Shown piece after piece: positions 1-64,000 of a stretch of 64,000 bases of DNA. Every line of letters begins with the position of its first letter. Position 1 is the first letter of the stretch. Source of the DNA: Candidatus Saccharimonadota bacterium (GTDB lineage: Bacteria; Patescibacteriota; Saccharimonadia; CAILAD01; GCA-016700035); assembly GCA_046350755.1 (NCBI GenBank), contig JAXLZV010000001.1, positions 11,510 to 75,509 of the forward strand, given 5' to 3'. Made by a program: the position numbers and the translations under genes. The notes under the pieces were generated by a model that had not been told where the DNA came from, searched no databases, and saw only the letters and a list, made by a program, of their open reading frames with translations.

Positions 1-2
1 GA

Positions 3-1997
3 GATGTCGTGCGGTTGAAAGCCGGTGACCAACTACCCGGGGATGGCAAACTCACGCAGGCGACCGCTTTGGAGCTTAACGAGGCTTTCTTGACTGGCGA
101 GTCAGTTCCGATCGGAAAAATAGTTGGCGCTGAGGCCTATGCAGCTAGCTTTGTAACGGCTGGGTCAGGTGAGTTGCAGATAGATAAGTTGGGGGAGCAG
201 ACTCGAATCGGGGCTTTAGCGGCTAGTGTCAAGCGACTGAATTTTCGAACTACGCCGATTCAGCGAACGATCGGCATAATTATTACGGTTTTGAGCTGGC
301 TGTTTGTCGTCATGGCGCTGGCGCTGGTCGCTCGAGGTAGTTCAGCTGGTGAAACCCCAGCTACTTTGGCGCGTGAGGTCGCCGCGATTGCCGCCACTAT
401 CGTGCCTGAGGGGTTAGTGCTGGCGGTAACCTTGCTATTTACCTACGGCGCAGTTCAGCTATATCGTTCAAGATTACTTGTCCAGCGAACCAGTGCGGTT
501 GAGTCGCTCGCCCGGATTCAGATTTTATGTCTTGATAAGACTGGTACGCTCACCGAGGATCGTTTGGTAGTAAATAGTATAGTCCCGGTAGCAAAAACCC
601 AGACAGCGACGGTCGAAAAGTATTTGGGGCACTATCTAGCTCTCACTGACCCAGATTCAGATCTTGCTGCAGCCTTGATTCGTCATATGGGTAAGTTGCC
701 AGCCGCCCAAGGTGAGAGCCTAGTGGGCTTTAGTAGTGAGCGAAAATGGGGCGCAGTACGGATTGGTCGTCGGCAGATCGTGGTTGGTGCGCCAGATATT
801 TTGGCAGATTTCGCGACGAAAACTGATGCGCAATGGGTTCAGGCGCAAAACCAGCAGGCAGCTCAAGCCGGAAACCGGGTGCTTTTGATAGCCGAGGCTA
901 GCCTCGACGGCAAAGTCGCGCTGAGGCACCTAAAGCCAGTTGGTATCGTGCGTTTTGAGCAGCCCATCAAAGCATCGGCCGCTGATGTTGTGAAGTTTTT
1001 TCACCAGCGAGACGTTCGTCTAGTGGTGATCTCCGGTGATCAGGCACCGACAGTACTCGCCATTGCCCGTCAATTGCAGTTAGCTGATACTGACACCAAG
1101 GCGATCGACGGTAAGCAACTGGCAAAATTCTCAACCCACCAGCGAGCCGCCTGTGTTGCTGAGCATTCAATCTTTGCGCGTGTCACACCACAGGAAAAAG
1201 CTCAACTGGTCCGAGATTTTCGCCAGCTCGGCTATACGGCCATGACCGGCGACGGCGCGAATGACGCCCTGGCCTTAAAGGCGGCTGATGTCGGTATTAG
1301 CATGTTCGCGGCGGCCGATATTACGCGGCGAGTGGCGGATATTGTATTGGTCAAAAATGCTTTTACCGATATCCCGGATGGAGTAGGGGCAGCTGATCGG
1401 ATTATTACCAATATCGAATTGGTTGGATCGGTTTTTTTGCACAAGGTCACGATTGGCTTGACCTTAATTGGGGTGGCGCTGGCTACCGGTACCGGCTATG
1501 TCTTCTCGCCGCGGACGATTACGATTTTGAATTACTTTTTAATTGGTTTACCACTTTTCTTATGGGTCTTAAGCCCGAGGCTGCGCGAGCGTCAGCCGCA
1601 TGAGCCGGGTTATTGGGCGCAAATCACCCCGTTACTAGTAAGTAATGGCTTGGTGGCGATGATGGTCAGTGTCGGAGCTAGCCTATGGGCGCTTGGCCAG
1701 GGGATTGATATTGGTATGGTCGTATTTTTAACGACCTTGATACTCGGAGTGAACATGGTCTTTTTGGCGCCCTACGCATTGCGTGTCGAGCCAGATCAGC
1801 ATCCACGCCGTACATACGGTGTGGTGGGGGCTATGTTGGTTGGTCTGGGGCTGGTACTACTCATTGAGCCACTCCGAGCATTCTTTGGCTTACAGGCATT
1901 TGATTGGAGTTGGTTTGGAGTGGGCTTTGTTTGGGGCAGCATAGGTGTGGCTTTGGCCTGGTCGGTGCAGTGGTGGCGACTACGTCTCAGGCCGTGA
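3..1997 (+). CDS. P-type cation-transporting ATPase, 5'-truncated at window edge
   Basis: Frame is open from the window start (DVVRLKAGD..). Motifs: actuator TGES (LTGESVP), phosphorylation DKTGTLTED, hinge GDGANDA, C-terminal TM helices. Confidence 0.8.
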   Translation, partial: DVVRLKAGDQLPGDGKLTQATALELNEAFLTGESVPIGKIVGAEAYAASFVTAGSGELQIDKLGEQTRIGALAASVKRLNFRTTPIQRTIGIIITVLSWLFVVMALALVARGSSAGETPATLAREVAAIAATIVPEGLVLAVTLLFTYGAVQLYRSRLLVQRTSAVESLARIQILCLDKTGTLTEDRLVVNSIVPVAKTQTATVEKYLGHYLALTDPDSDLAAALIRHMGKLPAAQGESLVGFSSERKWGAVRIGRRQIVVGAPDILADFATKTDAQWVQAQNQQAAQAGNRVLLIAEASLDGKVALRHLKPVGIVRFEQPIKASAADVVKFFHQRDVRLVVISGDQAPTVLAIARQLQLADTDTKAIDGKQLAKFSTHQRAACVAEHSIFARVTPQEKAQLVRDFRQLGYTAMTGDGANDALALKAADVGISMFAAADITRRVADIVLVKNAFTDIPDGVGAADRIITNIELVGSVFLHKVTIGLTLIGVALATGTGYVFSPRTITILNYFLIGLPLFLWVLSPRLRERQPHEPGYWAQITPLLVSNGLVAMMVSVGASLWALGQGIDIGMVVFLTTLILGVNMVFLAPYALRVEPDQHPRRTYGVVGAMLVGLGLVLLIEPLRAFFGLQAFDWSWFGVGFVWGSIGVALAWSVQWWRLRLRP

Positions 1998-2038
1998 GGC
2001 TGTACGTCTCGCTGTTTAATGGTTAAAATCAAGCACAG

Positions 2039-3109
2039 ATGAAACTTCTTACGCGCTTTTTGACATTCGTATTGTCGCTACTCTTGAGTGGCCTTATCAT
2101 TGCGTGGTCAACCTTAACCGTGCTCGGCTCCGCTACCACGGTTAATGGCATACTGATGCGTACAAAGGTATATGATCTGGCAGCTGAACAAACTCGTACT
2201 AGTTTGCAAAACCAGCCCAATATTCCAGCCCAATATAAAACAGTATTTGCCACCGCGCTCAATAACGCCCTGACGGCCGAGACGATGCAGGCTGTTATTC
2301 AGCCGCTGCTAGTCGATATGATTGGGTGGCTAAATCAACCTGGAGAGACTCCGCCACCGCGGCTGGTAGTTAATCTGTCTCCGGTCAGGTCGGCACTAGT
2401 GACCTCTGTCCAAAAGCTAGGGTTGTCTCCAGTTGAGCTGCTGGTGGTCGAGGCTCAAATTAATCAACAGCTACCTGATCAACTCGATATTGCTCAGGCG
2501 GCGAGTATTGGTAGTGGTGGGGCTTTGGCAATTAGCCCATCACCAGCTCCAGTGGCGCCAGAAAATCAGTACATGGCGTCGCTTCGACAAATAAAGGCCG
2601 TCTATACCTCAACCCGGACATTTGCCTACTTTGGATTGGCGGCGCTTGTCTTATTAACCATTCTGGTAGTGTTTTTGTCTCGACATGAGGGCCGGGGCAT
2701 GATGCGCCGTCCGGCCTGGGTATTTTTGAACGCCGGTATATTGGTAAGCGTGTTGTGGATCGCGGTGCAGTATTTTACCCGTGATGCATCACTTGGCAGC
2801 GTACAGGGTGCCCAGGCTGCCTCGACGGTCGGGCTCTTGTTGGCCCGCGAGGTGGTGGCTATAACGATTTGGTATGGTTTAGCCAGTATAGTGGCTGGAG
2901 GCGTGCTCTATGGTTTGTCGTTTTTTATTCACAAACTACCACCGACGACCCCAGGTGCGAAACGCTTAGCGCCACAGCCACCAACCACTCCAGTCCAGCC
3001 GCCAGCAACGAAGCTGGCTGTATCGCCCGCTGCGCAGATACAACCTACAACAGCTCCGTCCGACCCTTCCAGCGCGGCTTCACCAGCTCATACTGAATCA
3101 GTGAAGTGA
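2039..3109 (+). CDS. hypothetical membrane protein with Pro/Thr-rich C-terminal tail
   Basis: 356-aa ORF with N-terminal TM segment, internal TM helices and a PTTP-rich low-complexity C-terminus. No recognisable catalytic motif. Confidence 0.5.
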   Translation: MKLLTRFLTFVLSLLLSGLIIAWSTLTVLGSATTVNGILMRTKVYDLAAEQTRTSLQNQPNIPAQYKTVFATALNNALTAETMQAVIQPLLVDMIGWLNQPGETPPPRLVVNLSPVRSALVTSVQKLGLSPVELLVVEAQINQQLPDQLDIAQAASIGSGGALAISPSPAPVAPENQYMASLRQIKAVYTSTRTFAYFGLAALVLLTILVVFLSRHEGRGMMRRPAWVFLNAGILVSVLWIAVQYFTRDASLGSVQGAQAASTVGLLLAREVVAITIWYGLASIVAGGVLYGLSFFIHKLPPTTPGAKRLAPQPPTTPVQPPATKLAVSPAAQIQPTTAPSDPSSAASPAHTESVK

Positions 3110-5132
3110 ACAGTAGTCCCATGACAACGATATTGGTGATTGGCGCGAGGAGCTGAGCGAAAATATTTTGGCGCGCCTCGAGGGCGATAATGATGCGAGT
3201 GACGTAGGCAGCCGCCAAGGCGATGGCGACTTGCAAGAGATGAATTCTTGATCCTTCAAGAATATCCAGCCCCAAGATTACCACTGGTGCTGTGAAGATG
3301 AAGAGACCGCCAAGTACCAGAAAAATTGTCAGCGGGAAGTGAAAACGTAGGGCTGGGTAGTAACGTTGTATGTCATCTTCAATGATCGCGCGTAAACCGA
3401 GATGGTTTTGACTGGTGGCAACATCGGATGCCCGATACAGCTTAGCCTTCAGGCCTTGTAGGCGAGAACGATGGAACAGCTCTTGATCCTCGAGAGGGCT
3501 GGCTTTAACCGAAGCAAAGCCCTTAAGATCCCGAACTTTTGGTACATCGAAGGCAATGATGCCACCGTGGGCGGTTGAGCGCTCAGGAGCATGTTCTTGG
3601 AGGTAGGCGCCGGGGTAGGCGGCCAGCATCAGGTATTGGTTATGGCTGAGAATAGCTTTTTGGGCGAAGGATTTATTTTGATCAGACGGTAGCAGGGAAA
3701 GAAAATCAAGCTTTTCAGTTTCCATGATCGAAGCGATTTGGGCCAGGGCATTAGGCATCAGCACGGTGTCGGCTGAGACGAGCACAGCATAGTCACCAGT
3801 CGCTTGCTTCAGTAGCTGGTCGGCAGCCCAGGCATTAATGCCCCAGCCGGCTTGAATAGGGTCAATCTTGACTATTTTGAGGTGTTTATCGGTGTAGGTT
3901 GAAGCGATTTTGGCCGTATTGTCATCACTTCCAAGATCAGTAAATAGAATCTCGTAATCAGGGTAGTTTTGGCCGAGGGCCGCGAGCAGCGTCGACGAAA
4001 TATTCTCCGCTTGATTGTAGGCATGGATAAGGATTGAAATCCGTGGCCATTCATCGAGGCGTTGCGTTTTTGGCCGACGAAAGACTGCAAAATTGTAGGC
4101 GATCAAAAAGAGCTGGGCGAAAGCGAAGAGTGTACAAAAAGTCAGAATGTAGTCGAGTCGACTTGGCCCCAGCTGGAAGGGATCGAGGACAAACAGCATC
4201 AGTTGGGTAATCCAGAAGCCGATAACACCATTCAGCCACATAAAATTCGTCCAGGCACGCCGAAACTTGGGTGATTGGGCGTCAGACGTGTATTTCATAA
4301 ACGCGCCGGCGTTGAGGGCGTATAGACCAATGAGCAGGCCGGCTAGCAGCGAAGATGGCAAGGCGACGATTCCCGTTACGACTGCCGCGAGAATATAGAG
4401 CCAAAAGCTGAACCGAATCGTTCGACGTGTGCCCCACTGGGTAGCGATGGAGCGAATCTTGCCCGCTCGGTCGGGGATGATGTCTTGAATCGCTCCCATG
4501 GCGTGGCTGGCCATGCCCCAGGCCATGAAAGCGATGACGATTAGCCAGTTGATCGCTCCTGCTGGACTCACCAAGTAGCCGAAGATGACTGGGGCGACGA
4601 AGTGGCAGGCAGAATTAATCGAATCGAGTAGTGGTATTTCTTTGAAGCGCAAGCCTTTTACTGAGTATGACAGAGCTAGGAAAACAGTCACCGCTAAAGC
4701 AATTTGCCCAGTGAGGCTGATGAGACTGCCGAGCCAAACCAGCGCCAGGATATTTGTGACCCAGATGGCAATCCAAAGGATACTGCGCTGATTGGGCGCC
4801 ACGATCGAGCCTTCAACACCTCCCTTACGCGGATTCTTGAGGTCGGATTCATAGTCATAGATGTCGTTGACGCCATAGACGAGGAGGTTATAGGGCAGGA
4901 GGAAATATACCAGCCCAGCCCAAAATATTTGGTCGAACTGCCCACCACTGATCAAGTAGACGACTACGAAGGGAAAGGCGGTATTGATCCAGCTGACGGG
5001 TCGACTAGCCGCGAGAACGGCGCGGAGTTGAGCGCCGAGGCCGGGTTTTGCGCTTTGGGCTTTGGGCTTTGGGCGTGACTCGGCTTGATGGGGATGACGT
5101 TGGGTCGGTTGATGATGTGATTGGTTTGGCAT
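3045..5132 (-). CDS. UbiA-family prenyltransferase (lycopene elongase-like) fused to a GT2 glycosyltransferase
   Basis: The N-terminus carries the UbiA motif NDIYDYESD inside TM helices. The central domain RISILIHAYNQ..ILFTDLGSDDNT is a GT-A/GT2 signature, followed by more TM helices. The gene sits in a crt cluster. Confidence 0.55.
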   Translation of the reverse strand: MPNQSHHQPTQRHPHQAESRPKPKAQSAKPGLGAQLRAVLAASRPVSWINTAFPFVVVYLISGGQFDQIFWAGLVYFLLPYNLLVYGVNDIYDYESDLKNPRKGGVEGSIVAPNQRSILWIAIWVTNILALVWLGSLISLTGQIALAVTVFLALSYSVKGLRFKEIPLLDSINSACHFVAPVIFGYLVSPAGAINWLIVIAFMAWGMASHAMGAIQDIIPDRAGKIRSIATQWGTRRTIRFSFWLYILAAVVTGIVALPSSLLAGLLIGLYALNAGAFMKYTSDAQSPKFRRAWTNFMWLNGVIGFWITQLMLFVLDPFQLGPSRLDYILTFCTLFAFAQLFLIAYNFAVFRRPKTQRLDEWPRISILIHAYNQAENISSTLLAALGQNYPDYEILFTDLGSDDNTAKIASTYTDKHLKIVKIDPIQAGWGINAWAADQLLKQATGDYAVLVSADTVLMPNALAQIASIMETEKLDFLSLLPSDQNKSFAQKAILSHNQYLMLAAYPGAYLQEHAPERSTAHGGIIAFDVPKVRDLKGFASVKASPLEDQELFHRSRLQGLKAKLYRASDVATSQNHLGLRAIIEDDIQRYYPALRFHFPLTIFLVLGGLFIFTAPVVILGLDILEGSRIHLLQVAIALAAAYVTRIIIALEARQNIFAQLLAPITNIVVMGLLFTSLIQYELVKPRWKGRTELL

Positions 5133-5427
5133 AGTGCTCCTGAAGTTTTTGCCACAGCAGTGGCGCTATGTACAATGCTACCACCAAGTAGGCGATATCT
5201 TCTATCGGCCACGAGACTATTTTGAATCCCAGTACTTTTTGCCAGTCATAGCGCACGATTGCCAGGCTAGTAAGGTAGGTATTAAAGATGACCATCGCGA
5301 AGTAGAGCAAGACGGCGAGGGCGAGACGGTGCTGGCTGTTATCGGCCCTAGGTAGCCAGCGAGTGGCTAGCAGCCAAGCTACTAGCATGAAGCCTAGGTT
5401 GAGTAATACATACGTGTATGACTTCAC
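5005..5427 (-). CDS. lycopene cyclase domain protein (heterodimeric CrtYe/Yf-type subunit); 3' end uncertain
   Basis: A core of about 100 aa with three TM helices (LLYFAMVIFNTYLTSLAIVRYDW) resembles the small lycopene-cyclase-domain subunits of C50 carotenoid clusters. The basic disordered tail overlaps the next gene's start by 128 nt. Confidence 0.5.
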   Translation of the reverse strand: MKSYTYVLLNLGFMLVAWLLATRWLPRADNSQHRLALAVLLYFAMVIFNTYLTSLAIVRYDWQKVLGFKIVSWPIEDIAYLVVALYIAPLLWQKLQEHYAKPITSSTDPTSSPSSRVTPKAQSPKRKTRPRRSTPRRSRG

Positions 5428-5804
5428 GGCTGAGCCCGCTTTTTTGTCTGCCGGACTTGAGTCAGGCGCTTGTGATAGACGCGGCGTAACCAGACGTCGG
5501 CTAGTAGGCAGCTATACACTAGAAGCGTCAAAAAGCCGACTTCTTCAATCGGGAGATTGGGCGTGGTGAGATTAAGACCGAGCGTAAAACGAGGATTTGT
5601 ATAAAAGATACCCAGGATAATGCCGGCAATATCCCAGATAAGAAAAAACCCGACCATTAGGCCTAAGGTGGCCAGTGTCGCTTGGCGAGCGCCGGGCCGG
5701 CTCGAAAAATAGACAAGCTTCCAGCGGTAGTCGGCCAGCGTCAGGCCGCTCAGACTCACGAGTAAGATCGCCGCGTATGCCCAATGTGAGTAGAGCCAGT
5801 TCAT
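5424..5804 (-). CDS. lycopene cyclase domain protein (second subunit)
   Basis: The internal Met at 5804 (MNWLYSHWAYAAILLV..) is chosen over the track start at 6005, which would overlap crtI. Three TM helices; adjacent to the other cyclase-domain ORF. Confidence 0.5.
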   Translation of the reverse strand: MNWLYSHWAYAAILLVSLSGLTLADYRWKLVYFSSRPGARQATLATLGLMVGFFLIWDIAGIILGIFYTNPRFTLGLNLTTPNLPIEEVGFLTLLVYSCLLADVWLRRVYHKRLTQVRQTKKRAQP

Positions 5805-5827
5805 ATATCCATAGTATACTAGGTGAA

Positions 5828-7333
5828 ATGACACGAAAGAAACGCACTGCAATTGTGATTGGAGCTGGTATTGGTGGTTTGGCCACCGCTGCTCGCTTAG
5901 CAAAAGATGGTTGGCAGGTAACGCTGCTTGAGAAGGAGCCATTGATCGGCGGACGAGCCTATCGTCTCGATCAAGATGGTTATCGATTCGATACTGGTCC
6001 GACAATTTTAATGATGACTGATGTCTTGTATGATACCTTCAAATATTGTGGCAAGGACTTTGACGATTATATTTCGCTACAGCAACTTGAGCCCAACTAC
6101 CAAGTATTTTTCCCGGATGGGCAAAAAATCGAAGTCAGCTCGAATTTGCCGCGGTTTGCTAAGGAGCTGGCAAAGATTGATGAAAAGGCGCCGGAACAGT
6201 TTTATCGCTACTTTGCTGATGTGGCGAAGATATACCGGATAGCTCGCGGGCAATTTATTGATAAGAATTTTGATAAGCTGACTGATTTTATCGATATCAA
6301 AGCTGGTGCTCAACTCTTTAAAGGTCGTGGCCTGATGAAATTGTATAGTTTTGTGTCGCGCTACTTTACAGATCCGCGTTTGCGACAGTTATTTTCGTTT
6401 CAATCGATGTACTTGGGCGTGACTCCCTACGAAGCACCAGCGGTATACTCAGTGGTGAGTTATATGGAGACCGGTCTGGGGATTTGGTACCCCAAGGGCG
6501 GTATGCATGCCCTGCCACGTGCCTTTGGGAAGTTGTGCGAAGATCTTGGGGTTACCATCCGGACTGAGACACCAGTTGCTAGGATCGACATCGAAAATGG
6601 TCGGACGACCGGCGTGGTGCTGGAGGATGGCAGCCATCTCAAGAGTGATATTGTCATATCAAATGCTGATTTGACGTACAGCTATAAGAATCTGATTGCC
6701 CCCGAACATCGTCGGCGCTATCCCGATCGAAAAGTTGATGCCTTGAAGCAGGCCTCGAGCGCCATGTTATTTTACTGGGGAGTCGATGCTCCGCTCGATG
6801 GACTCCTGCATCACAATGTCTATTTTTCCGAAGATTTCAAACATAATCTTGAGGAAATATTTAAACAAAAAGTATTGCCTGACGACCCGGCCTTTTATGT
6901 CTATATTCCGACCAAGACTGATCCCGGCTTGGCACCGAAGGGCAAGCACGTCTTGTATATACTTGTGCCCGTGCCGAATCTCGATTCTCAGGTGGATTGG
7001 GAGAAAGCTGTACCTAAGGTTAAAGAACGCGTTCTGGAGCGGATGAAAACCGTGCTGGGTGCTGACGTGGCCAAAAAGATCGAGACTGAAGCCGTGTTTA
7101 CGCCTCAAGACTTTCTCACTCGCTTCAATCTGACCGATGGGTCGGCCTTTGGTCTGAGTCATTATTTCTTCCAGTCAGGCTACTTTCGCCCCCATAACGT
7201 CAGTCGGGACGTCAAAGGCCTGTACTTCGTCGGTGCCTCAACCTATCCCGGTAGTGGTGTACCAATGGTGACATTATCTGGTAAGCTGGTCGCAGAACGA
7301 ATTCAATCTGATGTCGAAGCTGGAACTATCTGA
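5828..7333 (+). CDS. crtI: phytoene desaturase
   Basis: The start is reset to the ATG at 5828 after an AGGTGA RBS (MTRKKRTAIVIGAGIGGLATAARLAKDGW is the FAD Rossmann fold). Length and conserved blocks are typical of CrtI-family desaturases. Confidence 0.8.
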   Translation: MTRKKRTAIVIGAGIGGLATAARLAKDGWQVTLLEKEPLIGGRAYRLDQDGYRFDTGPTILMMTDVLYDTFKYCGKDFDDYISLQQLEPNYQVFFPDGQKIEVSSNLPRFAKELAKIDEKAPEQFYRYFADVAKIYRIARGQFIDKNFDKLTDFIDIKAGAQLFKGRGLMKLYSFVSRYFTDPRLRQLFSFQSMYLGVTPYEAPAVYSVVSYMETGLGIWYPKGGMHALPRAFGKLCEDLGVTIRTETPVARIDIENGRTTGVVLEDGSHLKSDIVISNADLTYSYKNLIAPEHRRRYPDRKVDALKQASSAMLFYWGVDAPLDGLLHHNVYFSEDFKHNLEEIFKQKVLPDDPAFYVYIPTKTDPGLAPKGKHVLYILVPVPNLDSQVDWEKAVPKVKERVLERMKTVLGADVAKKIETEAVFTPQDFLTRFNLTDGSAFGLSHYFFQSGYFRPHNVSRDVKGLYFVGASTYPGSGVPMVTLSGKLVAERIQSDVEAGTI

Positions 7334-8399
7334 CGAACTGAAACTAGCCATTGGTCGCATTAAGACCGATGTGGATCGCGAACTGGCGATTTTTTTTGAT
7401 GTGAAGATTGCTGAGGCCGGTAAACTTGATCCTCAGTACAAACGGCTTCTCCAAGAAATGAAGAAATTTGCCTTACGAGGCGGTAAGCGGCTACGACCGT
7501 TTATGGCTTGGCTAGGCTGGCAGATTGCTGGCGGCAAGAATTACGATCATTTTATTCAAACAGTGATGGCCTGGGAGCTGTATCACAACTTTGCCATCAT
7601 TCATGACGATATTATGGATAATGACGACACGCGTTATGGTGGCCCAAATATCAAGGGGGCTTATGAGCGGTTGTTTCGGCGCAGTCATTCGGCTGAGGTA
7701 GCTGATTTACACGCCCGTAATATGGCCTTACTAGCTGGCGATATTGCGGTTGGCTTGACCATCGAAGTCTTGCAGAACGCCCCTTATCCGCCAGAGATTA
7801 AAGAACGTCTGCAGCGCGATATGCTCAAGCTTCATTTTTCGTTGGCCGGGGGACAGATGCTTGATGATCTAGCGGTTATAACTCGTGATATGAATCTCGC
7901 CAAAATACGTAAAGTCTACCTCTATAAAACGGCCCGTTATAGCATGGTGGCGCCGATGCAGTCAGGCGCGATCCTGGCCGGGGCCAATGATACGATTCTC
8001 AATATTATTGAGCGCTATGGTGTCCACGCCGGCATCGCTTATCAGATTACCGATGATCTCTTAGGTATGTACGGCACGGCCAAAGAAATTGGTAAGCCGA
8101 CCATCACAGATCTTCGCGAAAAGAAGAAGACGATTCTGATGTACTACGGACTGCAGTTTGCAAACGCTGCTGACAAAGCCGTCTTGCTAGCTAAGTGGGG
8201 GAACCCGCGCGTGACTTCCAGTGATCTCAAGCTTGTTCGCAAGATTTTAAATGATAACGGCGCGAAGGCCAAGACTATCTTCCTGGCTCAAGCCGAAGCA
8301 GTCGCTGCGAAAAAAGCCATCGGTAAGTTGGCGATGCCTGGGGAGTTACCGAAACTGTTTGAAGACTTTACTGACTATTTGGTGAGTCGCAGCGCGTGA
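7311..8399 (+). CDS. crtE: geranylgeranyl diphosphate synthase (polyprenyl synthetase)
   Basis: First Asp-rich motif IIHDDIMDNDD and second Asp-rich motif ITDDLLG. The 5' end overlaps the crtI 3' end by 23 nt. Confidence 0.8.
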   Translation: MSKLELSDELKLAIGRIKTDVDRELAIFFDVKIAEAGKLDPQYKRLLQEMKKFALRGGKRLRPFMAWLGWQIAGGKNYDHFIQTVMAWELYHNFAIIHDDIMDNDDTRYGGPNIKGAYERLFRRSHSAEVADLHARNMALLAGDIAVGLTIEVLQNAPYPPEIKERLQRDMLKLHFSLAGGQMLDDLAVITRDMNLAKIRKVYLYKTARYSMVAPMQSGAILAGANDTILNIIERYGVHAGIAYQITDDLLGMYGTAKEIGKPTITDLREKKKTILMYYGLQFANAADKAVLLAKWGNPRVTSSDLKLVRKILNDNGAKAKTIFLAQAEAVAAKKAIGKLAMPGELPKLFEDFTDYLVSRSA

Positions 8400-9244
8400 C
8401 CAGCCTGGCGCAGAGCTACCGTGCCTGTCGGCGAATTACCGCTCGCGCTAGCTCGACGTTCTATTTAGCCTCTTTGTTGTTTGATGCCCCGATTCGGCGC
8501 GATATTCAGGTATTGTATGCGTTTTGTCGGGTGGCGGATGATATCGTCGATGCCTCCAAGCATAGTGATGAGCAGAAGCGAGCTCAGTTGAAAGCCATGC
8601 AGCAAGCCATCGATACTCATCAGCAGTGCGAGGTCGAGCCAGAGATCTGGCCAGCTTTGTTTGCGATCCAGGCGAGATACCGACTGCCGAAGGCGCAGTT
8701 AAAAAATGTCCTTCGCGGAGTTGGTAGTGATATTGTTTTTACCCAGCCGAAGACACTAGCCCAACTCGATGAGTATAGCTACTATGTGGCGGGAGTGGTC
8801 GGCTTATTGTCGGCAAGGATCCTTGGCGCGCATAAAGCGAGTACCTATCGTGGTGCCCGCCAGCTGGGAATCGCCATGCAATATACGAATATTATCCGCG
8901 ATGTGGCGGCAGATCACGCCCTCGATCGGATTTATATTCCAAAATCAATTATGCGCGAGTACGGGGTAAAGCCGAGTATGCTCGATGAGTTTCCGCAGGC
9001 ACCAGAGCTGATAGCGGCCCTGGCGCGGTTAACGGAGCAGGCCGAAGGCTACTACGCCGAAGCTGAAGCAGCGATTCGTGATTTACCCGCCGGCTATCAA
9101 AAGCCGGTGCGAGTTGCGACGGCTTTATATCGAGGGGTTCTCGAACGCGTGAAGCAAAAGCGGTATACTGTATTAGATGGTCGCGTTCGACTCAATCGCC
9201 TCGATAAGCTGGCGGTAGTCTGGGACACCTATCGCGGCCGCTAA
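8396..9244 (+). CDS. crtB: phytoene synthase
   Basis: The GTG start overlaps the crtE stop (GTGA). Squalene/phytoene synthase motifs YAFCRVADDIVD and NIIRDVAADHALDRIYIP. Confidence 0.8.
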   Translation: MTSLAQSYRACRRITARASSTFYLASLLFDAPIRRDIQVLYAFCRVADDIVDASKHSDEQKRAQLKAMQQAIDTHQQCEVEPEIWPALFAIQARYRLPKAQLKNVLRGVGSDIVFTQPKTLAQLDEYSYYVAGVVGLLSARILGAHKASTYRGARQLGIAMQYTNIIRDVAADHALDRIYIPKSIMREYGVKPSMLDEFPQAPELIAALARLTEQAEGYYAEAEAAIRDLPAGYQKPVRVATALYRGVLERVKQKRYTVLDGRVRLNRLDKLAVVWDTYRGR

Positions 9245-9268
9245 TATTTTTCGATTCACTTCACTTAC

Positions 9269-10750
9269 ATGCCCAACTCAACCCCTCAAAAACGCCCCAA
9301 GCGACTTGTCACTGTCGATGGCATTCGCTATTCGCTTGATACTGGCGATAGTGTTGGCCCAGCTCCTCGCCGACCTGCCCAGCCACACCCGGTATCGGTG
9401 AGCGAGACGCAGTCGAAATCAGTCATTCCGGCGAGTCCACCAGAGAAAAAGCCCTCGCTGCGTCGATCGCGGAGAAATGTGCGGGTCCCCGAACAGCCCT
9501 TGCCAGCGGCCGTTAAGCTAACCAGCCATAACCAGGCCGTCATGCATCCTGATCCAAAATTGCGGACCGCTCAGTTATTACACCCTCACAATGTTTCGCA
9601 TCCGGCCCTACCACTGCCGACCAGTCGCCAGCGACCGGCTGGCAAATTATCAATCTGGCAGTCAGTCGTCAAGCCGTCACTAACAGAGACTCATGATCGT
9701 CGCACAGTCTGGGCAAGTATCGGTATCGCTTTGTTGTCGCCAATAACGTGGCTACTCTTAGCGCTGCCGGCAGTAGTGATTTTTGCTGCCGATATACGGC
9801 GTGAGTCGGTCGGCAAGATCTTCGCCAGCACATCGAGCTGGATACTCGCCCAAACGCCGACAAGTATTTTGACCTTGCTAGCCGTATTCTCGGTGCTGCT
9901 CGGCATTGTTTGGCTAGTCCGTCACTCGCTCGTACTGGTTGCCTACGGTGTGCAGGTCCGACGCATCGACAATCGTCTGGTGTCAGGCCATCAGCTCTGG
10001 TGGCAGACCCTGGCGAAGATTTCGCGTCTGGTTTTGGTGGCACTTCTCGACGGCTTAATGGTGGTGACGGTTTGTATGCTGGCTGGACTGGCATTGCAAT
10101 GGATACTTGGTTCGGCAACACAAAATATGGCCGTCTGGTGGAGCCTTTTCTTCAATCTCACTGTATTCATGCTGGTGGCACTATTGTGGCTGCTCGCGAC
10201 ACATCGCCCACTGACGCGTGTCATGCTGTCAATCACTAATCGACCGGCCAGTTTTTTGGTGGTGAAGGGCTTCGGGCTGATTTTTCGCAACTGGATTCGT
10301 GCACTCGGTCTTGGCTTTGTCTGGCTGGCAGCAGCTGGTTTGACAGCCTTCTTGTTAGCCGGCATTTCTTGGGCGACAACAATATATGGGTTGGTCCAGA
10401 TCACTACTTCGATCGGACGGGTCGCGCTCTGGGCGGTGTCAGGTAGTCTGCTGATTTTTATTTTGACGAGTTTCACTGTTTGGTCGAACGGCTATTGGCC
10501 ACGGGCTTATCACATGCTCGCGCACCGAGCTTACCCGCGCACCGTGTCGCGGTTTATGGCCGATGATCCACGAGTGAAATCACGCCTAAAAACCATCCTT
10601 CACGTCAGTCTCATCATTATTGCCTACTTACTGATGGTTACAGCCTTACTCTGGTACGCCCGTCCGATTATTACCCAGCGGCTCGATACCGTGCAGCAAA
10701 ATGTACCGGACACCCTGGATAAGCTGCTTCCCAAGCTCCAATCACGTTAA
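9269..10750 (+). CDS. hypothetical polytopic membrane protein with basic/Pro-rich N-terminal tail
   Basis: 493-aa ORF with a disordered N-terminal 130 aa followed by at least eight predicted TM helices. No catalytic motif recognised. Confidence 0.5.
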   Translation: MPNSTPQKRPKRLVTVDGIRYSLDTGDSVGPAPRRPAQPHPVSVSETQSKSVIPASPPEKKPSLRRSRRNVRVPEQPLPAAVKLTSHNQAVMHPDPKLRTAQLLHPHNVSHPALPLPTSRQRPAGKLSIWQSVVKPSLTETHDRRTVWASIGIALLSPITWLLLALPAVVIFAADIRRESVGKIFASTSSWILAQTPTSILTLLAVFSVLLGIVWLVRHSLVLVAYGVQVRRIDNRLVSGHQLWWQTLAKISRLVLVALLDGLMVVTVCMLAGLALQWILGSATQNMAVWWSLFFNLTVFMLVALLWLLATHRPLTRVMLSITNRPASFLVVKGFGLIFRNWIRALGLGFVWLAAAGLTAFLLAGISWATTIYGLVQITTSIGRVALWAVSGSLLIFILTSFTVWSNGYWPRAYHMLAHRAYPRTVSRFMADDPRVKSRLKTILHVSLIIIAYLLMVTALLWYARPIITQRLDTVQQNVPDTLDKLLPKLQSR

Positions 10751-10802
10751 TGCGGTAGAGCTATATTGACGAATAATGCAAAAAGGAGTACAGTAAACCT
10801 AC

Positions 10803-10822
10803 AAAGCCCCGGCGGCTTTTTT
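10803..10822 (+). terminator. weak intrinsic terminator-like hairpin
   Basis: AAGCC-CCGGC-GGCTT followed by TTTTTT, between the membrane-protein gene and secE. Confidence 0.3.
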
Positions 10823-10838
10823 AGATTACGAGAGACTT

Positions 10839-11024
10839 ATGCAGCACGTACGACGTTACATCTCCAGCTCGATTGAAGAGCTCAAACGTGTCGTCTGGCC
10901 GACCCGCCAACAAGCGATTTCGCTGACGATCATCGTTTTGGTGTTTACGGCTATTGTAGCCGCCTATCTCTCTGGTCTTGATCTGATATTCCGCAATGCT
11001 TTGCAGCGATTGCTCGCGCTCTAA
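10839..11024 (+). CDS. secE: preprotein translocase subunit SecE (short monoderm-type)
   Basis: A 61-aa single-TM protein with a conserved C-terminal helix, sitting immediately upstream of nusG as in the canonical secE-nusG-rplKA arrangement. Confidence 0.75.
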   Translation: MQHVRRYISSSIEELKRVVWPTRQQAISLTIIVLVFTAIVAAYLSGLDLIFRNALQRLLAL

Positions 11025-11050
11025 TTCACTAACTTATTCGAAGGACGGCT

Positions 11051-11590
11051 ATGAAAACCGCTCACCCCGACGCCCACTGGTACGTCATCCACACCTACTC
11101 AGGTTATGAAGATCAGGTTGCTCAAAACTTGAAGCATCGAGTTGATACGCTTGGTCTGAAAGACAAGGTGTTTGATGTGATTGTGCCAAAAGAAAACCAG
11201 ATTGAAATCAAGAATGGTAAGCGTCGCGTCGTCGAGCGTAAGATTTTCCCAGGCTATATCCTGGTAAATATGCACGTCACCGAAGACTCATGGTACATCG
11301 TTCGCAATACGCCGAATGTTACTGGTTTTGTTGGCACAGGTACGACGCCAAGTCCGATGAGTCCAGATGAGATCAAAGTAATCCAGAAACGCATGGGGGT
11401 TGAAGAGCCGAAGTTCCAGATTGATTACTCGATTGGTGAGCTGGTCAATATCACTGATGGTCCGTTTAAGGGCTTTGATGGTCAGATTGCTGAGATCGAC
11501 GAGTCGAAGGGTAAGATTAAGGTCTTAGTCTCAATGTTTGGTCGTGAGACCCCAGTCGAGCTTGATAGCTTGCAGGTAAAGAAAGTTTAA
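11051..11590 (+). CDS. nusG: transcription termination/antitermination factor NusG
   Basis: NGN domain plus C-terminal KOW motif (GELVNITDGPFKGFDGQIAEID); conserved position. Confidence 0.85.
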   Translation: MKTAHPDAHWYVIHTYSGYEDQVAQNLKHRVDTLGLKDKVFDVIVPKENQIEIKNGKRRVVERKIFPGYILVNMHVTEDSWYIVRNTPNVTGFVGTGTTPSPMSPDEIKVIQKRMGVEEPKFQIDYSIGELVNITDGPFKGFDGQIAEIDESKGKIKVLVSMFGRETPVELDSLQVKKV

Positions 11591-11647
11591 ACTAAGCACT
11601 GTGGGAGGCGACCCAGTCGCCGCTCGTACCACACAAGGAGTAGAACT
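11591..11647 (+). promoter_or_regulatory. rplK leader with GTGGGAGGC..CACAAGGAG motif (possible L1 autoregulatory site)
   Basis: A conserved motif is shared with the rplA leader at 12083..12139 (CTGTGGGAGGC / CTCGTGGGAGGC, then ACCACAAGGAG-N5-ATG). Confidence 0.3.
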
Positions 11648-12082
11648 ATGGCAGAAGCTAAGAAAATCACCGCTAAACTGAAGATGGTCATTCCGGCCGG
11701 AGGAGCAACACCAGCTCCACCAGTTGGCTCGGCCCTTGGTCAGCACGGTGTCAATATGATGGATTTTATCAATGCCTTCAATGACAAGACGAAGGATATG
11801 AAAGGCGCGCAGTGTCCTACTAAAATCTATATCTATGAAGACAAGAGTTTTACATTTGAAGTGAAGGGTACGCCAGCCAAGACACTGATTAAGCAGGCCC
11901 TCGGCATCCAGAAGGCCAGTGGTGTTCCGAATAAGGATAAAGTTGGTAAGCTGACCGATGCACAGTTGACCGAAATCGCTGAAAAGAAGATGGCAGACTT
12001 GAACGCCAATGACATCGAGGCTGCTAAGAAAGTAATCGCCGGCACCGCTCGGTCGATGGGCGTAGAAGTCGAAGCAAAGTAA
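11648..12082 (+). CDS. rplK: 50S ribosomal protein L11
   Basis: Conserved L11 N-terminal [12 protein letters not shown] and C-terminal domains; strong AAGGAG RBS. Confidence 0.9.
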
Positions 12083-12139
12083 ACAATTAACTCGTGGGAG
12101 GCCGCTGACTAGCTGGCTGCATGCACCACAAGGAGAACT
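12083..12139 (+). promoter_or_regulatory. rplA leader, second copy of the GTGGGAGGC..CACAAGGAG motif
   Basis: See the rplK leader; same motif order and same spacing to the ATG. Confidence 0.3.
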
Positions 12140-13099
12140 ATGATGGTAAAAAAAGTCGAAGATACCCCCGAAGTAACCCCTGATGAAGTGGCGATGATTG
12201 AAGAAGTCGCCGAAGAGATTACTGAAGAAGAAGCCGCTGGCGCTGAAGGCAGCGCAGCCAAGCCAACCAAAACTGCTAAGGCTGGTAAGCGCAGTGCCAA
12301 AGCCGCTAAAGAAGCCGAAGAGCTCGACGAGAAAGCTGCTCGTAAGGCCGAGATTGCTGCTAAAGAAGACGCTCCGCGCCCCAAGCAGAAGCCCCGCGTC
12401 AAGAAATACTCAAAGAACCAAAAGGCCATGCGGGCCGAGATCGAAGCCGACAAGCTTTATGACGTAACCGGTGCAGTTGCTCTGCTGAAAAAGATTTCCA
12501 AGGCTAAGTTTGATCCGACTCTCGAGATTCATGTCCGTCTCGATATTGATCCCCGCCAAGCTGATCAGATGGTGCGAGCCTCAACTGTACTACCGGCCGG
12601 CAGCGGTAAGATTGTTAAGGTCGCCGTTTTGACCACTGATGACAAGAAGCTTGATGCTGCTGTCAAAGCTGGTGCCATTAAGATCAGCCAGGAAGACCTC
12701 CTGACCGCGATCGGAAAGGGCGTCTTTGACTTTGATACCCTGGTTGCCACGCCTGATATGATGCCACAGCTTGGTCGGCATGCTAAGGCGCTCGGTCCAA
12801 AGGGGCTCATGCCATCGCCGAAGAGTGGTACTGTCACGGCTGACCCAGCCAATGCAGTCTCCGAGATCCAGAAGGGTCGACTGGAAGTGAAGAATGATGC
12901 CAATGGTATCGTCCACGCTGCGCTCGGTAAGCTGTCATTTACAGCTGAAGACTTAGAAAGTAACGTCCGGGCTGTTCTCACCTGCGTCCAGCAGAATCGT
13001 CCCAGCGGCGTGAAGGGGACCTACGTTCGGTCGATTTCATTGTCGGCCACCATGACGCCAGGAGTGAAAATTGATCCAGCCGAAATGGCCAAGAAGTAA
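12140..13099 (+). CDS. rplA: 50S ribosomal protein L1 with an ~85-aa K/A/E-rich N-terminal extension
   Basis: The L1 core runs from KKYSKNQKAMRAEIEADKLYD.. to the end. A strong AAGGAGA RBS precedes the ATG at 12140, so the low-complexity extension appears to be translated. Confidence 0.85.
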   Translation: MMVKKVEDTPEVTPDEVAMIEEVAEEITEEEAAGAEGSAAKPTKTAKAGKRSAKAAKEAEELDEKAARKAEIAAKEDAPRPKQKPRVKKYSKNQKAMRAEIEADKLYDVTGAVALLKKISKAKFDPTLEIHVRLDIDPRQADQMVRASTVLPAGSGKIVKVAVLTTDDKKLDAAVKAGAIKISQEDLLTAIGKGVFDFDTLVATPDMMPQLGRHAKALGPKGLMPSPKSGTVTADPANAVSEIQKGRLEVKNDANGIVHAALGKLSFTAEDLESNVRAVLTCVQQNRPSGVKGTYVRSISLSATMTPGVKIDPAEMAKK

Positions 13100-13117
13100 G
13101 CCTTCTTCTGGTTCGCT

Positions 13118-13147
13118 AAAACGCCCCGTCATCGGGGCGTTTTGCTT
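13118..13147 (+). terminator. intrinsic terminator after rplA
   Basis: ACGCCCCG-TCAT-CGGGGCGT followed by TTTGCTT. Confidence 0.6.
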
Positions 13148-13218
13148 ATGCTTGGTAATAGCTTCGGCCGGCCGGTACACTGGTAGAGTCTTGTACCTAT
13201 AGAGAAAGAGGTATCCAA

Positions 13219-14022
13219 TTGCCTGAGATGGATTTTGCCCAATGGTCACGGCAAGAACTCATTCGATGGCTTGACCACACACTTCTCGTTCAGAGCCATC
13301 GGCACGTCCGTGAAGCTCAGCGCGAGCTTCGGCGACGACCGACTGGTGTTCTTTCTGATCAGGAAATTCGGAGCGCAATGGAGCGCGATGATATCGTGAT
13401 TGAGCCTTTCGCGCCCCGACAACTCAACACAGCCAGCTATGACATCACGCTGGGTGAGTGGTTTTACATCTGTGAGGCCATGCCCTTCGAAGACAATTTC
13501 AACCCTTGGGATCCAGAAGATGTCGCCAGGTATTACAAGGGGCCGTATCAGGCTCTGACCAACCAAGAATGGTCTGATCAGCACCGCGGAGGGCGGCTGT
13601 GGAAGAATATTCCGCCGAATGCACCGATTATCGTCTTGCGGCCAGGAGAATGTATTCTGGGTCACACAGTCGAATTTATCGGTGCTCGTCGCGACGCGGT
13701 CACCATGATGCACGCTCGCTCGTCGATCGGGCGGGTGAATATCTCAACCTGCGATGATGCAGGCTGGGGCGACATCGGCTACATCAATCGCTGGACGATG
13801 GAAATTCGCAATAAGAATAATGCAGTTGTTCCACTGGTGGTTGGTGAACGTATGGGTCAGATCATCTTTTTTGCAGCCGGTCCAACCGATCGAAGTTATG
13901 GCAACGAAGGGCATTACCAGTCGTCTCGCAACCTGGATGAGCTCCGTCAGAACTGGAAGCCGGCAGACATGTTGCCGCGCTTGCAGCTCGATACGGATGG
14001 GCTAGGAGTGAACCATGGATGA
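13219..14022 (+). CDS. dcd: dCTP deaminase family protein with N- and C-terminal extensions
   Basis: Blocks VLSDQEIRSAMERDDIVIEPF..SYDITLGEWFY, GRSSIGRVNI, DAGWGDIGYINRWTMEIRN and GERMGQIIFF match the Dcd/dUTPase-like fold. The start may be the ATG at 13228. Confidence 0.75.
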   Translation: MPEMDFAQWSRQELIRWLDHTLLVQSHRHVREAQRELRRRPTGVLSDQEIRSAMERDDIVIEPFAPRQLNTASYDITLGEWFYICEAMPFEDNFNPWDPEDVARYYKGPYQALTNQEWSDQHRGGRLWKNIPPNAPIIVLRPGECILGHTVEFIGARRDAVTMMHARSSIGRVNISTCDDAGWGDIGYINRWTMEIRNKNNAVVPLVVGERMGQIIFFAAGPTDRSYGNEGHYQSSRNLDELRQNWKPADMLPRLQLDTDGLGVNHG

Positions 14023-14686
14023 CATTTTCTATGATAGTAAATTCTGGCATGGGCCACCGCGGTTTATCGCCGTCGAGGGTCCAGATGGTGCTGGCAAGTC
14101 TACGTTGGTGACAGGCCTGGTGACCTGGATGCGCGAGGAGCTTGGGCTTGAGGTTGAGCAACTTTTGGAGCCTGGTAGTGGTCGATTGGCTAGCGAGCTT
14201 CGGGCAATTCTCTTGATGGGCGAGATGGACATCAGTACATACGAAGAGATCATGCTCATGACCGCCGCGAGAGTGGATACTCGTCTTCGCCATGTTCAGC
14301 CGGCGCTTACAACTGGTAAGTGGGTGATCTGCGATCGAGCCGAACTTTCCACCATCGTATACCAAGGGTTTGCTCGTGATGAAGGGGCGATGCTGTTTGC
14401 AAAGCAGCAACAGGATATGATTCGAGCCCAGGTAAGACGGGCTGATTTATATCTAGTGCTACAGCTCGCATATGATAAAGCGCAGCTGCGCCTATTGGGG
14501 ACTGGCAAGCTACCGGATCGCTTTGAGAGTGCTGATGTGCGCTTTCGGCAGCGAGTCAGTTTGGGTTTTGAGCTAATCGACAATCTTGTTCCTGGAGAAT
14601 ACCGGATGGCTCACATTGATGCCAGTGTAACCCCCGAGGAGCTGGTCCAGCTTGCCATCCTGGCTATTCAGGCTGAGTGCTCCTAA
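14015..14686 (+). CDS. tmk: thymidylate kinase
   Basis: P-loop FIAVEGPDGAGKSTLV and the DR motif VICDRAELSTIVYQG. The start overlaps the dcd stop. Confidence 0.8.
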   Translation: MDDIFYDSKFWHGPPRFIAVEGPDGAGKSTLVTGLVTWMREELGLEVEQLLEPGSGRLASELRAILLMGEMDISTYEEIMLMTAARVDTRLRHVQPALTTGKWVICDRAELSTIVYQGFARDEGAMLFAKQQQDMIRAQVRRADLYLVLQLAYDKAQLRLLGTGKLPDRFESADVRFRQRVSLGFELIDNLVPGEYRMAHIDASVTPEELVQLAILAIQAECS

Positions 14687-14781
14687 TTCATTCATCCCAG
14701 TTGAAAGGCTGGGATTTTTATTGTGCCAAATCTATGCTATAATGCCGTGGATCTTGCACCTAAAAGAAGGAGAAGAGCTAC

Positions 14782-15939
14782 ATGGGCTACGGATGCCGTA
14801 CATTGGCAGATTCGCTTTGTCATAATCGGGCTGGTGAGTTTCGCCTCACCACCTTCGAGATAACGTTGCCGAGGATGGTCTTGGCTGAGTTCAACACCCA
14901 CACCATTCTTTCGCGCAACAGCGCCAGCTCGCGCGCGATTCCGGTGAAGAAGCAACTGCGTCGTGTGCTTGATGACCCGTATGTCCCTTTTTATTGGGGG
15001 AAGAATGTGCCGGGCATGCAGGCACCGGAGCCGATTCCCGAGGATCGCATTCCTGAGGCTTCGCGAATCTGGCTGCTAGGTCGGAATCGAGCTATCATTA
15101 CCACCCTCGCTGAACTGCTGGGTGAAGTCAAGCTCGATTGGGCCTGTCGGGAGACTATCGACTGCGATCAGCATGACATCACGCGGTTGTCGGATGAAGT
15201 GCAGGAGCAAGCCCTCCGCCAATTGGTAGATCTGGCAAGCGAACTCCTTGACGATGAGTCTGAGGCTGATCTTATTCTCAATGTTCACAAGCAGCTTGCC
15301 AATCGGCTGCTCGAGCCCTTCATGTGGCACACCATTATCACGACCGCAACTGAATGGCGGAATTTCTTTGCGCTGCGTTCACACAATGATGCTCAGCCTG
15401 AGATCCGTGTCATCGCTGAGATGATGCGAGATGTCTATGGCATGGAGCTCCCAGGTGACGCTTATAATGATAAGATGCGCTACCAGCCATATCGTGAATG
15501 GTCCGAAGCTGGTTATACGGCCTCAGAGCCAGTTGAGCTGGCGGCCGATGAGTGGCATACGCCGCTTCTGACTCGTGATCAGATGAATAGATATGGCATC
15601 GATTGGGATGTGGCGCGCGATGTCTCGGTTGGACGCTGTGCTCGAGTAAGTTATCTGACTCACGATGGGCGAGAAGATTGGGAAGAGGATGTTTTTCTGG
15701 CTCGTGAACGCTTGCAGCCCAGCGGGCATATGTCACCATTCCAGCATGTTGGCCGACCGATGCGTGATGATGAACTCAAGCCGGTTGTCTATTTCTACGA
15801 AGAGGCTGGTGATATGCAGATCGGTTGGGACGGCGAATATAGCGCTTGGTCTGGCAATTTTCAGGGTTTCATGCAGTACCGCAAGATGTTGCCGCATGAG
15901 TTCGATTTCTCAGAAGTTCTGGTACAGAATCACACATAA
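14782..15939 (+). CDS. ThyX-fold (flavin-dependent thymidylate synthase family) protein, divergent and extended
   Basis: FRLTTFEITLPRMVLAEFNTHTILSRNSASSRA aligns to the ThyX [35 protein letters not shown], and LANRLLEPFMWHTIITTATEWRNFFALRSHNDAQPEIR to [36 protein letters not shown]. The RHR arginines are replaced by T-H-T, there is an insertion of about 100 aa, and a C-terminal extension of about 165 aa. Confidence 0.5.
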   Translation: MGYGCRTLADSLCHNRAGEFRLTTFEITLPRMVLAEFNTHTILSRNSASSRAIPVKKQLRRVLDDPYVPFYWGKNVPGMQAPEPIPEDRIPEASRIWLLGRNRAIITTLAELLGEVKLDWACRETIDCDQHDITRLSDEVQEQALRQLVDLASELLDDESEADLILNVHKQLANRLLEPFMWHTIITTATEWRNFFALRSHNDAQPEIRVIAEMMRDVYGMELPGDAYNDKMRYQPYREWSEAGYTASEPVELAADEWHTPLLTRDQMNRYGIDWDVARDVSVGRCARVSYLTHDGREDWEEDVFLARERLQPSGHMSPFQHVGRPMRDDELKPVVYFYEEAGDMQIGWDGEYSAWSGNFQGFMQYRKMLPHEFDFSEVLVQNHT

Positions 15940-15947
15940 GCACTCGG

Positions 15948-15976
15948 CCCCACCTTACTAGGTGGGGTATTTTTTT
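15948..15976 (+). terminator. intrinsic terminator after the thyX-like gene
   Basis: CCCCACC-TTACTA-GGTGGGG followed by TATTTTTTT. Confidence 0.65.
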
Positions 15977-16027
15977 ATTGATGATGCTAAATTTATGAAT
16001 AATTACCTTTATTCCCCCTCATACCCC

Positions 16028-16057
16028 TTGTGCTAGAACTATCACCAAGCCTATAAT
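16028..16057 (+). promoter_or_regulatory. candidate sigma70-type promoter for the giant NHL gene
   Basis: TTGTGC, an 18-nt spacer, then TATAAT, about 70 nt upstream of the ATG at 16130. Confidence 0.35.
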
Positions 16058-16129
16058 AGACCCTATAGTTTTTGATGAGGGTAGTAATGAACACTGCAGT
16101 AGGTGGTGAGTAGCACTTGGTTGTAAGGT

Positions 16130-19100
16130 ATGAATAAAGTCAGAAACACAGACCCCACCAAGTCAACCAATTCAAATCTGAGGCGCATCCATGACATCCG
16201 TCATCCCCAGTCCTCAGACCAACCAACTAACCGACCCCGCCGTGTCGGTCGTCTGTTATCATGGCGACTCCCAAACCGTCGAGTCCTCCGAGCTCGTCTA
16301 GTTACCATTACAAACAAATGGACCATCACTACAGCCCGTCTGCGCCAGTTGGCACTCGGTGGTCTGTCGTTGTCTAAGCTAGATCTTCGTAAGTTGTCAG
16401 TAGCTCTCGATCCCCACAAATTCTCTCTTCCTACCCTCGATCCCCGCAAGCTCGACTTTTACAAGCTTCATCCCCGCAATCTATCCCGCGCCAAACTGAC
16501 TACCGGTGCTAAGACTATCCATCATCACACTAAAAACTTCCTCCATTCACCCCGAGCAGTCATCCAGGCTGTCTTAGTGCTGGCCCTAGTTCTTAGCTTT
16601 GTCCAGTTTGCGCGGGCGATTACTCCGACCATCACCACCCAAGCTGCGACTAACCTAGACTGGAATAAAGCTGCTCTCAATGGTCAAGTCAACGATGATC
16701 ATGGTGAGCAAGTTACCGAGACTGGCTTTGAGTATGGCCCTGATACCAACTATGGCGACACCACTCAAGCTACGGCTGAGTATAAATTCTCTAGCATTAT
16801 TGGTGGTGCTTTAGCTGATGGTACTACGAATCGACCTGGTAGCATCACCACCGACAGTGCGGGCAATGTCTATGTGGCCGATACTGATAACCACCGCATC
16901 CAGAAGTTTGACTCATCTGGTACTTTCATTACTAAATGGGGCACCAATGGCTCCGGCGATGGTCAGTTTAGCAATCCTCAAGGCATCGCCACCGACAGTG
17001 CGGGCAATGTCTATGTGGCCGATACTGATAACCACCGCATCCAGAAGTTTGACAGTGCTGGTACTTTTATTGCCAAGTGGGGTGGTAGAGGGGCAGCCAA
17101 TGGGAAGTTTAACTATCCCCAAGGCCTCACCACCGACAGCGCTGGCAATGTTTATGTGGCGGATACATATAACCGCCGCATCCAGAAGTTTAATAGCACT
17201 GGCACGTATATCTCCCAGTGGGGCACCAATGGCTCCGGCGATGGTCAGTTTAGCAATCCTCAAGGCATCGCCACCGACAGTGCGGGTAATGTCTATGTGG
17301 CGGATACCAATAACCACCGCATCCAGAAGTTTAATAGCGCTGGCACATATATCTCGCAGTGGGGAACGAATGGCTCCGGTGACGGTCAGTTCAACCAACC
17401 CCAAGGCCTTACCACCGACAGTGCTGGCAATGTCTATGTGGCGGATACTAGTAACCACCGCATCCAGAAGTTCGACAGCGCCGGTACCTACCTCACCCAG
17501 TGGGGCACGGGTGGCTCCGGCGATGGTCAGTTCTACTCTCCCACCGGCATCACCACCGACAGCGCGGGTAATGTCTATGTGGCGGATAGGGACAACCACC
17601 GCATCCAGAAGTTTAATAGCTCTGGTACTTTTATTACCAAATGGGGTAATTATGGCTCCGGCGATGGTCAGTTTGACTACCCCCAAGGCCTCACCACCGA
17701 CAGCGCGGGTAATGTCTATGTGGCGGATAGTGGTAACAACCGTATCCAGAAGTTTGATAGTACTGGTAACTTCATTACTAAGTGGGGTAAAAATGGTGGT
17801 GATGGGAGCTCTGGCTTTGGCAATGGTGAGTTCGACTATCCCTCCGGCCTCACCACCGACAGCGCGGGTAATGTCTATGTGGCGGATACATATAACTACC
17901 GCATCCAGAAGTTCGACTCGTCCGGTACTTTCATCACTAAATGGGGTAATCCTGGCTCCGGCGATGGTCAGTTCTACTCCCCTCAAGGCCTCACCACCGA
18001 CAGTGCTGGCAATGTTTATGTGGCGGATACCAATAACCACCGCATCCAGAAGTTTGACTCATCCGGTACTTTTATTACCAAATGGGGTAATTATGGCTCC
18101 GGTAATGGTCAGTTTAGCAATCCCCAAGGCCTCACCACCGACAGTGCTGGCAATGTCTATGTGGCGGATAGGGACAACTCCCGCATCCAGAAGTTTGATA
18201 GTGCCGGTACGTATATTTCCCAGTGGGGCAGTCAAGGCTCCGGCGATGGTCAGTTTGACTACCCCCAAGGCCTCACCACCGACAGCGCGGGTAATGTCTA
18301 TGTGGCGGATACCAATAACCACCGCATCCAGAAGTTTGATAGCTCTGGTACTTTTATTACCAAATGGGGTAATCCTGGCTCCGGCGATGGTCAGTTCTAC
18401 GAGCCTCAAGGCCTCACCACCGACAGCGCGGGTAATGTCTATGTGGCGGATAGGAACAACCACCGCATCCAGAAGTTCACCCTGGTCGCTAATAGTGATA
18501 CCTTTTCAAGTCAAATAGAGAATCTCAGTTGTGATACTAGCTACCACTACCGCGCTTATGCTACTAATGCCAGTGGTACGAGTTATGGTACCGATCAAGT
18601 CTTCACCACCCCATCATGCGTTCCCTTAGCTCCAAGTAATCTGCGGGTCGAAGTCCAGTCCTTTAATAGTATTGAGGTTGTTTGGGATCGACCGGATTAT
18701 ACTGGTTCAGCTGGCATTGACCATTACATCATCTACTACCGCAAAGCCGGCACTGGTAGCTGGCAACAGGTTAGTAGTAATAATGATGCAGAATCTGTCA
18801 TTGTATCCGGCCTGGAGCAGTTTACTAGCTACGACATGAAAGTCAGTGCCGTAAACTATGACGGCCATGAGAGCCCAGCTACCGCCGAAGTCTCAGAGAC
18901 TACTCCGCGAGTTAACTTTGGCCTAGTCCGTAACTGTCAGGATTTACAGAATATTAATAACAACCTGAATGTTAGCTACGAGCTAGTTAATGACATCGAC
19001 TGCTCCGATACCATCAACTGGAATGCTGGTGCGGGCTTTGTCCCTCTAGGAGGTTGCCAGTATGATTTTTATAGTTTGTCAGAACCAACTCCCTTTAAAG

Positions 19101-22100
19101 GAATCCTAGCTGGTAATAACCATGTTATTGCTGGCCTCTATGCCGACACCACGGCTAGTCCGGGCTGCGTGACAGCTGGTCTATTTGGTAATACTCGTGG
19201 TGCTCTCGTCCAAGACCTCAAACTAACGGATCCAGTCTTTAAGGGTGGCTATGTTGGTCTGGTAGCTACCGCCAACAATACCGACATCACTAATGTCCAA
19301 GTCTATAATGGAGCCTACGATGGTACGTCAGGTTTTGGTGGTGGTGGGATTGCTGGCTTTATGTTCTTTGATGACGCTGCTAGCCACGATCTAGCTAAGA
19401 ATAGCTTTACCGGTAGTATTGTAGCTAGTTGTGATACGAGTACTATGGGGATGATTGGTGGGTTATATAGCTATTTAGTAGCATTTGGCCAGAATACAAT
19501 CAATCTCCACGATTCCTACGCCGATGCAGATATTAGTGTGAACTCAGCTAATGCTTGTTTGGACGTAAGTGGTATTGGTGGTGGGATTGGTTATATCGTG
19601 GCTGGCAATACTGCTATGAGTGTCAATAATATTTACGCTGCCGGTAGTCAGAATGTCTCTATTACCGAAAACGCTAACGGCCAGTTCAACTACCCCCAAG
19701 GCCTCACCACCGACAGTGCTGGCAATGTCTATGTGGCCGATACTGATAACCACCGCATCCAGAAGTTTGACTCATCTGGTACTTTCATTACTAAATGGGG
19801 CACCAATGGCTCCGGCGATGGTCAGTTTAGCAATCCTCAAGGCATCGCCACCGACAGTGCGGGCAATGTCTATGTGGCCGATACTGATAACCACCGCATC
19901 CAGAAGTTTGACAGTGCTGGTACTTTTATTGCCAAGTGGGGTGGTAGAGGGGCAGCCAATGGGAAGTTCAACTACCCCCAAGGCATCACCACCGACAGCG
20001 CGGGTAATGTCTATGTGGCCGATACTGATAACCACCGCATCCAGAAGTTTGACTCATCTGGTACTTTCATTACTAAATGGGGCACCAATGGCTCCGGCGA
20101 TGGTCAGTTTAACTCTCCCACCGGCATCACCACCGACAGCGCGGGTAATGTCTATGTGGCGGATACATATAACTACCGCATCCAGAAGTTTGATAGCTCT
20201 GGAACTTTTATTACCAAATGGGGCACCAATGGCTCCGGCAACGGTCAGTTCTACTCCCCTCAAGGCCTCACCACCGACAGCGCGGGTAATGTCTATGTAG
20301 CAGATACATATAACCACCGCATCCAGAAGTTTAATAGCGCTGGCACATATATCTCGCAGTGGGGAACGAATGGCTCCGGTGACGGTCAGTTCAACCAACC
20401 CCAAGGCCTTACCACCGACAGTGCTGGCAATGTCTATGTGGCGGATACTAGTAACCACCGCATCCAGAAGTTTAATAGCTCTGGCACGTATATCTCCCAG
20501 TGGGGAAGCCAGGGTTATGTTAGCTGGACTAATATTGGTGGCCTAATTGGTGTCGCAAATTATTATTCGGCTTCCAATAGTCTAACCAACAGCTTCGCCC
20601 ATGTCGCTCAAACGATTAATGTTGGCGACCAGGTGGCCGGTGCCCTAGTCGGTGCGGCCTACTATGATACGCCACCGACTATCACCGGCAACTACGCCGA
20701 TACCACGCTGGCTGGTCGAGCCAACTGCTTTGGGGGTGGCGAGAGCGAAGACACCGCCAAATGTACTGGTATTGCTGGTCAACCCAATTATTTCTACAAC
20801 AACCATACCAACCCACCGCTTGATCAGTGGAATTTCACGGATCTTTGGGAAACCACACCAACGCTACCAGTCTTCTCAGCTGTAGCCGTCAACACTCTAA
20901 CTCCCATCTCAGCTGAGCGCCTAGCCCGCTACAATCCACCCGTTCCACCAACCCCAACCCCAGTTCCAGCTACTCCAATTAGCCCCAGCCCAACACCAGA
21001 ACCAACCCCAGATACCAGTGGTAGTCGTAGTGCTGCCATCACCCAGACTACCAACCAGACACCTCCACCCCCAGCCGAGCCGGGTGGTATCCTGGGGGTT
21101 CTAAAAGACATTGTCCGCGCCATTCCGGAACCAGTCCTGCGCAGCTTCCCCTACGTCGTGGTTGGTCTCATGGGGCTACTATCTCTAGCTATGTTGTTTG
21201 AAATGTATCGTCAGTCTCGACGCTTAGCTCAACTTAATCTCCTGCTTGCCAAACAAGCCAAAGTTGCCGAGGATCGTGATACTTTCTGGCATCTCGCTGC
21301 CAACTATCTACGCTCACCAATTACTCTCTTAGTTGGTAGTGTCGATCTGATGACTGACCCTAGTCCAAAGACTAAAGCTCAACCAACTACCGCTCCAGCT
21401 AAACTGACCCTTGGTCTGACCAGCCTGGTTCATGATATGCAGACTAAGGTCATGAAGATTATGGACCAGATCGAAACTAGCCAGAGCTTACAGGCCATTC
21501 GCTGGCCAGCTCGAACTCAGCCTCGCCACCTCTTAACTAACTGGCGTTTCTGGGTGCCCCTGACTGTCACCGGTCTACTGATTGCCCTGTCTAACTATGT
21601 CGCCCAAAACTTCCGTAACATTGAAGTCTCCACTCTTAATCTAGCCGTCCAAGCCTTGCTGTTTATTGTTGTTACCATTGCTATCTACTGGGTGGTTGGT
21701 GCTCTCGGCCTAACTCGTAGTAAGGTGACTCGGGCTCAAACTCAATTGGATCGTCAGGCTAAAGACCTAGATAAGGCTCGAATGCAGCTTATTGACGAGA
21801 CCGCCACTGTCCTATCTAGTGACATCACTCGACTAGATGCCATGCTAGCGAAGCTCCCAGCTAAGGAGCCAATGCTGCTAGCTATGCAAGAGGGAAGTCG
21901 TCGATTACATGAGATTGTATCGAGTTTCCAGCAACTGATCTTAGCTCAGAACAACCGTCTTGATACCATCTCGCCAGCTAGCGCCTCAACCGACCTTAGC
22001 CAAGCTATTGCTAGTAGCTTAAATGAACTAGCCGCCACCATTAAGTCTAAAGACATCACCGTTGTCCAGTCTGGCACCATAGCTGGAGCTGTACCTGGTA

Positions 22101-22441
22101 GTGAGCCAGTTATTAAGCGTGTTATTGGGAGTATTCTAGAGAATGCCATCCAGTTTAGCCCTAAAGGCGGTCAAGTTACCATCCAATCTCAGCAAACTGG
22201 CAGTGGTAGTAGTGTTACCATCACCGATAAGGGTCCTGGTGTGAGTAAGACTCAACAGGCACATATCTTCCAGCTCTTTACCAAAGCTGATGGCAAGAAT
22301 GCCCTACAAATGGACCATGATGGACTGGGGGTTGATCTCTATCTCGACAAGCAGATCATGCAACACTTACAGGGTGGCATTGACCTCCAGACTAGTAACC
22401 ACGGGACAGCTGTAACACTGACCTGGCCAGCAGTGGGGTAG
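16130..22441 (+). CDS. giant (2103 aa) membrane protein with 18 NHL repeats (three 6-bladed propellers), FN3, a GLUG-like beta-helix region, a Pro/Thr linker, TM helices and a C-terminal histidine-kinase-like module
   Basis: The basic N-terminal tail is followed by a signal-anchor TM (VIQAVLVLALVLSFVQFA). There are 12 plus 6 NHL repeats of about 40 aa (GNVYVADxxNHRIQKFxSxG), and an FN3 domain (LAPSNLRVEV..YDMKVSAVN). The GGLIG and GIGGGIG tracts are the GLUG-like region. After a TM segment near aa 1670 comes an H-box-like FWHLAANYLRSPITLLVG. The C-terminus has an N-box ILENAIQFSP, G1 ITDKGPGV and G2 DGLGVDLYL. Confidence 0.65.
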   Translation: MNKVRNTDPTKSTNSNLRRIHDIRHPQSSDQPTNRPRRVGRLLSWRLPNRRVLRARLVTITNKWTITTARLRQLALGGLSLSKLDLRKLSVALDPHKFSLPTLDPRKLDFYKLHPRNLSRAKLTTGAKTIHHHTKNFLHSPRAVIQAVLVLALVLSFVQFARAITPTITTQAATNLDWNKAALNGQVNDDHGEQVTETGFEYGPDTNYGDTTQATAEYKFSSIIGGALADGTTNRPGSITTDSAGNVYVADTDNHRIQKFDSSGTFITKWGTNGSGDGQFSNPQGIATDSAGNVYVADTDNHRIQKFDSAGTFIAKWGGRGAANGKFNYPQGLTTDSAGNVYVADTYNRRIQKFNSTGTYISQWGTNGSGDGQFSNPQGIATDSAGNVYVADTNNHRIQKFNSAGTYISQWGTNGSGDGQFNQPQGLTTDSAGNVYVADTSNHRIQKFDSAGTYLTQWGTGGSGDGQFYSPTGITTDSAGNVYVADRDNHRIQKFNSSGTFITKWGNYGSGDGQFDYPQGLTTDSAGNVYVADSGNNRIQKFDSTGNFITKWGKNGGDGSSGFGNGEFDYPSGLTTDSAGNVYVADTYNYRIQKFDSSGTFITKWGNPGSGDGQFYSPQGLTTDSAGNVYVADTNNHRIQKFDSSGTFITKWGNYGSGNGQFSNPQGLTTDSAGNVYVADRDNSRIQKFDSAGTYISQWGSQGSGDGQFDYPQGLTTDSAGNVYVADTNNHRIQKFDSSGTFITKWGNPGSGDGQFYEPQGLTTDSAGNVYVADRNNHRIQKFTLVANSDTFSSQIENLSCDTSYHYRAYATNASGTSYGTDQVFTTPSCVPLAPSNLRVEVQSFNSIEVVWDRPDYTGSAGIDHYIIYYRKAGTGSWQQVSSNNDAESVIVSGLEQFTSYDMKVSAVNYDGHESPATAEVSETTPRVNFGLVRNCQDLQNINNNLNVSYELVNDIDCSDTINWNAGAGFVPLGGCQYDFYSLSEPTPFKGILAGNNHVIAGLYADTTASPGCVTAGLFGNTRGALVQDLKLTDPVFKGGYVGLVATANNTDITNVQVYNGAYDGTSGFGGGGIAGFMFFDDAASHDLAKNSFTGSIVASCDTSTMGMIGGLYSYLVAFGQNTINLHDSYADADISVNSANACLDVSGIGGGIGYIVAGNTAMSVNNIYAAGSQNVSITENANGQFNYPQGLTTDSAGNVYVADTDNHRIQKFDSSGTFITKWGTNGSGDGQFSNPQGIATDSAGNVYVADTDNHRIQKFDSAGTFIAKWGGRGAANGKFNYPQGITTDSAGNVYVADTDNHRIQKFDSSGTFITKWGTNGSGDGQFNSPTGITTDSAGNVYVADTYNYRIQKFDSSGTFITKWGTNGSGNGQFYSPQGLTTDSAGNVYVADTYNHRIQKFNSAGTYISQWGTNGSGDGQFNQPQGLTTDSAGNVYVADTSNHRIQKFNSSGTYISQWGSQGYVSWTNIGGLIGVANYYSASNSLTNSFAHVAQTINVGDQVAGALVGAAYYDTPPTITGNYADTTLAGRANCFGGGESEDTAKCTGIAGQPNYFYNNHTNPPLDQWNFTDLWETTPTLPVFSAVAVNTLTPISAERLARYNPPVPPTPTPVPATPISPSPTPEPTPDTSGSRSAAITQTTNQTPPPPAEPGGILGVLKDIVRAIPEPVLRSFPYVVVGLMGLLSLAMLFEMYRQSRRLAQLNLLLAKQAKVAEDRDTFWHLAANYLRSPITLLVGSVDLMTDPSPKTKAQPTTAPAKLTLGLTSLVHDMQTKVMKIMDQIETSQSLQAIRWPARTQPRHLLTNWRFWVPLTVTGLLIALSNYVAQNFRNIEVSTLNLAVQALLFIVVTIAIYWVVGALGLTRSKVTRAQTQLDRQAKDLDKARMQLIDETATVLSSDITRLDAMLAKLPAKEPMLLAMQEGSRRLHEIVSSFQQLILAQNNRLDTISPASASTDLSQAIASSLNELAATIKSKDITVVQSGTIAGAVPGSEPVIKRVIGSILENAIQFSPKGGQVTIQSQQTGSGSSVTITDKGPGVSKTQQAHIFQLFTKADGKNALQMDHDGLGVDLYLDKQIMQHLQGGIDLQTSNHGTAVTLTWPAVG
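16846..18480 (+). repeat. NHL repeat array 1 (12 units of about 120 bp, coding)
   Basis: Tandem 120-nt coding repeats. The segment 16846..17160 is about 96% identical to 19705..20019, and 17310..17470 is identical to 20310..20470. Confidence 0.9.
19690..20500 (+). repeat. NHL repeat array 2 (6 units), near-duplicate of parts of array 1
   Basis: See above; the two duplicated segments lie at constant offsets of 2859 and 3000 bp. Confidence 0.9.
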
Positions 22442-22582
22442 AGGTGGGTGTAAAGGTGAGCTATTTAGTTGTCGGTAATGTTTAGTTTGCGGCATTAATA
22501 TTGAAAGTATTGGCTGGTAATGATTAACCGTAGTTGGTCTGCATAGAGGGAGCTTGGCAGGCAATTTTTTTGATAAAAAATT

Positions 22583-22969
22583 TTACTTAACAGCGGCCTG
22601 AATAGTTTTTACAATCTCGCCAGGAGTTGTGGTAGCTTTTACGATATGATCGAGCACATTGTATTGCTTGATGGCGGCCACAGTTTCTGGATCGTTCATG
22701 TTCGTTAAAGTGATTATCTTGTACTTGTTGCCATTAGGTAGAGCACGAATGCGCTCAAGAGCCTCTAGCCCAGACATTCGGGGCATCATCATATCGAGTA
22801 AAATGATATCGGGATGGTAAGTTTTTAGTAGTTCCAGGCCTTCAATACCATCACCTGCTACACGGACTTTATAACCGGCTTGGCGTTCAAAGGCCTTTGT
22901 GTACATGGTTGATATAGCGACATCGTCTTCGATAAGGGCGATGTTAACTATTTTAGGTGAATTGCTCAT
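22583..22969 (-). CDS. single-domain response regulator (CheY-like receiver only)
   Basis: The start is reset to MSNSPKIVNIALIEDD. Receiver signatures DD, phospho-acceptor D in IILLDMMMP, T in ITLTNM and K in IVKATT. Convergent with the giant gene. Confidence 0.75.
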   Translation of the reverse strand: MSNSPKIVNIALIEDDVAISTMYTKAFERQAGYKVRVAGDGIEGLELLKTYHPDIILLDMMMPRMSGLEALERIRALPNGNKYKIITLTNMNDPETVAAIKQYNVLDHIVKATTTPGEIVKTIQAAVK

Positions 22970-23014
22970 GCTTAGATTGTATACTAGGATATACATAAAT
23001 AGAAGTAGTGGCCG

Positions 23015-23043
23015 TTGACCATCTTAATGAAACCTGTTATTAT
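23015..23043 (+). promoter_or_regulatory. sigma70-type promoter for rplJL
   Basis: TTGACC, a 17-nt spacer, then TATTAT. Confidence 0.55.
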
Positions 23044-23199
23044 GAAAAAGTACGAACCGAAGACAGGCGCTGGTTAGCTCAAGCTAAACCTTAATTTGCT
23101 CCCGAGGCGATGACGAATCTACATTTTAGATAAGTCCCACTTCATGTCTTCTTGGCTCGCTGCAAAGAAGATTTTTCATTAACAATTAAAGGAGTCAGT
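23044..23199 (+). promoter_or_regulatory. rplJ 5' leader (candidate L10(L12)4 autoregulatory leader)
   Basis: A 155-nt untranslated leader between the promoter and the AAAGGAG RBS, as in L10 leaders of other bacteria. The structure was not folded here. Confidence 0.35.
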
Positions 23200-23733
23200 A
23201 TGGCAAAGACTCGTGCACAGAAGGAACAAGACCTGCAAAAGCTGGTCGACAACCTTGATAGTGCAAAGCTTGCCGTTCTGGCTGACTACCGTGGCCTCGA
23301 TGTGCCAGCGATTCAGGAACTCCGTGGACAACTGCGCGAACAAGGTATTACCTTTACCGTCGCCAAGAACACGTTGCTCAAGAAAGCTGCTGCTAAGAGT
23401 GCTAAGGAGATTACCGAAACCGATGCTTTTGTCGGGCCGATGGCTGTGGCCTTTGGTACTGATGAAGTAGAGGCTGCCAAAATCGTCGCTGATTTCACCA
23501 AGGATCATCCTGAATTGGAGATCGTCGGTGGTATCGATGAGGCTGGCGCGATTATCTCCAAAGAAGCTGTTATGGCGCTGGCGAAACTGCCGAGCCGCGA
23601 GCAACTTCTTGCGCAGGTGGTCGGTACGGTTGCTGCTCCACTCTCGGGCATGGTTCGAGTGATGAATGGCAATCTGTCAGGACTGGTGTACGCACTACAA
23701 GCTGTTAAAGATAAGAAAGAAGCCGCTGCTTAA
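23200..23733 (+). CDS. rplJ: 50S ribosomal protein L10
   Basis: The start is reset to [12 protein letters not shown] after the AAAGGAG RBS. Conserved L10 N-terminal domain. Confidence 0.9.
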
Positions 23734-23758
23734 GCGCTTCACTAATAGGAGATATATT

Positions 23759-24184
23759 ATGGCTGAAGAAGCTAAGAATGATGCAGTAGAAGAAAAGAAA
23801 GAAGTTCCAGCGAAGTTTGAAAAGCTCGTTGCTGAACTCGATAAGATGAGTGTCCTCGATCTCTCAGAGTTCGTGAAGACCCTCGAGGATCACTACGGTG
23901 TGTCAGCCGCTGCCCCTGTGGCCGTTGCTGGCGCTGCCGCTCCAGCTGAAGCTGCTGAAGCTGCCGAAGAGAAGAGCCAGTTCAACATTATGCTGCAGGC
24001 TGCTGGTGATAAGAAGATCGAAGTCATTAAGGCCGTGCGTGAAATCACTGGTCTTGGTCTGGCTGAGTCCAAAGGACTCGTCGACGGCGCTCCTAAGATG
24101 GTGAAAGAGAACGCCACGAAGGAAGAGGCCGAAGAGGCAAAGACCAAGCTCGAAGCGGCTGGTGCCACTATCGAACTTCAATAA
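23759..24184 (+). CDS. rplL: 50S ribosomal protein L7/L12
   Basis: The start is reset to MAEEAKND after the AGGAGA RBS. An Ala-rich hinge is followed by the conserved C-terminal domain [28 protein letters not shown].. Confidence 0.9.
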
Positions 24185-24202
24185 GTCAGAGACGACTTTA
24201 CA

Positions 24203-24237
24203 AAAAGAACTTGCATACCGCGAGTTCTTTTTGTTTG
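24203..24237 (+). terminator. intrinsic terminator after rplL
   Basis: AAAAGAACT-loop-AGTTCTTTT followed by TGTTTG. Confidence 0.55.
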
Positions 24238-24312
24238 CATTCTATTTTCGTCAGTGATAAACTGACCTCGAATCTGTGGGTTATAAAAAATAAGCAAAAA
24301 AGTGGGTAATAT

Positions 24313-24858
24313 ATGACACAATCCAATACAAATGACGCGCGATTAATGCAACTCGCGGCACAACTCAAAGCCGCTGAGGAGCAGGTGAGACGCATTCATG
24401 ACCAACTCGACGCACTTGGCATTAAAGCCGATGAGTTGCCCGAGCCGAGTAAAGTCACACCACGGCAAGCGGTTGAGACTGAAGCGCATGGGATCGGCAA
24501 GATCATCGAAGGTGTTTTTGATGGCCAGAATATGATCGGTCCAAACGATAAGACGTATCCGGTGCCGGCCAATTATGCTTCCAAGTCAAAACTGGTGGAG
24601 GGCGACATCCTCAAGCTCACCATCTCCGAGGATGGGAGTTTTATCTACAAGCAAATTGGTCCCGTTGAGCGTAAGAAACTGATCGGCCGCATCGTCATGC
24701 AGGACGGCACCTATATGGTGGAGGCTGGCGGCAAACTGTATCACGTATTGTTTGCTAGTGTGACGTACTTCAAAGCTCAGCCGGGCGACGAAGTCACCGT
24801 CGTGATTCCAGGTGATCAGGTAGCCTCGTGGGCGGCTATCGAAGCCGTGATTGGCTAA
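24313..24858 (+). CDS. hypothetical protein
   Basis: 181-aa ORF with an RBS and an N-terminal coiled-coil-like segment. No motif recognised. Confidence 0.5.
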   Translation: MTQSNTNDARLMQLAAQLKAAEEQVRRIHDQLDALGIKADELPEPSKVTPRQAVETEAHGIGKIIEGVFDGQNMIGPNDKTYPVPANYASKSKLVEGDILKLTISEDGSFIYKQIGPVERKKLIGRIVMQDGTYMVEAGGKLYHVLFASVTYFKAQPGDEVTVVIPGDQVASWAAIEAVIG

Positions 24859-24865
24859 TACTATT

Positions 24866-25030
24866 ATGAAATCCAAACCCAATCAACGGATTTGGTATTT
24901 TACTGCGGGCCTTAATCTGCTTGCTGCAGTATTCATGTTTTCTGTCCCGTCGCCAGCTCGATATGCTGGGCTGATTTTTCTGCTTGCTGCGCTTTTTTCG
25001 ATTATTGCCGCTCGTCCAGCGAAATCCTAA
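24866..25030 (+). CDS. small (54 aa) two-TM membrane protein, not in the ORF track
   Basis: ATG at 24866, MKSKPNQRIWYFTAGLNLLAAVFMF..LIFLLAALFSIIAARPAKS; fills the rplL-dnaX gap. Confidence 0.3.
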   Translation: MKSKPNQRIWYFTAGLNLLAAVFMFSVPSPARYAGLIFLLAALFSIIAARPAKS

Positions 25031-25099
25031 AATAGATTAAATATTCTCGTCGCAAAACAGGCTATAATGGTAGTAATATAAGTTGAGTGGAGGAGGGGT

Positions 25100-26536
25100 G
25101 TGAGTCGTCCTGCGTTATATCGCCTGTATCGGCCGGCCGATCTATCGGACGTTGTCGGGCAAGATCATATTGTTCGTGCCCTGGAAGCTGCTTTGGCTGC
25201 CGGGCGCGTTGGTCACGCCTACTTGCTGACTGGTCCGCGCGGCACTGGTAAAACCAGTGTGGCTCGGATCCTGGCGCGACGGATGAACGAATTACCGGCT
25301 GAGCACGACATCGCCAGCGAGCTAGATATCTTGGAGATTGATGCGGCCTCAAATCGGGGTATTGATGAGATTCGAGCTTTGCGTGACAAGATAGCCATAT
25401 CACCTAGTCATCTGCGTTACAAAGTTTTCATCATTGATGAAGTCCATATGCTGACCCGTGAGGCCTTCAATGCACTACTCAAGACACTCGAAGAACCACC
25501 GGCCCATGCAGTGTTCATTTTGGCAACGACTGAGGCACATAAGCTGCCTGATACCGTTATTAGTCGTACTCAGCGCTTTGATTTTCACCCCGTACGGCCA
25601 GATGATATGGTGACGGCGCTAGCGGCGGTGGCGAAGCTCGAGAAGATCGATATTGATATCGAAGCCCTTGGTCTCATCGCCCAGCTCGCTAGTGGCGGCT
25701 TCCGAGATGCTTTGGGGTTACTTGATCAGCTGAGTGTGCAGCCGGGCAAGATAGATCGAGCGACAGTGGCGGAGATGACCGGTATCGGTGATGCTGTCAT
25801 ATTGCGAGCACTCTTGGTAGCGGCGACCGAGGGCAAATTCGACGCGGCGCTTGAGAGCCTGAGTGAAATCTGGTCACGAGGAGGGGAGCCGACCCTCGTG
25901 CTCGAGCATCTACTGCTGATCGTGCGCGACGAATTTCTTGACACTACACGAGACCAGCCACTTGTGCCTCGACCGAAGCTCTATCAAGTGCTGATGGCTT
26001 TTACAGAAGCAGCGCGGGAGATAAAATTTTCACCGATTCCCAGCTTACCGCTCGAACTCGCTCTGTGGAGGCTCAGTAATCCTCCAGCACCAGCTATGCA
26101 GTCCGTTGCGCCTCCCGTGCAGCAGGCCGCACCGGTTAAGTCGCCGACCCCATCTCGCCCCGCTGTTCGTCGGGCACCAGTCAGTCAAGCATCTAGTATG
26201 CCGGAGGGTTCGCTTTCACCGCAGCTGATTACAACCAAAGCCCTGTCGCTCATCAAGGCGAAGAATAATTCGCTATATGCTGTATTGCGATCGGGCGAGC
26301 CAAGTCTTGAGGGCGATCAGTTTGTGATTCGTTGTCGGTTCCGTTTTCACAAAGAACGTATTGAAGAACATAAGAACCGTCAGCTCATCGAGGCAGTCAT
26401 TACTAAGGTGGCCGGTCGGCCAGTAGAGATGCAGGTGATTCATACCGGAGCCGAGCCACAGGTGACAACTCAGCCTGAAGAGGAGCTCGTGGCGAGTGCG
26501 CTTGAGATTCTCGGCGGAGAGGTGGTCGAAGACTAA
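25100..26536 (+). CDS. dnaX: DNA polymerase III subunit gamma/tau (short form)
   Basis: GTG start after the AGGAGGGG RBS. Walker A GPRGTGKTS, DEVH-like IIDEVHML, and the SRT/sensor-2 clamp-loader motifs. Confidence 0.85.
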   Translation: MSRPALYRLYRPADLSDVVGQDHIVRALEAALAAGRVGHAYLLTGPRGTGKTSVARILARRMNELPAEHDIASELDILEIDAASNRGIDEIRALRDKIAISPSHLRYKVFIIDEVHMLTREAFNALLKTLEEPPAHAVFILATTEAHKLPDTVISRTQRFDFHPVRPDDMVTALAAVAKLEKIDIDIEALGLIAQLASGGFRDALGLLDQLSVQPGKIDRATVAEMTGIGDAVILRALLVAATEGKFDAALESLSEIWSRGGEPTLVLEHLLLIVRDEFLDTTRDQPLVPRPKLYQVLMAFTEAAREIKFSPIPSLPLELALWRLSNPPAPAMQSVAPPVQQAAPVKSPTPSRPAVRRAPVSQASSMPEGSLSPQLITTKALSLIKAKNNSLYAVLRSGEPSLEGDQFVIRCRFRFHKERIEEHKNRQLIEAVITKVAGRPVEMQVIHTGAEPQVTTQPEEELVASALEILGGEVVED

Positions 26537-27924
26537 TGGCAGATCGCAAATCAATGTCGAAGCCGGTGCCAACTGAGGCCGAGTTAGCAAAATTTGTGCC
26601 ACCCCACAGTCAGCAGGCTGAACGATCACTACTCGGTGCAATCCTGCTCGATGCTGATTCGTTGATTCGGGTGGCTGATATCGTAGCGGCGGATGACTTT
26701 TACGAACAGCGTCACAATACTATTTTTGAGACTATTCTCAAGCTGTATGAGCAGCGCAAGCCGATTGATCTCGTAACCCTTTCAGAGAGCCTGAAGGATG
26801 CCAAGCATCTTGAACAGATCGGCGGCATGACGTACTTGACTGAGCTTGCCAATAGTGTCGCCAGCTCAGCGCATGTAGCTGAATACGCCAAGATTGTAGC
26901 CGGCAAGGCCACCTTGCGCCGCTTAGATGTCGCTGGACATACTATCTCAGGCTTAGCCCATGATGAGACCCGGGAGCTTGAAGGCTTACTGGATGAAGCC
27001 GAACAGTCGCTATTTGCGGTTAGTCAAAAACACCTGAAGCAGAATTTTATATCGATACAAGACGTGTTGGCGGATAGTTTTGATCGACTCGATGCGCTCC
27101 ACAAAGATAATCAACAGCTTAGGGGTGTACCGACCGGCTTTAAGGATCTTGATAAGCTGCTGGCTGGCTTGCAGCGTTCGGATTTAATCATCTTAGCGGC
27201 GCGCCCGAGTATGGGTAAGACGAGCTTTGTCATGAATATTGCTTCACACGTCGCGATTAAGGAAGGTATACCGGTTGGTATTTTCTCGCTCGAGATGAGT
27301 AAGGAGCAGTTGATTGATCGATTGTTGGCCTCTGAATCCGGTATAGACTCATGGAAATTACGCACCGGCAACCTCGAGGATAAAGACTTCGAAAAGCTTA
27401 ACCGAGCGATGGGAGTAATGGCTGAGGCACCGATCTTCATCGATGACTCGGCGATGGCTAATGCTTTAGAAATGCGGACGAAAGCCCGTCGCCTTCAGGC
27501 CGAGCACGGCTTGGGCTTGATCATAATCGATTATCTGCAGCTCATGAATGGGCGCGCCAGCAGTGATGGCAATCGCGTCAATGAAATATCAGAGATCTCA
27601 CGTTCATTAAAGGCCTTGGCCCGCGAGCTCGATGTGCCGGTGATCGCCCTGTCACAGTTGTCACGGGCTGTTGAATCCCGCCATCCCCAGATCCCACAGC
27701 TGTCTGACTTACGTGAATCGGGATCCATCGAGCAAGATGCTGATGTGGTGATGTTTATCTATCGCGAAGACTACTACAATAAGGAGACTGAACGTCGCAA
27801 TATCTCCGACATCTTAATCCGTAAGCATCGTAATGGTCCGACGGGTGATGTCGAGCTCTTCTTTAGCCCCGAACTGATGTTATTCCGTTCGCTCGATCAA
27901 TCGCATAAGCGACCTGAAGCATAA
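26536..27924 (+). CDS. dnaB: replicative DNA helicase
   Basis: The ATG overlaps the dnaX stop by 1 nt. DnaB N-terminal domain, Walker A ARPSMGKTSF, and the RecA-like fold IIIDYLQLM. Confidence 0.9.
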   Translation: MADRKSMSKPVPTEAELAKFVPPHSQQAERSLLGAILLDADSLIRVADIVAADDFYEQRHNTIFETILKLYEQRKPIDLVTLSESLKDAKHLEQIGGMTYLTELANSVASSAHVAEYAKIVAGKATLRRLDVAGHTISGLAHDETRELEGLLDEAEQSLFAVSQKHLKQNFISIQDVLADSFDRLDALHKDNQQLRGVPTGFKDLDKLLAGLQRSDLIILAARPSMGKTSFVMNIASHVAIKEGIPVGIFSLEMSKEQLIDRLLASESGIDSWKLRTGNLEDKDFEKLNRAMGVMAEAPIFIDDSAMANALEMRTKARRLQAEHGLGLIIIDYLQLMNGRASSDGNRVNEISEISRSLKALARELDVPVIALSQLSRAVESRHPQIPQLSDLRESGSIEQDADVVMFIYREDYYNKETERRNISDILIRKHRNGPTGDVELFFSPELMLFRSLDQSHKRPEA

Positions 27925-27981
27925 GAATATTGCCGACTCTGAGTTGCTCCAGTATACTGATTATTGAAATAAGGAAACCTC

Positions 27982-28476
27982 GTGAATAAAACGCAAAAAA
28001 AGCCGTCCACTGTTGGGAAAGAAGCCGCCCAGGTAGGACGTTTTGGTATAGTCGGTATCGCCAATACCGCGATTGACTTCATTGTTCTCAATATTATTTC
28101 CCGAGCTACCGGTTGGTCAGATGTCGTGGCCAATGTCCCCGCCGTGATGGTGGCGATGACCTTCAGTTTTTTTGCCAATCGTTATTTTGTCTTTCACAGT
28201 GGGCAGACCAAGAGTATCGGCCGTCAAGCACTCGAGTTCTTCCCGATAACTGCCTTTGGCCTCATTGTAATTCAAGGAGTGGTAATTTGGTTTTTTGAGT
28301 CGGTTTGGCTAGGACCTGTTAATTTTGGCGTGGCGGTCGCCCAAGCCATTGGCGTGCTCAACTTTGTCGATAAACAATTCGTGATCACCAATGGCGTCAA
28401 AGCTGTCGCCACCCTGGCGAGTCTGATCTGGAACTATCTCATGTATAAGAAAGTAGTATTCAAGGACCAGACGTAA
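27982..28476 (+). CDS. GtrA-family small membrane protein (polyprenyl-phosphate sugar handling)
   Basis: A 4-TM protein of about 160 aa, with GIVGIANTAIDFIVLN and FANRYFVFH typical of the GtrA family. Confidence 0.7.
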   Translation: MNKTQKKPSTVGKEAAQVGRFGIVGIANTAIDFIVLNIISRATGWSDVVANVPAVMVAMTFSFFANRYFVFHSGQTKSIGRQALEFFPITAFGLIVIQGVVIWFFESVWLGPVNFGVAVAQAIGVLNFVDKQFVITNGVKAVATLASLIWNYLMYKKVVFKDQT

Positions 28477-30110
28477 TGCAAAAGGCTACCCATCGTTCCG
28501 CCAAGTTCCAGAAATTTACCAAAAAATACGGCGTTTGGATACTCTTAATCGGCATCGTATTGATTGGTGTGTTCTTCCGTTTTTATCAACTCGGCAGCTT
28601 GCCACCCGGTCTTCACCCCGATGAGGCGGCTAACGGTCAGGATGTGTTTCGGATGTTTTCGGGCGATGTGCGTCCGCTGTATGCAACAAACGGTCCTCGC
28701 GAGTCACTCTTTTTCTTCGCCCAAGGCTTATTTGTCTACTTGCTAGGTAATACGGTTTTGGCCTTGCGGTTGGCGCCGGCGCTGTTTGGCACCCTGGCGA
28801 TCATCGCAGTTTACTTCTGGGGGAAGGATTGGTTTGGTCAGCGCGTTGGTCTCTTAGCTGCTTTCTTCATGGCAGTAAATCCCTGGGTTATTATTATCTC
28901 TCGCGATGGTTTTCGTGCCAGTATGACACCGCTCATGGTGGCCTTAGTAGCCTATTTTGGTGGGCGAGCGATCAAGACGAAAAAGACACATTACTTTGTT
29001 GGTCTAGGAGTATTCTTGGGTCTCGGGGCCTACACCTATACGGCTTACCAGCTGATGATTGCCGCCGTTGTCGGTCTTTTCCTGTATATCACTTTGTTCC
29101 GTCGCCAGTGGCTTAAAGGTCAAAATAAGAATCTCGCCGCGGCCGCAATTGCTTTCTCGATAGTTCTCACTCCACTTGCGGTATACACCGTAACGAATAA
29201 AGACGCCGCGGCCAGAGCTGGCGGCACCAGCTTCTTGAATAAAAGTCTCAATAAGGGCAAGCCACTGGCAACCCTCTGGGACTCAACGCAAAAGACGCTT
29301 TTGCAATACAACTTCCGCGGCGATGACAATGCTCGGCATAATGTGCCAAATGAGCCGCTCCTTAATACCTTTGTCGGCATCATGTTTATCCTGGGTGTCT
29401 TGGTAGCACTTTACTCGATTGGACATGCCCGCTATGCCGCTGTACTGTTTATCGCTCTTGCGATGATGCTGCCGGCAGCGCTCACTGCAGAAGGTTTGCC
29501 GCATGGCTTACGTTCGATCGGCTCGGCCCCAGCGGTGATGATTTTGGCAGCCATTGGCCTATCATATTTTATCGGTCGCTGGTACGCGATTTTTCCGATT
29601 AATAGTTTTGCCCGAAATATCGGCTTGAGTCTGGTAGTGCTACTTTTGCTTGCCACTCTCATGCAAGGCTATTTCGCCTACTTTAGGGCCTGGGCCGGTA
29701 GTCCCGGGACGTACGAAGCTTATGCGGAAGACATGGTACAATTAGCGGCTTATCGACAAGCGAATTACACTGGCTCAAATCAGCCGAAGACCTTCATGGT
29801 AGTTGACGGCTATTCGATTCGGACAGTTGACTTCCTGACTCGCCAGAAAGCCGATTATGCCAAGCAGAAGTCCGATGCTGATTACGGCTTAAAGTATGGC
29901 AGTGGCTGGGAGCGACTTGAGTGGGATCAGGTTAAGAGCCAACCTCTGACCGATCAGCCAACCGTCTTTCTCATACAAAATAACGAGCATGCTACGGCGG
30001 TACTGGATGTGTTGAAGGCAAAATTCCCACAAGGTCGACTGGTTACCCGTAATTCTCCAGCCTTTACTGACCGGACCCTGTTTTACGCTTTTGAGGTAAA
30101 CGTTCAGTGA
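28476..30110 (+). CDS. GT-C glycosyltransferase (ArnT/PMT, GT39/GT83-like)
   Basis: An N-terminal TM followed by the extracytoplasmic loop motif GLHPDEAANGQ (the DE motif of GT-C/PMT_2), then about 10 TM helices and a soluble C-terminal domain. Confidence 0.7.
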   Translation: MQKATHRSAKFQKFTKKYGVWILLIGIVLIGVFFRFYQLGSLPPGLHPDEAANGQDVFRMFSGDVRPLYATNGPRESLFFFAQGLFVYLLGNTVLALRLAPALFGTLAIIAVYFWGKDWFGQRVGLLAAFFMAVNPWVIIISRDGFRASMTPLMVALVAYFGGRAIKTKKTHYFVGLGVFLGLGAYTYTAYQLMIAAVVGLFLYITLFRRQWLKGQNKNLAAAAIAFSIVLTPLAVYTVTNKDAAARAGGTSFLNKSLNKGKPLATLWDSTQKTLLQYNFRGDDNARHNVPNEPLLNTFVGIMFILGVLVALYSIGHARYAAVLFIALAMMLPAALTAEGLPHGLRSIGSAPAVMILAAIGLSYFIGRWYAIFPINSFARNIGLSLVVLLLLATLMQGYFAYFRAWAGSPGTYEAYAEDMVQLAAYRQANYTGSNQPKTFMVVDGYSIRTVDFLTRQKADYAKQKSDADYGLKYGSGWERLEWDQVKSQPLTDQPTVFLIQNNEHATAVLDVLKAKFPQGRLVTRNSPAFTDRTLFYAFEVNVQ

Positions 30111-30883
30111 GCGCCGTCAAGGGGAGTAGGCCGAAGCTAGCCATCTTGATACCGACGCTCAATGAAGAGAAGCGAATCGGTAAAACCCTTGAGGCCTTAG
30201 CAGACTATCTCAAGGCTAAGCAATATAATGCTGAAGTCATCGTCGTTGATGCGAATAGCTCTGATAAGACAAAAGCCGTTGCTGACGCAGTCGGTAAGCG
30301 GTTCTCGCATTATCGTTTCCTCCAGACTGGTCCCAAAGTCGGTAAAGGCAAGCAAATTCGTGACGGTATGATGGCGGCTCAGGCAGATTACATTATGTTT
30401 ATGGATGCTGATCTAGCAACGCCTCTCAAGTACCTAGATGACGTCTATCAGATAATCGAACGCGGTGGCAAGGTTGGTATTTGTGTGCGTAATCTCAATG
30501 AAAGCCATAAAGGGATTCGTAAGTTTATCTCAACCTTTGGTAATTGGCTAGTGCAGACATTGATCGTGCCTGGCATTAAGGACACGCAGTGTGGTTTTAA
30601 GGTCTTCGAAGCTGATGCCGCACGCGAAATATTCGGTCGACAGCGGATCGTCGGCTGGGGCTTTGATATGGAGGTTTTAGCAGTCGCTCGTAAGCTCGGC
30701 TATTCTATCGAGCTGATTGAAGTGCCAGATTGGCGGGATGTCGTTGAGGGGAGCAAAATCTCTGGGAACGGTGCTCTGAAGGTGGCCTTGCAGACCTTCT
30801 CGGATCTTTTGAAGATTAAGTGGGGCTTGATTACCGGTAAGTATAAAAAAGTGAGCTTTCGTTATGTCCCGTATAAAAACTAA
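30107..30883 (+). CDS. GT2 polyprenyl-phosphate glycosyltransferase (DPM1/GtrB/ArnC-like)
   Basis: LAILIPTLNEEKRIGKTLEAL..EVIVVDANSSD and the DAD motif FMDADL. The start overlaps the upstream stop. Confidence 0.75.
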   Translation: MSAVKGSRPKLAILIPTLNEEKRIGKTLEALADYLKAKQYNAEVIVVDANSSDKTKAVADAVGKRFSHYRFLQTGPKVGKGKQIRDGMMAAQADYIMFMDADLATPLKYLDDVYQIIERGGKVGICVRNLNESHKGIRKFISTFGNWLVQTLIVPGIKDTQCGFKVFEADAAREIFGRQRIVGWGFDMEVLAVARKLGYSIELIEVPDWRDVVEGSKISGNGALKVALQTFSDLLKIKWGLITGKYKKVSFRYVPYKN

Positions 30884-32456
30884 GCAACCAAACCGATATG
30901 CTCATAAACTGACTGGTCTTTTGCCTAAGTGGGCCGAAGAGCGCTATATCGTACCGGCATTGCTGGCGTTGGCAGCCGTTACCCGCTTCGCAACCATCGC
31001 AAAGGCTAGTATCTGGCACGACGAAGGCTTTACGATGATGCTGATCGCTCGTAATCCGGCCGAGATTTGGGCGGGATCTGGGCGCGATGTGCATCCACCG
31101 TTGTTTTATGAGCTGCTGCATTTTTGGACCAACCTCTTCGGTCGATCGGAATTAGCGGCCCGCTCGATGAGTGCGGTGGCTGGACTTGTCACGATCTATG
31201 TCTGCTATCTGCTCGTGAAGCGATATTTTGCAAAAACTACCGGTTATTTGGTCTTACTCATTCTTGCCGTCGCACCGTTTCTTGTGCGCTACAGTCAAGA
31301 AGCGCGTATGTATGGTGTGCTTGGTCTGTTCTTAATTACTGGTACCTACGCCTTGCTGCGGGCACTTGAGCCAGGCGATCAGAAAAAATGGTGGGTCGTC
31401 TACGTTGTCATGATGGCGGCCGGATTATACACCCATTACTTTACGGCTCTAGCGATGATGGCGCAGTGGATATATTTACTCAGCCTGACGCCAATTCATG
31501 CTTGGCGACTCGGCAAAACTCCCTGGCTATCAGCCCGTTGGTGGCTTGCCAATATCACCATTGTGGTTCTATGGATTCCCTGGCTACCTAGCTTCTATGG
31601 CCAAATCTCGCGTGGTCAAGGCATTAGCTGGATTCCAAAAACCACGGCCTATACCTTGCCGAATAATCTGTGGCAGAATCTCACCTTCACAGATGGTCGG
31701 CAGCTACCACAGCTGCTGTATTGGATCGTCCCGGCGCTGATATTGTTGGGAGCCGTATGGGTGACTTGGATACTGCGTAAGTCTAAGCCGCAGATCAAGA
31801 TGTTGTTCTTCTATACTTTTGTACCGATCGTGCTGACGATCGTAGTCTCGACCATCAAGCCGGTCTATCAAGATCGCTATCTAGTCTTTGCCGCTAACGG
31901 AATCTATATGCTGCTGGGGATTGCCTTGCATCAGCTCATTGCTCGCCATCGGGCGACCGGCTTAGCGGCACTAGTTTTAGTCGTGGGGATTAGCTTGGTC
32001 GGGGTGATTAATGTCGGTCGGCAGGCCTCACATAGTATGGGCAAAGTTGGTGACCATGTGGTTGCCAACTATAAGCCGGGAGATGAAATGGTGTCGGCTG
32101 AGCTCTATACTTACTTCGACTTTAGCTATTATTGTACGGATGTGTGTATTGATAGTCGCAATCGTCAGGCTGAGAAGGGAATGATGACAGCAGTTTATCC
32201 GGCGCCATGGTCACAACTTCGCCTCAATACGACGGGTGGCCGTCCCAATGGCTACGGCGAGTCGGCTTTGCTCTATGATCGAGCCGATCAGATTTACGTT
32301 GATGATTGGGCGGTTATACGGCCCGCCTCGGGGCGCGTTTGGCTCATTGGTAAGCCGGGTGACAAACCCTACTGGAAGGCTACTCCCGCTAACTGGACGC
32401 AAGTCGATAGTTTTGTGACGAATTCATCCGAAGCTCGTCTCTATCAGGTGCAGTAG
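30864..32456 (+). CDS. second GT-C glycosyltransferase (ArnT/PMT-like)
   Basis: SIWHDEGFTMMLIARNP is the DE/HDE loop motif; multiple TM helices; overlaps the upstream gene. Confidence 0.65.
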   Translation: MSRIKTKQPNRYAHKLTGLLPKWAEERYIVPALLALAAVTRFATIAKASIWHDEGFTMMLIARNPAEIWAGSGRDVHPPLFYELLHFWTNLFGRSELAARSMSAVAGLVTIYVCYLLVKRYFAKTTGYLVLLILAVAPFLVRYSQEARMYGVLGLFLITGTYALLRALEPGDQKKWWVVYVVMMAAGLYTHYFTALAMMAQWIYLLSLTPIHAWRLGKTPWLSARWWLANITIVVLWIPWLPSFYGQISRGQGISWIPKTTAYTLPNNLWQNLTFTDGRQLPQLLYWIVPALILLGAVWVTWILRKSKPQIKMLFFYTFVPIVLTIVVSTIKPVYQDRYLVFAANGIYMLLGIALHQLIARHRATGLAALVLVVGISLVGVINVGRQASHSMGKVGDHVVANYKPGDEMVSAELYTYFDFSYYCTDVCIDSRNRQAEKGMMTAVYPAPWSQLRLNTTGGRPNGYGESALLYDRADQIYVDDWAVIRPASGRVWLIGKPGDKPYWKATPANWTQVDSFVTNSSEARLYQVQ

Positions 32457-32507
32457 ACTCCTGATTGCGGTACAATATGAGGGTTATGAGAAAGGGGTTT
32501 AACGCCG

Positions 32508-32795
32508 ATGTTAGATCAATTGAAAGCAGCCAATGAGCTGCGTAAGATCCAAAAAGAGCTCAAGAAAGTAGAAGTTGAGGCCGATGCTGGTAACGGCGCG
32601 GTGGTAATCGTCATGAATGGCGAGCAGAAGGTGACGAGCGTCAAGCTTGATCCGAGTAAGTATGATATCGATGACACTGGTCGACTAGAGAAACTGATTG
32701 AGTCAGCTGTCAATCAAGCCAACTCAACCTTACAACGCGAAGTTGCCGAGCGCATGAAGGGCAAACTCGGAGGACTCAACCTACCCGGCATGTAG
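32508..32795 (+). CDS. ybaB: nucleoid-associated protein YbaB/EbfC
   Basis: A 95-aa protein with MLDQLKAANELRKIQKELKKVEVEADAGNGAVVIVMNGEQKVTSVKLDP typical of YbaB; upstream of recR. Confidence 0.8.
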   Translation: MLDQLKAANELRKIQKELKKVEVEADAGNGAVVIVMNGEQKVTSVKLDPSKYDIDDTGRLEKLIESAVNQANSTLQREVAERMKGKLGGLNLPGM

Positions 32796-32817
32796 ATCTG
32801 TCTGGAGGGTGAGGCGT

Positions 32818-33420
32818 ATGACGCAGATTTTACCGAAGCAAATCACCCAGCTCGTGGATGAGTTTGCTAAATTGCCATCGATCGGCCCGAAGACGGCTGA
32901 ACGGTTGACGATGTATTTGGTGCGCTTTGGTGACCCAGATCGCTTAGGCGAAGCTCTCCAGCAGCTGCGGGCCGGGCTCGGCTTTTGCGCGCAGTGTCAT
33001 AGCTATGCGACCAGCGAACTCTGTGACATCTGCGCTGATTCCAGCCGCGGTGATGACATCATCGTAGTAGTGGCCCAACCGATGGACATTGTCGCGATGG
33101 AACGGATCGGTAATTACCAGGGTCGCTATCATGTTTTGCATGGTGTACTGTCGCCGATTGATGGAATTGGACCGAGCCAGCTGAGACTTGATTCCTTGAC
33201 GGCTCGCGTTCAGCTCGTCCAGCCAAAAGAGATCATCCTGGCCACCAATGCAACTGTCGAGGGCGAGACTACGGCGTTATATGTTGCCCGGCAGCTGACA
33301 CCGCTTGGCGTACGGGTTACTCGGCTGGCCCATGGTCTCCCAGTTGGGGCCGACCTCGAGTATGCTGATCAAGTCACGCTCGGTCGAGCCTACACCGGTC
33401 GGACGGAGATCTTGGTGTGA
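32818..33420 (+). CDS. recR: recombination protein RecR
   Basis: The start is reset to the ATG after the GGAGGG RBS. HhH motif PSIGPKTAERL, C4 zinc finger CAQCHSY..CDICAD, and a Toprim domain. Confidence 0.85.
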   Translation: MTQILPKQITQLVDEFAKLPSIGPKTAERLTMYLVRFGDPDRLGEALQQLRAGLGFCAQCHSYATSELCDICADSSRGDDIIVVVAQPMDIVAMERIGNYQGRYHVLHGVLSPIDGIGPSQLRLDSLTARVQLVQPKEIILATNATVEGETTALYVARQLTPLGVRVTRLAHGLPVGADLEYADQVTLGRAYTGRTEILV

Positions 33421-34004
33421 GTCAGTTCGCTGGCTTTGCGAAGTCGGTTTTGCTCATCGATTTTGAATCAACTGGTTTTGTAAAAAATTCAACTGGCGAT
33501 ATTATCGACTCCGGCGAGCCAACTCAGCTCGGCGCGGTGCTCCTAGACGCACGATCACTGCAGGAGGTTAGTCACTTCAGCTCTGACATCCAAGCCGATC
33601 CCGCCAAGCTCGATGCTTGGGTGCAGGCACACACCGACATTACCCCTGAGAGAGTCATCCGGGCTCCGAGCCGGGCTGAAGTTGCCAAACGACTCGTTGA
33701 GCAGTTTGCACCCGAGAGTGTGTTTCTCGCCTCGTGGAATATTCATTATGATCGCGGCTGGCTAGACGTGCTCTTACGGAGTATTGATCGGCGTGAATCG
33801 TTATTTGACTACCACCATATAGACGTCTGGTCATTGGCTTATCATTATCTCTGTTCGCATGGTCGATCAGATGTGATACGCTCAGAGGAGACATTTGCAT
33901 TATTTGGGCAGTCGGCCCGCGCTGCCCACAACGCGCTCGATGACTGTCGCCGAACGGCTGAAGTTTTGCGAGCGATAGTATTCGATAAAGGAATCAAACC
34001 ATGA
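33417..34004 (+). CDS. DEDDh 3'-5' exonuclease (DnaQ-like)
   Basis: Exo I LLIDFESTG, Exo II WNIHYD, Exo III HNALDDCRRTAEV. Confidence 0.65.
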   Translation: MSQFAGFAKSVLLIDFESTGFVKNSTGDIIDSGEPTQLGAVLLDARSLQEVSHFSSDIQADPAKLDAWVQAHTDITPERVIRAPSRAEVAKRLVEQFAPESVFLASWNIHYDRGWLDVLLRSIDRRESLFDYHHIDVWSLAYHYLCSHGRSDVIRSEETFALFGQSARAAHNALDDCRRTAEVLRAIVFDKGIKP

Positions 34005-35374
34005 AGCTCTCACTGTATAATTCGCTGACAAAAAAGAAACAAGCTTTTGAGCCGCTTAAGAGTGGTGAAGTGTCGATGTATTCGTGCGGGCCGACGGTGT
34101 ATGATCACGTTCACATTGGTAATCTACGAGCATTTATCACCGCCGATCTTCTCCAGCGGGTACTGCGCACGGTTGGTGAATATGACGTCCGCTGGGTCAT
34201 GAATATTACCGATATTGATGACAAGATGATAGCTCGCGCCGCCGAAGAATATCCCGGTGAAGATCCGGCGACCGCGGTCAAAAAACTGGCTGATACCTAC
34301 GAAGCGAAGTTCCTCAAAGACCTATCTGCCGTCGGCATCCAGACGAGTGACTTAGCCGAACGACCTCACGCCACTGATTACATTCAGCAAATGCAAGTCA
34401 TTATCCGTGATCTACTCAAGAAGAAAATTGCCTATATATCAGATGGCAGTGTGTATTTTTCGCTTGCCGAGTATGAAAAATCTGGTCACGACTACGGTCG
34501 CTTGGTGCAGGTCGATTATGATCCGCAAACTCGCATTGATGATCAGGAGCAGAAGCAAGGCGCTGGTGACTTCGCACTGTGGAAAGCCTATAAACCTGGC
34601 GAACCAGCTTGGGATTTTGACGTCGAGGGGGAGAATCTACGTGGTCGCCCGGGCTGGCACATTGAGTGCTCGGCCATGAGTACCGACATCTTAGGTCGGG
34701 AGTTTGACATCCACACCGGCGGCATCGATCTGAAGTTTCCACACCATGAGAACGAGATCGCTCAGTGCGAGGGTAGTCTGGCCCGTTATTGGGTTCATAA
34801 TGAATTTTTGACCGTCGACGAGGCCAAGATGGCCAAAAGCGCCGGGAACTTCACGACTCTTGACGATATTGACTCGCCACTAGCGTTTCGTATGCTTGTT
34901 CTCTCTGCCCAGTATCGGAGCCAGATGGATGCGTCGGCCGATGGCTTACTCGGGGCCGAGAATCGTCTGAAAAGTTTGCGTGAATGGACTAGTCGAGTCA
35001 TAAATAACGAATCAATCGTCAATGATGATCATATCGCCGATCTTGAGCTGCGCTTTGATGCCGCCGTGGCCGATGACCTCAATACGCCGCAGGCCTTAGC
35101 GGTGCTATCAGAAGCAGAACGAGCGAATGTCTATTCGCCAGAAATGCGACGTTTTATTGAGCATGTTGATGCAGCTTTGGGGCTACAGCTTCTGCACCAT
35201 CAAAAGGACTTGCGAGCCGATTCGGCCATCGCCGAGTTGCTTGTCGAGCGTGAGCGGGCTCGGGCTGAGCAAGCATTTGAGCGCAGTGATCAGCTACGTG
35301 CAGAGCTGACGACCATTGGCGTTGGTATCGAAGATACGCCCGATGGGCAAGTTATCTGGCAGCTTGCAGACTAA
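34001..35374 (+). CDS. cysS: cysteinyl-tRNA synthetase
   Basis: [16 protein letters not shown] is the HIGH motif, KMAKSAGN is KMSKS, and the zinc ligands are conserved. Confidence 0.9.
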
Positions 35375-35417
35375 TTACTAAATAAATAGTCCCCCGATGA
35401 ATCGGAGGACGGTAGAG

Positions 35418-35567
35418 TTACTTCCAAAAAGGACCACAACGCTCGCAGGTCTTACCGGTCCCACGACAGCTGGAGCAGCTGGATGAGCGGCGATTGTGTG
35501 GCTTGTCATTGCAGCCGTAGGGGCAATCCTTGACTTCTTCGATATTGCATCGACGACAGGTAGCCAT
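35418..35567 (-). CDS. small (49 aa) Cys-rich zinc-ribbon-like protein, not in the ORF track
   Basis: MATCRRCNIEEVKDCPYGCNDKPHNRRSSSCSSCRGTGKTCERCGPFWK carries eight Cys arranged as CxxC, CxxxC, CxxC and CxxC, including a DnaJ-type CxxCxGxG. It is in a different frame from the 88-aa low-complexity track ORF. Confidence 0.3.
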   Translation of the reverse strand: MATCRRCNIEEVKDCPYGCNDKPHNRRSSSCSSCRGTGKTCERCGPFWK

Positions 35568-35847
35568 GACGGGCTCGCTTTCACTCGAGTCGGGCGGGGC
35601 TTTAGCTCATGATTGAACCAACAATCCAGAGGACCATAAGGCACACTAGGGAAGCGCCGATGATCCGGATGATGCCGACACGGCCGAGGGTGAAAAACAG
35701 AAAGAATATGGCGAGTAAACCGCAGGTTATCACCTGGATCACCTCCTCGCTGAGATCGTAGGTACGTTGGTGGCTAGATTATGTCATAGTAGTCAGCATA
35801 AGAAAAGGGTGGAGCAGAATGACTGCTCCACCCCGTGTGGGCGGGCA

Positions 35848-36039
35848 TTAGCCGCGTGGCCTTTTCGGCACCCGAAGGAGAATGGGTACGAAGACAGCGA
35901 CGAGCACCCCGATCATGATCGCTGGGATGATATCCCAGTCATTGTAATCGGCCACAAGAGCAGCGCCGATCACGATGATCAACATCGGTACGGCCAAGCT
36001 CAGATAGCGAGCTCGGGGATGAGTGGTTCTGGTGGTCAT
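35848..36039 (-). CDS. small two-TM membrane protein (GC-rich region)
   Basis: The internal start MTTRTTHPRARYLSLAVPMLIIVIGAALVADYNDWDIIPAIMIGVLVAVFVPILL is used. GC is well above the window average. Confidence 0.3.
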   Translation of the reverse strand: MTTRTTHPRARYLSLAVPMLIIVIGAALVADYNDWDIIPAIMIGVLVAVFVPILLRVPKRPRG

Positions 36040-36050
36040 GGCGTTGCTCC

Positions 36051-36539
36051 TCACTTGACGACCGGATCGAAGTGCAGACGGCAACCGACGCCAAACGGCA
36101 GAAACATGTTGCAGCGCTCCTGGATCCTCAGCCGAGGCTTTGTGCTGCTCAAGTGCTTGACGGCATCCTTGAACGCCCCCCAGTACACCGTGACGATCAG
36201 CAGGCAGGTGCCGCCGACGATCACCGAAGCCTCAGGGCCAGCTGGGGCCGAGAGAGCCGCGCAGAGTACGCCTGACGCACCGACCACCGCTGCCTGGCTG
36301 GCATTCTCGTAGCGGTTCACGAAGCGCTTGACATCGTTACTGCGAGACACCGTCAGTGTCCAAGTCCAGCGCACATAGTCGCCAGGGAGCAGACGGCTTT
36401 GAGCCAAGCTGCCGGCCGTTTGGTAGGTGCTGAGCTTGGGTGATGCGGCGACAGGGTCGCCGATCAGTCCAATTGAGATGCCGACGGTGAAAACCAGCAA
36501 GCTGATCCACCGGGCAAGTTGATATTTCGTCTTGGTCAT
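36051..36539 (-). CDS. secreted hypothetical protein (GC-rich region)
   Basis: The internal start MTKTKYQLARWISLLVFTVGISIGLIGDPVAASP is a signal-peptide-like N-terminus. No motif recognised. Confidence 0.4.
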   Translation of the reverse strand: MTKTKYQLARWISLLVFTVGISIGLIGDPVAASPKLSTYQTAGSLAQSRLLPGDYVRWTWTLTVSRSNDVKRFVNRYENASQAAVVGASGVLCAALSAPAGPEASVIVGGTCLLIVTVYWGAFKDAVKHLSSTKPRLRIQERCNMFLPFGVGCRLHFDPVVK

Positions 36540-36774
36540 CAGAGCCCCCATGTGTACTCTATGCGCGGCGGAATTTCCGCCGTTGACCAAGGTCTGCCCA
36601 TCTGTAGGCAAACCAGGATAGCGTAGTCCTATTGATGATGCGCGTCAAGCATAAGCAAGATTTACAGATCCACCTATCTGGCTACCAGATTGTGTTTTAG
36701 GGGCTGTTTACGGTAAAATATGGTCGCTGTGTACAGCTAATGCATACAGTCAAAATCAAACGCTGAATTGATTT

Positions 36775-36849
36775 TGGGGCGTCGCCAAGTGGTAAGGCAC
36801 CGGTTTTTGGTACCGGCATTCGCAGGTTCGAATCCTGCCGCCCCAGCCA
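36775..36849 (+). tRNA. tRNA-Gln (anticodon UUG)
   Basis: Cloverleaf: acceptor TGGGGCG/CGCCCCA with a U1:A72 pair, a 3-bp D-stem GCC/GGC, anticodon stem CCGGT/ACCGG with loop TTTTGGT giving anticodon TTG, a T-arm GCAGG-TTCGAAT-CCTGC, discriminator G, and an encoded CCA. Confidence 0.85.
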
Positions 36850-36993
36850 AGCATTACGACTAAGTAGACGCGTTTGCACAGTTAGATTTAGTCATAGTGC
36901 TGGGAATAGTATTAAATTACAGATTTTATAGCATCCTAAAAAGAAGTTATAATGCTCAGACATATTACAACAATAATTTAAGAGGAAATAGAT

Positions 36994-37185
36994 ATGATTA
37001 CCGGATATTGCGTTAAATGCAAAGAAAAGGGCGTTGAGCTGTCAGCTCCAGAAATCCACAAAACTAAAAAAGGTGGGTTTATGGCCAAAGGCAAGCACGA
37101 TAAATGCGGAACGACGGTTTGTGCAATGATGTCTCAAGACAATGCAGAAAAAGCAGTAGAAGACGGCGCAACAAAAGCTTACTAA
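36994..37185 (+). CDS. small zinc-ribbon-like protein
   Basis: A 63-aa protein with YCVKCK..KCGTTVC, a strong AAGAGGAAA RBS and an AT-rich upstream region. Confidence 0.45.
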   Translation: MITGYCVKCKEKGVELSAPEIHKTKKGGFMAKGKHDKCGTTVCAMMSQDNAEKAVEDGATKAY

Positions 37186-37203
37186 ACACCTCAAGTAAAA
37201 GAT

Positions 37204-37240
37204 TTGAAAAAAACGGCCGTCCCCCGAGAGGGACGGCCGT
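37204..37240. terminator. bidirectional intrinsic terminator
   Basis: A perfect 11-bp stem ACGGCCGTCCC-CCGAGA-GGGACGGCCGT, flanked by an A-run on one side so that it reads as a T-run on the minus strand. It closes the convergent genes at 36994.. and ..37256. Confidence 0.7.
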
Positions 37241-37255
37241 GGGCGCCGATCGGAA

Positions 37256-38068
37256 TCAGCCGATGGACTCGTTGAGCCCCTGCTGCGACGAGACCACCGT
37301 CACGCCCGAGTCCTTGACGGCCTGGACGATGGCAGTGAGCTGCGCGACCGAGACCGTGTAGGTCGGATCCGTCGGGTCGACAGGCGTGCCGACCTCGTGG
37401 AAGGCGAAAACCGTCCAGCCGTTTGTGGCGATGGTGTCCGCCAGGATGGTCTGGATGTCGGCCAGCGTCGTGCTGTTCTCGATCGAAATCGAATGCACGT
37501 TGTACTGGTCCCAACTCTCCGACTTGTTCGTCGGATCGTCGCAGTTCCGCTGATCCTGGTAGTACAGTATGGCCAGGCTCGTCACCGTGGCGTTCGTGGC
37601 GCAGTAAGGCGTCGCGAAGAGGGTGGGGGCCTTGCCGAGCAGATTGGTCAGGTAGGTCTTGCTGTTCGCCAGCTCGGCCTGAACTTGCGCCTGCGTGAGC
37701 GTGGTCAGGTCCTTGTGATCGACGGTGTGAGCGCCGATGTCGCCACCCTGTGCGACCCAGTCCTGGATCTGCGTGGGTGTCATGTAAGTCCCGACGCCGT
37801 AATTGGCGTTGTGCTGGGCCGTGTCAGTGATGATGTACATCGTCGGCGTGTAGCCGAAGGACTTCATCACGGGCAGGCCGTACTTGTATGCGCTCTGCCA
37901 GCCGTCGTCGAACTCGAAAGAGACGAGTGGGCGGGAGAAGGGGGCATAGGTTGCCGGAAGAGTCGTGGTGGTGGATCCACCGGACCCTCCGGGTGCGGGA
38001 CTGGGCGTGCAGCTGGCCGCGAAGAACGCGAAGCCAGCGATGAGCATGGCCAACAGTTTGCGGTTCAT
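37256..38068 (-). CDS. CE4 polysaccharide deacetylase lipoprotein (NodB homology domain), GC-rich
   Basis: A lipobox (LIAGFAFFAASC) and a Gly/Thr-rich linker, then NodB motif 1 FEFDDGW and motif 2 HTVDH. GC is about 60-65% against about 50% for the window. Confidence 0.75.
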   Translation of the reverse strand: MNRKLLAMLIAGFAFFAASCTPSPAPGGSGGSTTTTLPATYAPFSRPLVSFEFDDGWQSAYKYGLPVMKSFGYTPTMYIITDTAQHNANYGVGTYMTPTQIQDWVAQGGDIGAHTVDHKDLTTLTQAQVQAELANSKTYLTNLLGKAPTLFATPYCATNATVTSLAILYYQDQRNCDDPTNKSESWDQYNVHSISIENSTTLADIQTILADTIATNGWTVFAFHEVGTPVDPTDPTYTVSVAQLTAIVQAVKDSGVTVVSSQQGLNESIG

Positions 38069-38261
38069 TGTCAGGTACTTCTTTCAGTAAGGGATATTAC
38101 ATAATAACATTATAAACTACTCATGTCAATATCTGAATGCTATGTAGGAGTGTCCAATTTGTCTAATATACATCTGCTAAGTTCCAGACCCGAATGCTCA
38201 GCCATACAATCAGCCTTATTCAATAAGACCCGTTAGGGGTCTTTTTTGTTATGATGTCAAC

Positions 38262-38564
38262 ATGATACATGATCGATACAAGAAAGCGCGGGGTGGTTGG
38301 TCGCGAATTTTAGATATCCGCTGTGAGAACTGCGATAGTCATATTTGCTATTACCAAAAAGACGGACCCGGTCATTTGAAAAGGATGTACATTGATCGCA
38401 TGCAAGGCATTGATATCGCTGATGATACTTTGGTTTGCCCACAATGCCAGGAGACGCTCGGTGCAAAAATGATCTATAAAAAAGAGGATAGGCCAGCGTA
38501 TCGGCTGTTTGTTGGCTCGGTAACAAAAAAGATAGTAAAAACACCAATTCTCAAAGCGAAATAG
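38262..38564 (+). CDS. hypothetical zinc-ribbon protein
   Basis: A 100-aa protein with CENCDSHIC..CPQCQ (2x CxxC). Confidence 0.45.
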   Translation: MIHDRYKKARGGWSRILDIRCENCDSHICYYQKDGPGHLKRMYIDRMQGIDIADDTLVCPQCQETLGAKMIYKKEDRPAYRLFVGSVTKKIVKTPILKAK

Positions 38565-38721
38565 TCTACTAAAAACCGTAGGTACTTGTATTAAGGTTCT
38601 CGCTCGAGTACAACGCTCAGCTAAGAAGTGAGCCTGCGTATTCTTGCCCTCCTCATATAAAGCCTCCTCAGAGTGGGAGTATAATGAAGGTGTAACTTAA
38701 CTCTCTTAAGGGAGGTATTCT

Positions 38722-38895
38722 ATGGAACGTTATTCTATCGGCGGCGTAATCTATTTTCTGATCGGCGTCTTTATGGCTAGCTCGCGCGGGTATTTTGCAG
38801 ACCTAGGAACGATTCAAAACATATTATCAGCGTTATTGGCAATTATCCTCTGGCCACTCCTATTGTTTGGAGTGAATCTCAACCTAACATTCTAA
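38722..38895 (+). CDS. small (57 aa) two-TM membrane protein, not in the ORF track
   Basis: AAGGGAGG RBS 7 nt upstream of the ATG; MERYSIGGVIYFLIGVFMASS..LLAIILWPLLLFGVNLNLTF. Confidence 0.35.
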   Translation: MERYSIGGVIYFLIGVFMASSRGYFADLGTIQNILSALLAIILWPLLLFGVNLNLTF

Positions 38896-39009
38896 AACCG
38901 CTGCAAATTTTTGGCTTCACAAGAAGCAAGTGTATTTGGTTATCTGAGGAGTTTTGGTCAGTATTATGATATCAGATCGGTCTAATGTTGCTGAGGCTAC
39001 AATTTGGAA

Positions 39010-40836
39010 CTATTCAACGGTAACGCTTTTTGCGAGATTGCGCGGCTGATCGATATTGAGACCGCGGGCGCGGGCTACATAATAGGCAAAAAGCTGCAAC
39101 GCCACATTATTTACAAGCGGTTGCAGCATGTCGTTGTCGATCGTCGGAACGATGATGGTATCGGTCGCTTCGCTGATTGACTGGTTAGCAATGGCGATAA
39201 TCGGTCCGCGCCGTGCATGGACTTCTGCGATATTAGCGCGCATCTTGTCGCTCAGGGCGTCGTCGGTAGCAAGCGCAATAGTCGGCATCTGCTCATCGAC
39301 GAGGGCGATAAAGCCATGCTTAAGCTCACCAGCACTCAGGCCTTCAGCGTGGGTGTACGAAATCTCTTTGATCTTGAGAGCTCCTTCGAGCGCGACCGGG
39401 TAATTATATTGTCGGCCAATATAGAGCAGACTGGGTGACTGATGATATTTCAGTGCCACCTGTTCAATTGCCTGGTGACTATCGAGTACTTTTTGGATCA
39501 TAGCAGGTAGCTGTTTAATCTTATCGAGCAGGGTTTTTATTTGCGTAAACTCAAGGCCATTACCCCGACCGAGTAAGACAGCATGCATCAAAAGAATCAG
39601 TGATTGCGAAGTGAATGCCTTGGTGCTCGCCACTGATATCTCTGGACCGATGTGATTATAGACGCCAGCGTCGGTCATGCGGGCGATGGTTGAACCGACT
39701 ACATTGACGATACCGGTAGCCAGCACATCGTGGCGCTTGGCTTCTTCGATGGCGGCGATGGTGTCGGCTGTCTCGCCAGACTGCGATAAGGCAATCAGCC
39801 AGGTATGTTCATCAATGTTATTTTTGTTGTAGCGAAATTCTGGCGACATCACGGCGGTCGTCGGTATATCGGTCAGCGTATTAAAGTAGAGCTCGCCGAG
39901 TTTGGCCGAATAGTATGACGTGCCGATGCCCAGCAGCACGACTTGTCGAATATCTTTCAGTCTGTCTCGAACATCGATCAGTCCGCCGAATTTCACCGTG
40001 GCTTGATCAAGCACGATACGCCCACGCACCGAATCTTCGATTGCCCGCGGTTGTTCCATGATCTCTTTGAGTAAGAACGAATCATAGCCCTGCTTGGTGG
40101 CTGAGTCCATATCCCAATCGATCTGAGTGATTGGCTTGGTCAGTGGTGCATTTTCAAAGCTGACAATCTCATAGTCGCTACCTCGCACGTCAATAAGCTC
40201 GCCATCCTCTAGGTAGATGACTTTTTTTGTTCGATCGATAATGGCCGACACATCGGAGGCGATGATAATCTCGTCGTGACCAACACCGACTACAAGCGGG
40301 CTTGCGAGCTTCACGCCGATCAATCGGTCGGGCTCGTCTTCGCTTATCACGCAGAGAGCGAAGGCGCCAGTCAGCTGCTTGATGGCTGCTAGCGTGGCCT
40401 GACGAATATCCCCCTGGTAGAGACTGCCTATCAGTTTTGCGACCACTTCGGTGTCAGTTTCACTATCGCAGAATATGCCTTGTGCTTCGAGCTGGGAGCG
40501 TATGGCTTGATAGTTTTCAATGATCCCGTTATGCACCAACCAGATTTTTTTATCGCTGCTGGCATGAGGGTGGGCATTTTGTATGGTGGCCGGACCATGG
40601 GTTGCCCAACGGGTGTGCGCCACACCGACAGTGCCGACATGCGCTAATGGATGCTGACTGAGAGCAGATTCGAGCTCGACGATCTTGCCGACGGCTTTTT
40701 GCGAGTAGATTTTTGATTCGGTGGCCATCGCCACACCCGCTGAATCATAGCCACGGTACTCGAGGCGCTTCAGACCGCTGACGAGGGTCTGAAGGACTTC
40801 AGACGGTGATCCACTGTAGGCGATTATTCCACACAT
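39010..40836 (-). CDS. glmS: glutamine--fructose-6-phosphate aminotransferase
   Basis: MCGIIAYSG has the N-terminal nucleophile Cys of the glutaminase domain, and there are two SIS domains. 608 aa. Confidence 0.9.
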   Translation of the reverse strand: MCGIIAYSGSPSEVLQTLVSGLKRLEYRGYDSAGVAMATESKIYSQKAVGKIVELESALSQHPLAHVGTVGVAHTRWATHGPATIQNAHPHASSDKKIWLVHNGIIENYQAIRSQLEAQGIFCDSETDTEVVAKLIGSLYQGDIRQATLAAIKQLTGAFALCVISEDEPDRLIGVKLASPLVVGVGHDEIIIASDVSAIIDRTKKVIYLEDGELIDVRGSDYEIVSFENAPLTKPITQIDWDMDSATKQGYDSFLLKEIMEQPRAIEDSVRGRIVLDQATVKFGGLIDVRDRLKDIRQVVLLGIGTSYYSAKLGELYFNTLTDIPTTAVMSPEFRYNKNNIDEHTWLIALSQSGETADTIAAIEEAKRHDVLATGIVNVVGSTIARMTDAGVYNHIGPEISVASTKAFTSQSLILLMHAVLLGRGNGLEFTQIKTLLDKIKQLPAMIQKVLDSHQAIEQVALKYHQSPSLLYIGRQYNYPVALEGALKIKEISYTHAEGLSAGELKHGFIALVDEQMPTIALATDDALSDKMRANIAEVHARRGPIIAIANQSISEATDTIIVPTIDNDMLQPLVNNVALQLFAYYVARARGLNIDQPRNLAKSVTVE

Positions 40837-40946
40837 ATTGGGTAGTATAGCAAATCAGCGATTCGACAGTATTAGTTTTGGCAATACTCGGCTGGCATGC
40901 GGTATATGATAGTATGCAAATATGAACTGCCTGGTCATTTACTTGC

Positions 40947-41471
40947 GTGTACGCCTTTCCCAACAACATGGCTGCAAAGTCTAGGTTGCGTATGCGCAAT
41001 AGCTTGAAGTCCTACCTTTTTGTGGCGATCCAAGCTGGCTTGCTTCTCGGTCTTGTCCTGCTACCCAATCCTGGGGTGAGGCCATCGGGCCAGGTGCAGC
41101 TGATCGGCCGGTTTTTTGAAATCAGCGGGATAGCTGTCCTACTGATAGCTATCTATGACTTGCGACGATCGCTCACCGTGATGCCCACGCCGATAGAAAA
41201 GGGGGTTCTGCAAATACGCGGCACGTACCGCTATGTTCGCCATCCGATGTATTCTGCGGTAATAATGTTGGCTCTAGGCATAGCTGTGGGGAGTGGAGGT
41301 ATCTATAAGTACGTACTGTGTGGTGGCTTAATGGTGCTCTTTCATTACAAGGCTCGGTACGAAGAACAATTATTGCAGGCTAAATATCCAGAGTATGCCG
41401 ACTATATGAAACACACCCCAAGGTTCCTCCCAGTGAGTTGGGGCAAGCATCCACCAAAGAGTACTCCATAG
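40947..41471 (+). CDS. ICMT/PEMT-family membrane methyltransferase
   Basis: A multi-TM protein with GTYRYVRHPMYSAVIMLALGIA (the RHPxY motif) and the C-terminal EE..L motif YEEQLLQAKYPEY. Confidence 0.6.
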   Translation: MYAFPNNMAAKSRLRMRNSLKSYLFVAIQAGLLLGLVLLPNPGVRPSGQVQLIGRFFEISGIAVLLIAIYDLRRSLTVMPTPIEKGVLQIRGTYRYVRHPMYSAVIMLALGIAVGSGGIYKYVLCGGLMVLFHYKARYEEQLLQAKYPEYADYMKHTPRFLPVSWGKHPPKSTP

Positions 41472-41533
41472 CGCATCGGCACACCCTCAAATACCAGCCG
41501 CTCGTTATTGAAGGCTTCTGATATCATGTAGGT

Positions 41534-42040
41534 ATGAAACATGTTCGAGTCCATGAAAAGTATCAAAGCGACTACAGCTACGCTCTGACCGAGCCAGCAG
41601 GCAAAAACTTCGATCCAGCTTTCAAGCCAGACTTAACACCAAAACAAATGTTTCAGCTTGGGATCTTTGGTGGTGATTATTTCACAGAGGCACCAAAAGA
41701 GTTTCCAGCTGACTGGTTTACTGGCGTGACGTTTTCGGGCGGACGAGGTGCCGATAAGTCGCTTAACTATTTTCGCGTCAATGCTAGTCAGCCACTAAAA
41801 GTCTGGCAAGCTAATGACTGGATTTATCCCGAGGATCCGCATGGCTGGGTGCTGTGGTATTGCCGCTACTATATGGGTCGGCGCATACCTGAAGAGGACG
41901 CGCGACAGATTCGACGTTGGAAAAATATGCGACGCCATATAACGCAACTACAAAAAAGCTGCCTGCCAGGCGATGAAGCCTGCCGACCGCGTCAGCGACA
42001 AGCCTTATTGCACTGGGCCTACGATGCGCGCAAACTCTAG
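41534..42040 (+). CDS. hypothetical conserved protein
   Basis: 168-aa soluble ORF with Trp/Tyr-rich blocks (GIFGGDYF, WVLWYCRYYMGRR). No family confidently recognised. Confidence 0.5.
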   Translation: MKHVRVHEKYQSDYSYALTEPAGKNFDPAFKPDLTPKQMFQLGIFGGDYFTEAPKEFPADWFTGVTFSGGRGADKSLNYFRVNASQPLKVWQANDWIYPEDPHGWVLWYCRYYMGRRIPEEDARQIRRWKNMRRHITQLQKSCLPGDEACRPRQRQALLHWAYDARKL

Positions 42041-42060
42041 TCGCCACGCATGAAAACTTT

Positions 42061-43464
42061 CTATACGTAGCCGTGTCGGAACACTTGCCAGAGACGCTTG
42101 ATAGTGGCCATATTCAGCGGAGTGATTGTTCTCCCACGCATTCCTTCAGCCGGTACCATTAAGCGGAGTTGCGTGGGGTACAGCGAGATAGTAACTGGTG
42201 AATCATATTTTTCCCGTTCGCCATCGACACCGACGACAATCTGACGTGACTTGCTTGTCACCCGAAAGTTGGTCGTTTCCCACTGCAAAAAATTCGTTGG
42301 CAGCTTCGAAGTGAAGAGTTGTTTGAGAGTGATCGTGGTCATGAGTTGAGCGATGGTCGTATCATCAAGCTTCGTAACCACGGTGACTTGGAGTTGCCCT
42401 GTACTGAGTGATTTGCGATGACCAAGCTCGATAAGGTTGAGCGTTTCATACGGGTTCACACCGACTAAGATTTGAATAGCCCGCCTGTGCTGCTTACCGG
42501 CTTGGTCGCGAAAGTGGAGATCATAGGCGGGCCGGTCGCCTTCTAAAATAGACTGCAAAACCTTGCGACTAGTAGCCACTTTATGATCACGATAATCTGG
42601 GCTGTCGACGATATCCGCATATAGCCCAAAAGAAGCGTTATTGAGGAATGCGCGACCATTGATGACCCCAACGCTGACAGGACGCTCAATACCGTGGAAG
42701 CTAGCCAAGGCATCAGTGATCCGCTCCGGGTCGAAACCGGCATCGCGGGCAAAATGACAGCGCGTACCTCCCGGTAGGATAACCAGCGGGAGATCGTGTT
42801 CGAGGGCGACCTTCGCAACCGCGCCTAGCGTACCATCACCGCCCGATACTCCCAACACATCAACTCCATCGGCGACCGCCTGGCGGGCCAAGCCTTCGAT
42901 TGAGTCGCCTTTTTTGGTGATAATAACCTTTATCCCAAGAGCTTTGGCGCGTTTATCAATGCCGGCCTTAATGGCTCGACCATTGCCCGATTTGGGATTA
43001 ATGATGAGCACTGGCTGACGAAAGCTCGCCGTGGACTTGGTTTTTTGGGCGATAGCCCGTTTTTGCACCCAGTACCGTTCGCGAAGAGCTTGCACGAGAC
43101 TTACATAGATCGCCCCTAGGCCAATCACCAACGCCAGGCGTCGCAGATCATTATCGCCACTCAGATACAATCCCACGCCGATTGCTAGCATGACCAGGCT
43201 GATGATGAGCAGCCCCCAGCCATACCGCTGGCGCCGTTTTGTACCAGTAAAAATCAACCAGCTACTGTACAAAAAGCCAACACTAATCGCCGCCAGCCCC
43301 AGCAATAGCCATGGTCGAGTCAGTATCGCGAGCAACACGACTCCAACCATAGCGAGAAAAGTAACTAGTGCCAGGGCCGCGGCAAATCGCCATTTTAGTG
43401 AGAGTTTCATATAATCAATTATAGTATGTCTTCCAAGCCTAAGTTTTTTCGTCGAGTCATTCAC
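42061..43464 (-). CDS. membrane-anchored DAG-kinase-like lipid kinase (DAGK_cat, YegS/DgkB family)
   Basis: The N-terminal 150 aa carry four TM helices. The catalytic domain has PVLIINPKSGNG and VLGVSGGDGTLG. The start may be the internal MKLSL at 43410, which would remove the overlap with the divergent gene at 43426. Confidence 0.7.
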   Translation of the reverse strand: MNDSTKKLRLGRHTIIDYMKLSLKWRFAAALALVTFLAMVGVVLLAILTRPWLLLGLAAISVGFLYSSWLIFTGTKRRQRYGWGLLIISLVMLAIGVGLYLSGDNDLRRLALVIGLGAIYVSLVQALRERYWVQKRAIAQKTKSTASFRQPVLIINPKSGNGRAIKAGIDKRAKALGIKVIITKKGDSIEGLARQAVADGVDVLGVSGGDGTLGAVAKVALEHDLPLVILPGGTRCHFARDAGFDPERITDALASFHGIERPVSVGVINGRAFLNNASFGLYADIVDSPDYRDHKVATSRKVLQSILEGDRPAYDLHFRDQAGKQHRRAIQILVGVNPYETLNLIELGHRKSLSTGQLQVTVVTKLDDTTIAQLMTTITLKQLFTSKLPTNFLQWETTNFRVTSKSRQIVVGVDGEREKYDSPVTISLYPTQLRLMVPAEGMRGRTITPLNMATIKRLWQVFRHGYV

Positions 43465-43959
43465 GAGTCTCCACTACTACCTGATTTTATTGCCGGGTCG
43501 GTGATAGACATCGATATTGCCGTGCTGCAGTCTCTCCATATCGGCTGCATGTTGTTAGATATCGATGATACTTTAATGGAGCGGCGTGGCGATGAGTTTG
43601 CACCAGCAATCATCCAGCATCTGGGACGCATTCGTGAGTCCGGCATTGAGCTCGTGATGGGGAGCAACACCAATCGCGACATAACTGCGCTGGCCAACTC
43701 AATTCAGGCTCGGGTGGTTGAGAAAGGCACCCGTCATTTTAAGCCAACCAAAAGATTTTTCCGCCGAATACTCGCGACCATTGAACTGCCGCCAGATCGT
43801 GTCATGATGGTGGGGGATCGAGTGATTAATGATGTCGTAGGTGCAAATCGTTCAGGTGTACAGACCATCCTAGTAGAGCCTGTTGAGCGCCACCTCGGCT
43901 GGCACTCTCAACGCTATCGGGCATATCTGATGCGTCATTCTGTCCAGGCAACAAGCTAG
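43426..43959 (+). CDS. HAD-superfamily phosphatase, YqeG/GEP4-like (PGP-phosphatase-like)
   Basis: Motif I LLDIDDTL, motif II SNT, motif IV GDRVINDV. 177 aa. Confidence 0.65.
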   Translation: MSSKPKFFRRVIHESPLLPDFIAGSVIDIDIAVLQSLHIGCMLLDIDDTLMERRGDEFAPAIIQHLGRIRESGIELVMGSNTNRDITALANSIQARVVEKGTRHFKPTKRFFRRILATIELPPDRVMMVGDRVINDVVGANRSGVQTILVEPVERHLGWHSQRYRAYLMRHSVQATS

Positions 43960-44018
43960 TTCTGCCGAGGGGAAGCTATCTTTTATGTACCGATCGCATC
44001 AGCTGCTAGAATGTAACT

Positions 44019-45002
44019 ATGCCCGATGCCATCCGCGACTATGATCGCGCCAGACAACTACTCGAGATCTATCGTGGTGAGGCTGACGATTTTTTCAAAC
44101 TCTGGCCACGCGATAAGCAATTTTTCTTTTCGGATGATGGGAAGGGCTTCATTTCATACGGCATTCAGCACCATGTGGCGATTTGCATGGGGGATCCAGT
44201 CGGTGCGCCGGATTCGATCCAGCCATTACTCGAAGCCTTCACGCAATATTGCTCAGACAATAAGCTCACTGCGGCATTCATCCAGACTACCAATCGATAT
44301 CAGCGGCACTATCAAGCGATTGGCTTGCGGAGTCTCTTAATAGGGGCCGATGCAGTAATTCAGCTGGATGGTTTTGCCGAGGAGACTATGCACAATAAAT
44401 ATTTTCGTAATCTGGAAAATCGTTTTCTCAAAAATGACTATCGGTTTGAAATCTATTCGCCACCTCATAGCCAAAAGCTGCTCAGTGAACTGCGTGAAAT
44501 TTCTGAAAGTTGGCTGTCTCTGCCGCATCGTAAGGAGTGGTCATTTTTGACCGGACGCTTTGATGATGGCTATCTCCAGCAGGTGGCAATCTATGTTTTA
44601 CGTGATGCCGATGGGGTAGCTCAGGCCTTTGCCAACGACTTGCCATCCTATAAACCTGGGGTTGCCACGATCGATCTCATGCGTCATCGCGCTGACGCCC
44701 CGGCTAATAGTATCGATATGCTGTTTACTCAACTCTTTCTGCGGTGCCAACAGCAGGGCTATAGCTCGTTTAACCTTGGTCTGTCACCGCTCGATGGCCA
44801 GCCTTTCATTACAGGCTTTGCGGCTCGGTCACTCATGTTTATCTATCGCATCAGCGACAGTTTTATCGGTTTTCGCGGGTTACATCAGTTCAAATCCAAA
44901 TACGAACCCCAGTGGGAGCCACGGTATGTATGGTTCCAGGGCGGGACACTCAGTTTGCAGCCAATCGGGGTAGCTGTCGTCAAACTCTTGACCGGATCAT
45001 AA
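44019..45002 (+). CDS. standalone domain resembling the C-terminal aminoacyl-phosphatidylglycerol synthase domain of MprF (DUF2156-like)
   Basis: A soluble protein of about 330 aa with a tandem GNAT-like architecture, called by recall of the LPG_synthase_C family. Not verifiable without an HMM search. Confidence 0.4.
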   Translation: MPDAIRDYDRARQLLEIYRGEADDFFKLWPRDKQFFFSDDGKGFISYGIQHHVAICMGDPVGAPDSIQPLLEAFTQYCSDNKLTAAFIQTTNRYQRHYQAIGLRSLLIGADAVIQLDGFAEETMHNKYFRNLENRFLKNDYRFEIYSPPHSQKLLSELREISESWLSLPHRKEWSFLTGRFDDGYLQQVAIYVLRDADGVAQAFANDLPSYKPGVATIDLMRHRADAPANSIDMLFTQLFLRCQQQGYSSFNLGLSPLDGQPFITGFAARSLMFIYRISDSFIGFRGLHQFKSKYEPQWEPRYVWFQGGTLSLQPIGVAVVKLLTGS

Positions 45003-45088
45003 GCCTAATAATTTTGCGGCCAGCAGTATTCGAGCACACAGTATTTCAGTTGTATCTCGGGAGTATAATATAAGTAGAGGAGGTGATT

Positions 45089-45592
45089 ATGAGCTTACCT
45101 AATACTTATACGAATAAAAATGAAACCGGCTGCTGCGCTGTGCCAAATGTTGGTGCTTGGGATAAAAAGGAACTAACCTTTAAAAAACAGCAGTTCGTTC
45201 GGATGTACACCCGGAGCTTCATGTTCATGCCGCTCAATATAGCCAAGATCATGACTGCTTTGCAGAAAACTGTCGAGGAGGCTGGCGCCACGCCGCCATC
45301 GCAAGAAGTGATGATCTTAAGTCGCGATGTATCGCCCTGGAAAGCGGAGCAGCTGTATCACGTGAGCAAGCCTGTGCCGAAGGCTGATAACGTTACTCTG
45401 GATGGCACCTTTGAGTCACTCGTTTTTGAAGGCCCATATAGTCAGGCCGGCAAATGGTATAAGACACTCGAGGAATACGCCAAACAGCAAGGTCGCACGC
45501 CGGTGAAGACGTATTTTTTCTACACGACCTGCCCGAACTGCGCGAAGCACTATGGCAAGAATTATGTTATCGGCTTAGCGCAAGTCGCTTAG
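45089..45592 (+). CDS. hypothetical protein
   Basis: GGAGG RBS 7 nt upstream of the ATG at 45089; 167 aa with a C-terminal CPNC. Family not recognised. Confidence 0.5.
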   Translation: MSLPNTYTNKNETGCCAVPNVGAWDKKELTFKKQQFVRMYTRSFMFMPLNIAKIMTALQKTVEEAGATPPSQEVMILSRDVSPWKAEQLYHVSKPVPKADNVTLDGTFESLVFEGPYSQAGKWYKTLEEYAKQQGRTPVKTYFFYTTCPNCAKHYGKNYVIGLAQVA

Positions 45593-45673
45593 CTAGCCGC
45601 ACAAGCCTCAGTTCACCAAAGTTGACACTGTTTTACGAAGCTCTTATGCTAACAACATAAGCATAGGTAGGGT

Positions 45674-46626
45674 ATGTTACTCAACAAACGAAAAAATATA
45701 AAACTCGTCGCACGCATTCTGCCCGCGATGCTGTTTTTTTACTTGCCTTTGTTCTCGGAAATAATCATGCGGATGCTGCTGCGTGTGTACCTGGTACCGG
45801 CATGGCTACCCTCACCAACACATCCATTACCGCGCCTGCAGCTGGCAGCTATAAAGTCTGGTTGCGTGTCGCATCGGCTACGCCTTCGGCGGTGAAATCT
45901 CGGGTTGAAGTAACGCCTTCGGGAGGCAGCCCGACGTGCTTTGATGCGACCAATCCATCGCCCAACTCAACTGGTTGGCAGTGGGTGAATGTCGGCACAA
46001 CCAATTTTACCGCCAGTGGTAATACCGTAAAAATCGTCGGCGTTGATGCTGGTTTTCGAGTTGATCGCTTCTTGATAGTTGCCGCGACCACCACCTGTAC
46101 GCCAAGTAACACGCGGGTGACGAGCTCTAATCCTATCGTCGAGCCTGGTGATAACTGTATCCCGGTAACCACCACCACGCCATCAAACGGCAAATCCCAG
46201 CTTTACCGTTTCTGGAGTCCGAAATTTGATAATGAACATTTTTTCACGCTTGATACGGCTGAGTATAATACGCTCCTATCAGATTCCAACTGGGTATACG
46301 AAGGCCGAAGCTTTTCAGTCGACGATTGTAAGAGTGGTACCAAGCAGTCGGTGCATCGGTTCTGGAGTCCGAAGTTTATGAACGCACACTTCTACACAGC
46401 CAACACGGCCGAGTATCAAACACTCCTCAAGGATAGTAATTGGAAATATGAGGGCGTGTCCTTCTGCGCCGATGCCGCGTCAGCCAGTGGGAACAAGCCG
46501 GTCTACCGTTTCTGGAGTCAGAAGTTTCACAACTCACACTTCTACACGACGGATTATGCTGAGTATCAAGTATTGCTCAAGGATACAAACTGGAAGTACG
46601 AAAACATCGCTTTTTACGCCTGGTAG
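45674..46626 (+). pseudogene. frameshifted (T7 tract) secreted beta-sandwich + 3x DUF5648-like-repeat protein; possible phase-variable gene
   Basis: The signal peptide (MLLNKRKNIKLVARILPAM..) is in one frame and the mature protein (MATLT..) in the +1 frame. The two join at the homopolymer TTTTTTT at 45734..45740. A T8 tract would give one ORF that is collinear with the paralog at 46800. Confidence 0.55.
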
Positions 46627-46736
46627 CCAACATCCCCCCAATACTCCACAGGACCTAACGTCTCCAACTAAAAGGACCGATCATCACTATGCTCACCCGC
46701 TTGACTTCTATACCTCTTAAGTTTATTCTTTTGACA

Positions 46737-46771
46737 GATAGTAGATAGTAGATAGTAGATAGTACATAGTT
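46737..46771 (+). repeat. heptanucleotide tandem repeat (GATAGTA)x4 plus one degenerate unit
   Basis: It lies between the promoter-like TTGACT-N17-TATTCT (46701..46729) and the start codon at 46800. Confidence 0.85.
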
Positions 46772-46799
46772 ATAACATCAATATATATAATGGCTCCCC

Positions 46800-47651
46800 A
46801 TGAACATCAAATCATTCGTTAAAATTATCCCAGCAGTGGCGTTTGCCCTGGTGGCTTTTGTTTTTTCTGGTAGTCACGCTAAGGCGGCTAGCTGTGTACC
46901 AGGTACCGGTATGGCGACTCTCACCAATAATGCAGTAACCGCTCCAGCCGCTGGTAGCTACAAGGTCTGGATCCGTGTCTCGGCCGCCTCAGCTCTAGCC
47001 GTCAAGTCACGAGTAGAGGTCACCCCATTGGGTGGCACGGCTACTTGCTTTGAGGTCACTAACCCAGCTCCCACCACAACTGGTTGGCAGTGGGTGAACG
47101 CTGGTACGACTACGCTGACTACAACTGGTAATACCGTCAAAGTCGTCGGAGTTGATGCCGGTGTGCGCGTCGATCGCCTGATCATGGTAGCAGCGACCAG
47201 TACCTGCACTCCGAGTAACACCCGGGTAACTACCACCAGCCCCATCACCGAACCAGGAGATAACTGTATCGTAGCTGCTCCAACCACCACGGTGACAACC
47301 ACCGTCACGCCACCACCGACTTCAACCGTCACGCCACCACCAGCCGACACCACCGCACCAGTTGGTCCAGCTAGCCTCAACGCCACCAGTGCTGGGGCTA
47401 CGCAGATCAATCTGTCGTGGCCAGCCGCCACTGACAACGTCGGTGTCACCAGCTATATCCTGACTCGCAATGGTGTGCAGATCAGTGCTGGTACCAACTT
47501 GAGCTACTCCGACACTGGCCTAACCGCTGGCACCACTTACCAGTACAAGGTAGTGGCCCGTGATGCGGCGGGGAATGTGTCGACGGGGGCAAGTGTTTCG
47601 GTCGCCACGCAAAGCGCGACGGTTACGAACCCAGCTTCAAAAACGAAGTAA
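46800..47651 (+). CDS. secreted protein: signal peptide, beta-sandwich (CBM-like) domain, Thr/Pro linker, FN3 domain
   Basis: Signal peptide MNIKSFVKIIPAVAFALVAFVFSGSHAKA. The N-domain is paralogous to 45802... FN3 domain (LNATSAGATQINLSW..YQYKVVARDAAGN). Confidence 0.6.
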   Translation: MNIKSFVKIIPAVAFALVAFVFSGSHAKAASCVPGTGMATLTNNAVTAPAAGSYKVWIRVSAASALAVKSRVEVTPLGGTATCFEVTNPAPTTTGWQWVNAGTTTLTTTGNTVKVVGVDAGVRVDRLIMVAATSTCTPSNTRVTTTSPITEPGDNCIVAAPTTTVTTTVTPPPTSTVTPPPADTTAPVGPASLNATSAGATQINLSWPAATDNVGVTSYILTRNGVQISAGTNLSYSDTGLTAGTTYQYKVVARDAAGNVSTGASVSVATQSATVTNPASKTK

Positions 47652-47672
47652 GGGCGCCATAGGAAACCCTCG

Positions 47673-48752
47673 ATGCCTACCAAAACTACCCGCAAAACCC
47701 CCGCTCGTAAGAGTAACGTCGCTCGACCCAAGAGTAAGTCAGCTCTGAACGCGAAGTTTACCTTCTCGCGTTCTCAACTAGCGATCGTGATTGGTCTTGT
47801 TCTCGTCATCGGTGGCATCATTGTCTGGCGTGTACTGGCGGCTACCAGTCAAACCGAAGTTGAGACTTGGCCAGCTAGTGGCGGAAATACCAAGACCGTT
47901 GCTGACAATACCGCCTCGGGCGGGAGCTATTTGGAGTTTTTGGCGCCAACGGCGAGTACAACGGTGACGCCAGGCACTACTACACCACTTCCCGCCGGTC
48001 AACTTCGGACCTATCCGCTCCATACGAATATCAATGCCACTACCTACTGGGTTGGGGAGCTCTTTCAAAATACGCCCGATGGTAGCCAGGTTTGCTCGGC
48101 CTATAACAGCAACTGGCTATATTCGTTCTTCCGCCTCGCGCAAGTGAACAATTGCAAGGCACCGACTTCGGGCTACGTCAGTGGTTGTGATGCTGTACTC
48201 AAAAATACAGCCGGCAAATGTGATGATGTAAATAGTATTGCTAGCCTTCGTACCCCAGCGAATGGCTACTTTCCGCCGGGCCTACAGGCAATATATGAGA
48301 ATCCTTTCTATATCGATTTACCCTACGATGACTATAATCCGACCGATGCGACCGATATCACCGGTTATGCAACCCGTTGTGCCGATATCCCATGGGCTAA
48401 CGATCCTGGCTATCAAGGCAATTGCACCAATCGTAATTTCTCTTACATGAAAAATCGATGGGTTCAGGTAATGGCAAATGGTAAGACGTGCTATGGGCAG
48501 ATCGAAGACGCTGGCCCGGCCGATGATGGCAATGGTAACCCCCACTATGATGATCGCGTATATGTGTTCGGTGCAAATGATGCTCGACCAATCAATAAAT
48601 CCTACAATAGTGCCGGTATGGACATATCACCAGCACTAGGTGCGTGTTTAGGTGGGCAATTCAACTCAGATTTAAATGTGAGTTGGCGATTTGTCGATTC
48701 ACCACCTGCTGGTCCATGGACGACAATCGTAACCACTTCTGGTCCGCAGTAA
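47673..48752 (+). CDS. signal-anchored protein with shared N-module and a DPBB-like (RlpA/expansin/GH45-like) C-terminal domain
   Basis: The N-module is a basic tail plus TM plus ATSQTEVETWPASGGNTKTVADNTASGGSYLEFLAPT. The C-terminus NGKTCYGQIEDAGPADDG..GMDISPALGACLG resembles the double-psi beta-barrel of RlpA/expansins. Confidence 0.45.
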   Translation: MPTKTTRKTPARKSNVARPKSKSALNAKFTFSRSQLAIVIGLVLVIGGIIVWRVLAATSQTEVETWPASGGNTKTVADNTASGGSYLEFLAPTASTTVTPGTTTPLPAGQLRTYPLHTNINATTYWVGELFQNTPDGSQVCSAYNSNWLYSFFRLAQVNNCKAPTSGYVSGCDAVLKNTAGKCDDVNSIASLRTPANGYFPPGLQAIYENPFYIDLPYDDYNPTDATDITGYATRCADIPWANDPGYQGNCTNRNFSYMKNRWVQVMANGKTCYGQIEDAGPADDGNGNPHYDDRVYVFGANDARPINKSYNSAGMDISPALGACLGGQFNSDLNVSWRFVDSPPAGPWTTIVTTSGPQ

Positions 48753-48782
48753 TTAGCGTATTAACAAACCCAGGATACAAAT

Positions 48783-49946
48783 ATGCCCACTAAAACTACC
48801 CGTAAAACTCCCGCTCGTAAGAGCAACGTCGCTCGCCCCAAAAGTAAGTCAGCTCTGAACTCGAAGTTTACGTTTTCCAAAACTCAACTAGCGATCGTCA
48901 TTGGCCTCATCCTCGTCATCGGTGGCATCATTGTCTGGCGAGTACTGGCCGCCACCAGCCAAACTGAAGTCGAGACCTGGCCAGCCAGTGGTGGGAACAC
49001 CAAGACTGTCGCTGACAATACTGCCTCGGGTGGCAGCTATCTGGAGTTTTTGGCACCAACGGTGAGTACGACGGTAACGCCAACACCAACGTTATCTATT
49101 CCTACTGGTTACAGCCAGATATTCCTTGATAATTTTGATGGTTCCTCTCTCAATACACTGGTCTGGAAGCCTTATAATAACAACTATGGGAGCGGAAATA
49201 AGGAAGAAGAGTGTAATACGCCTAATAACGTGACGGTAAGTAATGGGTCACTTCTTATAACCGCTAAGCGCGAGAATATTGTTTGTCCGGGTACTTCGAC
49301 GAACTACAGCTTTACGTCCGCCTTCTTGGGAACTCGTGAAAATAATACGTACTTCCCGAAATTCGCACGTTATGAGATGCGAGCTAAGCTACCTCACGCC
49401 CAGGGCCTCTGGCCAGCTTTCTGGTTGCGTCACCGTAACGGATCTACCAACCCGCTAGGAGCTGAAGTCGATGTGATGGAGTATTTCCACTCCCAGGTTC
49501 CTGGTAAAACCTCATCAACTCTCCATTTAGATGGCACTTCTAATGTGGCGAAGAAGACAGTGGCTTTTGAGACTCCAACAACTACACCTGGATGGCATAC
49601 ATGGGCAGTTGAGACTAAGCCTGACATGATCGATACAACCAAGGTTAATTTTTCTTTCACATTAGATGGCACTGAATTCTTTAATATCACTCCATCCCAA
49701 AAAGCTTGGGCAACTGATGCGACAAACGGAGTTGACCCGAACCATATGTTTGATATTGCAATCAACATGGCTGTCGGAGGCAACTACGTCGGGCATCCGG
49801 ATGACGAACTTGGTTGGAGTCGTTATCTCAATAAGTGCCTTAAGCCCTATGGCGGTGCAGCACCCTGCGACGGCACAGGAATATTGCGCGCCAGCTTCCC
49901 AAGTACGTACGAGGTCGATTACGTGCGAGTATTGACCAAGAACTAA
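48783..49946 (+). CDS. signal-anchored GH16 beta-glucanase (laminarinase-like) with shared N-module
   Basis: The same N-module, then GH16 signatures WPAFWL and the catalytic EVDVME (ExDxxE). Confidence 0.65.
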   Translation: MPTKTTRKTPARKSNVARPKSKSALNSKFTFSKTQLAIVIGLILVIGGIIVWRVLAATSQTEVETWPASGGNTKTVADNTASGGSYLEFLAPTVSTTVTPTPTLSIPTGYSQIFLDNFDGSSLNTLVWKPYNNNYGSGNKEEECNTPNNVTVSNGSLLITAKRENIVCPGTSTNYSFTSAFLGTRENNTYFPKFARYEMRAKLPHAQGLWPAFWLRHRNGSTNPLGAEVDVMEYFHSQVPGKTSSTLHLDGTSNVAKKTVAFETPTTTPGWHTWAVETKPDMIDTTKVNFSFTLDGTEFFNITPSQKAWATDATNGVDPNHMFDIAINMAVGGNYVGHPDDELGWSRYLNKCLKPYGGAAPCDGTGILRASFPSTYEVDYVRVLTKN

Positions 49947-49965
49947 CATAGCCGGACTAAGTCTT

Positions 49966-51513
49966 GTGACATCCAAAACTACCCGAAAAACCTCAGGTCG
50001 CAAGACCTCTGCACGGAATAATGTGCCTCGGTCAAAACCCAATTCTAGCTTCAATGCTCCCTTCAAATTCTCTAGTAAGCAGCTCGCTATTGTTCTTGCC
50101 TTAATCCTCGTTATCGGTGGCATCATTGTCTGGCGAGTCCTAGCCGCTACCAGTCAAACCGAAGTTGAGACTTGGCCAGCCAGTGGCGGGAATACCAAGA
50201 CGGTCGCTGATAACTCTGCCTCGGGCGGGAGCTATTTGGAGTTTTTGGCGCCAACGGCGAGTACAACGGTGACGCCAGCGAGCGGATTTGTGCACCCAGG
50301 AGTATTGGTCAGTCAATCACAGCTGGATTTCGTAAAGGCCAAAATCGCGTCTGGTCAGGAGCCCTGGACGAGTGCTTTTAATAAGATGAAATCAAACTCG
50401 CTGGCGAGTAGAACGTACACACCAAGTCCGGTACCAAAACTTATGTGCTCTACGAGCGTTGGGCTTGGTGAAGGATTTCCACAGGCTGGCTGCACTGAAA
50501 TGAACCGCGATGGAGCCGCGACTTACACTCAGGCGCTGATGTATGCCTATACCGGAGATATCACCTATGCGAATAACGCCGCCAAGATTATTAATGCTTG
50601 GACTTCCACTCTCAAGGAAATCCCGTATGATCAGCCCAGGACTTCAACTGGGGCACAGGCATATTGGCAAAATTTACTGGTAGTTGGCTGGTCAACTGAG
50701 ACTATGACTCGAGGGGCCGAGATTATTCGCTATACCAGTAGCGCTATGACACCGGCCCAGATTACGCAGTCTGAAACTTGGTTGAAAGGCTTCATATATC
50801 CGTTCCTGAATAGCTATACGGCCGGCGGCAACGGGAATGGTGGCATGACCTGGACCGAGGCTATTATGAATATTGGAGTCTATACGAACGATAGAGCTAT
50901 CTATGATAAGGCAGTTGCTTGGTACAAGGTGAAAATGCCTCAGCTGATTTATCTTACCAGTGACGGCGCACGGCCACCTTTGCCGACCGATGCTAACACC
51001 GGAAAACCTTGGAGTTGGGGTACCGGTAAGGTTGATGAGCTTTGGCGCTACCCGACACAGTGGGTGAATGGCCTCGAAACGGAGACTTGTCGAGATATGG
51101 GTCATACATTTATGGGGCTGGGTCCAATGAGCAATATCGCAGAAACAGCCTACATCCAAGGGACAAATAACTTCTACGCTGACTACAAAGATCGAATGGT
51201 TGCAGCCTATGAACTCAATGCTGGCTATACGAACCAAATGCTCGATGAGATGGCGAGAAGCGGCTTAGCGACCGACAAGCCTGGATTTGATGCTATTAGT
51301 GCAAATGGGTGGATGCCGACTAATTTTCCTTGCAGTGACTTCATCTCGGGTGGTGGGAGTTCACTACTCGGCACTGAAATCGCATACAATCATTTCGCTA
51401 AGCGACTAGGGCTTTCCATGCCGAATACTAAAAAGCTTGCCGAGCGCACCCGCCCGCAAGCTGGCGGCAATCATCTATTTTTCGAATCTTTGACTCATTA
51501 CCAAGCCCCGTAG
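49966..51513 (+). CDS. signal-anchored polysaccharide-lyase-like (alginate-lyase-family-like) protein with shared N-module
   Basis: GTG start, same N-module, then a large alpha-rich domain beginning HPGVLVSQSQLDFVKAKIASGQEPW that resembles the alginate-lyase/heparinase N-terminal toroid. Low certainty. Confidence 0.45.
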   Translation: MTSKTTRKTSGRKTSARNNVPRSKPNSSFNAPFKFSSKQLAIVLALILVIGGIIVWRVLAATSQTEVETWPASGGNTKTVADNSASGGSYLEFLAPTASTTVTPASGFVHPGVLVSQSQLDFVKAKIASGQEPWTSAFNKMKSNSLASRTYTPSPVPKLMCSTSVGLGEGFPQAGCTEMNRDGAATYTQALMYAYTGDITYANNAAKIINAWTSTLKEIPYDQPRTSTGAQAYWQNLLVVGWSTETMTRGAEIIRYTSSAMTPAQITQSETWLKGFIYPFLNSYTAGGNGNGGMTWTEAIMNIGVYTNDRAIYDKAVAWYKVKMPQLIYLTSDGARPPLPTDANTGKPWSWGTGKVDELWRYPTQWVNGLETETCRDMGHTFMGLGPMSNIAETAYIQGTNNFYADYKDRMVAAYELNAGYTNQMLDEMARSGLATDKPGFDAISANGWMPTNFPCSDFISGGGSSLLGTEIAYNHFAKRLGLSMPNTKKLAERTRPQAGGNHLFFESLTHYQAP

Positions 51514-51685
51514 CGCGCACTGCTTGCCTCATTGCATCATTCATGTTAGAATAGTCTTACAAATTAAGAACGTTTATGAATTTCGGGTCTTTTTGAGTCT
51601 CATTTGAGACCTCATGTAGGGGAGCTGCCTCGCGAATTCATCAGCGAGTAAGTAGTTCAACTACAATCAGAAAGGCTCTTTTCTT

Positions 51686-52891
51686 TTGCAAAATTCATCT
51701 TCATTCCGACGCGGCCATCGTGGTCGCCCTAATTCACCGCATCGCCCCCGTTATGGCGGACAAAAACGGCGTAATAATGGCAAACAATCTATTGATCCAT
51801 CAAAGTTTGTCAACGCAGCCGTCGAAGCCAAGCTCGAAACCCCATACGAATCTAAGCATCAGTTTGCTGATTTTGGCTTTATCGCTGGCTTACAAGCTAA
51901 CCTCGATACTAAGGGGTATAAAACTCCAACTGCTATTCAGGACGGGTCTATTCCAGCCTCACTCGAGGGTAAGGATGTGATTGGTCTAGCCAATACTGGC
52001 ACCGGTAAGACGGCAGCTTTTGTTCTGCCGATCATTCATCAGCTCAAGACGACCGAAGACAAGCGTACGGCGCTGATCATCGCCCCGACGCGTGAGCTGG
52101 CTACCCAGATCGATGACGAATTTCGCGCCTTCGCAAAAGGCCTGCAGCTTTACTCGACCGTTTGTGTCGGTGGTATGAATATTCGTCAGCAAATTCAGCA
52201 GCTCAATCGCCACCCACAGGTCATTATCGGTACCCCAGGTCGCCTGAAAGACCTCGTGCAACAGCGCGCCTTAAACCTGTCGCGGGTTGGTTGGTTTGTG
52301 CTTGACGAAGCTGACCGCATGCTTGATATGGGCTTCTTGCCTGACATCAACTTCCTGATTCAGCAGCTACCAGAAAAGCGCCAATCGCTGTGCTTCTCAG
52401 CTACGATTACGCCAGAGATTTCGCGTCTCTTGGACAAGATGCTCAAAGATCCCGTCACCGTCTCGGTACGCACCACTGAAACCAGTGATCACGTCGAGCA
52501 GAACATCGTTAAAGTCAGCGGTCGCGATGAAAAACTAGCTAAGCTCCAGGAGCTCTTGGCGCAGCCAGACTTTGATCGCGTACTGGTTTTCGGCGAAACA
52601 AAATTTGGCGTCCAGCGCCTAGCTGACACCCTCTCGCGAGCGGGCATCCCATCAGAAGCCATTCACGGCAATAAGAGCCAGCCGCAGCGCCAGCGAGCCC
52701 TCAAAGCTTTCAAAGACGGACGCGTATCGGTACTCGTCGCCACAGACGTCGCGGCTCGTGGACTCGATATCCCCTTGGTCTCGCACGTGATTAACTATGA
52801 TCAGCCGCAGACCTACGATGACTATATCCACCGTATCGGCCGCACTGGTCGAGCCGGCAATCGTGGTCACGCCCTGACGTTCGTCGACTAA
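51686..52891 (+). CDS. DEAD-box ATP-dependent RNA helicase
   Basis: Q-motif region, Walker A TGTGKTAAF, DEAD in VLDEADRML, SAT, and HRIGRTGRAG; Arg-rich N-terminal tail. Confidence 0.85.
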   Translation: MQNSSSFRRGHRGRPNSPHRPRYGGQKRRNNGKQSIDPSKFVNAAVEAKLETPYESKHQFADFGFIAGLQANLDTKGYKTPTAIQDGSIPASLEGKDVIGLANTGTGKTAAFVLPIIHQLKTTEDKRTALIIAPTRELATQIDDEFRAFAKGLQLYSTVCVGGMNIRQQIQQLNRHPQVIIGTPGRLKDLVQQRALNLSRVGWFVLDEADRMLDMGFLPDINFLIQQLPEKRQSLCFSATITPEISRLLDKMLKDPVTVSVRTTETSDHVEQNIVKVSGRDEKLAKLQELLAQPDFDRVLVFGETKFGVQRLADTLSRAGIPSEAIHGNKSQPQRQRALKAFKDGRVSVLVATDVAARGLDIPLVSHVINYDQPQTYDDYIHRIGRTGRAGNRGHALTFVD

Positions 52892-52904
52892 ATATCTGAA
52901 GTAA

Positions 52905-52965
52905 AAAGAAGAACCCCCAGTGAAGTCGGAGTCATAATGACTCGTTCTTCACTGGGGGTTTTGCG
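52905..52965. terminator. bidirectional intrinsic terminator between the helicase and the convergent surface-protein gene
   Basis: A 14-bp stem GAACCCCCAGTGAAG..CTTCACTGGGGGTT, with an A-run upstream and a T-run downstream. Confidence 0.65.
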
Positions 52966-52968
52966 TGC

Positions 52969-53745
52969 TCAGTCCTTCGTGCGCAGCTTGGCCAGCTTGT
53001 CGCGGCGCTGCTGCTGTCGGCGAGCCAACGCATTCTTGCGCATTGACCAGCTGATATAGACGCAGAGCAGCCCAACAATCACCACCGTCCAAGCGATCTT
53101 CGCCTGGAGGCTAATCCAGTCTGATCCGGTGTAGGCCAGCTCTGCTACCGGTTCGGTAGCGACACTGGTCGTCGCCGGTACTGCCTCGCGCACGATGCTG
53201 GTGGCCGAGATCATCGGCTCCGGCAGGGTAGTGGAGGTAGTTGTGCTGGTGGCCACTGGATTGGTGGCAGTCGGGACAATCGAACTGGTGGTTGTAGGCA
53301 CCAGTGTGGTCGAAGTCTCGACCGGCTGGGTATCCGCCGGCTCGTGTGAGTTGCGGCAGTCCAGCGCCAGGTAAGGGCTGTACACAATCTGCACGGCGGC
53401 CTCGTCATCTTCGCGACCAGGGATAGCTGCGTAGACGATGAGTTCACCATCACCCACCTGGGGAACCAGCAACGGGAATTCGAAACTGGCCTGATCTCCA
53501 ACGGGGAAATCAATGATGTGGTGCTCGATGGCGGTGCTTTCTTCGACTGCTTGCACGTTGACCGGCTGCTGCCAGACATTTGTGATCCGCGCAACAGCGC
53601 TGACGTTACCGTCTGGAGCACAACTGGTCTGGCTCACGACGCTAATCAGCGTCGGTGAATTGGTAGCACCGGCGGGAGTGGTCAAACCACCAATTCCGCA
53701 GGTGAGAAGTAGGGCAGAGAGGATGAGCTTGAAAGGTACACGCAT
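52969..53745 (-). CDS. Thr-rich cell-surface protein with a C-terminal LAxTG sorting signal
   Basis: A signal peptide and a Thr/Ser-rich stalk, then LAYTG followed by a hydrophobic segment and a basic tail (RKNALARRQQQRRDKLAKLRTKD), which is the layout of a sortase substrate. Confidence 0.6.
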   Translation of the reverse strand: MRVPFKLILSALLLTCGIGGLTTPAGATNSPTLISVVSQTSCAPDGNVSAVARITNVWQQPVNVQAVEESTAIEHHIIDFPVGDQASFEFPLLVPQVGDGELIVYAAIPGREDDEAAVQIVYSPYLALDCRNSHEPADTQPVETSTTLVPTTTSSIVPTATNPVATSTTTSTTLPEPMISATSIVREAVPATTSVATEPVAELAYTGSDWISLQAKIAWTVVIVGLLCVYISWSMRKNALARRQQQRRDKLAKLRTKD

Positions 53746-53788
53746 AGCAGACTCCTTAGGTCTGGGGCGAATAGATGGCTCAGCTCGT

Positions 53789-53835
53789 TTTTGAGTAAAC
53801 CGTACTACTATACACGTGTTTCAATAATATGTCAA
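53789..53835 (-). promoter_or_regulatory. conserved promoter/leader motif, copy 1 (TTGACA-N17-TATAGT + AGTACGGTTTACTCAAAA)
   Basis: In gene sense: TTGACA (53830..53835 on the complement), a 17-nt spacer ending GTG, TATAGT, then the leader AGTACGGTTTACTCAAAAA. Confidence 0.5.
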
Positions 53836-53893
53836 TAGTAAGGGCTTTTAGAGTAAAAAACCCAGTCGACGAGTAATCGACTGGGCAAACGCG

Positions 53894-54565
53894 CTAGGCG
53901 CCGGTATGAAAGTAGCTAAAGAACCAACCAGCTCGTTCGTGATAGCCATCCGCGGTCAGATGAATGTCATCCCGCTCGTAGACGTCGATCCGATCACCGA
54001 GGTACGTCTGCCAGTCCAAGACTGTCATCGTTGGTATGGTGGCCGCGATTGAACGTACCAGCTTATTGAACCGCGCCGCGCATTCGGCGATCTTGCCGCG
54101 CTCGCCAAGGGTGACAAAGCTTGTCGGCAATCCATCGGTGGCGGTCATCGCGGTAAAAATGCGCCGCTCCAGCTCGGAGTCGGTCACTGGGCTCGCGCAA
54201 TCGTTCGTCCCAAGAGCGATCACGAAGACGTCAGTCTTGGGGGCGGCAGCTGCAATCAACGGCTTTGCTTCCTTGAGGGTTCGTCCGGACTTACCATCCA
54301 GATTCCAATTGAAGCCATGAGTGGACTTGAGCACATAGCTATTCGTGCCAACGGTTAGCGAGTCGCCGATCATCGTGAGATTACGATTGCCGGGCGCAGT
54401 CGTAGTCTGCAAGACTGGCTTATCATCAGCTGACCGAGCCGTCAGCTCAGCCTGCACGGATGCCGGAGTCTTTGCCGGAGCGGTAGTCTCCGCTCCCTTG
54501 GTCTGATTTGAGGCCATAGCCAGACAGACAGCGATAAAAAGGATCCAAATCACTGGACGATTCAT
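53894..54565 (-). CDS. secreted SGNH/GDSL hydrolase
   Basis: Signal peptide, then block I MIGDSLTVG, block III GTNDC and block V DDIHLTADGY. Confidence 0.65.
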   Translation of the reverse strand: MNRPVIWILFIAVCLAMASNQTKGAETTAPAKTPASVQAELTARSADDKPVLQTTTAPGNRNLTMIGDSLTVGTNSYVLKSTHGFNWNLDGKSGRTLKEAKPLIAAAAPKTDVFVIALGTNDCASPVTDSELERRIFTAMTATDGLPTSFVTLGERGKIAECAARFNKLVRSIAATIPTMTVLDWQTYLGDRIDVYERDDIHLTADGYHERAGWFFSYFHTGA

Positions 54566-54597
54566 GGGTGAGCCTTTCGCAGAGGTACAAGAAGTGG

Positions 54598-54644
54598 TTT
54601 TGAGTAAACCGTACTACGCTACACGCTATTAGACATTTTGTCAA
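54598..54644 (-). promoter_or_regulatory. conserved promoter/leader motif, copy 2 (TTGACA-N17-TAGCGT + AGTACGGTTTACTCAAAA)
   Basis: Same architecture as copy 1. Confidence 0.45.
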
Positions 54645-54647
54645 TAG

Positions 54648-55268
54648 TTAGGATAAGTCATCATCTTCGATTGAGCCGACAACCCGGCGATAAATAAAGT
54701 AGCCCAGGCTAATCAGCACCCCTACGAGGACGAGGTAGGAAAGTGGCTTGATGTTGGCGGCGATGAGCTCATATTGTTCACCCAGGACAAAGCCACCAAA
54801 ACTCAGTATGGCGCTCCAGGCTAATGCTCCAAGAAACGACAACAGCAGAAAAGGAATGAGCTTCATTTTATGGAGTCCAGCTGGAAGAGAAATGAGCGAG
54901 CGCATTCCCGGGAGCAAGCGGGCAAAAAACACGGCTGACAGGCCATGCTTCTCAAACCAATTGGCTGAACGAGTAATGTCTTTTGGTTTCAAGCCAATAT
55001 ATTTCCCATACTTTTTCACAAAAGCTAGCAAATGATGCTCCTGGAGGGCACTACCGATCGTATAAAATAAGCCGGCTCCCACCAAGGAACCAAGCGCACC
55101 GGCGACGATCACACCGTAGATATTGAGCTGACCACGGTAGGCTGCATAGCCGCCAAACGGCAAAATCAGCTCAGAGGGAAGGGGAGGGAAAATAGTCTCG
55201 ATAAACATGGCCAGGAATATCCCAAGATAGCCAAAATCGGCCACGATGTTGGTAATCGTATCGGTCAT
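54648..55268 (-). CDS. DedA-family membrane protein
   Basis: YLGIFLAMFIETIFPPLPSELILPFGGY is the DedA/SNARE-associated signature. Confidence 0.75.
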   Translation of the reverse strand: MTDTITNIVADFGYLGIFLAMFIETIFPPLPSELILPFGGYAAYRGQLNIYGVIVAGALGSLVGAGLFYTIGSALQEHHLLAFVKKYGKYIGLKPKDITRSANWFEKHGLSAVFFARLLPGMRSLISLPAGLHKMKLIPFLLLSFLGALAWSAILSFGGFVLGEQYELIAANIKPLSYLVLVGVLISLGYFIYRRVVGSIEDDDLS

Positions 55269-55510
55269 TAGGGCTTGTCCTGCTTACGCCGGATGAGCTT
55301 TTTGGAGATATTCTTTGCCGAGGTCTCAAGCTTTTGCTTCCAGTGGTGTGCCCAGGCAAATTCGGTGGCGAGGATCGCCAATCCAGCTATCATCAAAACG
55401 ATGCCGGGACCGGGGATACCGGGAAAGGAGAGGAGCAATCCTGCCACAAAGACAGCTACGCCAATAATGAAGATGAGGGTTTTTTTCGTTGCCCGGGCAA
55501 TATGTTTCAT
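55268..55510 (-). CDS. small PGPGW-family transmembrane protein
   Basis: The start is reset to MKHIARATKK after an AAGGAG RBS; GIPGPGIVLMIAGLAILATEFAWA. Confidence 0.5.
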   Translation of the reverse strand: MKHIARATKKTLIFIIGVAVFVAGLLLSFPGIPGPGIVLMIAGLAILATEFAWAHHWKQKLETSAKNISKKLIRRKQDKP

Positions 55511-55622
55511 CTCCTTATTGTAGCAAATGATTGATTGATTCTGCTCACGCTTTACATATCTAGCGTAGGAGAAAATAATGAGGTCAAACAAAGTAGGGAT
55601 GTTAATTATAAGGAGAATCATC

Positions 55623-55946
55623 ATGAAGACAATTACTATTAATCGCTTGAATGTCAGCTCGGTGGCCAAAGTCGTTGGATTTTACCAGGCAGTCATCGGC
55701 TTTGTAGTCGGCTTGGTCGTAACGATTGGTTCTGCAGCCCGCATTTTTTCTGAATCATCAGGCTTTTTGCAGGCCTTTGGCATCAGCGCCGCGGTGGCAG
55801 GCTTTGCAGTATTACTGTTCCCACTGGTGGCATTTGTCATTGGCTGGGTTCAGGGTGTAGTTTTGGCTTTCATCCTAAACGTCGTGTTTAAAGAATCAAA
55901 AGGACTCGAAATCGAGGTCGAAGAGGCTCCGCTCAAAAAGTCCTAA
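55623..55946 (+). CDS. small membrane protein, hypothetical
   Basis: The start is reset to MKTITINRL after an AAGGAGA RBS; three TM helices. Confidence 0.4.
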   Translation: MKTITINRLNVSSVAKVVGFYQAVIGFVVGLVVTIGSAARIFSESSGFLQAFGISAAVAGFAVLLFPLVAFVIGWVQGVVLAFILNVVFKESKGLEIEVEEAPLKKS

Positions 55947-56158
55947 CCACTGACTGGGGCCGAACCGAACACCTGTTTGCCCCGACAGTTCGCTTTTTGA
56001 CCAAAGCGTGGTATACTAGTGCTATCTAGAAGCACGTCCTTGTGGCGTGTCGACTCGCCGACGTGAGACTCCCAACCTCCCGAAGTGCGATTCTCATTCC
56101 AGAGTAGAGCAGTAACGGGTGCCAGACGATTCGTAAGTCGGTAGAAGTAGGAGAAAGA

Positions 56159-56422
56159 ATGTCAGCTAAGCTTTTTGTGGGATCACTCCCATATAGCACA
56201 ACAGATGAAGAATTGCGTGAGATGTTTGCCGGTGTCGGCACCGTCGAAAGTGCGAAAGTTATTTTCGACCGGGACACTCAGCGCTCGAAAGGCTTCGGCT
56301 TTGTCGAATTGTCTTCAGAAGAAGAAGCGCAAGCTGCTATCAAGCAGTTTGACGGCACTGAAATGGGCGGTCGTCGTATCGTCGTCAACATTGCCCGTCC
56401 GATGACGAATCGTCGCGACTAA
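56159..56422 (+). CDS. RRM-type RNA-binding protein
   Basis: RNP-2 LFVGSL and RNP-1 KGFGFVEL. 87 aa. Confidence 0.8.
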   Translation: MSAKLFVGSLPYSTTDEELREMFAGVGTVESAKVIFDRDTQRSKGFGFVELSSEEEAQAAIKQFDGTEMGGRRIVVNIARPMTNRRD

Positions 56423-56524
56423 ATTCACCTGGCTGTTTACTCAGCACATCAACACCCCCCTCGACTTTGTCAGCGGGTGTTTTTGTTTACGCCGCAAGTG
56501 ACCTGAATCTGATACAATACAGCT

Positions 56525-57229
56525 ATGCACGAGACGAAAACCCCCATCTACCCAAGCGAACTTATCATCATTCGACATGGACTGAGTGAGCTAAACGTTC
56601 GCAAAGCGATTGCTCTGGCCCGCAAGGAGGAAGACCGCATAATGGTCGAAGAAATCCGCGATGCAGATGTGCGCCTCACTGATGTCGGTCGACGTCAGGC
56701 CTTTCAAACCGGTGAAGCGATGGCCGCTAAGTTTGACCGCATCGATATCGCCTACGTTTCGCCCTTCGTCCGAACTCGCGATACTTTTCTCGAAATCCAA
56801 CGCGGTCTTGGCTATGATATGCCGGTCAATTATGAAGATCGTATCCGTGAGCGTGAATTTGGAATCTTTAGTCAGTTGACTATGCTGGGTATCGAGAAGC
56901 ATTATCCGCAAGAAGCCGCACGTATGCGACTCGAAGGGGATTACTATTACCGACCGCTCGGCGGCGAGAGCTATCCGGATATGGGGGTGCGGCTCCATAG
57001 CTGGCTGCACTCACTCTACCAACACCAGTCCGGTAAACGCATTCTTGTCGTTACTCATGCCGATGTTGTTCAGATGATTCGCAAGATGCTCGAGCGTTTG
57101 ACCGAGGCCCAACTACTGGAGCTGAATCGTACCGACGATGTACATAACTGTGGAGTCACCAGCTATCACTACGATGGTCACGTCGACTACCTCAAGCTAA
57201 CTAACTATAACGAGATATTATTCCAATGA
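56525..57229 (+). CDS. histidine phosphatase superfamily (phosphoglycerate-mutase-like) protein
   Basis: The RHG motif LIIIRHGLSELN, and a C-terminal His in VVTHADV. Confidence 0.7.
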   Translation: MHETKTPIYPSELIIIRHGLSELNVRKAIALARKEEDRIMVEEIRDADVRLTDVGRRQAFQTGEAMAAKFDRIDIAYVSPFVRTRDTFLEIQRGLGYDMPVNYEDRIREREFGIFSQLTMLGIEKHYPQEAARMRLEGDYYYRPLGGESYPDMGVRLHSWLHSLYQHQSGKRILVVTHADVVQMIRKMLERLTEAQLLELNRTDDVHNCGVTSYHYDGHVDYLKLTNYNEILFQ

Positions 57230-57948
57230 TGAAGAAAAAATTAGTATTTGATATTGAGATGGTCGGCGAAGACTTTGATGCTATGGATGAACTGACTCAG
57301 GCCGATCTCATGAAGAGCCTGCCAGACAAAGCGGTCGATCCGAAAAAATATGATTCCGAGTTTCGCGAGCTCAAGCGTAAACTCGTCTTTTCACCGCTAA
57401 CAGGCAAAGTCATTGCCATTGGTGTCTATGATCCAGATACGAAAAAAGGCGCTGTCTATTATGATGCCGGCTCGACGCAGCCCGAGGATCAAGAGATTGA
57501 TGAGATAAAGTATGTAGCTATGACCGAGGCCGAAATGTTGACCAAGTTTTGGGCATTAGCCGAAGTACATGATGAATTTATCAGCTTCTTTGGACGTCGG
57601 AGTGATGTGCCGTACATGATGATTCGTTCGGCGATCCATGGCGTACGACCGACCCGGGATCTGACCTCAAATCGCTACAATAACATGGCCGCTCCCAGCG
57701 CCACCCACTACGATGTATCGGAGCTTCTCACTTTCAACGGGCTAGCGATGTATCGTGGCAGCCTGCACCGCTGGTGCCGAGCCTTTGGAATCGATACACC
57801 GAAGACTGACGAGATGGCTGGGGATAAGGTTGATCAAGCCTACAAAGATGGGAAATATCTAGAGATCGCTCAATACAACGCGCTTGATCTCAAGGCTACT
57901 GCCGACCTCTATCATCATTGGGAGCGCTACTTTAAGCCACAGATGTAA
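57226..57948 (+). CDS. RNase-H-fold DEDDy-type 3'-5' exonuclease-like protein
   Basis: VFDIEMVG (DxE) and YNALD (YxxxD); overlaps the upstream stop by 4 nt. Confidence 0.45.
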   Translation: MMKKKLVFDIEMVGEDFDAMDELTQADLMKSLPDKAVDPKKYDSEFRELKRKLVFSPLTGKVIAIGVYDPDTKKGAVYYDAGSTQPEDQEIDEIKYVAMTEAEMLTKFWALAEVHDEFISFFGRRSDVPYMMIRSAIHGVRPTRDLTSNRYNNMAAPSATHYDVSELLTFNGLAMYRGSLHRWCRAFGIDTPKTDEMAGDKVDQAYKDGKYLEIAQYNALDLKATADLYHHWERYFKPQM

Positions 57949-57950
57949 TC

Positions 57951-58142
57951 ATGGAGCGTCCAGGAAGAGATATGCTACTTGGAATCGTCGCGATTGCCGT
58001 GGTCTGCATCGGTATTGCGGTGGCAATCATCATGGTCGAAGCAAGGGCTAACTGGGCGACCATTGTAAATGTGCTACTTGGCATACTTTTTCTCGGGATG
58101 GGCGTGTGCATTGCAGTTGGCTATTGGGTGTATAAGGACTAA
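57951..58142 (+). CDS. small two-TM membrane protein
   Basis: A 63-aa hydrophobic ORF directly following the exonuclease-like gene. Confidence 0.35.
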   Translation: MERPGRDMLLGIVAIAVVCIGIAVAIIMVEARANWATIVNVLLGILFLGMGVCIAVGYWVYKD

Positions 58143-59971
58143 GCTTTTGCGCCATGTCGCGCGCGCAGGGCGTTTAAAATCACCACCACATCCAAGCCCT
58201 CCTGTAAGATAGCGCCAATGACGGGTCGGATGCCGCCAATCGCAGCAATCAGCATCAGGATAACACTGACACTAATCCCAAAATATATACTCTGCATGGC
58301 TACTTTTGTTGTGCGTTGTGAGATCTCTACCGCCAGCGGCACGCGTGATAGATCGTCTAACATGATCACCACGTTGGCCGACTCACTTGCAGCCGTTGAG
58401 CCGCGCGCGCCCAGCGCAATCCCAACATCGGCAGCAGCCAGCGTCGGCGCATCGTTAATACCATCGCCGACCATAGCCACAGGACGGGCAGTTGGCTTGA
58501 GTCTCCGTAAGATACTGAGCTTATCTTTTGGCAAGAGCTCTGCATAGATGCGTGATATCCCGATACTGTGGCCGATGCGTTCGGCGACTGACTGTTTATC
58601 GCCAGTTAACATCAAGCGATTGCGGATGCCAAGCTGTTCAAGACGCCTCACCGTAGATTGGGCTTCTGGCCTGATTTCATCGGCAAACGTAATTACTCCC
58701 GCGAGTGTGCCAGCGCGGGCAACCAAAATATCAGTTGCCCGTACGTGCTTTACCTTCACTAAACCGCGAATTTTTTGCTCAGCCAAAAAGGCGTAATTGC
58801 CTACCAACACTGTGCTTGTCCCTACACGCGCCATTACTCCGCGACCAGGGACTTCCTCAACATTCTTGATCTGAACTAGCCCAATCTGACGGTCCTTAGC
58901 AGCCTTAGTAACCACAGCCGCAAAAATATGCGCTGAGCCAGCTTCGACACTGGCCGCATACTTGAGCACATTGGCTTGACTCATGCCAAAACCGCGAATT
59001 TCACTGACTTCCGGCTGACCTTTGGTAAGAGTGCCGGTTTTATCAAACGCAATAGTACGCACCCTCGAAAGCACCTCTAGTGAGCCGCCATCCTTAACGA
59101 TAATCCCATGCCGCGCGGCTCGACTCATACCGGCCACGATCGCCACCGGGGTGGCAATAAGTAACGGGCAGGGAGTAGCAACCACCAGTACCTCCAGCGC
59201 TCGAATCGCCTGTCCAGTAAAATACCAGGCTAAGCCAGCAATGATGAACGTTATTAACGTAAACGGAATGCTAAACTGGTCGGCTAATCGGACAAGCGGC
59301 GAACGCGATGAAGCCGCTTCTCGTACCAGTTTGACGATTTGTTCGTACTGGCTATTCCGACTATCTCGCAATACCTGAATTTCGATCAGCTCATCTAAGT
59401 TAACGGCTCCGGATAGCACCAATCCGCCCTTGGTGATGGAGACCGGTAAGCTTTCACCAGTCAAGGCGGCCTCGTCTAGATGAGAGCTCCCAGCCACCAC
59501 CTTACCGTCTGCCGGCACGACTTCACCCGGTTTAACGATCAGCGTGTCGCCGACGACAATCTGGGCGACGGTAATATCGTCATAACTTTTGCCGTGCTTC
59601 CGATGAGCCAGTTTGGGCGATCGCTTGAGCAGGGCAGTGAGTTCTTTCTTCGCCCTAGCTTGAGCGTAATCTTCCAGCGCTTCACCACTCGTCAACATCA
59701 GTAGCACAACTGCACCAGCTAAATATTCTCCAAGCGCCAGTGAAGCCACGATAGCCGTGATAGCGATAATATCGATACCGATTTTTCCGGACAAGATTTC
59801 GCGTATCATTCGCCAAGCAATCGGCAAAGTGCCGATGAAGGTGCCGCCTGCCAGGATAAACTCTGCAGCCAGACGATAACCTAGCACATAGCTGGCTAGG
59901 CCAACCACTAGTACGCTAGCTATAAAGAAAATTCGACCATATCGACGGATAAATGAGCGGACACGTTTCAC
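58139..59971 (-). CDS. P1B-type heavy-metal P-type ATPase lacking an N-terminal metal-binding domain
   Basis: CPC motif (VATPCPLLIATP), DKTGTLT, GDGINDAP, TGES-like LTGESLP. 610 aa. Confidence 0.8.
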   Translation of the reverse strand: MKRVRSFIRRYGRIFFIASVLVVGLASYVLGYRLAAEFILAGGTFIGTLPIAWRMIREILSGKIGIDIIAITAIVASLALGEYLAGAVVLLMLTSGEALEDYAQARAKKELTALLKRSPKLAHRKHGKSYDDITVAQIVVGDTLIVKPGEVVPADGKVVAGSSHLDEAALTGESLPVSITKGGLVLSGAVNLDELIEIQVLRDSRNSQYEQIVKLVREAASSRSPLVRLADQFSIPFTLITFIIAGLAWYFTGQAIRALEVLVVATPCPLLIATPVAIVAGMSRAARHGIIVKDGGSLEVLSRVRTIAFDKTGTLTKGQPEVSEIRGFGMSQANVLKYAASVEAGSAHIFAAVVTKAAKDRQIGLVQIKNVEEVPGRGVMARVGTSTVLVGNYAFLAEQKIRGLVKVKHVRATDILVARAGTLAGVITFADEIRPEAQSTVRRLEQLGIRNRLMLTGDKQSVAERIGHSIGISRIYAELLPKDKLSILRRLKPTARPVAMVGDGINDAPTLAAADVGIALGARGSTAASESANVVIMLDDLSRVPLAVEISQRTTKVAMQSIYFGISVSVILMLIAAIGGIRPVIGAILQEGLDVVVILNALRARHGAKA

Positions 59972-60027
59972 ACCCCTATCGTACCAGAAGCAGAATGATT
60001 TTTCTTATGTTTGTCACGCTGAAACTA

Positions 60028-60073
60028 TTGACAAGTAAATACTTTTAGTGTAGCGTAGTACGGTTTACCCAAA
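60028..60073 (+). promoter_or_regulatory. conserved promoter/leader motif, copy 3 (TTGACA-N17-TAGCGT + AGTACGGTTTACCCAAA)
   Basis: Same architecture and same orientation relative to its downstream gene as copies 1 and 2. Confidence 0.45.
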
Positions 60074-60106
60074 TCCAGAATCTACTTTTCGAAGGAGGTG
60101 ATCTGG

Positions 60107-61510
60107 GTGAACAGTACCCTGAAATACATCCGCAATGTCATGTGCGTCATCGTCGGCGCCGGTAGCTTCGTCGTATGTAGCCCAACTACCTCCCTCGAAG
60201 CCGCTGCCGCCAACATCCCCAGTGCAAACTGTGTAGTGCAGCCCAGTGGTGTGATTTCGCCGTCGATGGCCGAAGGCTTTCGGGCTTTCTGGCCTCTGTA
60301 TGTGCAAATCGCGACTGCGGAAAATATTGACGCAATTTTGATTGCGCCGATTCACTACCGCGAACACTTTGGACGAGATAATCCGAGTAATGGCCAAGGT
60401 ATCTTCCAGCTGTACTCACTCGTTCAATCGGGGAGCGTATCCTTCCCGGATACTGATGGACAGCCCGTTGCTGACGAAGAATTTATTCGTCAGGGACGAC
60501 TGGCTATGCAGCTGCTCAAGGGCAAAGTTGACGCCCCATTGGATTCAGCACCTCCCGACGATACCGTGAAGTCAGCCTACTACGGTTATAACGGTCGTAA
60601 TCGACTGTATGCTTCACAGGCGCGTCCCGGGCAGGGTCCGTGGGATGGTTCGCCGTATGTCATGAATACTCCTGGTCAGCGCGAGCTGATTATGATGACT
60701 CATGACGGTGGCCTAGGTCCACGCCGGCTCGACAAACGACCAGGTGCCTGGCTCATCTACGAGGAGCTGCGCCGTCAATGTTCAGCGCCTCAACCGTCAA
60801 CTGTGACGCCGGCTACCGAGGGACAACCCTCAAGTACCAACACTGCCGGACTTGATTTTCTGCAATTCTTGAATCCAAATCTCTCCCCAGGAGGTAAAGT
60901 CATGAAGGAGTTCACGATCGAGTGGCAGCCCATTCATATGGATGGCGAGTTGACGCTTGTCATCCTGGCAGGGCTGTGTGCTCTCGCAGCAGCCTGGCTG
61001 CTCTACGATGGCAAGTGGAAGCGCCCGGAGGGCATCTTGCTCATCGGTACGTTGGCTAGCTCGGCTCTGGCCTTTGCGCTGCTGGCCGATCAGTTCGGTC
61101 GTCAGTGGAGCTATGACATGCTCTGGCAAAACCTGACAGCAATCGTCAGTGCAATTGGCGCTTGGCTGGCTTATCCACCTCGGGTAACGGCAGTCAAAAC
61201 TGCGCTGGTTGGCATGCTGATCATCAATATGGTACTCTTCAGCGTCCGCCTGAAGACCAACGGCCGTGATGCATTCAGCGACATCGGTCGGATGTTCAAG
61301 CCACTGTTGACCACCAGCCTGAACTTGCTGCGCAAGATCATGGGCTGGCGACTGCTGTGGACGTTCATCGCTGCCATTTTCACCCTGATTGTCGCGGCCT
61401 CGCGACTACAAGGGGATACCTGGATGTATGGTTCGTCGATCAGTAGCCTAGTCGGCATCACCTGTATCTTCTTGATCGTCAAGAAGTCCAAGGCGAGCAT
61501 CGCTGAATAG
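60107..61510 (+). CDS. hypothetical exported/membrane protein (N-terminal 270-aa extracytoplasmic domain plus C-terminal 5-TM domain)
   Basis: The GTG at 60107 lies 9 nt after AGGAGG. N-terminal hydrophobic segment, then TM helices after aa 280. No catalytic motif recognised. Confidence 0.5.
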   Translation: MNSTLKYIRNVMCVIVGAGSFVVCSPTTSLEAAAANIPSANCVVQPSGVISPSMAEGFRAFWPLYVQIATAENIDAILIAPIHYREHFGRDNPSNGQGIFQLYSLVQSGSVSFPDTDGQPVADEEFIRQGRLAMQLLKGKVDAPLDSAPPDDTVKSAYYGYNGRNRLYASQARPGQGPWDGSPYVMNTPGQRELIMMTHDGGLGPRRLDKRPGAWLIYEELRRQCSAPQPSTVTPATEGQPSSTNTAGLDFLQFLNPNLSPGGKVMKEFTIEWQPIHMDGELTLVILAGLCALAAAWLLYDGKWKRPEGILLIGTLASSALAFALLADQFGRQWSYDMLWQNLTAIVSAIGAWLAYPPRVTAVKTALVGMLIINMVLFSVRLKTNGRDAFSDIGRMFKPLLTTSLNLLRKIMGWRLLWTFIAAIFTLIVAASRLQGDTWMYGSSISSLVGITCIFLIVKKSKASIAE

Positions 61511-61596
61511 TTGATCACCTCACACCCCGGAGTAGAGTACAACCTCTCTCCGGGGTTTTCATATATACTAATTAAGTAGATAAGGGAGATCCGAAT

Positions 61597-62061
61597 ATGG
61601 AGGTAGGGAATACGGCAGCTGATTTTAGTCTGCTCGACCAGATGGGTAAAGCACATAGCTTAGCAGAGCTCAAGGGAAAGCACACGTTAGTCTACTTTTA
61701 TCCAAAAGATGACACCCCCGGCTGCACCGCCCAAGCTTGCTCGTTACGTGATAATCTCGAAGAACTACGCGGCCTGGGCGTAGAAGTCTTCGGCGTGTCA
61801 GGTGACTCAGTCGAGAGCCATAAGAAATTTGCCGCTAAGTACGACTTGCCGTTTCCAGTTCTATCCGACCCCGACAAAACAATGATCGAGGCCTATGGAG
61901 CCTGGGGGGAGCGCAATATGTACGGACGAAAATTTATGGGTATCATCCGTTCAGCCGTCTTGATCGGACCAGATCTTAAAATCGAGGCGCATTGGCCAAA
62001 GATTCAACCTCTCAAAACTGTTCCAACTGTTACAGCCTGGATGGAAGAGCATACTCACTAA
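61597..62061 (+). CDS. bcp: peroxiredoxin Bcp (thiol peroxidase, AhpC/TSA family)
   Basis: FYPKDDTPGCTAQAC contains the peroxidatic Cys motif. Confidence 0.8.
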   Translation: MEVGNTAADFSLLDQMGKAHSLAELKGKHTLVYFYPKDDTPGCTAQACSLRDNLEELRGLGVEVFGVSGDSVESHKKFAAKYDLPFPVLSDPDKTMIEAYGAWGERNMYGRKFMGIIRSAVLIGPDLKIEAHWPKIQPLKTVPTVTAWMEEHTH

Positions 62062-62093
62062 GTTGCGCTGGTAACTTTGCTATACTACTCACT

Positions 62094-63548
62094 ATGAAGA
62101 ATTCAGCTGTTCGCGTCCGCTTTGCACCATCACCGACTGGTTTTCTGCATATCGGTGGGGTACGCACGGCCCTCTTTAACTATCTCTATGCCAAAAAGCA
62201 TGGCGGTAAGTTTATCTTGCGGCTCGAAGACACCGACCGTGAGCGCTTCGTTGGAGAAGGCGTCGGACAGATTGTTGAAGTGCTCAAATGGCTAGGCCTC
62301 GAACCCGATGAAGGCTATTGGGAAGATACGCACAGTGGTGAGTTTGGTCCATATATTCAGTCCGAGCGACTGCCAAATTATCAACAGTCGGCCGACCAGC
62401 TCATCGAACAAGGGCTGGCCTATCGCAGCTACATAGCGCCAGACGATTTTACGCAGCAGCGTCAGGCGGCAATTGATGCCAAGCAGCCATTCGTGTATCG
62501 CCGCAGCATGGAGCCATCCGACGCCAGCTCAACTAATGCACCAATTCGCCTCGATATCGATGCTCTGACACAAAAGCTTGGTAGTCAGACCGTGACGTGG
62601 AATGACGAGGTGAGGGGTGAATTTTCAGTGGAATCAGCAATTATTGATGATTTTATCCTCATTAAGGCCGATGGTTTCCCAACATATAACTTTGCAAATG
62701 TCATCGACGATCATTTAATGAAGATTTCGCATATTTTGCGTGGTGACGAATTCATCAGCTCAACACCAAAACACGCCCTCCTCTATGACGCGCTAGGCTT
62801 CACGCGACCACGCTGGGCACATCTACCGGTTATCCTAGGAGCCGATGGTGCGAAGCTTTCAAAGCGACACGGCGATACCGATGCCTTACAGTATCGCGAC
62901 AAAGGCTATCTGCCAGATGCGCTGCTGAATTTTTTAGCGTTACTTGGCTGGAATGATGGCACCGAGCAAGAAATCTTTTCGCGTGATGAGCTGATTGATG
63001 CCTTTAGCTTAGAGCGAATCCAGAAAAGTCCCGCCAAGTTTGATCTCGAGCGGCTAAATTGGATGAATGGCTTATTCATTCGTGAGAAACTCAGCCAGGC
63101 GGAGTATTTAGATCTAGCTAAAGCTGCTATTACGGGCGCCAATCTTCCTTGGAACGCCGCGGCCGAAGCCGGGGCGCTACTCGAGCGTGATCGCATCAAG
63201 ACTCTAACCGAACTACCGCTGGTAGTAGATTTTTTTGTGCAACCACCGTTAGTCAATGAAACTATGATTACGCTTTTAACGAGCAAAAAACCAGCCGAGG
63301 TGATAGCTCAATTACTGGCGGCGGCTCATAGCGCCTTAGAAGCAATTGACTCGGACCACGACGCCATCGAGGCCGCACTTCGAGATCGGGCTCAGGAACT
63401 CAACCTCAAGCCAGGTGATTTTTTCTCAGCGATTCGCATAGCCATCACTGGTCGCACTCAAGCCCCTGGACTCTTCGAGACCATTGAAGCACTAGGTATC
63501 ACCGAAACCCAGCAGCGGATATCAGCTGCATCCTCCAAACTGCGCTAA
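62094..63548 (+). CDS. gltX: glutamyl-tRNA synthetase
   Basis: The start is reset to MKNSAVRVRFAPSPTGFLHIGG, which contains the HIGH motif; KLSKRHG is the KMSKS motif. Confidence 0.9.
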   Translation: MKNSAVRVRFAPSPTGFLHIGGVRTALFNYLYAKKHGGKFILRLEDTDRERFVGEGVGQIVEVLKWLGLEPDEGYWEDTHSGEFGPYIQSERLPNYQQSADQLIEQGLAYRSYIAPDDFTQQRQAAIDAKQPFVYRRSMEPSDASSTNAPIRLDIDALTQKLGSQTVTWNDEVRGEFSVESAIIDDFILIKADGFPTYNFANVIDDHLMKISHILRGDEFISSTPKHALLYDALGFTRPRWAHLPVILGADGAKLSKRHGDTDALQYRDKGYLPDALLNFLALLGWNDGTEQEIFSRDELIDAFSLERIQKSPAKFDLERLNWMNGLFIREKLSQAEYLDLAKAAITGANLPWNAAAEAGALLERDRIKTLTELPLVVDFFVQPPLVNETMITLLTSKKPAEVIAQLLAAAHSALEAIDSDHDAIEAALRDRAQELNLKPGDFFSAIRIAITGRTQAPGLFETIEALGITETQQRISAASSKLR

Positions 63549-63642
63549 TTAAAGCAGTGGGATTGATTATTAATCATTACTGTAGGGAATATCTATGTGT
63601 TCTGTAGCTGCAAACGTGCTAAAACTCAAAGAACGCGCGGAA

Positions 63643-64000
63643 TTAGGGCGCATTCAGTACTTCTCGATAATTTAAAATGCTGAACGTACCGCTCAATGGG
63701 AAGGATGGTGGAGGGGTAAATCTCAGTTTTTTATCGTAACTATTGAGGGTTGTTGCATATCCATCAACTGGCGTCTGATTACCTCCCGAGACATATGTCC
63801 ATGTCCAATACTGGTTTGTGGCAATTGCACCGTATACTACTATGTTGCCTTTCACTGTTTGATTACAGTTCGTACCAGCCAAAGTATCTTTTTGATACCA
63901 TACATGTCCATTTTGTGCGAGCATAGCTGCATTTATTTCAAGATTATTTGGCGCTTGGCGGGATACTTTAACATCTTTTTGGGCAATAAGCCCCAGCGCT
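63643..64000 (-). CDS. 3' part of a gene whose start lies beyond the window end (hypothetical secreted protein)
   Basis: The minus-strand frame is open from 64000 down to the stop at 63643 (..ALGLIAQKDVKVSRQAPNNLEINAAMLAQNGHVWYQ..). Function unknown. Confidence 0.4.
   Translation of the reverse strand, partial: ALGLIAQKDVKVSRQAPNNLEINAAMLAQNGHVWYQKDTLAGTNCNQTVKGNIVVYGAIATNQYWTWTYVSGGNQTPVDGYATTLNSYDKKLRFTPPPSFPLSGTFSILNYREVLNAP

Follow-up and report, generated by a model that had tools for sequence, protein, structure and literature searches.

In Corynebacterium glutamicum, decaprenoxanthin is made by the crtE-cg0722-crtB-crtI-crtYe-crtYf-crtEb cluster, in which the functions of crtYe, crtYf and crtEb were proved by deletions (PMC3598387). 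The natural end product of this species is a glucosylated cyclic C50 carotenoid, the natural form of decaprenoxanthin being a diglucoside formed by a C50-specific glycosyltransferase (PMC10998873). The LbtBC/LitBC proteins of Dietzia and the CrtYf-CrtEb fusions of Micrococcales provide a precedent for a C50 pathway partner fused to the elongase; CrtYe/f, LitAB and CrtYc/d are homologous and their domain alone does not reveal function (PMC2889829). In haloarchaea, lyeJ-cruF-crtD clusters (for instance, the Halarchaeum plasmid locus L088) lead to an acyclic product. Furthermore, C50 genes from Patescibacteria, reported in one study from Lake Baikal, were read as genes for bacterioruberin, an acyclic product, and a role in membrane adaptation was proposed (PMC9948471).

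Comparison of the Saccharibacteria locus with described systems

The window, i.e. the whole 64-kb stretch of Candidatus Saccharibacteria DNA that was analysed, carries between positions 3045 and 9244 a complete carotenoid locus of six intact genes organised as two divergent operons. The plus strand encodes CrtI, a polyprenyl (GGPP-type) synthase and a phytoene synthase; the minus strand encodes two lycopene-cyclase-domain proteins and a 695-aa UbiA+GT2 fusion. All ORFs and motifs quoted in the original prediction were found at their positions. The features are as follows:

3045..5132, minus strand: 695-aa putative bifunctional protein, CrtEb-type lycopene elongase (UbiA fold) plus membrane GT2 (Pfam, NF009608)
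4185..5030, minus strand: UbiA/CrtEb domain, residues ~35-316, nine TM helices (AF2)
4083..4169, minus strand: linker TM helix, residues 322-350, tenth TM helix before the GT-A domain (AF2)
3348..4055, minus strand: GT-A catalytic domain, residues ~360-595 (Pfam GT2 families, conservation, AF2 alpha/beta fold)
3084..3338, minus strand: three C-terminal hydrophobic helices, residues 599-683 (AF2 secondary structure, hydropathy)
5005..5427, minus strand: cyc2, CrtYf-like cyclase subunit (Pfam Lycopene_cyc PF18916, 35.8 bits, cut-off 27)
5424..5804, minus strand: cyc1, CrtYe-like cyclase subunit (TIGR03462, 42.1 bits, cut-off 39.4)
5805..5827, no strand: 23-bp divergent intergenic region between the cyc1 ATG (5804) and the crtI ATG (5828)
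5828..7333, plus strand: crtI, 501 aa, sole CrtI-family desaturase of the locus (TIGR02734, 538.7 bits, cut-off 238)
7311..8399, plus strand: crtE-like short-chain polyprenyl diphosphate synthase (PF00348, E=8e-43)
8396..9244, plus strand: crtB phytoene synthase, 282 aa (PF00494, E=1e-69)
9269..10750, plus strand: conserved neighbour, 493-aa multi-pass membrane protein of unknown function, without Pfam or NCBIfam match

The locus shares with that of C. glutamicum the enzyme set and the cyclase-cyclase-elongase order, cyc1-cyc2-elongase corresponding to crtYe-crtYf-crtEb. Moreover, a Corynebacterium orthologue of the elongase falls into the same NF009608 family and shares 45% identity with the UbiA half of the fusion. 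However, the locus of the window comprises two divergent operons, lacks both a MarR/CrtR regulator and an MmpL-type gene, encodes CrtI and CrtB proteins only ~25-35% identical to their C. glutamicum counterparts and has an elongase that bears a C-terminal GT2 enzyme. In Dietzia and Micrococcales, a cyclase subunit is fused to the N-terminus of the elongase, whereas here a glycosyltransferase is fused to its C-terminus and the cyclase subunit has its own ORF, which overlaps the elongase gene by 128 nt in a different reading frame. Many of the closest relatives without the glycosyltransferase fusion (P0096-P0120) also have Lycopene_cyc and UbiA domains in one protein.

The haloarchaeal clusters resemble the locus by their UbiA-type elongase (32% identity, E=5e-23) and their CrtI-family desaturase (34% identity), but their LyeJ belongs to NF009516, cruF is present and cyclases and glycosyltransferase are lacking. 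The Lake Baikal Patescibacteria belong to the same phylum and evidently carry elongase and desaturase genes of the same type, whereas the cyclase pair, the GT2 fusion and the conserved chromosomal site are absent from that report (PMC9948471). Glycosylated C50 carotenoids had been predicted to be unexpected in such a compact genome. This is correct only in part, since an earlier study had found C50 genes in Patescibacteria/Saccharibacteria, although it mentioned neither the fusion nor the cyclases.

Carotenoid genes and their junctions

The desaturase carries the predicted FAD Rossmann motif, VIGAGIGGLATA, and relatives that share at least 54% identity with it make up over 115 Saccharibacteria/Patescibacteria clusters; its sequence does not allow the number of desaturations to be predicted. 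The crtE-like protein has both Asp-rich motifs (DDIMD and DDLLG), as announced. Since it reaches no NCBIfam equivalog cut-off, its chain length is not predictable from sequence and its probable role as a GGPP synthase is deduced from the context. Both strings quoted for the phytoene synthase are present. The best NCBIfam match of this protein is HpnD, below threshold; this match is not diagnostic because a haloarchaeal CrtB and CrtB from other C50 clusters share it.

The cyclases had been predicted as two ORFs of about 100-127 aa, which is right for cyc1 (126 aa from ATG 5804, i.e. Met68 of a 193-aa ORF) but too short for cyc2, a 140-aa ORF to the stop codon whose cyclase domain is confined to residues 4-92. 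In profile searches, both proteins scored above the cut-offs of their cyclase models. They carry PIEE (cyc1) and PIED (cyc2) motifs. In related loci, the product of the first cyclase gene shares 33-58% identity with cyc1, while cyc2 matches the second of the two cyclase genes in actinobacterial clusters. The pair thus corresponds one-to-one to the two cyclase genes of actinobacterial crtE-B-I-Ye-Yf-Eb clusters, in agreement with the heterodimeric cyclase that had been proposed.

The 23-nt overlap of crtI and crtE and the GTGA overlap of crtE and crtB are as originally described, and a further GTGA overlap joins cyc1 and cyc2. The fusion gene starts at ATG 5132, preceded by GGAG, the only start codon upstream of an invariant SRPxSW motif. 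The predicted 23-bp spacing between cyc1 and crtI is exact. This region contains the palindrome AGTATACT (5813-5820), a TATACT -10-like box that a generic -35/-10 scan missed; 8 nt separate it from the start codon of cyc1 and 7 nt from that of crtI. In seven type-A loci, a TAGTATACT-like box precedes the cyc1 start codon by 7-10 nt. Transcription from this region would be leaderless.

Downstream of crtB, the gene at 9269..10750 has a homologue at the same position in four related loci (L001, L006, L007, L009), and an unannotated ORF is retained at the equivalent position where crt genes were lost; it is a possible member of the pathway. The 64-kb window contains no MEP or mevalonate genes for IPP/DMAPP supply.

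An elongase fused to a membrane glycosyltransferase

Elongase and glycosyltransferase domains were found, as predicted, in one polypeptide. Pfam detects UbiA over residues 53-299 (E=2.3e-19) and Glycos_transf_2 over residues 366-477 (E=1e-15); the UbiA motif NDIYDYESD lies at residues 89-97 and the GT2 signature ISILIHAYNQ...DLGSDDNT at residues 366-406. Public data hold a 100% identical protein (P0001) and the fusion is conserved across ~95 protein clusters, yet it is undescribed in the literature searched. The AF2 model of the fusion has a pLDDT of 90.1 and a pTM of 0.88. The UbiA half displays two Asp-rich motifs (N89-D90-x2-D93-x3-D97 and D217-x3-D221), borne by K/R-rich loops on one face, and the GT-A domain has D399, D404, an invariant D455 and E550-D551. 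In 69 fusion proteins, the catalytic or motif Asp residues of both halves are at least 90% conserved. The linker helix, directly followed by FRRPKTQR, matches the N-terminal TM helix of free-standing HpnB/CruG-like GT2 enzymes. The positive-inside pattern is consistent with both active sites being cytoplasmic; in their topology, the three C-terminal helices agree with this rule only imperfectly.

Family placement supports the UbiA half as a CrtEb-type lycopene elongase. It scores 314 bits on the NCBI curated model NF009608 (cut-off 217) and only 33 bits on ubiA_other, which groups it, as the original prediction required, with bacterial lycopene elongases and not with MenA/UbiA or chlorophyll prenyltransferases. 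CrtEb orthologues of canonical C50 clusters score 443 (Corynebacterium) and 480 bits (Clavibacter) on NF009608. A haloarchaeal LyeJ from a crtB-crtD-lyeJ-cruF cluster matches NF009516 instead (397 bits), a model on which the UbiA half of the window reaches 146 bits, below the cut-off of 205. In a NJ tree of the UbiA domain, bacterial elongases split from LyeJ at 100% and Saccharibacteria fusions form a clade (97%) whose sister group is the CrtEb clade of Actinobacteria (89%).

CruG, HpnB and HpnI, from myxol and hopanoid pathways, resemble the GT2 half by their N-terminal TM helix, GT-A domain and C-terminal TM helices. Their acceptors are hydrophobic terpenoid alcohols and, to our knowledge, none is fused to a prenyltransferase. 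The C-terminal helices of the fusion fall within a full-length alignment to the HpnB model. However, the GT2 half lies far below the curated equivalog cut-offs (HpnB, 103 for 379 bits; CruG, 50 for 600). Its nearest free-standing relatives, uncharacterised HpnB/CruG-like membrane glycosyltransferases of 365-400 aa, align with it end to end, from residues ~5-20 of its 370 aa, but at only 24-30% identity. Around the ~60 actinobacterial crtEb genes examined, no GT2 homologue was found at a distance of up to 8 kb, and the GT2 half is no orthologue of a known CrtX. Its putative acceptor is therefore assigned only from the fusion and its context.

Conservation and inheritance

The same six genes occur in the same order in nine Saccharibacteria loci. 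Since the layout recurs in at least eight others, it is not due to chance. The divergent cluster adjoins secE-nusG-rplK-rplA even in relatives whose fusion is only ~48% identical, hence the cluster is old and inherited. Its G+C content equals that of the rest of the window. The carotenoid locus is vertically inherited. The fusion is carried by ~75 Saccharibacteria-type protein clusters and by a distinct Chloroflexota clade, in the latter also within crt clusters of the order cyc-cyc-fusion-crtI-crtB.

Some Saccharibacteria have kept the fusion but lost crtE, crtI and the cyclases. In four divergent proteins (P0061, P0070, P0071 and P0073), both Asp-rich UbiA motifs are gone while DLGSxDNT, ADT and SPLED are retained in the GT2 half. 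Identity in this group is 58% for the GT-A part and 39% for the UbiA part, the reverse of the pattern found in proteins with intact UbiA motifs (37% and 57%). Since the intact GT2 half outlives the other genes and the UbiA motifs, it can evidently be of use even without an endogenous C50 carotenoid.

Putative pathway and alternative explanations

The best explanation, to which we give a probability of about 60%, is that this intact locus with its elongase-GT2 fusion directs the synthesis of a glycosylated cyclic C50 carotenoid. We infer the substrates, the order of the steps, the ring type and the sugar as follows. CrtE, CrtB and CrtI would form GGPP, phytoene and lycopene in turn. The UbiA half would extend lycopene by a C5 unit at either end, yielding acyclic hydroxylated C45/C50 carotenoids that resemble flavuxanthin, and cyc1 and cyc2, as a CrtYe/CrtYf-type heterodimer, would close the end rings. 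The GT2 half would then transfer sugar from a nucleotide sugar to the hydroxyls made by elongation; this step is putative, as the GT2 half lacks orthology with known CrtX and its nearest free-standing relatives are uncharacterised. The product would be a C50 carotenoid mono- or di-glycoside located in the cell membrane. With the ninth UbiA helix joined to the glycosyltransferase's own N-terminal membrane helix, both active sites would face the cytoplasm in one membrane-embedded unit, and the lipid could be handed on directly.

The GT2 half may instead act on another membrane lipid (a polyprenol, a polyprenyl phosphate, another isoprenoid alcohol or a carotenoid from an actinobacterial host), the fused elongase being mainly a membrane scaffold. 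The proteins with dead UbiA motifs, their better conserved GT-A part and the loss of crtE, crtI and cyclases around them point in this direction, as does the best solved structural match of the GT-A domain, the polyprenyl-phosphate-type membrane mannosyltransferase PcManGT (6yv7, E=1e-8). However, both halves are intact in the window and in most relatives, the fusion gene sits in crt clusters in two phyla, its nearest free-standing relatives are closer to CruG, HpnB and HpnI than to polyprenyl-phosphate enzymes, and a new function may have arisen secondarily in the degenerate forms. We consider this explanation unlikely.

An acyclic bacterioruberin-type product, with a LyeJ-like elongase/hydratase and a CrtI-family enzyme that also acts as 3,4-desaturase, appears improbable. 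Homologues of lyeJ, crtD and cruF were reported in a Saccharibacteria genome (PMC9948471), and the CrtI of the window, besides its identity to the haloarchaeal desaturase, matches the models for bifunctional CrtID (438 bits) and CrtD (321 bits), though without reaching either cut-off. But the UbiA half fails the LyeJ-type model and passes the CrtEb-type one, and all type-A loci have two cyclase-domain genes at the crtYe/crtYf position, useless to an acyclic pathway. Since there is no cruF homologue across the 64-kb window (tblastn E>1), a single desaturase gene and a cyclase pair, the bacterioruberin reading of Patescibacteria C50 genes does not fit this locus. Even less probable is a CrtYc/Yd-type beta-cyclase acting on C40 lycopene to give a C40 cyclic carotenoid or a C40/C45/C50 mix. 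Such a product could serve Saccharibacteria rhodopsins, whose retinal source is unexplained, and the homology of the cyclase types leaves room for it; however, no rhodopsin or carotene-cleaving dioxygenase was found among the ~50 window ORFs scanned, translational coupling links the cyclase genes to an elongase whose motifs are intact, and the best matches of these cyclases come from elongase-containing clusters.

The most likely product hence remains a glycosylated cyclic C50 carotenoid, with a predicted ring type, sugar and acceptor. This Saccharibacteria bacterium with a tiny genome would thus possess an intact six-gene C50 carotenoid pathway in which the elongase is fused to a putative sugar-adding enzyme.

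Gene content of the carotenoid locus

A C50 carotenoid cluster with an elongase-glycosyltransferase fusion and a split lycopene cyclase was the original prediction for positions 3045-9244, made from the sequence alone. All six ORFs were found there, and UbiA, GT2 and lycopene-cyclase models all matched, so that every assignment was upheld. In particular, UbiA and GT2 families both match the same 695-aa protein (hereafter, the fusion), i.e. elongase and GT2 lie in a single polypeptide. The observation is confirmed and its interpretation is supported, with the caveats given below.

Genes of the locus (coordinates, strand, assignment)
5828-7333, +, crtI; start at Met52 of a longer ORF; crtI_fam 538.7 bits (cut-off 238)
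7311-8399, +, polyprenyl diphosphate synthase gene (crtE); polyprenyl_synt E=8e-43
8396-9244, +, phytoene/squalene-synthase-family gene (crtB); SQS_PSY E=1e-69
5804-5424, -, cyc1, first small lycopene-cyclase-domain gene; TIGR03462 42.1 bits (cut-off 39.4)
5427-5005, -, cyc2, second small lycopene-cyclase-domain gene; Lycopene_cyc PF18916 35.8 bits (cut-off 27)
5132-3045, -, fusion, 695 aa; UbiA PF01040 at residues 53-299, E=2.3e-19; GT2 families at residues 363-569, E=1e-15

The junctions are also as predicted, with 23 bp between the divergent starts, a crtI/crtE overlap of 23 nt and a crtE/crtB overlap of GTGA. Two additional overlaps were absent from the prediction: cyc1 and cyc2 overlap by GTGA, and the 3' end of cyc2 enters the fusion gene by 128 nt in another frame (5005-5132). 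The ATG at 5132, with GGAG four bases upstream, is the sole ATG, GTG or TTG before the invariant motif S43-R-P45-x-S-W48 (SRPxSW) and must therefore be the start of the fusion. The public annotation of MFO0954936.1 (647 aa, identical throughout, same 90%-identity cluster) starts at Ile49, avoiding the cyc2 overlap; this start deletes the invariant motif and is probably wrong. HpnD is the best NCBIfam match of the crtB product, which suggested an HpnD/squalene-type or C30 synthase. This assignment was dropped because a haloarchaeal CrtB and CrtBs from other C50 clusters give the same sub-threshold HpnD best match.

The UbiA half is related to CrtEb

The UbiA half was compared with two curated models, NF009608 (PRK13105), matched by CrtEb orthologues, and NF009516, matched by LyeJ. 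As NF009608 is an unnamed 'prenyltransferase' model, it was calibrated with reference elongases. Halarchaeum H3 served as the LyeJ reference in place of a Haloferax plasmid match (H5), which was rejected as a paralogous UbiA gene with no lyeJ cluster.

Scores of elongases on the two models (bits)
Corynebacterium, canonical crtE-B-I-Ye-Yf-Eb cluster: NF009608 443; NF009516 122
Clavibacter, canonical cluster: NF009608 480; NF009516 137
Halarchaeum LyeJ, annotated crtB-crtI-prenyltransferase-cruF cluster: NF009608 103; NF009516 397
Fusion of the window: NF009608 314 (cut-off 217); NF009516 146 (cut-off 205 not reached)

MenA/UbiA-type models scarcely score on the fusion (33 bits for ubiA_other), and the UbiA half is placed with lycopene elongases, as had been proposed. 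Furthermore, the residues of its two Asp-rich motifs, NDxxDxxxD and DxxxD (N89, D90, D93, D97, D217 and D221), are conserved at 90% or more, and its gene directly follows the CrtYe/Yf-like pair in a locus that also holds crtE, crtB and crtI. When 87 UbiA domains were placed in a neighbour-joining tree with the haloarchaeal sequences as root, the bacterial elongases came out as a single group (100% bootstrap). Saccharibacteria fusions are a clade (97%), sister (89%) to unfused actinobacterial enzymes (98%), and Chloroflexota fusions (82%) diverge below these two. By model scores and phylogeny, the UbiA half is a bacterial CrtEb-type elongase, not a LyeJ-type one, with a predicted catalytic activity.

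The two small cyclase genes

Both small ORFs proved to match the lycopene-cyclase domain, each being above the cut-off of just one of two curated models: cyc1 has no Pfam match at E<=0.01, and cyc2 reaches 35.4 bits on TIGR03462, under the cut-off of that model. In tblastn comparisons, cyc1 corresponds to the first and cyc2 to the second cyclase gene of actinobacterial elongase-containing clusters (27-48% identity). Both subunits carry a PxE(E/D) motif (PIEE in cyc1, PIED in cyc2), which we take to be that of CrtYc/d-type cyclases. The order cyc1-cyc2-elongase is also that of crtYe-crtYf-crtEb in C. glutamicum. In this species, deletion and complementation established the conversion of lycopene to flavuxanthin by CrtEb and then to decaprenoxanthin by CrtYe/f (PMC3598387). 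Homologous CrtYc/d cyclases use a C40 substrate (PMC2889829). The cyc1 and cyc2 products are best described as a putative CrtYe/CrtYf-type heterodimeric cyclase, whose sequence alone fixes neither a C50 substrate nor the ring type (epsilon, gamma or beta; PMC2889829).

The GT2 half and the architecture of the fusion

With the GT2 half alone as query, a word-indexed protein search returned almost only fusions; an exhaustive HMMER search, used instead, retrieved thousands of relatives. The best non-fusion relatives are free-standing proteins of 365-400 aa (24-30% identity, E ~1e-29 to 1e-31) whose alignment covers the 370-residue GT2 half from about position 5-20 up to its end. All ten free-standing relatives tested have HpnB as best and CruG as second match, all below threshold; they are GT2 enzymes of the membrane-bound type that acts on hopanoids and myxol. 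The GT2 half itself is below the curated equivalog cut-offs of HpnB (102.6 < 379), CruG (50.4 < 600) and HpnI (30.3 < 310). Since it shares the architecture of these enzymes yet misses their cut-offs, it is a relative and not a member of a named family. A Pantoea-type CrtX (GT1, GT-B fold) was rejected: only GT2 (GT-A) families match, and the AlphaFold2 model and its PDB matches are GT-A. No carotenoid genes surround P0128, the Cyclobacteriaceae protein that is the best named free-standing match of the word-indexed search, and no GT2 homologue was found within 8 kb of the approximately 60 actinobacterial crtEb genes fetched.

The AlphaFold2 model of the fusion (69 sequences; pLDDT 90.1, pTM 0.88) comprises the nine helices of the UbiA half and a tenth at 322-350, then an alpha/beta GT-A domain (~360-595) and three more hydrophobic helices. 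Among solved structures, the membrane mannosyltransferase PcManGT (6yv7, E=1e-8) matches best. Lys+Arg counts of the N-terminal tail and loops alternate (7/0/3/0/3/0/3/0/1/0), and the positive side, which holds both Asp-rich motifs and the FRRPKTQR segment after helix 10, followed by the GT-A domain, is presumably cytoplasmic. The positive-inside rule is not cleanly obeyed by the three C-terminal helices. In free-standing GT2 enzymes, the counterpart of the tenth helix is the N-terminal one, hence the fusion is a simple end-to-end join preserving both topologies.

Proposed pathway and nature of the product

Domain identities, placement in families, conserved motifs and synteny are observed at this locus, and a pathway can be proposed in which substrates, order of steps, the sugar and channelling are inferred. 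The products of crtE, crtB and crtI would lead from GGPP to phytoene and lycopene. The UbiA half is predicted to add a C5 unit from a C5 diphosphate donor to both ends of lycopene, giving flavuxanthin-type C45/C50 products. The cyc1/cyc2 pair would then close the end rings and the GT2 half would move a sugar onto the hydroxyls made during elongation, the expected end product being a C50 carotenoid glycoside.

Only one study of C50 genes from this phylum was found; it interprets them as lyeJ, crtD and cruF, i.e. as genes for bacterioruberin, and places cruF at a distance in a Saccharibacteria genome (PMC9948471). An acyclic, bacterioruberin-type product of the locus studied here is less likely than a cyclic one: no cruF homologue was detected in the window (tblastn with Halarchaeum CruF as query, E>1), which also holds a single CrtI-family desaturase and no separate 3,4-desaturase. 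Moreover, the elongase scores as CrtEb-type, far from the 397 bits that Halarchaeum LyeJ obtains on NF009516, and the cyclase pair is translationally coupled to it. Judged from this 64-kb window, a cyclic product is thus the more likely one.

Distribution and inheritance

A protein 100% identical to the fusion is present in public data, and its named relatives belong to Candidatus Saccharibacteria. The rest of the window consists of Saccharibacteria housekeeping genes (nusG, rplK, rplA, rplJ, rplL, dnaX, dnaB, recR, cysS, glmS, gltX and others), and G+C is uniform along it. At 90% identity, the fusion family falls into about 95 clusters, of which about 75 are of Saccharibacteria type (38-75% identity to the window protein); a second group of about 18 (30-36% identity) maps to Chloroflexota. 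The layout is identical in nine Saccharibacteria loci: crtB, crtE and crtI share a strand, and the opposite strand carries cyc1, cyc2 and the fusion. The same chromosomal site, next to a membrane protein gene and secE-nusG-rplK-rplA, is occupied by the cluster even in a genome with a fusion of only 48% identity. This conservation of layout and site indicates that the cluster is old and vertically inherited; contamination or recent transfer was rejected on the basis of the even G+C, the housekeeping flanks and the conserved synteny. Furthermore, more than 115 CrtI clusters with at least 54% identity are found in Saccharibacteria/Patescibacteria data.

Chloroflexota fusions (Chloroflexia and Limnocylindrales; loci L003, L014, L015, L016 and L019) form their own clade and lie in crt clusters that include the cyclase pair, ordered cyc-cyc-fusion-crtI-crtB or crtB-cyc-cyc-fusion-crtI. 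As to one or two fusion events, the UbiA tree makes the fusions paraphyletic and the GT2 tree unites both clades with a bootstrap of 35%.

An unfused crtE-crtB-crtI-cyc-cyc-crtEb cluster, in the actinobacterial order and devoid of GT2, is present in about ten other species of Saccharibacteria (L018, L022, L026, L032, L048, L051, L072, L076, L079 and L082). Their elongases nest in the actinobacterial clade (joint clade 98%, own monophyly 70%), which fits a separate acquisition from Actinomycetota. Actinomycetota are the usual hosts of Saccharibacteria, and the tree suggests that this second cluster may have been transferred from host-like members of that phylum. The Arthrobacter plasmid record carries no annotation.

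Decayed fusions and the acceptor of the GT2 half

In four divergent Saccharibacteria proteins (P0061, P0070, P0071 and P0073), both Asp-rich motifs of the UbiA half are gone and the GT2 motifs DLGSxDNT, ADT and SPLED are retained.

Fusion ORFs with a dead UbiA half (locus, coordinates, protein)
L091, 8001-9917, P0061
L004, 8001-9986, P0073
L090, 8001-9818, P0071
also P0070

At one and the same chromosomal site, these loci show successive degrees of decay: L091 retains only crtB beside the fusion, and L004 and L090 lack any crt gene. Within this group, identity reaches 58% in the GT-A part and 39% in the UbiA part; among proteins with a live UbiA half, the values are 37% and 57%, respectively. 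Conversely, P0068, P0069 and P0072 have intact UbiA motifs and a degenerate GT2 nucleotide-binding DxGSxD motif (e.g. YIADTNASQKA or YLPKENIQNK in alignment A4), and the ED of SPLED is missing from P0074 and P0075. This reciprocal loss indicates separable activities.

The GT2 half can therefore persist without an endogenous C50 carotenoid, and it is mainly for this reason that we have moderate confidence in glycosylation of the cluster's own C50 product. Another lipid, possibly host-derived, is kept as a rival acceptor, since the dead-UbiA fusions hold intact GT2 motifs at loci that have lost their crt genes partly or wholly. A broader proposal, which we consider improbable, is that the fusion is a two-part membrane machine, each half being evolutionarily switchable, and that crt-less Saccharibacteria may glycosylate isoprenoid alcohols or C50 carotenoids from their actinobacterial hosts. 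If so, the intact enzyme of the window would belong to a common pigment and lipid economy of epibiont and host.

Possible regulation and other genes of the window

The 23-bp divergent spacer contains a -10-like palindrome, AGTATACT, at 5813-5820, which supplies a TATACT box at 8 nt from the ATG of cyc1 and 7 nt from that of crtI. Seven loci with the same six-gene divergent layout conserve a TAGTATACT-like box before cyc1, 7-10 nt from its ATG, despite differing spacer lengths. This conserved box near the start suggests that both operons may give leaderless or near-leaderless divergent transcripts. A generic -35/-10 scan did not flag the spacer box, and a generic promoter/terminator scan found sites no more numerous than in shuffled sequence.

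Other features of the window (coordinates, description)
2039-3109, 356-aa Pro-rich membrane protein; its 3' end overlaps that of the fusion convergently by 65 nt (3045-3109)
9269-10750, 493-aa multi-pass membrane protein that matches no family, always after crtB
16130-22441, 2103-aa ORF between thyX and rplJ, with 18 NHL repeats (beta-propellers), fn3 and a C-terminal HATPase_c
27982-32456 and 40947-45002, envelope glycosylation block (GtrA-like, PMT_2, GT2, PMT_2) and lipid-modification group (PEMT-like methyltransferase, DAG-kinase-domain protein, MprF-like lysyl-PG synthase C-terminal domain)

Homologues of the Pro-rich protein occur at this position in L006, L007 and L009. Where crt genes are lost, an unannotated ORF occupies the position of the 493-aa protein (440 aa in L004, 497 aa in L091 and 213 aa in L090). 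With its NHL repeats, fn3 and HATPase_c, the 2103-aa ORF resembles a giant sensor-kinase-like surface protein.

Significance

The type of C50 cluster is already known, and C50 genes have been reported once in the phylum (PMC9948471). The literature searched, which was largely outside subscription journals, does not describe the elongase-GT2 fusion, the conservation of its locus, its occurrence in two phyla or its decay forms.

How C50 carotenoids are glycosylated is poorly defined; in C. glutamicum, this step still had no assigned enzyme in 2012 (PMC3598387). By tying a specific GT2 lineage to an elongase, the fusion provides a concrete candidate for a C50 glycosyltransferase and a ready-made bifunctional part for engineering. 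Moreover, the decay series, with its prenyltransferase-dead and apparently GT-degenerate forms, is a natural experiment on the role of each half.

Saccharibacteria are epibionts of ultra-small size, have genomes near 1 Mb and, in the general view, depend on their hosts for membrane lipids. The maintenance of a six-gene pigment pathway at a fixed site beside ribosomal-protein genes, in lineages with protein identities down to about 48%, indicates that a membrane carotenoid matters to them. This locus also shifts the published bacterioruberin reading towards a cyclic, probably glycosylated C50 product.

Follow-up and report, generated by a model that had tools for sequence, protein, structure and literature searches.

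A giant membrane sensor of a split-DHp histidine-kinase family in Candidatus Saccharimonadota, with nested NHL arrays and a relocated histidine

We analyzed a 64,000-nucleotide stretch of Candidatus Saccharimonadota DNA (hereafter the window) and found that it encodes a 2103-aa protein that is a real giant membrane/surface sensor of the split-DHp histidine-kinase family. This large family of split architecture is apparently undescribed (we found no description or published name for it in the literature searched), and the 2103-aa protein belongs to a clade within it that is specific to Candidatus Saccharibacteria. In this family a membrane hairpin lies between the phospho-accepting helix and the ATP-binding domain. 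With a probability of roughly 55%, we favor a surface sensor that signals to a neighboring receiver through a register-shifted phospho-histidine, H1721. An earlier note, made from the sequence alone, had proposed a very large extracytoplasmic sensor, either coupled to a possibly non-canonical phosphorelay or acting as a pseudokinase scaffold, which fits all the evidence gathered; kinase and pseudokinase are alternatives that cannot be separated by computation.

The gene, its membrane segments and its N-terminal tail

The sensor gene is one ORF with an ATG start (16130..22441, + strand, as are all features below unless stated otherwise), supported by the open frame itself, by Pfam matches and by an ortholog of 2265 aa with the same architecture in another genome (L002). 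The earlier note's giant envelope protein is therefore present as an ORF at those coordinates, and the motifs quoted from it all lie where they had been placed: FWHLAANYLRSPITLLVG at aa 1719, ILENAIQFSP at 2002, DKGPGV at 2033 and DGLGVDL at 2064, together with GGLIGVA at aa 1470 and GIGGGIGYIVAGN at aa 1148 of the Gly-rich region. A topology check gave four hydrophobic segments (aa 143-161, 1672-1690, 1807-1825 and 1843-1861), matching the TM helices already named. Pfam searches recovered NHL, fn3 and HATPase_c as anticipated; HisKA matched neither helical pair of the protein, and Glug stayed below threshold.

The coding status of the basic N-terminal tail (aa 1-142; 16130..16555), judged from the open frame, coding statistics and homologs, is uncertain. 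The frame is open over all 142 codons, with in-frame alternatives to the start confined to TTG codons at roughly aa 74-89. Coding log-odds in the tail are weak, at 0.03 per codon versus 0.26-0.34 in real genes, and the tail is atypical, as complete homologs carry short signal peptides instead. The LDPRKL motifs described as repeated there reduce to a single exact LDPRKL accompanied by the variants LDLRKL, LDPHKF and LHPRNL, and no tandem repeat of these motifs was found at the DNA level. TM1, a signal-peptide-like hydrophobic segment (aa 143-163; 16556..16618), follows the tail and ends in ARA before I.

NHL arrays within the ectodomain

Pfam counted 18 NHL repeats (E 1e-196), 12 consecutive and six later, in agreement with the earlier count. 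Their GNVYVAD starts span aa 245-768 (12 units) and 1198-1433 (six units), with a period of 47 aa (141 nt) and one unit of 53 aa. The arrays had been described as having other domains between and after them; those domains exist, but the simple separation does not hold, since each array, judged by sequence alignment, is a nested insertion within a host domain.

The first host is an Ig-like domain of about 100 aa, defined by spliced alignment, with an N-terminal half bearing the motif GFEYG..YG (16619..16825) and a C-terminal half bearing L.C.T.YHYRAYATN..G.SYG (18485..18625). Once the NHL array is spliced out, the rejoined domain can be aligned over its junction with copies in L002 that have no insertion (E 1e-17). 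Between the halves lie the 12 repeats (16826..18484; Pfam NHL, 141-nt period), which probably form two six-bladed propellers. An fn3 domain follows (aa 834-917; 18629..18880), as previously claimed, at 52.9 bits against a Pfam cut-off of 25.

The second host is a Gly-rich domain, probably of GLUG/Peptidase_M26_N type as judged from homologs and AF2, whose proximal part (aa 921-1181; 18890..19672) has a beta-rich AF2 model with a pLDDT of about 90. Alignment to NHL-free homologs located the six-repeat insertion (aa 1182-1462; 19673..20515), one six-bladed propeller between two Gly-rich rungs. In the AF2 model this third array has 24 strands (pLDDT above 90), and Foldseek superimposed it on solved NHL propellers (Thin/TRIM71 NHL) with TM-scores of 0.88-0.93 and an rmsd of 1.1-1.7 Å. 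Pizza6 designed six-bladed propellers, which were derived from PknD, also match it in Foldseek. Of the three six-bladed propellers proposed earlier, the third is thus a modeled propeller, and the first two are predicted from the 74-83% identity of the 12-repeat array to it. NHL units 13, 14 and 17 are 100, 97 and 97% identical in nucleotide sequence to units 1, 2 and 4; such near-identical units across arrays we term gene-conversion mosaics.

The distal part of the Gly-rich domain, which includes a conserved cap, YFYNNxTNPPLxxWxF (aa 1463-1590; 20516..20899), was delimited by homolog alignment and a sub-threshold GLUG match. The GLUG-like character proposed for this region does not pass in the 2103-aa protein itself (Glug 13.8 bits versus a cut-off of 20.5), but its homologs carry both GLUG and Peptidase_M26_N: within the clade, P0035 passes for Glug (PF07581, 23.6 bits) and P0053 for Peptidase_M26_N (PF05342, 49.2 bits), and sequence matches to homologs with these domains have E-values of 1e-12 to 1e-7. 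A Pro/Thr-rich stalk and juxtamembrane segment (aa 1591-1671; 20900..21142), seen in the sequence and the family alignment, completes an ectodomain of about 1500 aa: Ig-like with 12 NHL blades, fn3, a probable GLUG/M26-N-type domain with a six-bladed propeller, and stalk. This ectodomain varies freely across the clade, with NHL motifs in only 5/20 related genome loci (6/21 including the present one).

A repeat-rich ORF could be an assembly chimera of at least two genes joined through near-identical NHL units, an explanation favored by the 97-100% nucleotide identity of those units and by the breaks or N-runs that related assemblies show in their NHL arrays. We consider it scarcely credible: an independent genome (L002/L009) contains a single 2265-aa ORF in which all the parts, both nested arrays included, come in this order; independent contigs (P0001, L004 and L006) cross the boundary between the last NHL unit and the Gly-rich domain and continue to the kinase module; and each array is flanked by the completing halves of its host domain.

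A split kinase module with a relocated histidine

The C-terminal module consists of a TM segment, a HisKA-type helical pair, a TM hairpin, a His-less helical pair and a CA domain. Searching with the profile that defines the family (A1) yielded 952 cluster representatives at E<=1e-30, many of which cover the whole module, and the 2103-aa protein scores 336 bits against the HMM of the canonical-His tier (tier 2; HMM positions 4-433). TM2 (aa 1672-1690; 21143..21199; hydrophobicity, AF2) runs without a break into the next helix, and in the AF2 model this long helix holds the H-box-like segment; the earlier note would have counted a non-helical segment against its reading. The first pair, DHp1 (aa 1695-1795; 21212..21514), bears the invariant RDTFWHLAANYLRSPITL and is identified as HisKA-derived by alignments and by HisKA matches in relatives: on DHp1 of canonical-His members, Pfam HisKA reaches 26.9 bits in P0072, at the gathering threshold, and 19.5-26.0 bits in four others, with HATPase_c about 200 aa downstream. 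Beyond the TM3-TM4 hairpin (aa 1807-1861; 21548..21712; hydrophobicity, AF2) lies DHp2 (aa 1870-1940; 21737..21949; profile alignment), and AF2 helices at aa 1833-1907 and 1916-1940 precede the CA domain.

The CA domain (aa 1953-2101; 21986..22432) was placed by Pfam, AF2 and profile alignment. HATPase_c matches aa 1993-2101 at 52.3 bits (cut-off 26.4), the family profile over aa ~1863-2091 aligns to WalK/VicK DHp+CA (E 2e-25), and Foldseek matches the AF2 model to histidine-kinase DHp-CA structures with probability 1.0, with RetS among the top matches and DivL the top one. Structure prediction thus gives a genuine DHp+CA histidine-kinase fold, and the refutation that the earlier note had based on absence of a HATPase fold therefore fails. 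The invariant CA residues are N2005 (N box), D2033, G2035 and G2037 (G1), F2047 and F2050 (F box), and G2065 and G2067 (G2). The third Gly of G2 is indeed absent from DGLGVDL, which had been called degenerate, but it is absent family-wide.

The canonical phospho-His is missing from both helical pairs. In DHp2 its position is variable across the family and is occupied here by T1893 (21806-21808; WalK/VicK profile alignment). In DHp1 the family alignment places N1725 (21302-21304) at the canonical position and the shifted His, H1721, at 21290-21292. The first pair has the canonical H-box xSHY[LF]RTP in the wider family; this is absent from the clade of the 2103-aa protein, which has FWHLAANYLR[AS]P instead. 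All 35 representatives and all 20 genome loci of the shifted clade combine H at -4 with N at 0 and A/S at +4, versus H at 0 and T/S at +4 in 95/95 members of the canonical tier, which never have H at -4. Because 52 aa separate FPY from position 0 in the shifted tier (34/34) and in the canonical one (88/89), there has been no indel and the helix register is unchanged. In an unbroken run of 14 positions around the new His no residue varies, fixed differences between the tiers cluster on the His-bearing helix of DHp1, and one bipartition in the NJ tree sets off the shifted-His clade. The supposedly degenerate kinase module therefore reflects not decay but an invariant, clade-wide relocation of the His by one helical turn.

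In the mechanism we propose, the ectodomain would bind a surface or a polymer, with envelope material of the host cell a plausible candidate; this would move TM2, whose motion would act directly on the DHp1 helix. The hairpin brings the chain back to the cytoplasm, where the CA domain, anchored beside DHp1 via DHp2, would phosphorylate H1721, the invariant His that replaces the canonical one (Asn1725 now stands there) and lies nearer the membrane by one helical turn; the structural model has a pTM of 0.51, a caveat on the CA-to-H1721 geometry. Asn1725 would then occupy His+4, the place of the phosphatase Thr/Asn in HisKA kinases.

A pseudokinase, phosphatase or reverse sensor is a real but minority possibility. 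Here autophosphorylation would have been lost, and the invariant DHp1 surface would dock the receiver, either to dephosphorylate it or to sense whether it is phosphorylated, in the manner of DivL and DivK~P. The receiver's state would in this way be linked to the giant ectodomain or to further partners, and its phosphoryl group would come from acetyl phosphate or a different kinase. HisKA kinases require an acidic His+1 for autophosphorylation and Thr/Asn at His+4 for phosphatase activity (PMC3510030). Relative to H1721 the +4 half of this motif is present, as the phosphatase-type Asn1725, and the acidic +1 half is not: Leu follows H1721 and Tyr follows the canonical position, which counts against H1721 autophosphorylation. 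The loss of His from both canonical positions is likewise a signature of pseudokinases such as DivL, which has a histidine-kinase fold and intact boxes, lacks kinase activity and binds a single-domain receiver (PMC4211667), and DivL and RetS are among the structural matches noted above. One subclade (L012, L014, L015, L016, L023, P0047-49 and P0052) keeps FWH..N with its G1 Asp changed to Asn; conservation of the motif alone therefore need not require ATP-dependent autophosphorylation. Against the pseudokinase, the +1 acid is missing from the whole canonical-His tier too and so does not mark out the shifted clade, ATP-binding motifs have been retained in that clade no less well than among canonical-His members, and a strictly invariant His was gained (35/35) rather than any residue being tolerated. 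The receiver, moreover, is tightly operonic with the sensor gene, and the only other kinase in the loci retrieved is a paralog in L004.

The partner receiver and comparison with known systems

The receiver (22583..22996, - strand; Response_reg, orthologs) is a single-domain protein (Response_reg 80 bits, no other Pfam domain) convergent with the sensor gene across 141 nt, as the earlier note had seen; its true start is likely M10 (22969). All of 12 orthologs share the phospho-site residues D24/D25, D68, T98 and K120; EDD, phospho-Asp, Thr and Lys do not vary. Called an orphan before, it is instead a conserved neighbor across the clade: an orthologous receiver adjoins the sensor gene in 13/20 related genome loci as well as the present locus; it sits directly upstream, in the same orientation, in 11 loci, and downstream and convergent in the present locus, L004 and L006. 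Four clade loci (L001, L003, L018 and L022) had no receiver in the flanks retrieved. Judged from these sequences, the receiver is the conserved partner of the sensor. Under signaling through H1721, the phosphoryl group would pass to, or be removed from, receiver Asp68, and the receiver would then act by protein-protein contact.

These observations also bear on whether the protein is simply a surface adhesin, with a vestigial kinase-like tail as its membrane anchor. The huge variable ectodomain, its adhesin-type modules (NHL, fn3, GLUG/M26-N and Ig-like), the gene-conversion mosaics and the four receiver-less loci would suit such a protein, but we think it very unlikely, as the partner receiver is conserved and the cytoplasmic module, unlike the freely varying ectodomain, is the most conserved part, with the invariant stretch around H1721 and with N-, G1-, F- and G2-box residues that stay unchanged between genomes sharing only 37-52% identity.

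The protein resembles HisKA-type sensor kinases (WalK/VicK, HK853 and EnvZ) in the WalK/VicK alignment and fold match of DHp2+CA, in its N, G1 and F boxes, in the H-box context Y-L-R-x-P-x-T kept on DHp1 and in a receiver with a canonical Asp pocket. It differs from them in that a TM hairpin parts the H-box helix from the CA-bearing pair, the CA-proximal pair lacks His, DHp1 has Asn at the canonical position and His at -4, His+1 is not acidic, G2 lacks its third Gly and Pfam HisKA is silent on both pairs. With canonical-His family members (such as P0071, P0072 and P0079; about 600 aa) it shares the whole TM-DHp1-TM-TM-DHp2-CA module, the FPY-to-H-box spacing and a His-less DHp2; these differ in having the His in place (xSHYLRTP) and mostly small ectodomains of about 150 aa, and none of the four contexts examined had an adjacent receiver. 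In the split CheA3/CheA4 of Rhodobacter sphaeroides, the kinase core has no phospho-His of its own and phosphorylates a helical domain elsewhere that bears the His. That system belongs to the CheA class (HPt plus P3-P5) and is divided between two polypeptides, unlike the two HisKA-type helical pairs within one membrane protein here.

Like DivL, a Caulobacter pseudo-histidine kinase, the protein combines a histidine-kinase fold and otherwise intact boxes with a His-less phospho-site and a single-domain receiver as partner (PMC4211667). DivL has Tyr at that site, is cytoplasmic, and has PAS sensors and a single DHp, whereas in the 2103-aa protein an invariant His has arisen one turn from the site, the DHp is split and the ectodomain is giant. 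By definition (Tyr, PAS, DivK) it is not a DivL-type pseudokinase, with Asn/Thr at the canonical sites and no PAS by Pfam, and the analogy is functional only. PknD of Mycobacterium tuberculosis is likewise a membrane kinase that senses through a six-bladed NHL propeller outside the cell (PMC3322341). It has a single propeller and belongs to the Ser/Thr kinases, whereas here 18 nested blades are joined to a histidine-kinase-type output.

A divided kinase core and its displaced histidine

The giant sensor gene occupies 16130-22441 on the forward strand, a reading frame of 2103 codons. The domain arrangement proposed in the earlier note was borne out: Pfam found 18 NHL repeats (E 1e-196), one fn3 domain (aa 834-917; 52.9 bits) and a C-terminal HATPase_c domain (CA; aa 1993-2101; 52.3 bits against a cut-off of 26.4), four hydrophobic segments (TM1-TM4) lie at aa 143-161, 1672-1690, 1807-1825 and 1843-1861, and every motif that the note had quoted lies where it was placed. 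No HisKA match was returned for the protein or its sub-segments with Pfam or NCBIfam. It is unlikely that this composite reading frame is an assembly chimera, because the same arrangement (2265 aa) is present in an independent genome and independent contigs span the junctions.

We modelled the cytoplasmic module (aa 1641-2103) with AlphaFold (mean pLDDT 69). TM2 and the H-box-like segment form one unbroken helix (aa 1673-1742), followed by a partner helix (1757-1782) and TM3; a second unbroken helix starts from TM4 (1833-1907), with its partner at 1916-1940 and then an alpha/beta domain. The modelled module matches the DHp-CA structures of DivL, HK853, WalK, CusS and RetS with probability 1.0, so that the two features on which a kinase-like C-terminus had been said to depend, a HATPase fold and a helical H-box segment, are both present in the predicted structure. 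Across the second helical pair and the CA domain, a profile of five family members aligned with the DHp and CA domains of WalK/VicK (E 2e-25), setting the canonical SHELRTPL against ATVLSSDI and the phospho-His position at T1893. Over 20 genomes this position is T, E, A, S or L, and the CA-proximal pair (DHp2) is therefore a DHp without a histidine. The cytoplasmic module is a true histidine-kinase core, though a rewired one: the architecture, the homology of the two helical pairs to DHp domains of the HisKA type and the intact CA fold are demonstrated, and the membrane topology is a predicted one.

A word-indexed homolog search returned only five relatives, a limit of sensitivity that became evident when 1.84 billion cluster representatives were searched exhaustively with a profile: 952 scored E ≤ 1e-30, many of them spanning the entire module. 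Most members are about 600 aa long, with the module starting near residue 180; some giant members reach lengths of up to 4656 aa. These relatives bear a canonical H-box, for example FIALASHYLRTPLT, on the first helical pair (DHp1), which the Pfam HisKA profile scores at 26.9, 26.0 and 22.7 bits in the representatives P0072, P0079 and P0071. Five members with a canonical histidine score 19.5-26.9 bits against a cut-off of 26.9, and neither pair is detected in the clade of the window protein; automated annotation under-calls the whole family. HATPase_c begins about 40 aa downstream of HisKA in an ordinary kinase, and about 200 aa downstream of the HisKA match in the canonical relatives. The family order is therefore TM, HisKA (DHp1, with the histidine), TM hairpin, DHp2 (no histidine), CA. 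In the literature searched we found no description of this split arrangement, nor of saccharibacterial or patescibacterial kinases of this type. The one NCBI name obtained for the tier with a canonical histidine, 'Bacteriovoracaceae', may be a binning error. Giant ectodomains recur independently in this tier (P0091, 4656 aa; P0117, 3989; P0114, 3665; P0146, 2495).

Taking the canonical phospho-His site on DHp1 as position 0, we compared the motif between the two tiers of the family. All 95 canonical members have L, I, V, M or T at -5, never H at -4, H at 0 and Y at +1, with T at +4 in 94 and S in one. All 35 representatives of the window clade with a readable motif have W at -5, H at -4, N at 0 and Y at +1, with A at +4 in 34 and S in P0001, which represents the window protein; H at -4 and N at 0 also recur in 20/20 genome loci of the clade. 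Position 0 lies 52 residues from the conserved FPY that opens TM2 in 34/34 members of the window clade and 88/89 of the canonical tier; the change therefore involved no indel and left the helix register as it was. The histidine has thus been relocated by one helical turn within a fixed register.

The surroundings of the relocated histidine are invariant. Members of the shifted clade share just 37-52% identity over the module, and fourteen consecutive positions are constant among them (R-D-x-F-W-H-[LI]-A-A-N-Y-L-R-[AS]-P). Twelve positions are fixed in the clade and different in the canonical tier, and five of these lie on the DHp1 helix (R1716, W1720, H1721, N1725 and A/S1729). The clade forms one bipartition (34/34) in a neighbour-joining tree built on p-distances, which carries no bootstrap values and, having no outgroup, is unrooted; we call the shift derived because the canonical His position is universal. 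HisKA kinases need an acidic residue at His+1 for kinase activity and Thr or Asn at His+4 for phosphatase activity (Willett and Kirby; PMC3510030). In the shifted clade the Asn at the old His position is exactly +4 of the new histidine and the old +4 Thr has become Ala, indicating that the His/(Thr or Asn) pair moved as a unit. The +1 acid is absent from both tiers, the residue being Tyr, or Leu when counted from the new histidine.

NHL propellers nested in the ectodomain

Twelve GNVYVAD repeat starts lie within aa 245-768 and six within aa 1198-1433, at a period of 47 aa. The six-unit array cleanly interrupts the Gly-rich domain between two of its rungs: NHL-free homologs align continuously across the same point, and the L002/L009 ortholog carries an NHL insertion at the identical site. 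In an AlphaFold model of aa 921-1640, whose input alignment was without sequences covering aa 1461-1640 (which include the distal half of the Gly-rich domain), the array forms 24 strands with pLDDT above 90. It superposes on the solved six-bladed NHL propellers of Thin and TRIM71 with a TM-score of 0.88-0.93, an rmsd of 1.1-1.7 Å and 41-43% identity. When the 12-unit array is spliced out, its flanks align over the junction to uninterrupted Ig-like copies of about 100 aa in the L002 protein (E 1e-17 and 2e-16); judged by these alignments, this array too is nested, within an Ig-like domain. Of the three six-bladed propellers that had been proposed, one is modelled as such, and the 12-unit array would supply the other two given its 74-83% identity to the modelled one.

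The Gly-rich domain had been described as GLUG-like. No above-threshold GLUG match was found in the window protein with Pfam (Glug, 13.8 bits against a cut-off of 20.5), and clade relatives do exceed the threshold (P0035, Glug, 23.6 bits; P0053, Peptidase_M26_N, 49.2 bits). Sequence homologs of the region bear PF07581 and PF05342, and by this homology we assign the domain to the GLUG/Peptidase_M26_N group.

Among 21 clade loci (20 scanned plus the window), NHL motifs are present only in the window (18), L009 (18), L012 (10), L023 (6), L010 (3) and L016 (2), so the arrays are accessory within the clade. Units 13, 14 and 17 are 100, 97 and 97% identical in nucleotide sequence to units 1, 2 and 4, a mosaic that points to recent gene conversion or duplication and explains the breaks and N-runs at these arrays in related assemblies. 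Conservation is much stronger in the cytoplasmic module than in the ectodomain, which makes it unlikely that the protein is an adhesin with a vestigial kinase-like tail.

Genomic setting of the sensor and its receiver

Our genome scan used two peptides of the C-terminal module as queries against a single genome for each species. It yielded 20 loci, 19 of them from MAGs labelled Candidatus Saccharibacteria, Saccharimonadia or Saccharimonadales and one with no label but 'uncultured bacterium'. Two (L004, L006) come from related species with about 90-94% nucleotide identity over 4 kb. In L001 (7521-12061) and L003 (1253-5679) the sensor gene is called as two to three overlapping or adjacent ORFs or is broken by N-runs, probably through frameshifts or assembly gaps and not true gene splits.

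A receiver encoded convergently next to the sensor had been noted as an orphan; it is instead a conserved partner. The ORF at 22583-22996 on the reverse strand encodes a stand-alone receiver of 137 aa (Response_reg, 80 bits), 141 nt downstream of the sensor gene. Orthologs (phmmer E 1e-30 to 1e-50, about 130 aa) lie immediately upstream of the sensor gene and on the same strand in 11 loci. The gap is about 4-135 nt in nine of these and about 750-770 nt in L017 and L023, two loci in which a probable frameshift or an N-run breaks the kinase ORF. The receiver is downstream and convergent in the window, L004 and L006; the flanks fetched for L001, L003, L018 and L022 showed none, and five loci were uninformative because of contig ends or N-runs. 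No adjacent receiver was present in four contexts of canonical-His relatives. D24/D25 of the acidic pocket, D68, T98 and K120 are invariant in 12 orthologs, residues by which the conserved partner appears chemically competent. The orthologs point to M10 as the true start.

In the window dcd, tmk, thyX, the sensor gene and the receiver gene sit between rplK-rplA and rplJ-rplL, breaking the conserved nusG-rplK-rplA / rplJ-rplL cluster (11051-24184). A strong terminator-like hairpin (15947-15968; nine pairs and a T-run) directly follows thyX, suggesting a separate promoter for the giant gene within the 190-nt gap. The sensor's 142-aa basic N-terminal tail is present only because no ATG, GTG or TTG lies nearer TM1 than aa 89. 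Complete homologs begin with short signal peptides, and TM1 of the window protein ends ARA/I as theirs do. The tail has a coding log-odds of 0.03 per codon, against 0.26-0.34 for real genes and -0.43 for the other two sense-strand frames. A metagenome scan returned no relatives covering the 5' end or the tail, whose status therefore turns on these weak coding statistics; it may be a real cytoplasmic extension, or else the start may be non-canonical.

Several neighbouring features deserve mention. The rplA ORF (12140-13099; 319 aa) matches the L1 domain from aa 116 only, reflecting an N-terminal extension or a mis-set start, and the thyX-like ORF (14782-15939; 385 aa) matches Thy1 over aa 13-218 only, a partial profile. 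In L004 a second giant paralog (4176-11414; 2412 aa) lies right after rplJ-rplL, with DUF285/BspA-like repeats, fn3, a Gly-rich domain again containing nested NHL blades, and a split kinase module with its histidine at the canonical position (ITAHYLNTPVA); the equivalent place in the window holds only a 181-aa ORF (24313-24858) with no Pfam match. A carotenoid- or isoprenoid-type cluster (3045-9244), which seems unexpected in a reduced CPR genome, comprises a UbiA prenyltransferase-GT2 fusion (3045-5132, minus strand), a CrtI-like amine oxidase (5675-7333), a polyprenyl synthase (7311-8399) and a squalene/phytoene synthase (8396-9244). Two PMT_2-type glycosyltransferases and a GH16/alginate-lyase-like gene pair (28476-32456 and 48783-51513) belong to envelope or polysaccharide functions and might have a bearing on surface biology.

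Kinase, pseudokinase and the geometry of the phospho-site

The protein is a two-component sensor kinase of Candidatus Saccharibacteria that combines a family-wide split DHp, a clade-wide one-turn relocation of the histidine and a giant ectodomain with nested NHL arrays. The earlier proposal of an extracytoplasmic sensor with a non-canonical phosphorelay, or a pseudokinase scaffold, is supported and sharpened. In the mechanism we envisage, H1721 would be the phospho-acceptor, phosphorylated by a CA domain kept beside DHp1 via DHp2, and binding of a ligand, possibly host-surface material, would act through the TM2-DHp1 helix. Our joint reading, to which we give roughly one chance in three, is that the phospho-His was moved in nature by exactly one helical turn together with its His+4 phosphatase position; that the His-bearing pair and the His-less, CA-bearing pair are separate and joined by a membrane hairpin, and may pack as an intramolecular pseudo-dimer for 'trans-like' phosphorylation by one chain; and that the protein is a host-contact sensor of an episymbiotic CPR bacterium.

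The main rival is that the protein would be a DivL-like pseudokinase, or a phosphatase-only protein, docking the receiver, with DivL as the comparison case (PMC4211667). The missing +1 acid fits this rival, as does a subclade (L012, L014, L015, L016, L023; P0047-P0049, P0052) in which G1 DxGxG has become TNQGxx, with Asp changed to Asn and the second Gly lost. That subclade retains FWHLAANYLR and, in the loci open to assessment (L012 and L023), has the receiver next to it. Against the rival, an invariant histidine has been gained, the +4 residue shifted in coordination with it, and the ATP-binding motifs are undiminished: G1 DxGxG is kept in 46/56 of the shifted clade vs 108/121 of the canonical tier and the N box in 56/56 vs 113/121, so retention is about equal. 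With similar variants in both tiers, relaxed ATP-binding motifs were ruled out as a tier-specific pseudokinase signal.

Saccharibacteria are episymbionts with tiny genomes and few regulators, which makes a 2000-aa sensor with a single-domain receiver a strong candidate for a host-contact signalling pathway. We found no description, in the literature searched, of a wiring scheme in which a membrane hairpin parts the H-box pair from the CA-bearing pair throughout a family. Because TM2 runs unbroken into the H-box helix, this scheme bears on how transmembrane motion gets to the phospho-site. By definition, the phospho-His of a histidine kinase has a set location on the DHp helix adjoining the CA domain; the shifted-His lineage, with its fixed register, invariant surroundings and retained receiver, offers a ready-made test of how tightly that geometry is constrained.

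Follow-up and report, generated by a model that had tools for sequence, protein, structure and literature searches.

A shared leader and hairpin tag on three tandem Candidatus Saccharibacteria genes for putative exported glycan-active enzymes

Long conserved leaders that recur, within one lineage, on surface or secreted proteins of varied function are represented by the YSIRK-G/S and KxYKxGKxW signal peptides and by the autotransporter ESPR, while the dockerin of the dockerin-cohesin pair (cellulosome) is a small conserved module found on glycan-active heads of many unrelated kinds. Tandem arrays in which a constant N-terminus is combined with unrelated C-terminal heads are known from polymorphic toxin, Rhs and CDI systems, where recombination within the constant part exchanges the heads between strains. 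Like other Patescibacteria, Saccharibacteria live on host bacteria to which they are attached, and the delivery and positioning of their extracellular enzymes are, to the best of our knowledge, little understood. Here we describe three genes of a Candidatus Saccharibacteria bacterium, g1 to g3, that share features with all of these systems. They lie in a 64-kb stretch of DNA, hereafter the window, together with two upstream genes, u1 and u2:

45674-46626, + strand: u1, secreted; CBM35-like domain without its first strands, then DUF5648 repeats
46800-47651, + strand: u2, signal peptide, CBM35-like domain without its first strands, then fn3
47673-48752, + strand: g1, leader, hairpin, DPBB-like head of an uncharacterised family; 359 aa
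47673-47840, + strand: g1 leader (direct reading; site statistics)
47673-47774, + strand: g1 basic n-region, 34 aa (direct reading)
47775-47840, + strand: g1 hydrophobic h-region and VLA↓A site (direct reading)
47841-47939, + strand: g1 hairpin tag ATSQTEVETWPASGGNTKTVADNTASGGSYLEF (AF2 strands, hairpin HMM, profile A7)
47940-47972, + strand: g1 linker LAPTASTTVTP, directly after the hairpin
48006-48752, + strand: conserved family core of the g1 head, starting at RTYPLHT (invariant columns, alignment A4)
48489-48518, + strand: CYGQIEDAGP in the g1 head (alignment A4)
48783-49946, + strand: g2, leader, hairpin, linker, GH16 head
48783-48950, + strand: g2 leader
48951-49049, + strand: g2 hairpin
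49215-49700, + strand: GH16 Pfam stretch of g2 (PF00722)
49464-49481, + strand: EVDVME in g2 (aa 228-233)
49966-51513, + strand: g3, GTG start; leader, hairpin, linker, PF05426 lyase head
49966-50145, + strand: g3 leader with diverged n-region
50146-50244, + strand: g3 hairpin
50494-50943, + strand: lyase Pfam stretch of g3 (PF05426)

Three heads behind one N-terminus

The three open reading frames lie on one strand, with coordinates exactly as given in an earlier note on this DNA, and are separated by gaps of only 30 nt (g1-g2) and 19 nt (g2-g3). They can be aligned unambiguously over the N-terminal ~100 aa, while the remainder is not alignable, which bears out the note's description of tandem genes with a common N-terminus and different heads. 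The identity of 85-95% claimed there applies to g1 and g2 (95% for the protein, 85-88% for the DNA all along the shared part) but is somewhat overstated for g1 and g3, which share 78% of their residues. Along the DNA, the g1/g3 identity rises from just 61% over the basic tail through 75% (hydrophobic segment) and 92% (hairpin) to 100% for the linker, and the identity pattern along the shared part of the three genes is a mosaic. Over a 55-codon core made up of h-region and hairpin, dS reached 0.75-0.88 at a dN of 0.008-0.042 (dN/dS ~0.01-0.06); the three copies are old and their protein is almost invariant, and purifying selection keeps the protein sequence of the module nearly unchanged in this genome. 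Neither tblastn nor the hairpin HMM found a further copy in the window, which covers about 10% of the genome. The end of u2 lies 21 nt upstream of g1, no promoter-like site was seen between u2 and g3, and g1-g3 are probably co-transcribed with u2. As for the dedicated secretion system that had been envisaged for the module, nothing of that kind is encoded nearby, judging from the gene table of the 99.76% identical L007 and from Pfam.

The head of g2 matches PF00722 (38.9 bits, cut-off 22, E 8e-10) and carries the motifs WPAFWL (aa 210-215) and EVDVME, the latter of the form E-x-D-x-x-E, which is the catalytic motif of GH16. Among solved structures, the laminarinase 2vy0, an endo-beta-1,3-glucanase, scores best (2.8e-20), with 25 further GH16 chains, and the NCBI product name of g2 is 'glycoside hydrolase family 16 protein', so that the proposed GH16 laminarinase-type head is confirmed. 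The head of g3 matches PF05426 (Alginate_lyase; 46.9 bits, cut-off 22.2, E 3.3e-12). Phmmer found no solved relative of this head, and the lyase family profile reaches PL5 A1-III in a weak match (E 8e-4, over 24 residues). In P0247, a homologue 43% identical to g3, the AF2 head has a pLDDT above 90, and the model resembles PL5, PL17 and heparinase II folds in Foldseek (PL17 7bjt, 3.7e-8; PL5 1qaz, TMt 0.65). An alpha/alpha toroid fold is thus predicted for the g3 head by way of this homologue, and together with the Pfam match it upholds the earlier lyase-like reading.

The head of g1 has no match in Pfam or NCBIfam, and its family profile gave no meaningful match among PDB sequences. Foldseek searches of the PDB with the AF2 model (pLDDT 85) returned kiwellin, expansin and other DPBB proteins at the top (prob 0.99, E of at least 3e-3); the best 25 matches were almost all DPBB, at a query-normalised TM of at most 0.22. 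The DPBB-like head suggested earlier thus has tentative support at the level of fold, and none as a sequence family in either database. Wall-active proteins with the DPBB fold include expansin, RlpA, GH45 and GH75-like members. The model points to a DPBB-like domain of a large family (at least 678 homologues) that has neither a Pfam entry nor a characterised relative. If specificities are taken from family membership, as they are here, the three heads would depolymerise beta-1,3-glucan, an acidic polysaccharide and wall-type glycan outside the cell, which may serve nutrition or host interaction; host wall, fungal glucan and biofilm are candidate targets. That g1-g3 are three exported glycan-active enzymes belongs to our best explanation of the locus, which we hold to be reasonably probable.

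Leader and hairpin

We propose that the proteins are built of four pieces, of which the first would be a lineage-typical Sec signal peptide with an unusually long n-region rich in Lys, Arg, Ser and Thr, an h-region of ~17-22 aa and an S/V-x-A↓A SPase I site. The site in the window reads VLA↓ATSQ, and its surroundings show the n-, h- and c-regions and follow the -3,-1 rule of a Sec type I signal peptide. Of 52 hairpin proteins, 47 have Ala at -1; at -3, 43 have S, T, V or A, and 47 a small or neutral residue (I and L included). The n-region has a median of ~20 aa across these proteins versus 38-42 aa in the window copies by the same count. By such sequence rules, on which the cleavage reading rests, the shared segment is probably a cleavable Sec signal peptide and not a membrane anchor, since a conserved SPase-I-type site closes it; this speaks against the 'signal-anchor' of the earlier note. 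The note's own counter-possibility, an ordinary signal peptide family, proved half right: the long basic leader is indeed a lineage-wide style of signal peptide, but it is followed by a conserved 33-aa module that is not ordinary.

An uncleaved signal anchor nevertheless has to be weighed, albeit as an unlikely alternative. The tail would then stay in the cytoplasm, the hydrophobic segment would cross the membrane and hairpin plus linker would form a stalk, such that the tiny epibiont displays the enzymes on its surface where it touches its host. The n-region of 34-38 aa with its ~10 Lys/Arg fits the positive-inside rule, and residues 33-56 form one helix in the AF2 model. Moreover, the h-region equals the hairpin in conservation: at a dS of ~0.8 it shows hardly any non-synonymous change, which is unusual for a disposable signal peptide. 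Together with the basic tail, this strong conservation would also be compatible with a type II anchor that is not cleaved. Against this stand the conserved x-A↓A-T-P site that follows directly and a hydrophobic run of just 17 residues in the window copies. Furthermore, other secreted proteins of the window, namely u2 and the product of 52969-53745, have ordinary short signal peptides, so Sec/SPase processing appears to be normal in this genome.

After the putative cleavage site come a 33-residue beta-hairpin and a Thr/Pro linker, which would be the second and third pieces in front of the catalytic head as the fourth. The hairpin has the consensus AATPxxSxExExGTxxGxAxxxxDxxASGGxAVKFG; in g1 it matches the hairpin HMM at 2e-11, and AF2 places strands at 73-77 and 85-89 (pLDDT ~80). 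The isolated hairpin has no Pfam match, the N-terminus has none in NCBIfam, and the conserved 33-aa module is described by neither; nothing on the hairpin motif was found in the literature. The matches of hairpin profile A7 in CBM35 modules fall on the N-terminal strands (7bys 305-332; 2wz8 19-38); they are weak (E 0.03-0.5), and what supports them is that those at the top are placed consistently. The complete CBM35 beta-sandwich of ~130 aa is absent from g1-g3, which hold the N-terminal hairpin only, and the hairpin may descend from the first two strands of such a sandwich. We surmise that its function comes into play once the protein has been exported, as in docking, retention or export competence. 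A tag for docking or retention is the foremost candidate, for which AlphaFold gave no support in cis.

The same unit occurs well beyond the window. Among the best-scoring 120 homologues per head family, the hairpin HMM found it in 15 of the head-1 family and four of GH16 (13 and four by a stricter regular expression), and 28-35 of the 150 lyase-family representatives listed carry it as well. It also precedes a Beta_helix head in L001, a fourth head of no known family in L002 (no Pfam match and no PDB sequence match) and, in L004, the heads of three genes within 21 kb, which match nothing in Pfam. There are thus at least seven hairpin-bearing heads, among which no pairwise BLASTP similarity was seen, in agreement with the earlier view of a modular N-terminus on unrelated polysaccharide-active heads. 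A copy at 42% identity was found in another Saccharibacteria MAG, and the motif in dozens of distant proteins. A word-index search with the 100-aa module returned a single fragment, which is no measure of rarity because it missed module-bearing proteins, namely P0030 and the window's own. Leader plus hairpin is probably an ancient unit across the lineage that was joined to many unrelated heads.

Docking, duplication and recombination

A specific form of docking, which we judge rather improbable, would have the hairpin, as freed strands 1-2 of a CBM35, complement the CBM35-like domains of u1 and u2, thereby tethering the enzyme heads to scaffold proteins that bear DUF5648 or fn3; in P0245-type lyases it could also run in cis. 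In u1, Pfam detects DUF5648 (1e-33) and an HMM of the remainder domain matches at 3.7e-33; the gene is frameshifted in the window at a T7 run (45734-45740), where L007 has T8 and encodes an intact 317-aa protein. In u2, Pfam detects fn3. Remainder profile A8 matches residues 40-125 of the 127 of CBM35 2vzp and residues 44-120 of CBM6 1uxz, and on one solved CBM35, 2wz8, the hairpin and u1/u2-type profiles are complementary (19-38 and 52-135). In the window, L002 and L003, genes of the u1/u2 type immediately precede hairpin genes, but none is near those of L001, L004, L005 and L010. In P0027, P0134 and P0135, the place of the hairpin, between signal peptide and head, is taken by a type I dockerin, and the very strong purifying selection on the hairpin would also fit docking.

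The hairpin was present in 11/11 lyase relatives with a C-terminal remainder domain versus 24/101 without (Fisher p = 8e-7, for phylogenetically non-independent sequences). This significance is partly circular, as degenerate N-termini, homologous by hhalign, had been added to the HMM, which was thus partly trained on those sequences (independent hhalign support, 95.4%); a first test with an HMM lacking the actinobacterial-type sequences gave 4/11 versus 25/139 (p = 0.22, not significant). In addition, the remainder domain of P0247 folds alone in the AF2 model (pLDDT 84-94), and docking of the hairpin into this C-terminal CBM35-like domain in cis is unsupported, because the hairpin itself reaches a pLDDT of ~42-60. 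Cys pairs of their own, found in the hairpins of some relatives, suggest a self-contained unit.

That the likeness arose incidentally, through recent events of tandem duplication or gene conversion, as a resemblance of 5' ends without functional meaning, is very improbable: the genes are in tandem, and the 92-100% DNA identity of hairpin and linker between g1 and g3 suggests past conversion, but the high synonymous divergence of the core at its low dN/dS largely refutes a recent origin and rules it out as the sole cause, and the presence of the module in the other MAG and of its motif in distant proteins stands against it too.

We favour instead an old exported unit under selection, at which recombination changes the set of heads between strains, as the comparison of L002 and L003 with the window bears out. 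L003 corresponds to the window minus the g1 head, g2 and the g3 tail, with the junction inside the module and the lyase gene alone left; a simple recent crossover was considered, for which the junction does fall in the module, albeit at a point that could not be placed exactly as the copies differ by 8-15%. L002 carries an extra module gene, that with the fourth head, between u1 and u2. Being repeated in tandem, the module can serve as recombination homology, and exchange at the repeated leader would add, delete or re-head genes from strain to strain.

Meaning and comparison with known systems

A leader and tag recognisable in sequence would allow the secreted glycan-active proteins of this lineage to be listed simply, including heads without a known family such as those of the g1 family, L002 and L004. 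From gain and loss at the repeated leader one sees how these genomes alter their enzyme set, and perhaps also how genes acquired from Actinomycetes obtain a native export signal. If the tag is a docking element, enzymes would be assembled on a new principle, and protein engineering would gain a useful small tag. Should the split-CBM35 idea hold, Saccharibacteria would assemble interchangeable enzyme heads on scaffold proteins in the manner of donor-strand complementation in pili, which would be a minimal, previously unknown counterpart of cohesin-dockerin.

As in the YSIRK-G/S, KxYKxGKxW and ESPR families, a long conserved leader precedes varied proteins, but g1-g3 contain none of those motifs, NCBIfam, which holds such signal models, does not match their N-terminus, and their conservation runs 33 aa into the mature protein, over a structured hairpin. 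The tandem array with its constant N-terminus is reminiscent of polymorphic toxin, Rhs and CDI systems; in contrast to these, the heads are glycan-active folds and not toxins, no immunity genes are present, and each copy is complete with its own start, the constant part being merely a leader. Relatives of the heads by fold or family are the GH16 laminarinases, the PL5/PL17-type alginate lyases and the DPBB proteins (expansin, kiwellin, GH75-like), although no described family includes the g1 head and the characterised PL families are only distant relatives of the lyase head. The likeness to dockerins extends to position, as a type I dockerin (PF00404) stands where the hairpin would be in some head-1 and GH16 homologues; however, the hairpin has 33 aa and no EF-hand calcium repeats, PF00404 does not match g1-g3, and no cohesin was found, u1 and u2 being hypothesised partners only. 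With ~33 of the ~130 residues of a CBM35 or CBM6, the g1-g3 part is not itself a CBM, and in some lyase relatives the catalytic domain lies between the two parts; still, the hairpin corresponds to strands 1-2, and the domain of u1 and u2 to the remaining strands, of the solved modules.

Gene array and its heads

The array consists of five genes on one strand, with the three downstream genes (g1 to g3) sharing an N-terminus of about 100 residues ahead of different C-terminal domains, the heads:

45674-46626 (open frame; listed ORF 45802-46626), same strand as the rest: u1, CBM35-like domain and DUF5648
46800-47651, same strand: u2, CBM35-like domain and fn3
47673-48752, same strand: g1, DPBB-like head
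48783-49946, same strand: g2, GH16 head
49966-51513, same strand, GTG start: g3, PF05426 lyase head

Since the gaps are short (u2-g1 21 nt, g1-g2 30 nt, g2-g3 19 nt) and a consensus scan found no promoter-like site between these genes, u2-g1-g2-g3 are probably transcribed as a single unit; the same scan, which relied on the consensus only, placed promoter-like sites ahead of u1 and of u2. NCBI annotates u2 as an fn3 protein, g2 as a GH16 protein and g3 as an alginate lyase family protein. All five genes are also present in a locus (L007, assembly GCA_041907385.1) that is 99.76% identical to the window. There, u1 carries a T8 run and encodes an intact 317-aa protein, whereas in the window a T7 run at 45734-45740, in the part encoding the signal peptide, shifts the start codon out of frame. 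Of the two forms, the intact one occurs on 38 contigs of the protein collection and the truncated 274-aa one on 4; the T7/T8 difference reflects an assembly error or, alternatively, slipped-strand phase variation.

The GH16 and lyase assignments of the earlier note were borne out. The product of g2 is predicted to be a laminarinase-type GH16 enzyme, as its PF00722 score exceeds the cut-off, the EVDVME motif is found and 26 solved GH16 chains are matched (top 2vy0, 2.8e-20). That of g3 matches PF05426, and a representative library contains 2526 relatives of it (E <= 1e-3); for one of 43% identity (P0247), the AF2 model matches PL17, PL5 (A1-III, Smlt1473) and heparinase II folds, while by sequence the g3 family matches PL5 weakly even at profile level. 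For g1, the double-psi beta-barrel call found tentative support at the level of the fold but none from sequence. Its head has no relative in Pfam, NCBIfam or PDB sequence searches, and its family (678 matches) spans Saccharibacteria, Thermoleophilia and Actinomycetes, Streptomyces, Arthrobacter and Salana among them. The AF2 model (pLDDT 85) matches almost exclusively double-psi beta-barrels, including kiwellin, expansins, Pa4485, loosenin and a GH75 viral chitosanase, with high probability and weak E-values.

Strain differences among relatives fall exactly at the shared module. In one locus (L003; 1-900 corresponds to window 47049-47948 and 751-6900 to 50104-56271), u2 runs straight into a single gene that joins a g1/g2-type tail to the g3 head; neither the g1 head nor g2 is present. 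In another (L002), a gene with the module and a fourth head lies between u1 and u2; at 999-2516 it encodes a 505-aa protein with the same leader and hairpin, and its head, for which neither Pfam nor PDB sequences gave a match, is by eye a possible TIM-barrel glycosidase. The local array is read as an exported set of predicted glycan-active enzymes that varies between strains.

Other features of the window

3045-9244: carotenoid-like gene set, comprising a prenyltransferase fused to a GT2 glycosyltransferase (3045-5132, minus strand), an amine-oxidase/phytoene-desaturase-like protein, a polyprenyl synthetase and a phytoene/squalene synthase
12140-13099: ribosomal protein L1 ORF with about 115 additional N-terminal residues ahead of the Pfam domain
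16130-22441, plus strand: 2103-aa ORF, numerous NHL/ScyF-like beta-propeller repeats (NF035926, 8 stretches), histidine-kinase domain at the C-terminus
23039-23186: L10 leader RNA (RF00557, 46.4 bits)
52969-53745, minus strand: secreted protein; its signal peptide is short and ordinary, one region is rich in Thr/Ser/Pro, and the C-terminus has a LAYTG motif, then a hydrophobic stretch and a basic tail

The carotenoid-like set is unexpected for a small episymbiont genome, and the 2103-aa sensor is unusually large for a reduced one. The listed start of L1 is possibly too far upstream. The LAYTG protein has no Pfam match and looks like a sortase substrate of the LAxTG type.

The shared N-terminal module

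The common N-terminus described in the earlier note is real: the initial ~100 residues of g1 to g3 can be aligned and the remainder cannot, with protein identities of 95% (g1/g2) and 78% (g1/g3). In order, the module contains:

n-region of 34-38 aa, rich in Lys/Arg/Ser/Thr
hydrophobic segment QLAIVIGLVLVIGGIIVW
RVLA/ATSQ
33-aa segment ATSQTEVETWPASGGNTKTVADNTASGGSYLEF, modelled by AF2 as a beta-hairpin (strands 73-77 and 85-89, pLDDT about 80)
linker LAPTASTTVTP

DNA identity along the module is a mosaic (basic tail, hydrophobic segment, hairpin, linker):
g1/g2: 85%, 88%, 86%, 88%
g1/g3: 61%, 75%, 92%, 100%

Over a 55-codon core (h-region and hairpin), dS is 0.75-0.88 and dN 0.008-0.042, and therefore the copies are old and their protein sequence is very strongly constrained. 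Recent duplication as the cause of their similarity is ruled out by these dS values, while the 92-100% DNA identity of g1 and g3 in hairpin and linker points to additional past conversion between them.

A search of the 64-kb window for further copies found no fourth. The portable-module reading proved right, and wider than first thought, as the motif occurs on seven mutually dissimilar heads (no similarity in pairwise BLASTP) and in other genomes. In a Saccharibacteria MAG, a 692-aa Beta_helix protein carries the module with 42% identity. In related organisms, homologues of each of the three heads show the hairpin motif after a basic n-region and an h-region, e.g., YRTYA/ATPTASFQAEAGTRSGNATVVSDTGASGSSAVKF for the g1 head and IAQA/AVTSISVEPE...DAQASNGSYILFG for GH16, and many lyase representatives carry it too; the consensus of 38 aligned sequences is AATPxxSxExExGTxxGxAxxxxDxxASGGxAVKFG. 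A Saccharibacteria-like contig (L004, GCA_964513385.1) has three hairpin genes with differing heads within 21 kb, two of which (634-3486 and 9938-10987) have beta-helix-like heads without a Pfam match. Because actinobacterial members of the g1-head family lack the hairpin, the tag follows lineage rather than head.

Of 52 hairpin proteins, 47 have Ala immediately ahead of the motif, 43 have S/T/V/A at position -3 (47 have a small or neutral residue there, counting I and L) and 46 have Ala or Ser at position +1; the hydrophobic run has a median of 19 aa. This corresponds to a classical SPase I pattern, which makes it reasonably likely that the leader is a cleavable signal peptide and the anchoring interpretation of the earlier note probably wrong. 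An uncleaved anchor is possible, given the very basic tail and the unusually high conservation of the h-region. Cleavage of the signal peptide would put the hairpin at the extreme N-terminus of the mature enzyme.

Origin of the hairpin

The top PDB matches of the hairpin profile, at weak E-values of 0.03-0.5, are N-terminal strands of CBM35 (7bys 305-332, 2wz8 19-38) and other binding modules. Directly after their signal peptides, u1 and u2 share a domain of ~120 aa whose profile covers all of CBM35/CBM6 but about the first 40 residues (2vzp 40-125 of 127 at 4.5e-4; 1uxz 44-120; 2wz8 52-135), as expected of a predicted CBM35 minus its first strands. Among the matches listed, 11 lyase representatives carry such a domain C-terminal to the head; an N-terminal hairpin homologue is found in 11/11 of these versus 24/101 without the domain (p = 8e-7, subject to phylogenetic non-independence and some circularity). 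For the 8 of these 11 N-termini outside the hairpin profile, hhalign gave a probability of 95.4% (E 1.8e-8). As hairpin and u1/u2-type domain flank the lyase head in all 11, the arrangement suggests that an ancestral CBM35 was interrupted by a catalytic domain, and that the orphan hairpins of g1 to g3 are its remnant.

Given this origin, the hairpin might complement the u1/u2 domains in trans as a split CBM35. A docking role would fit the type I dockerin (PF00404) found between signal peptide and head, the hairpin's usual slot, in three homologues of g1 and g2 (P0027, P0134, P0135). However, in the P0247 model the C-terminal domain is confident while the hairpin reaches only pLDDT about 42-60, and hairpin genes at four loci of other genomes lack a u1/u2-type neighbour; we consider trans complementation improbable.

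As a whole, the arrangement is of a known type, in which secreted enzymes bear a leader or tag specific to their lineage; the undescribed element of this system is a conserved, apparently CBM35-derived hairpin that accompanies the signal peptide.
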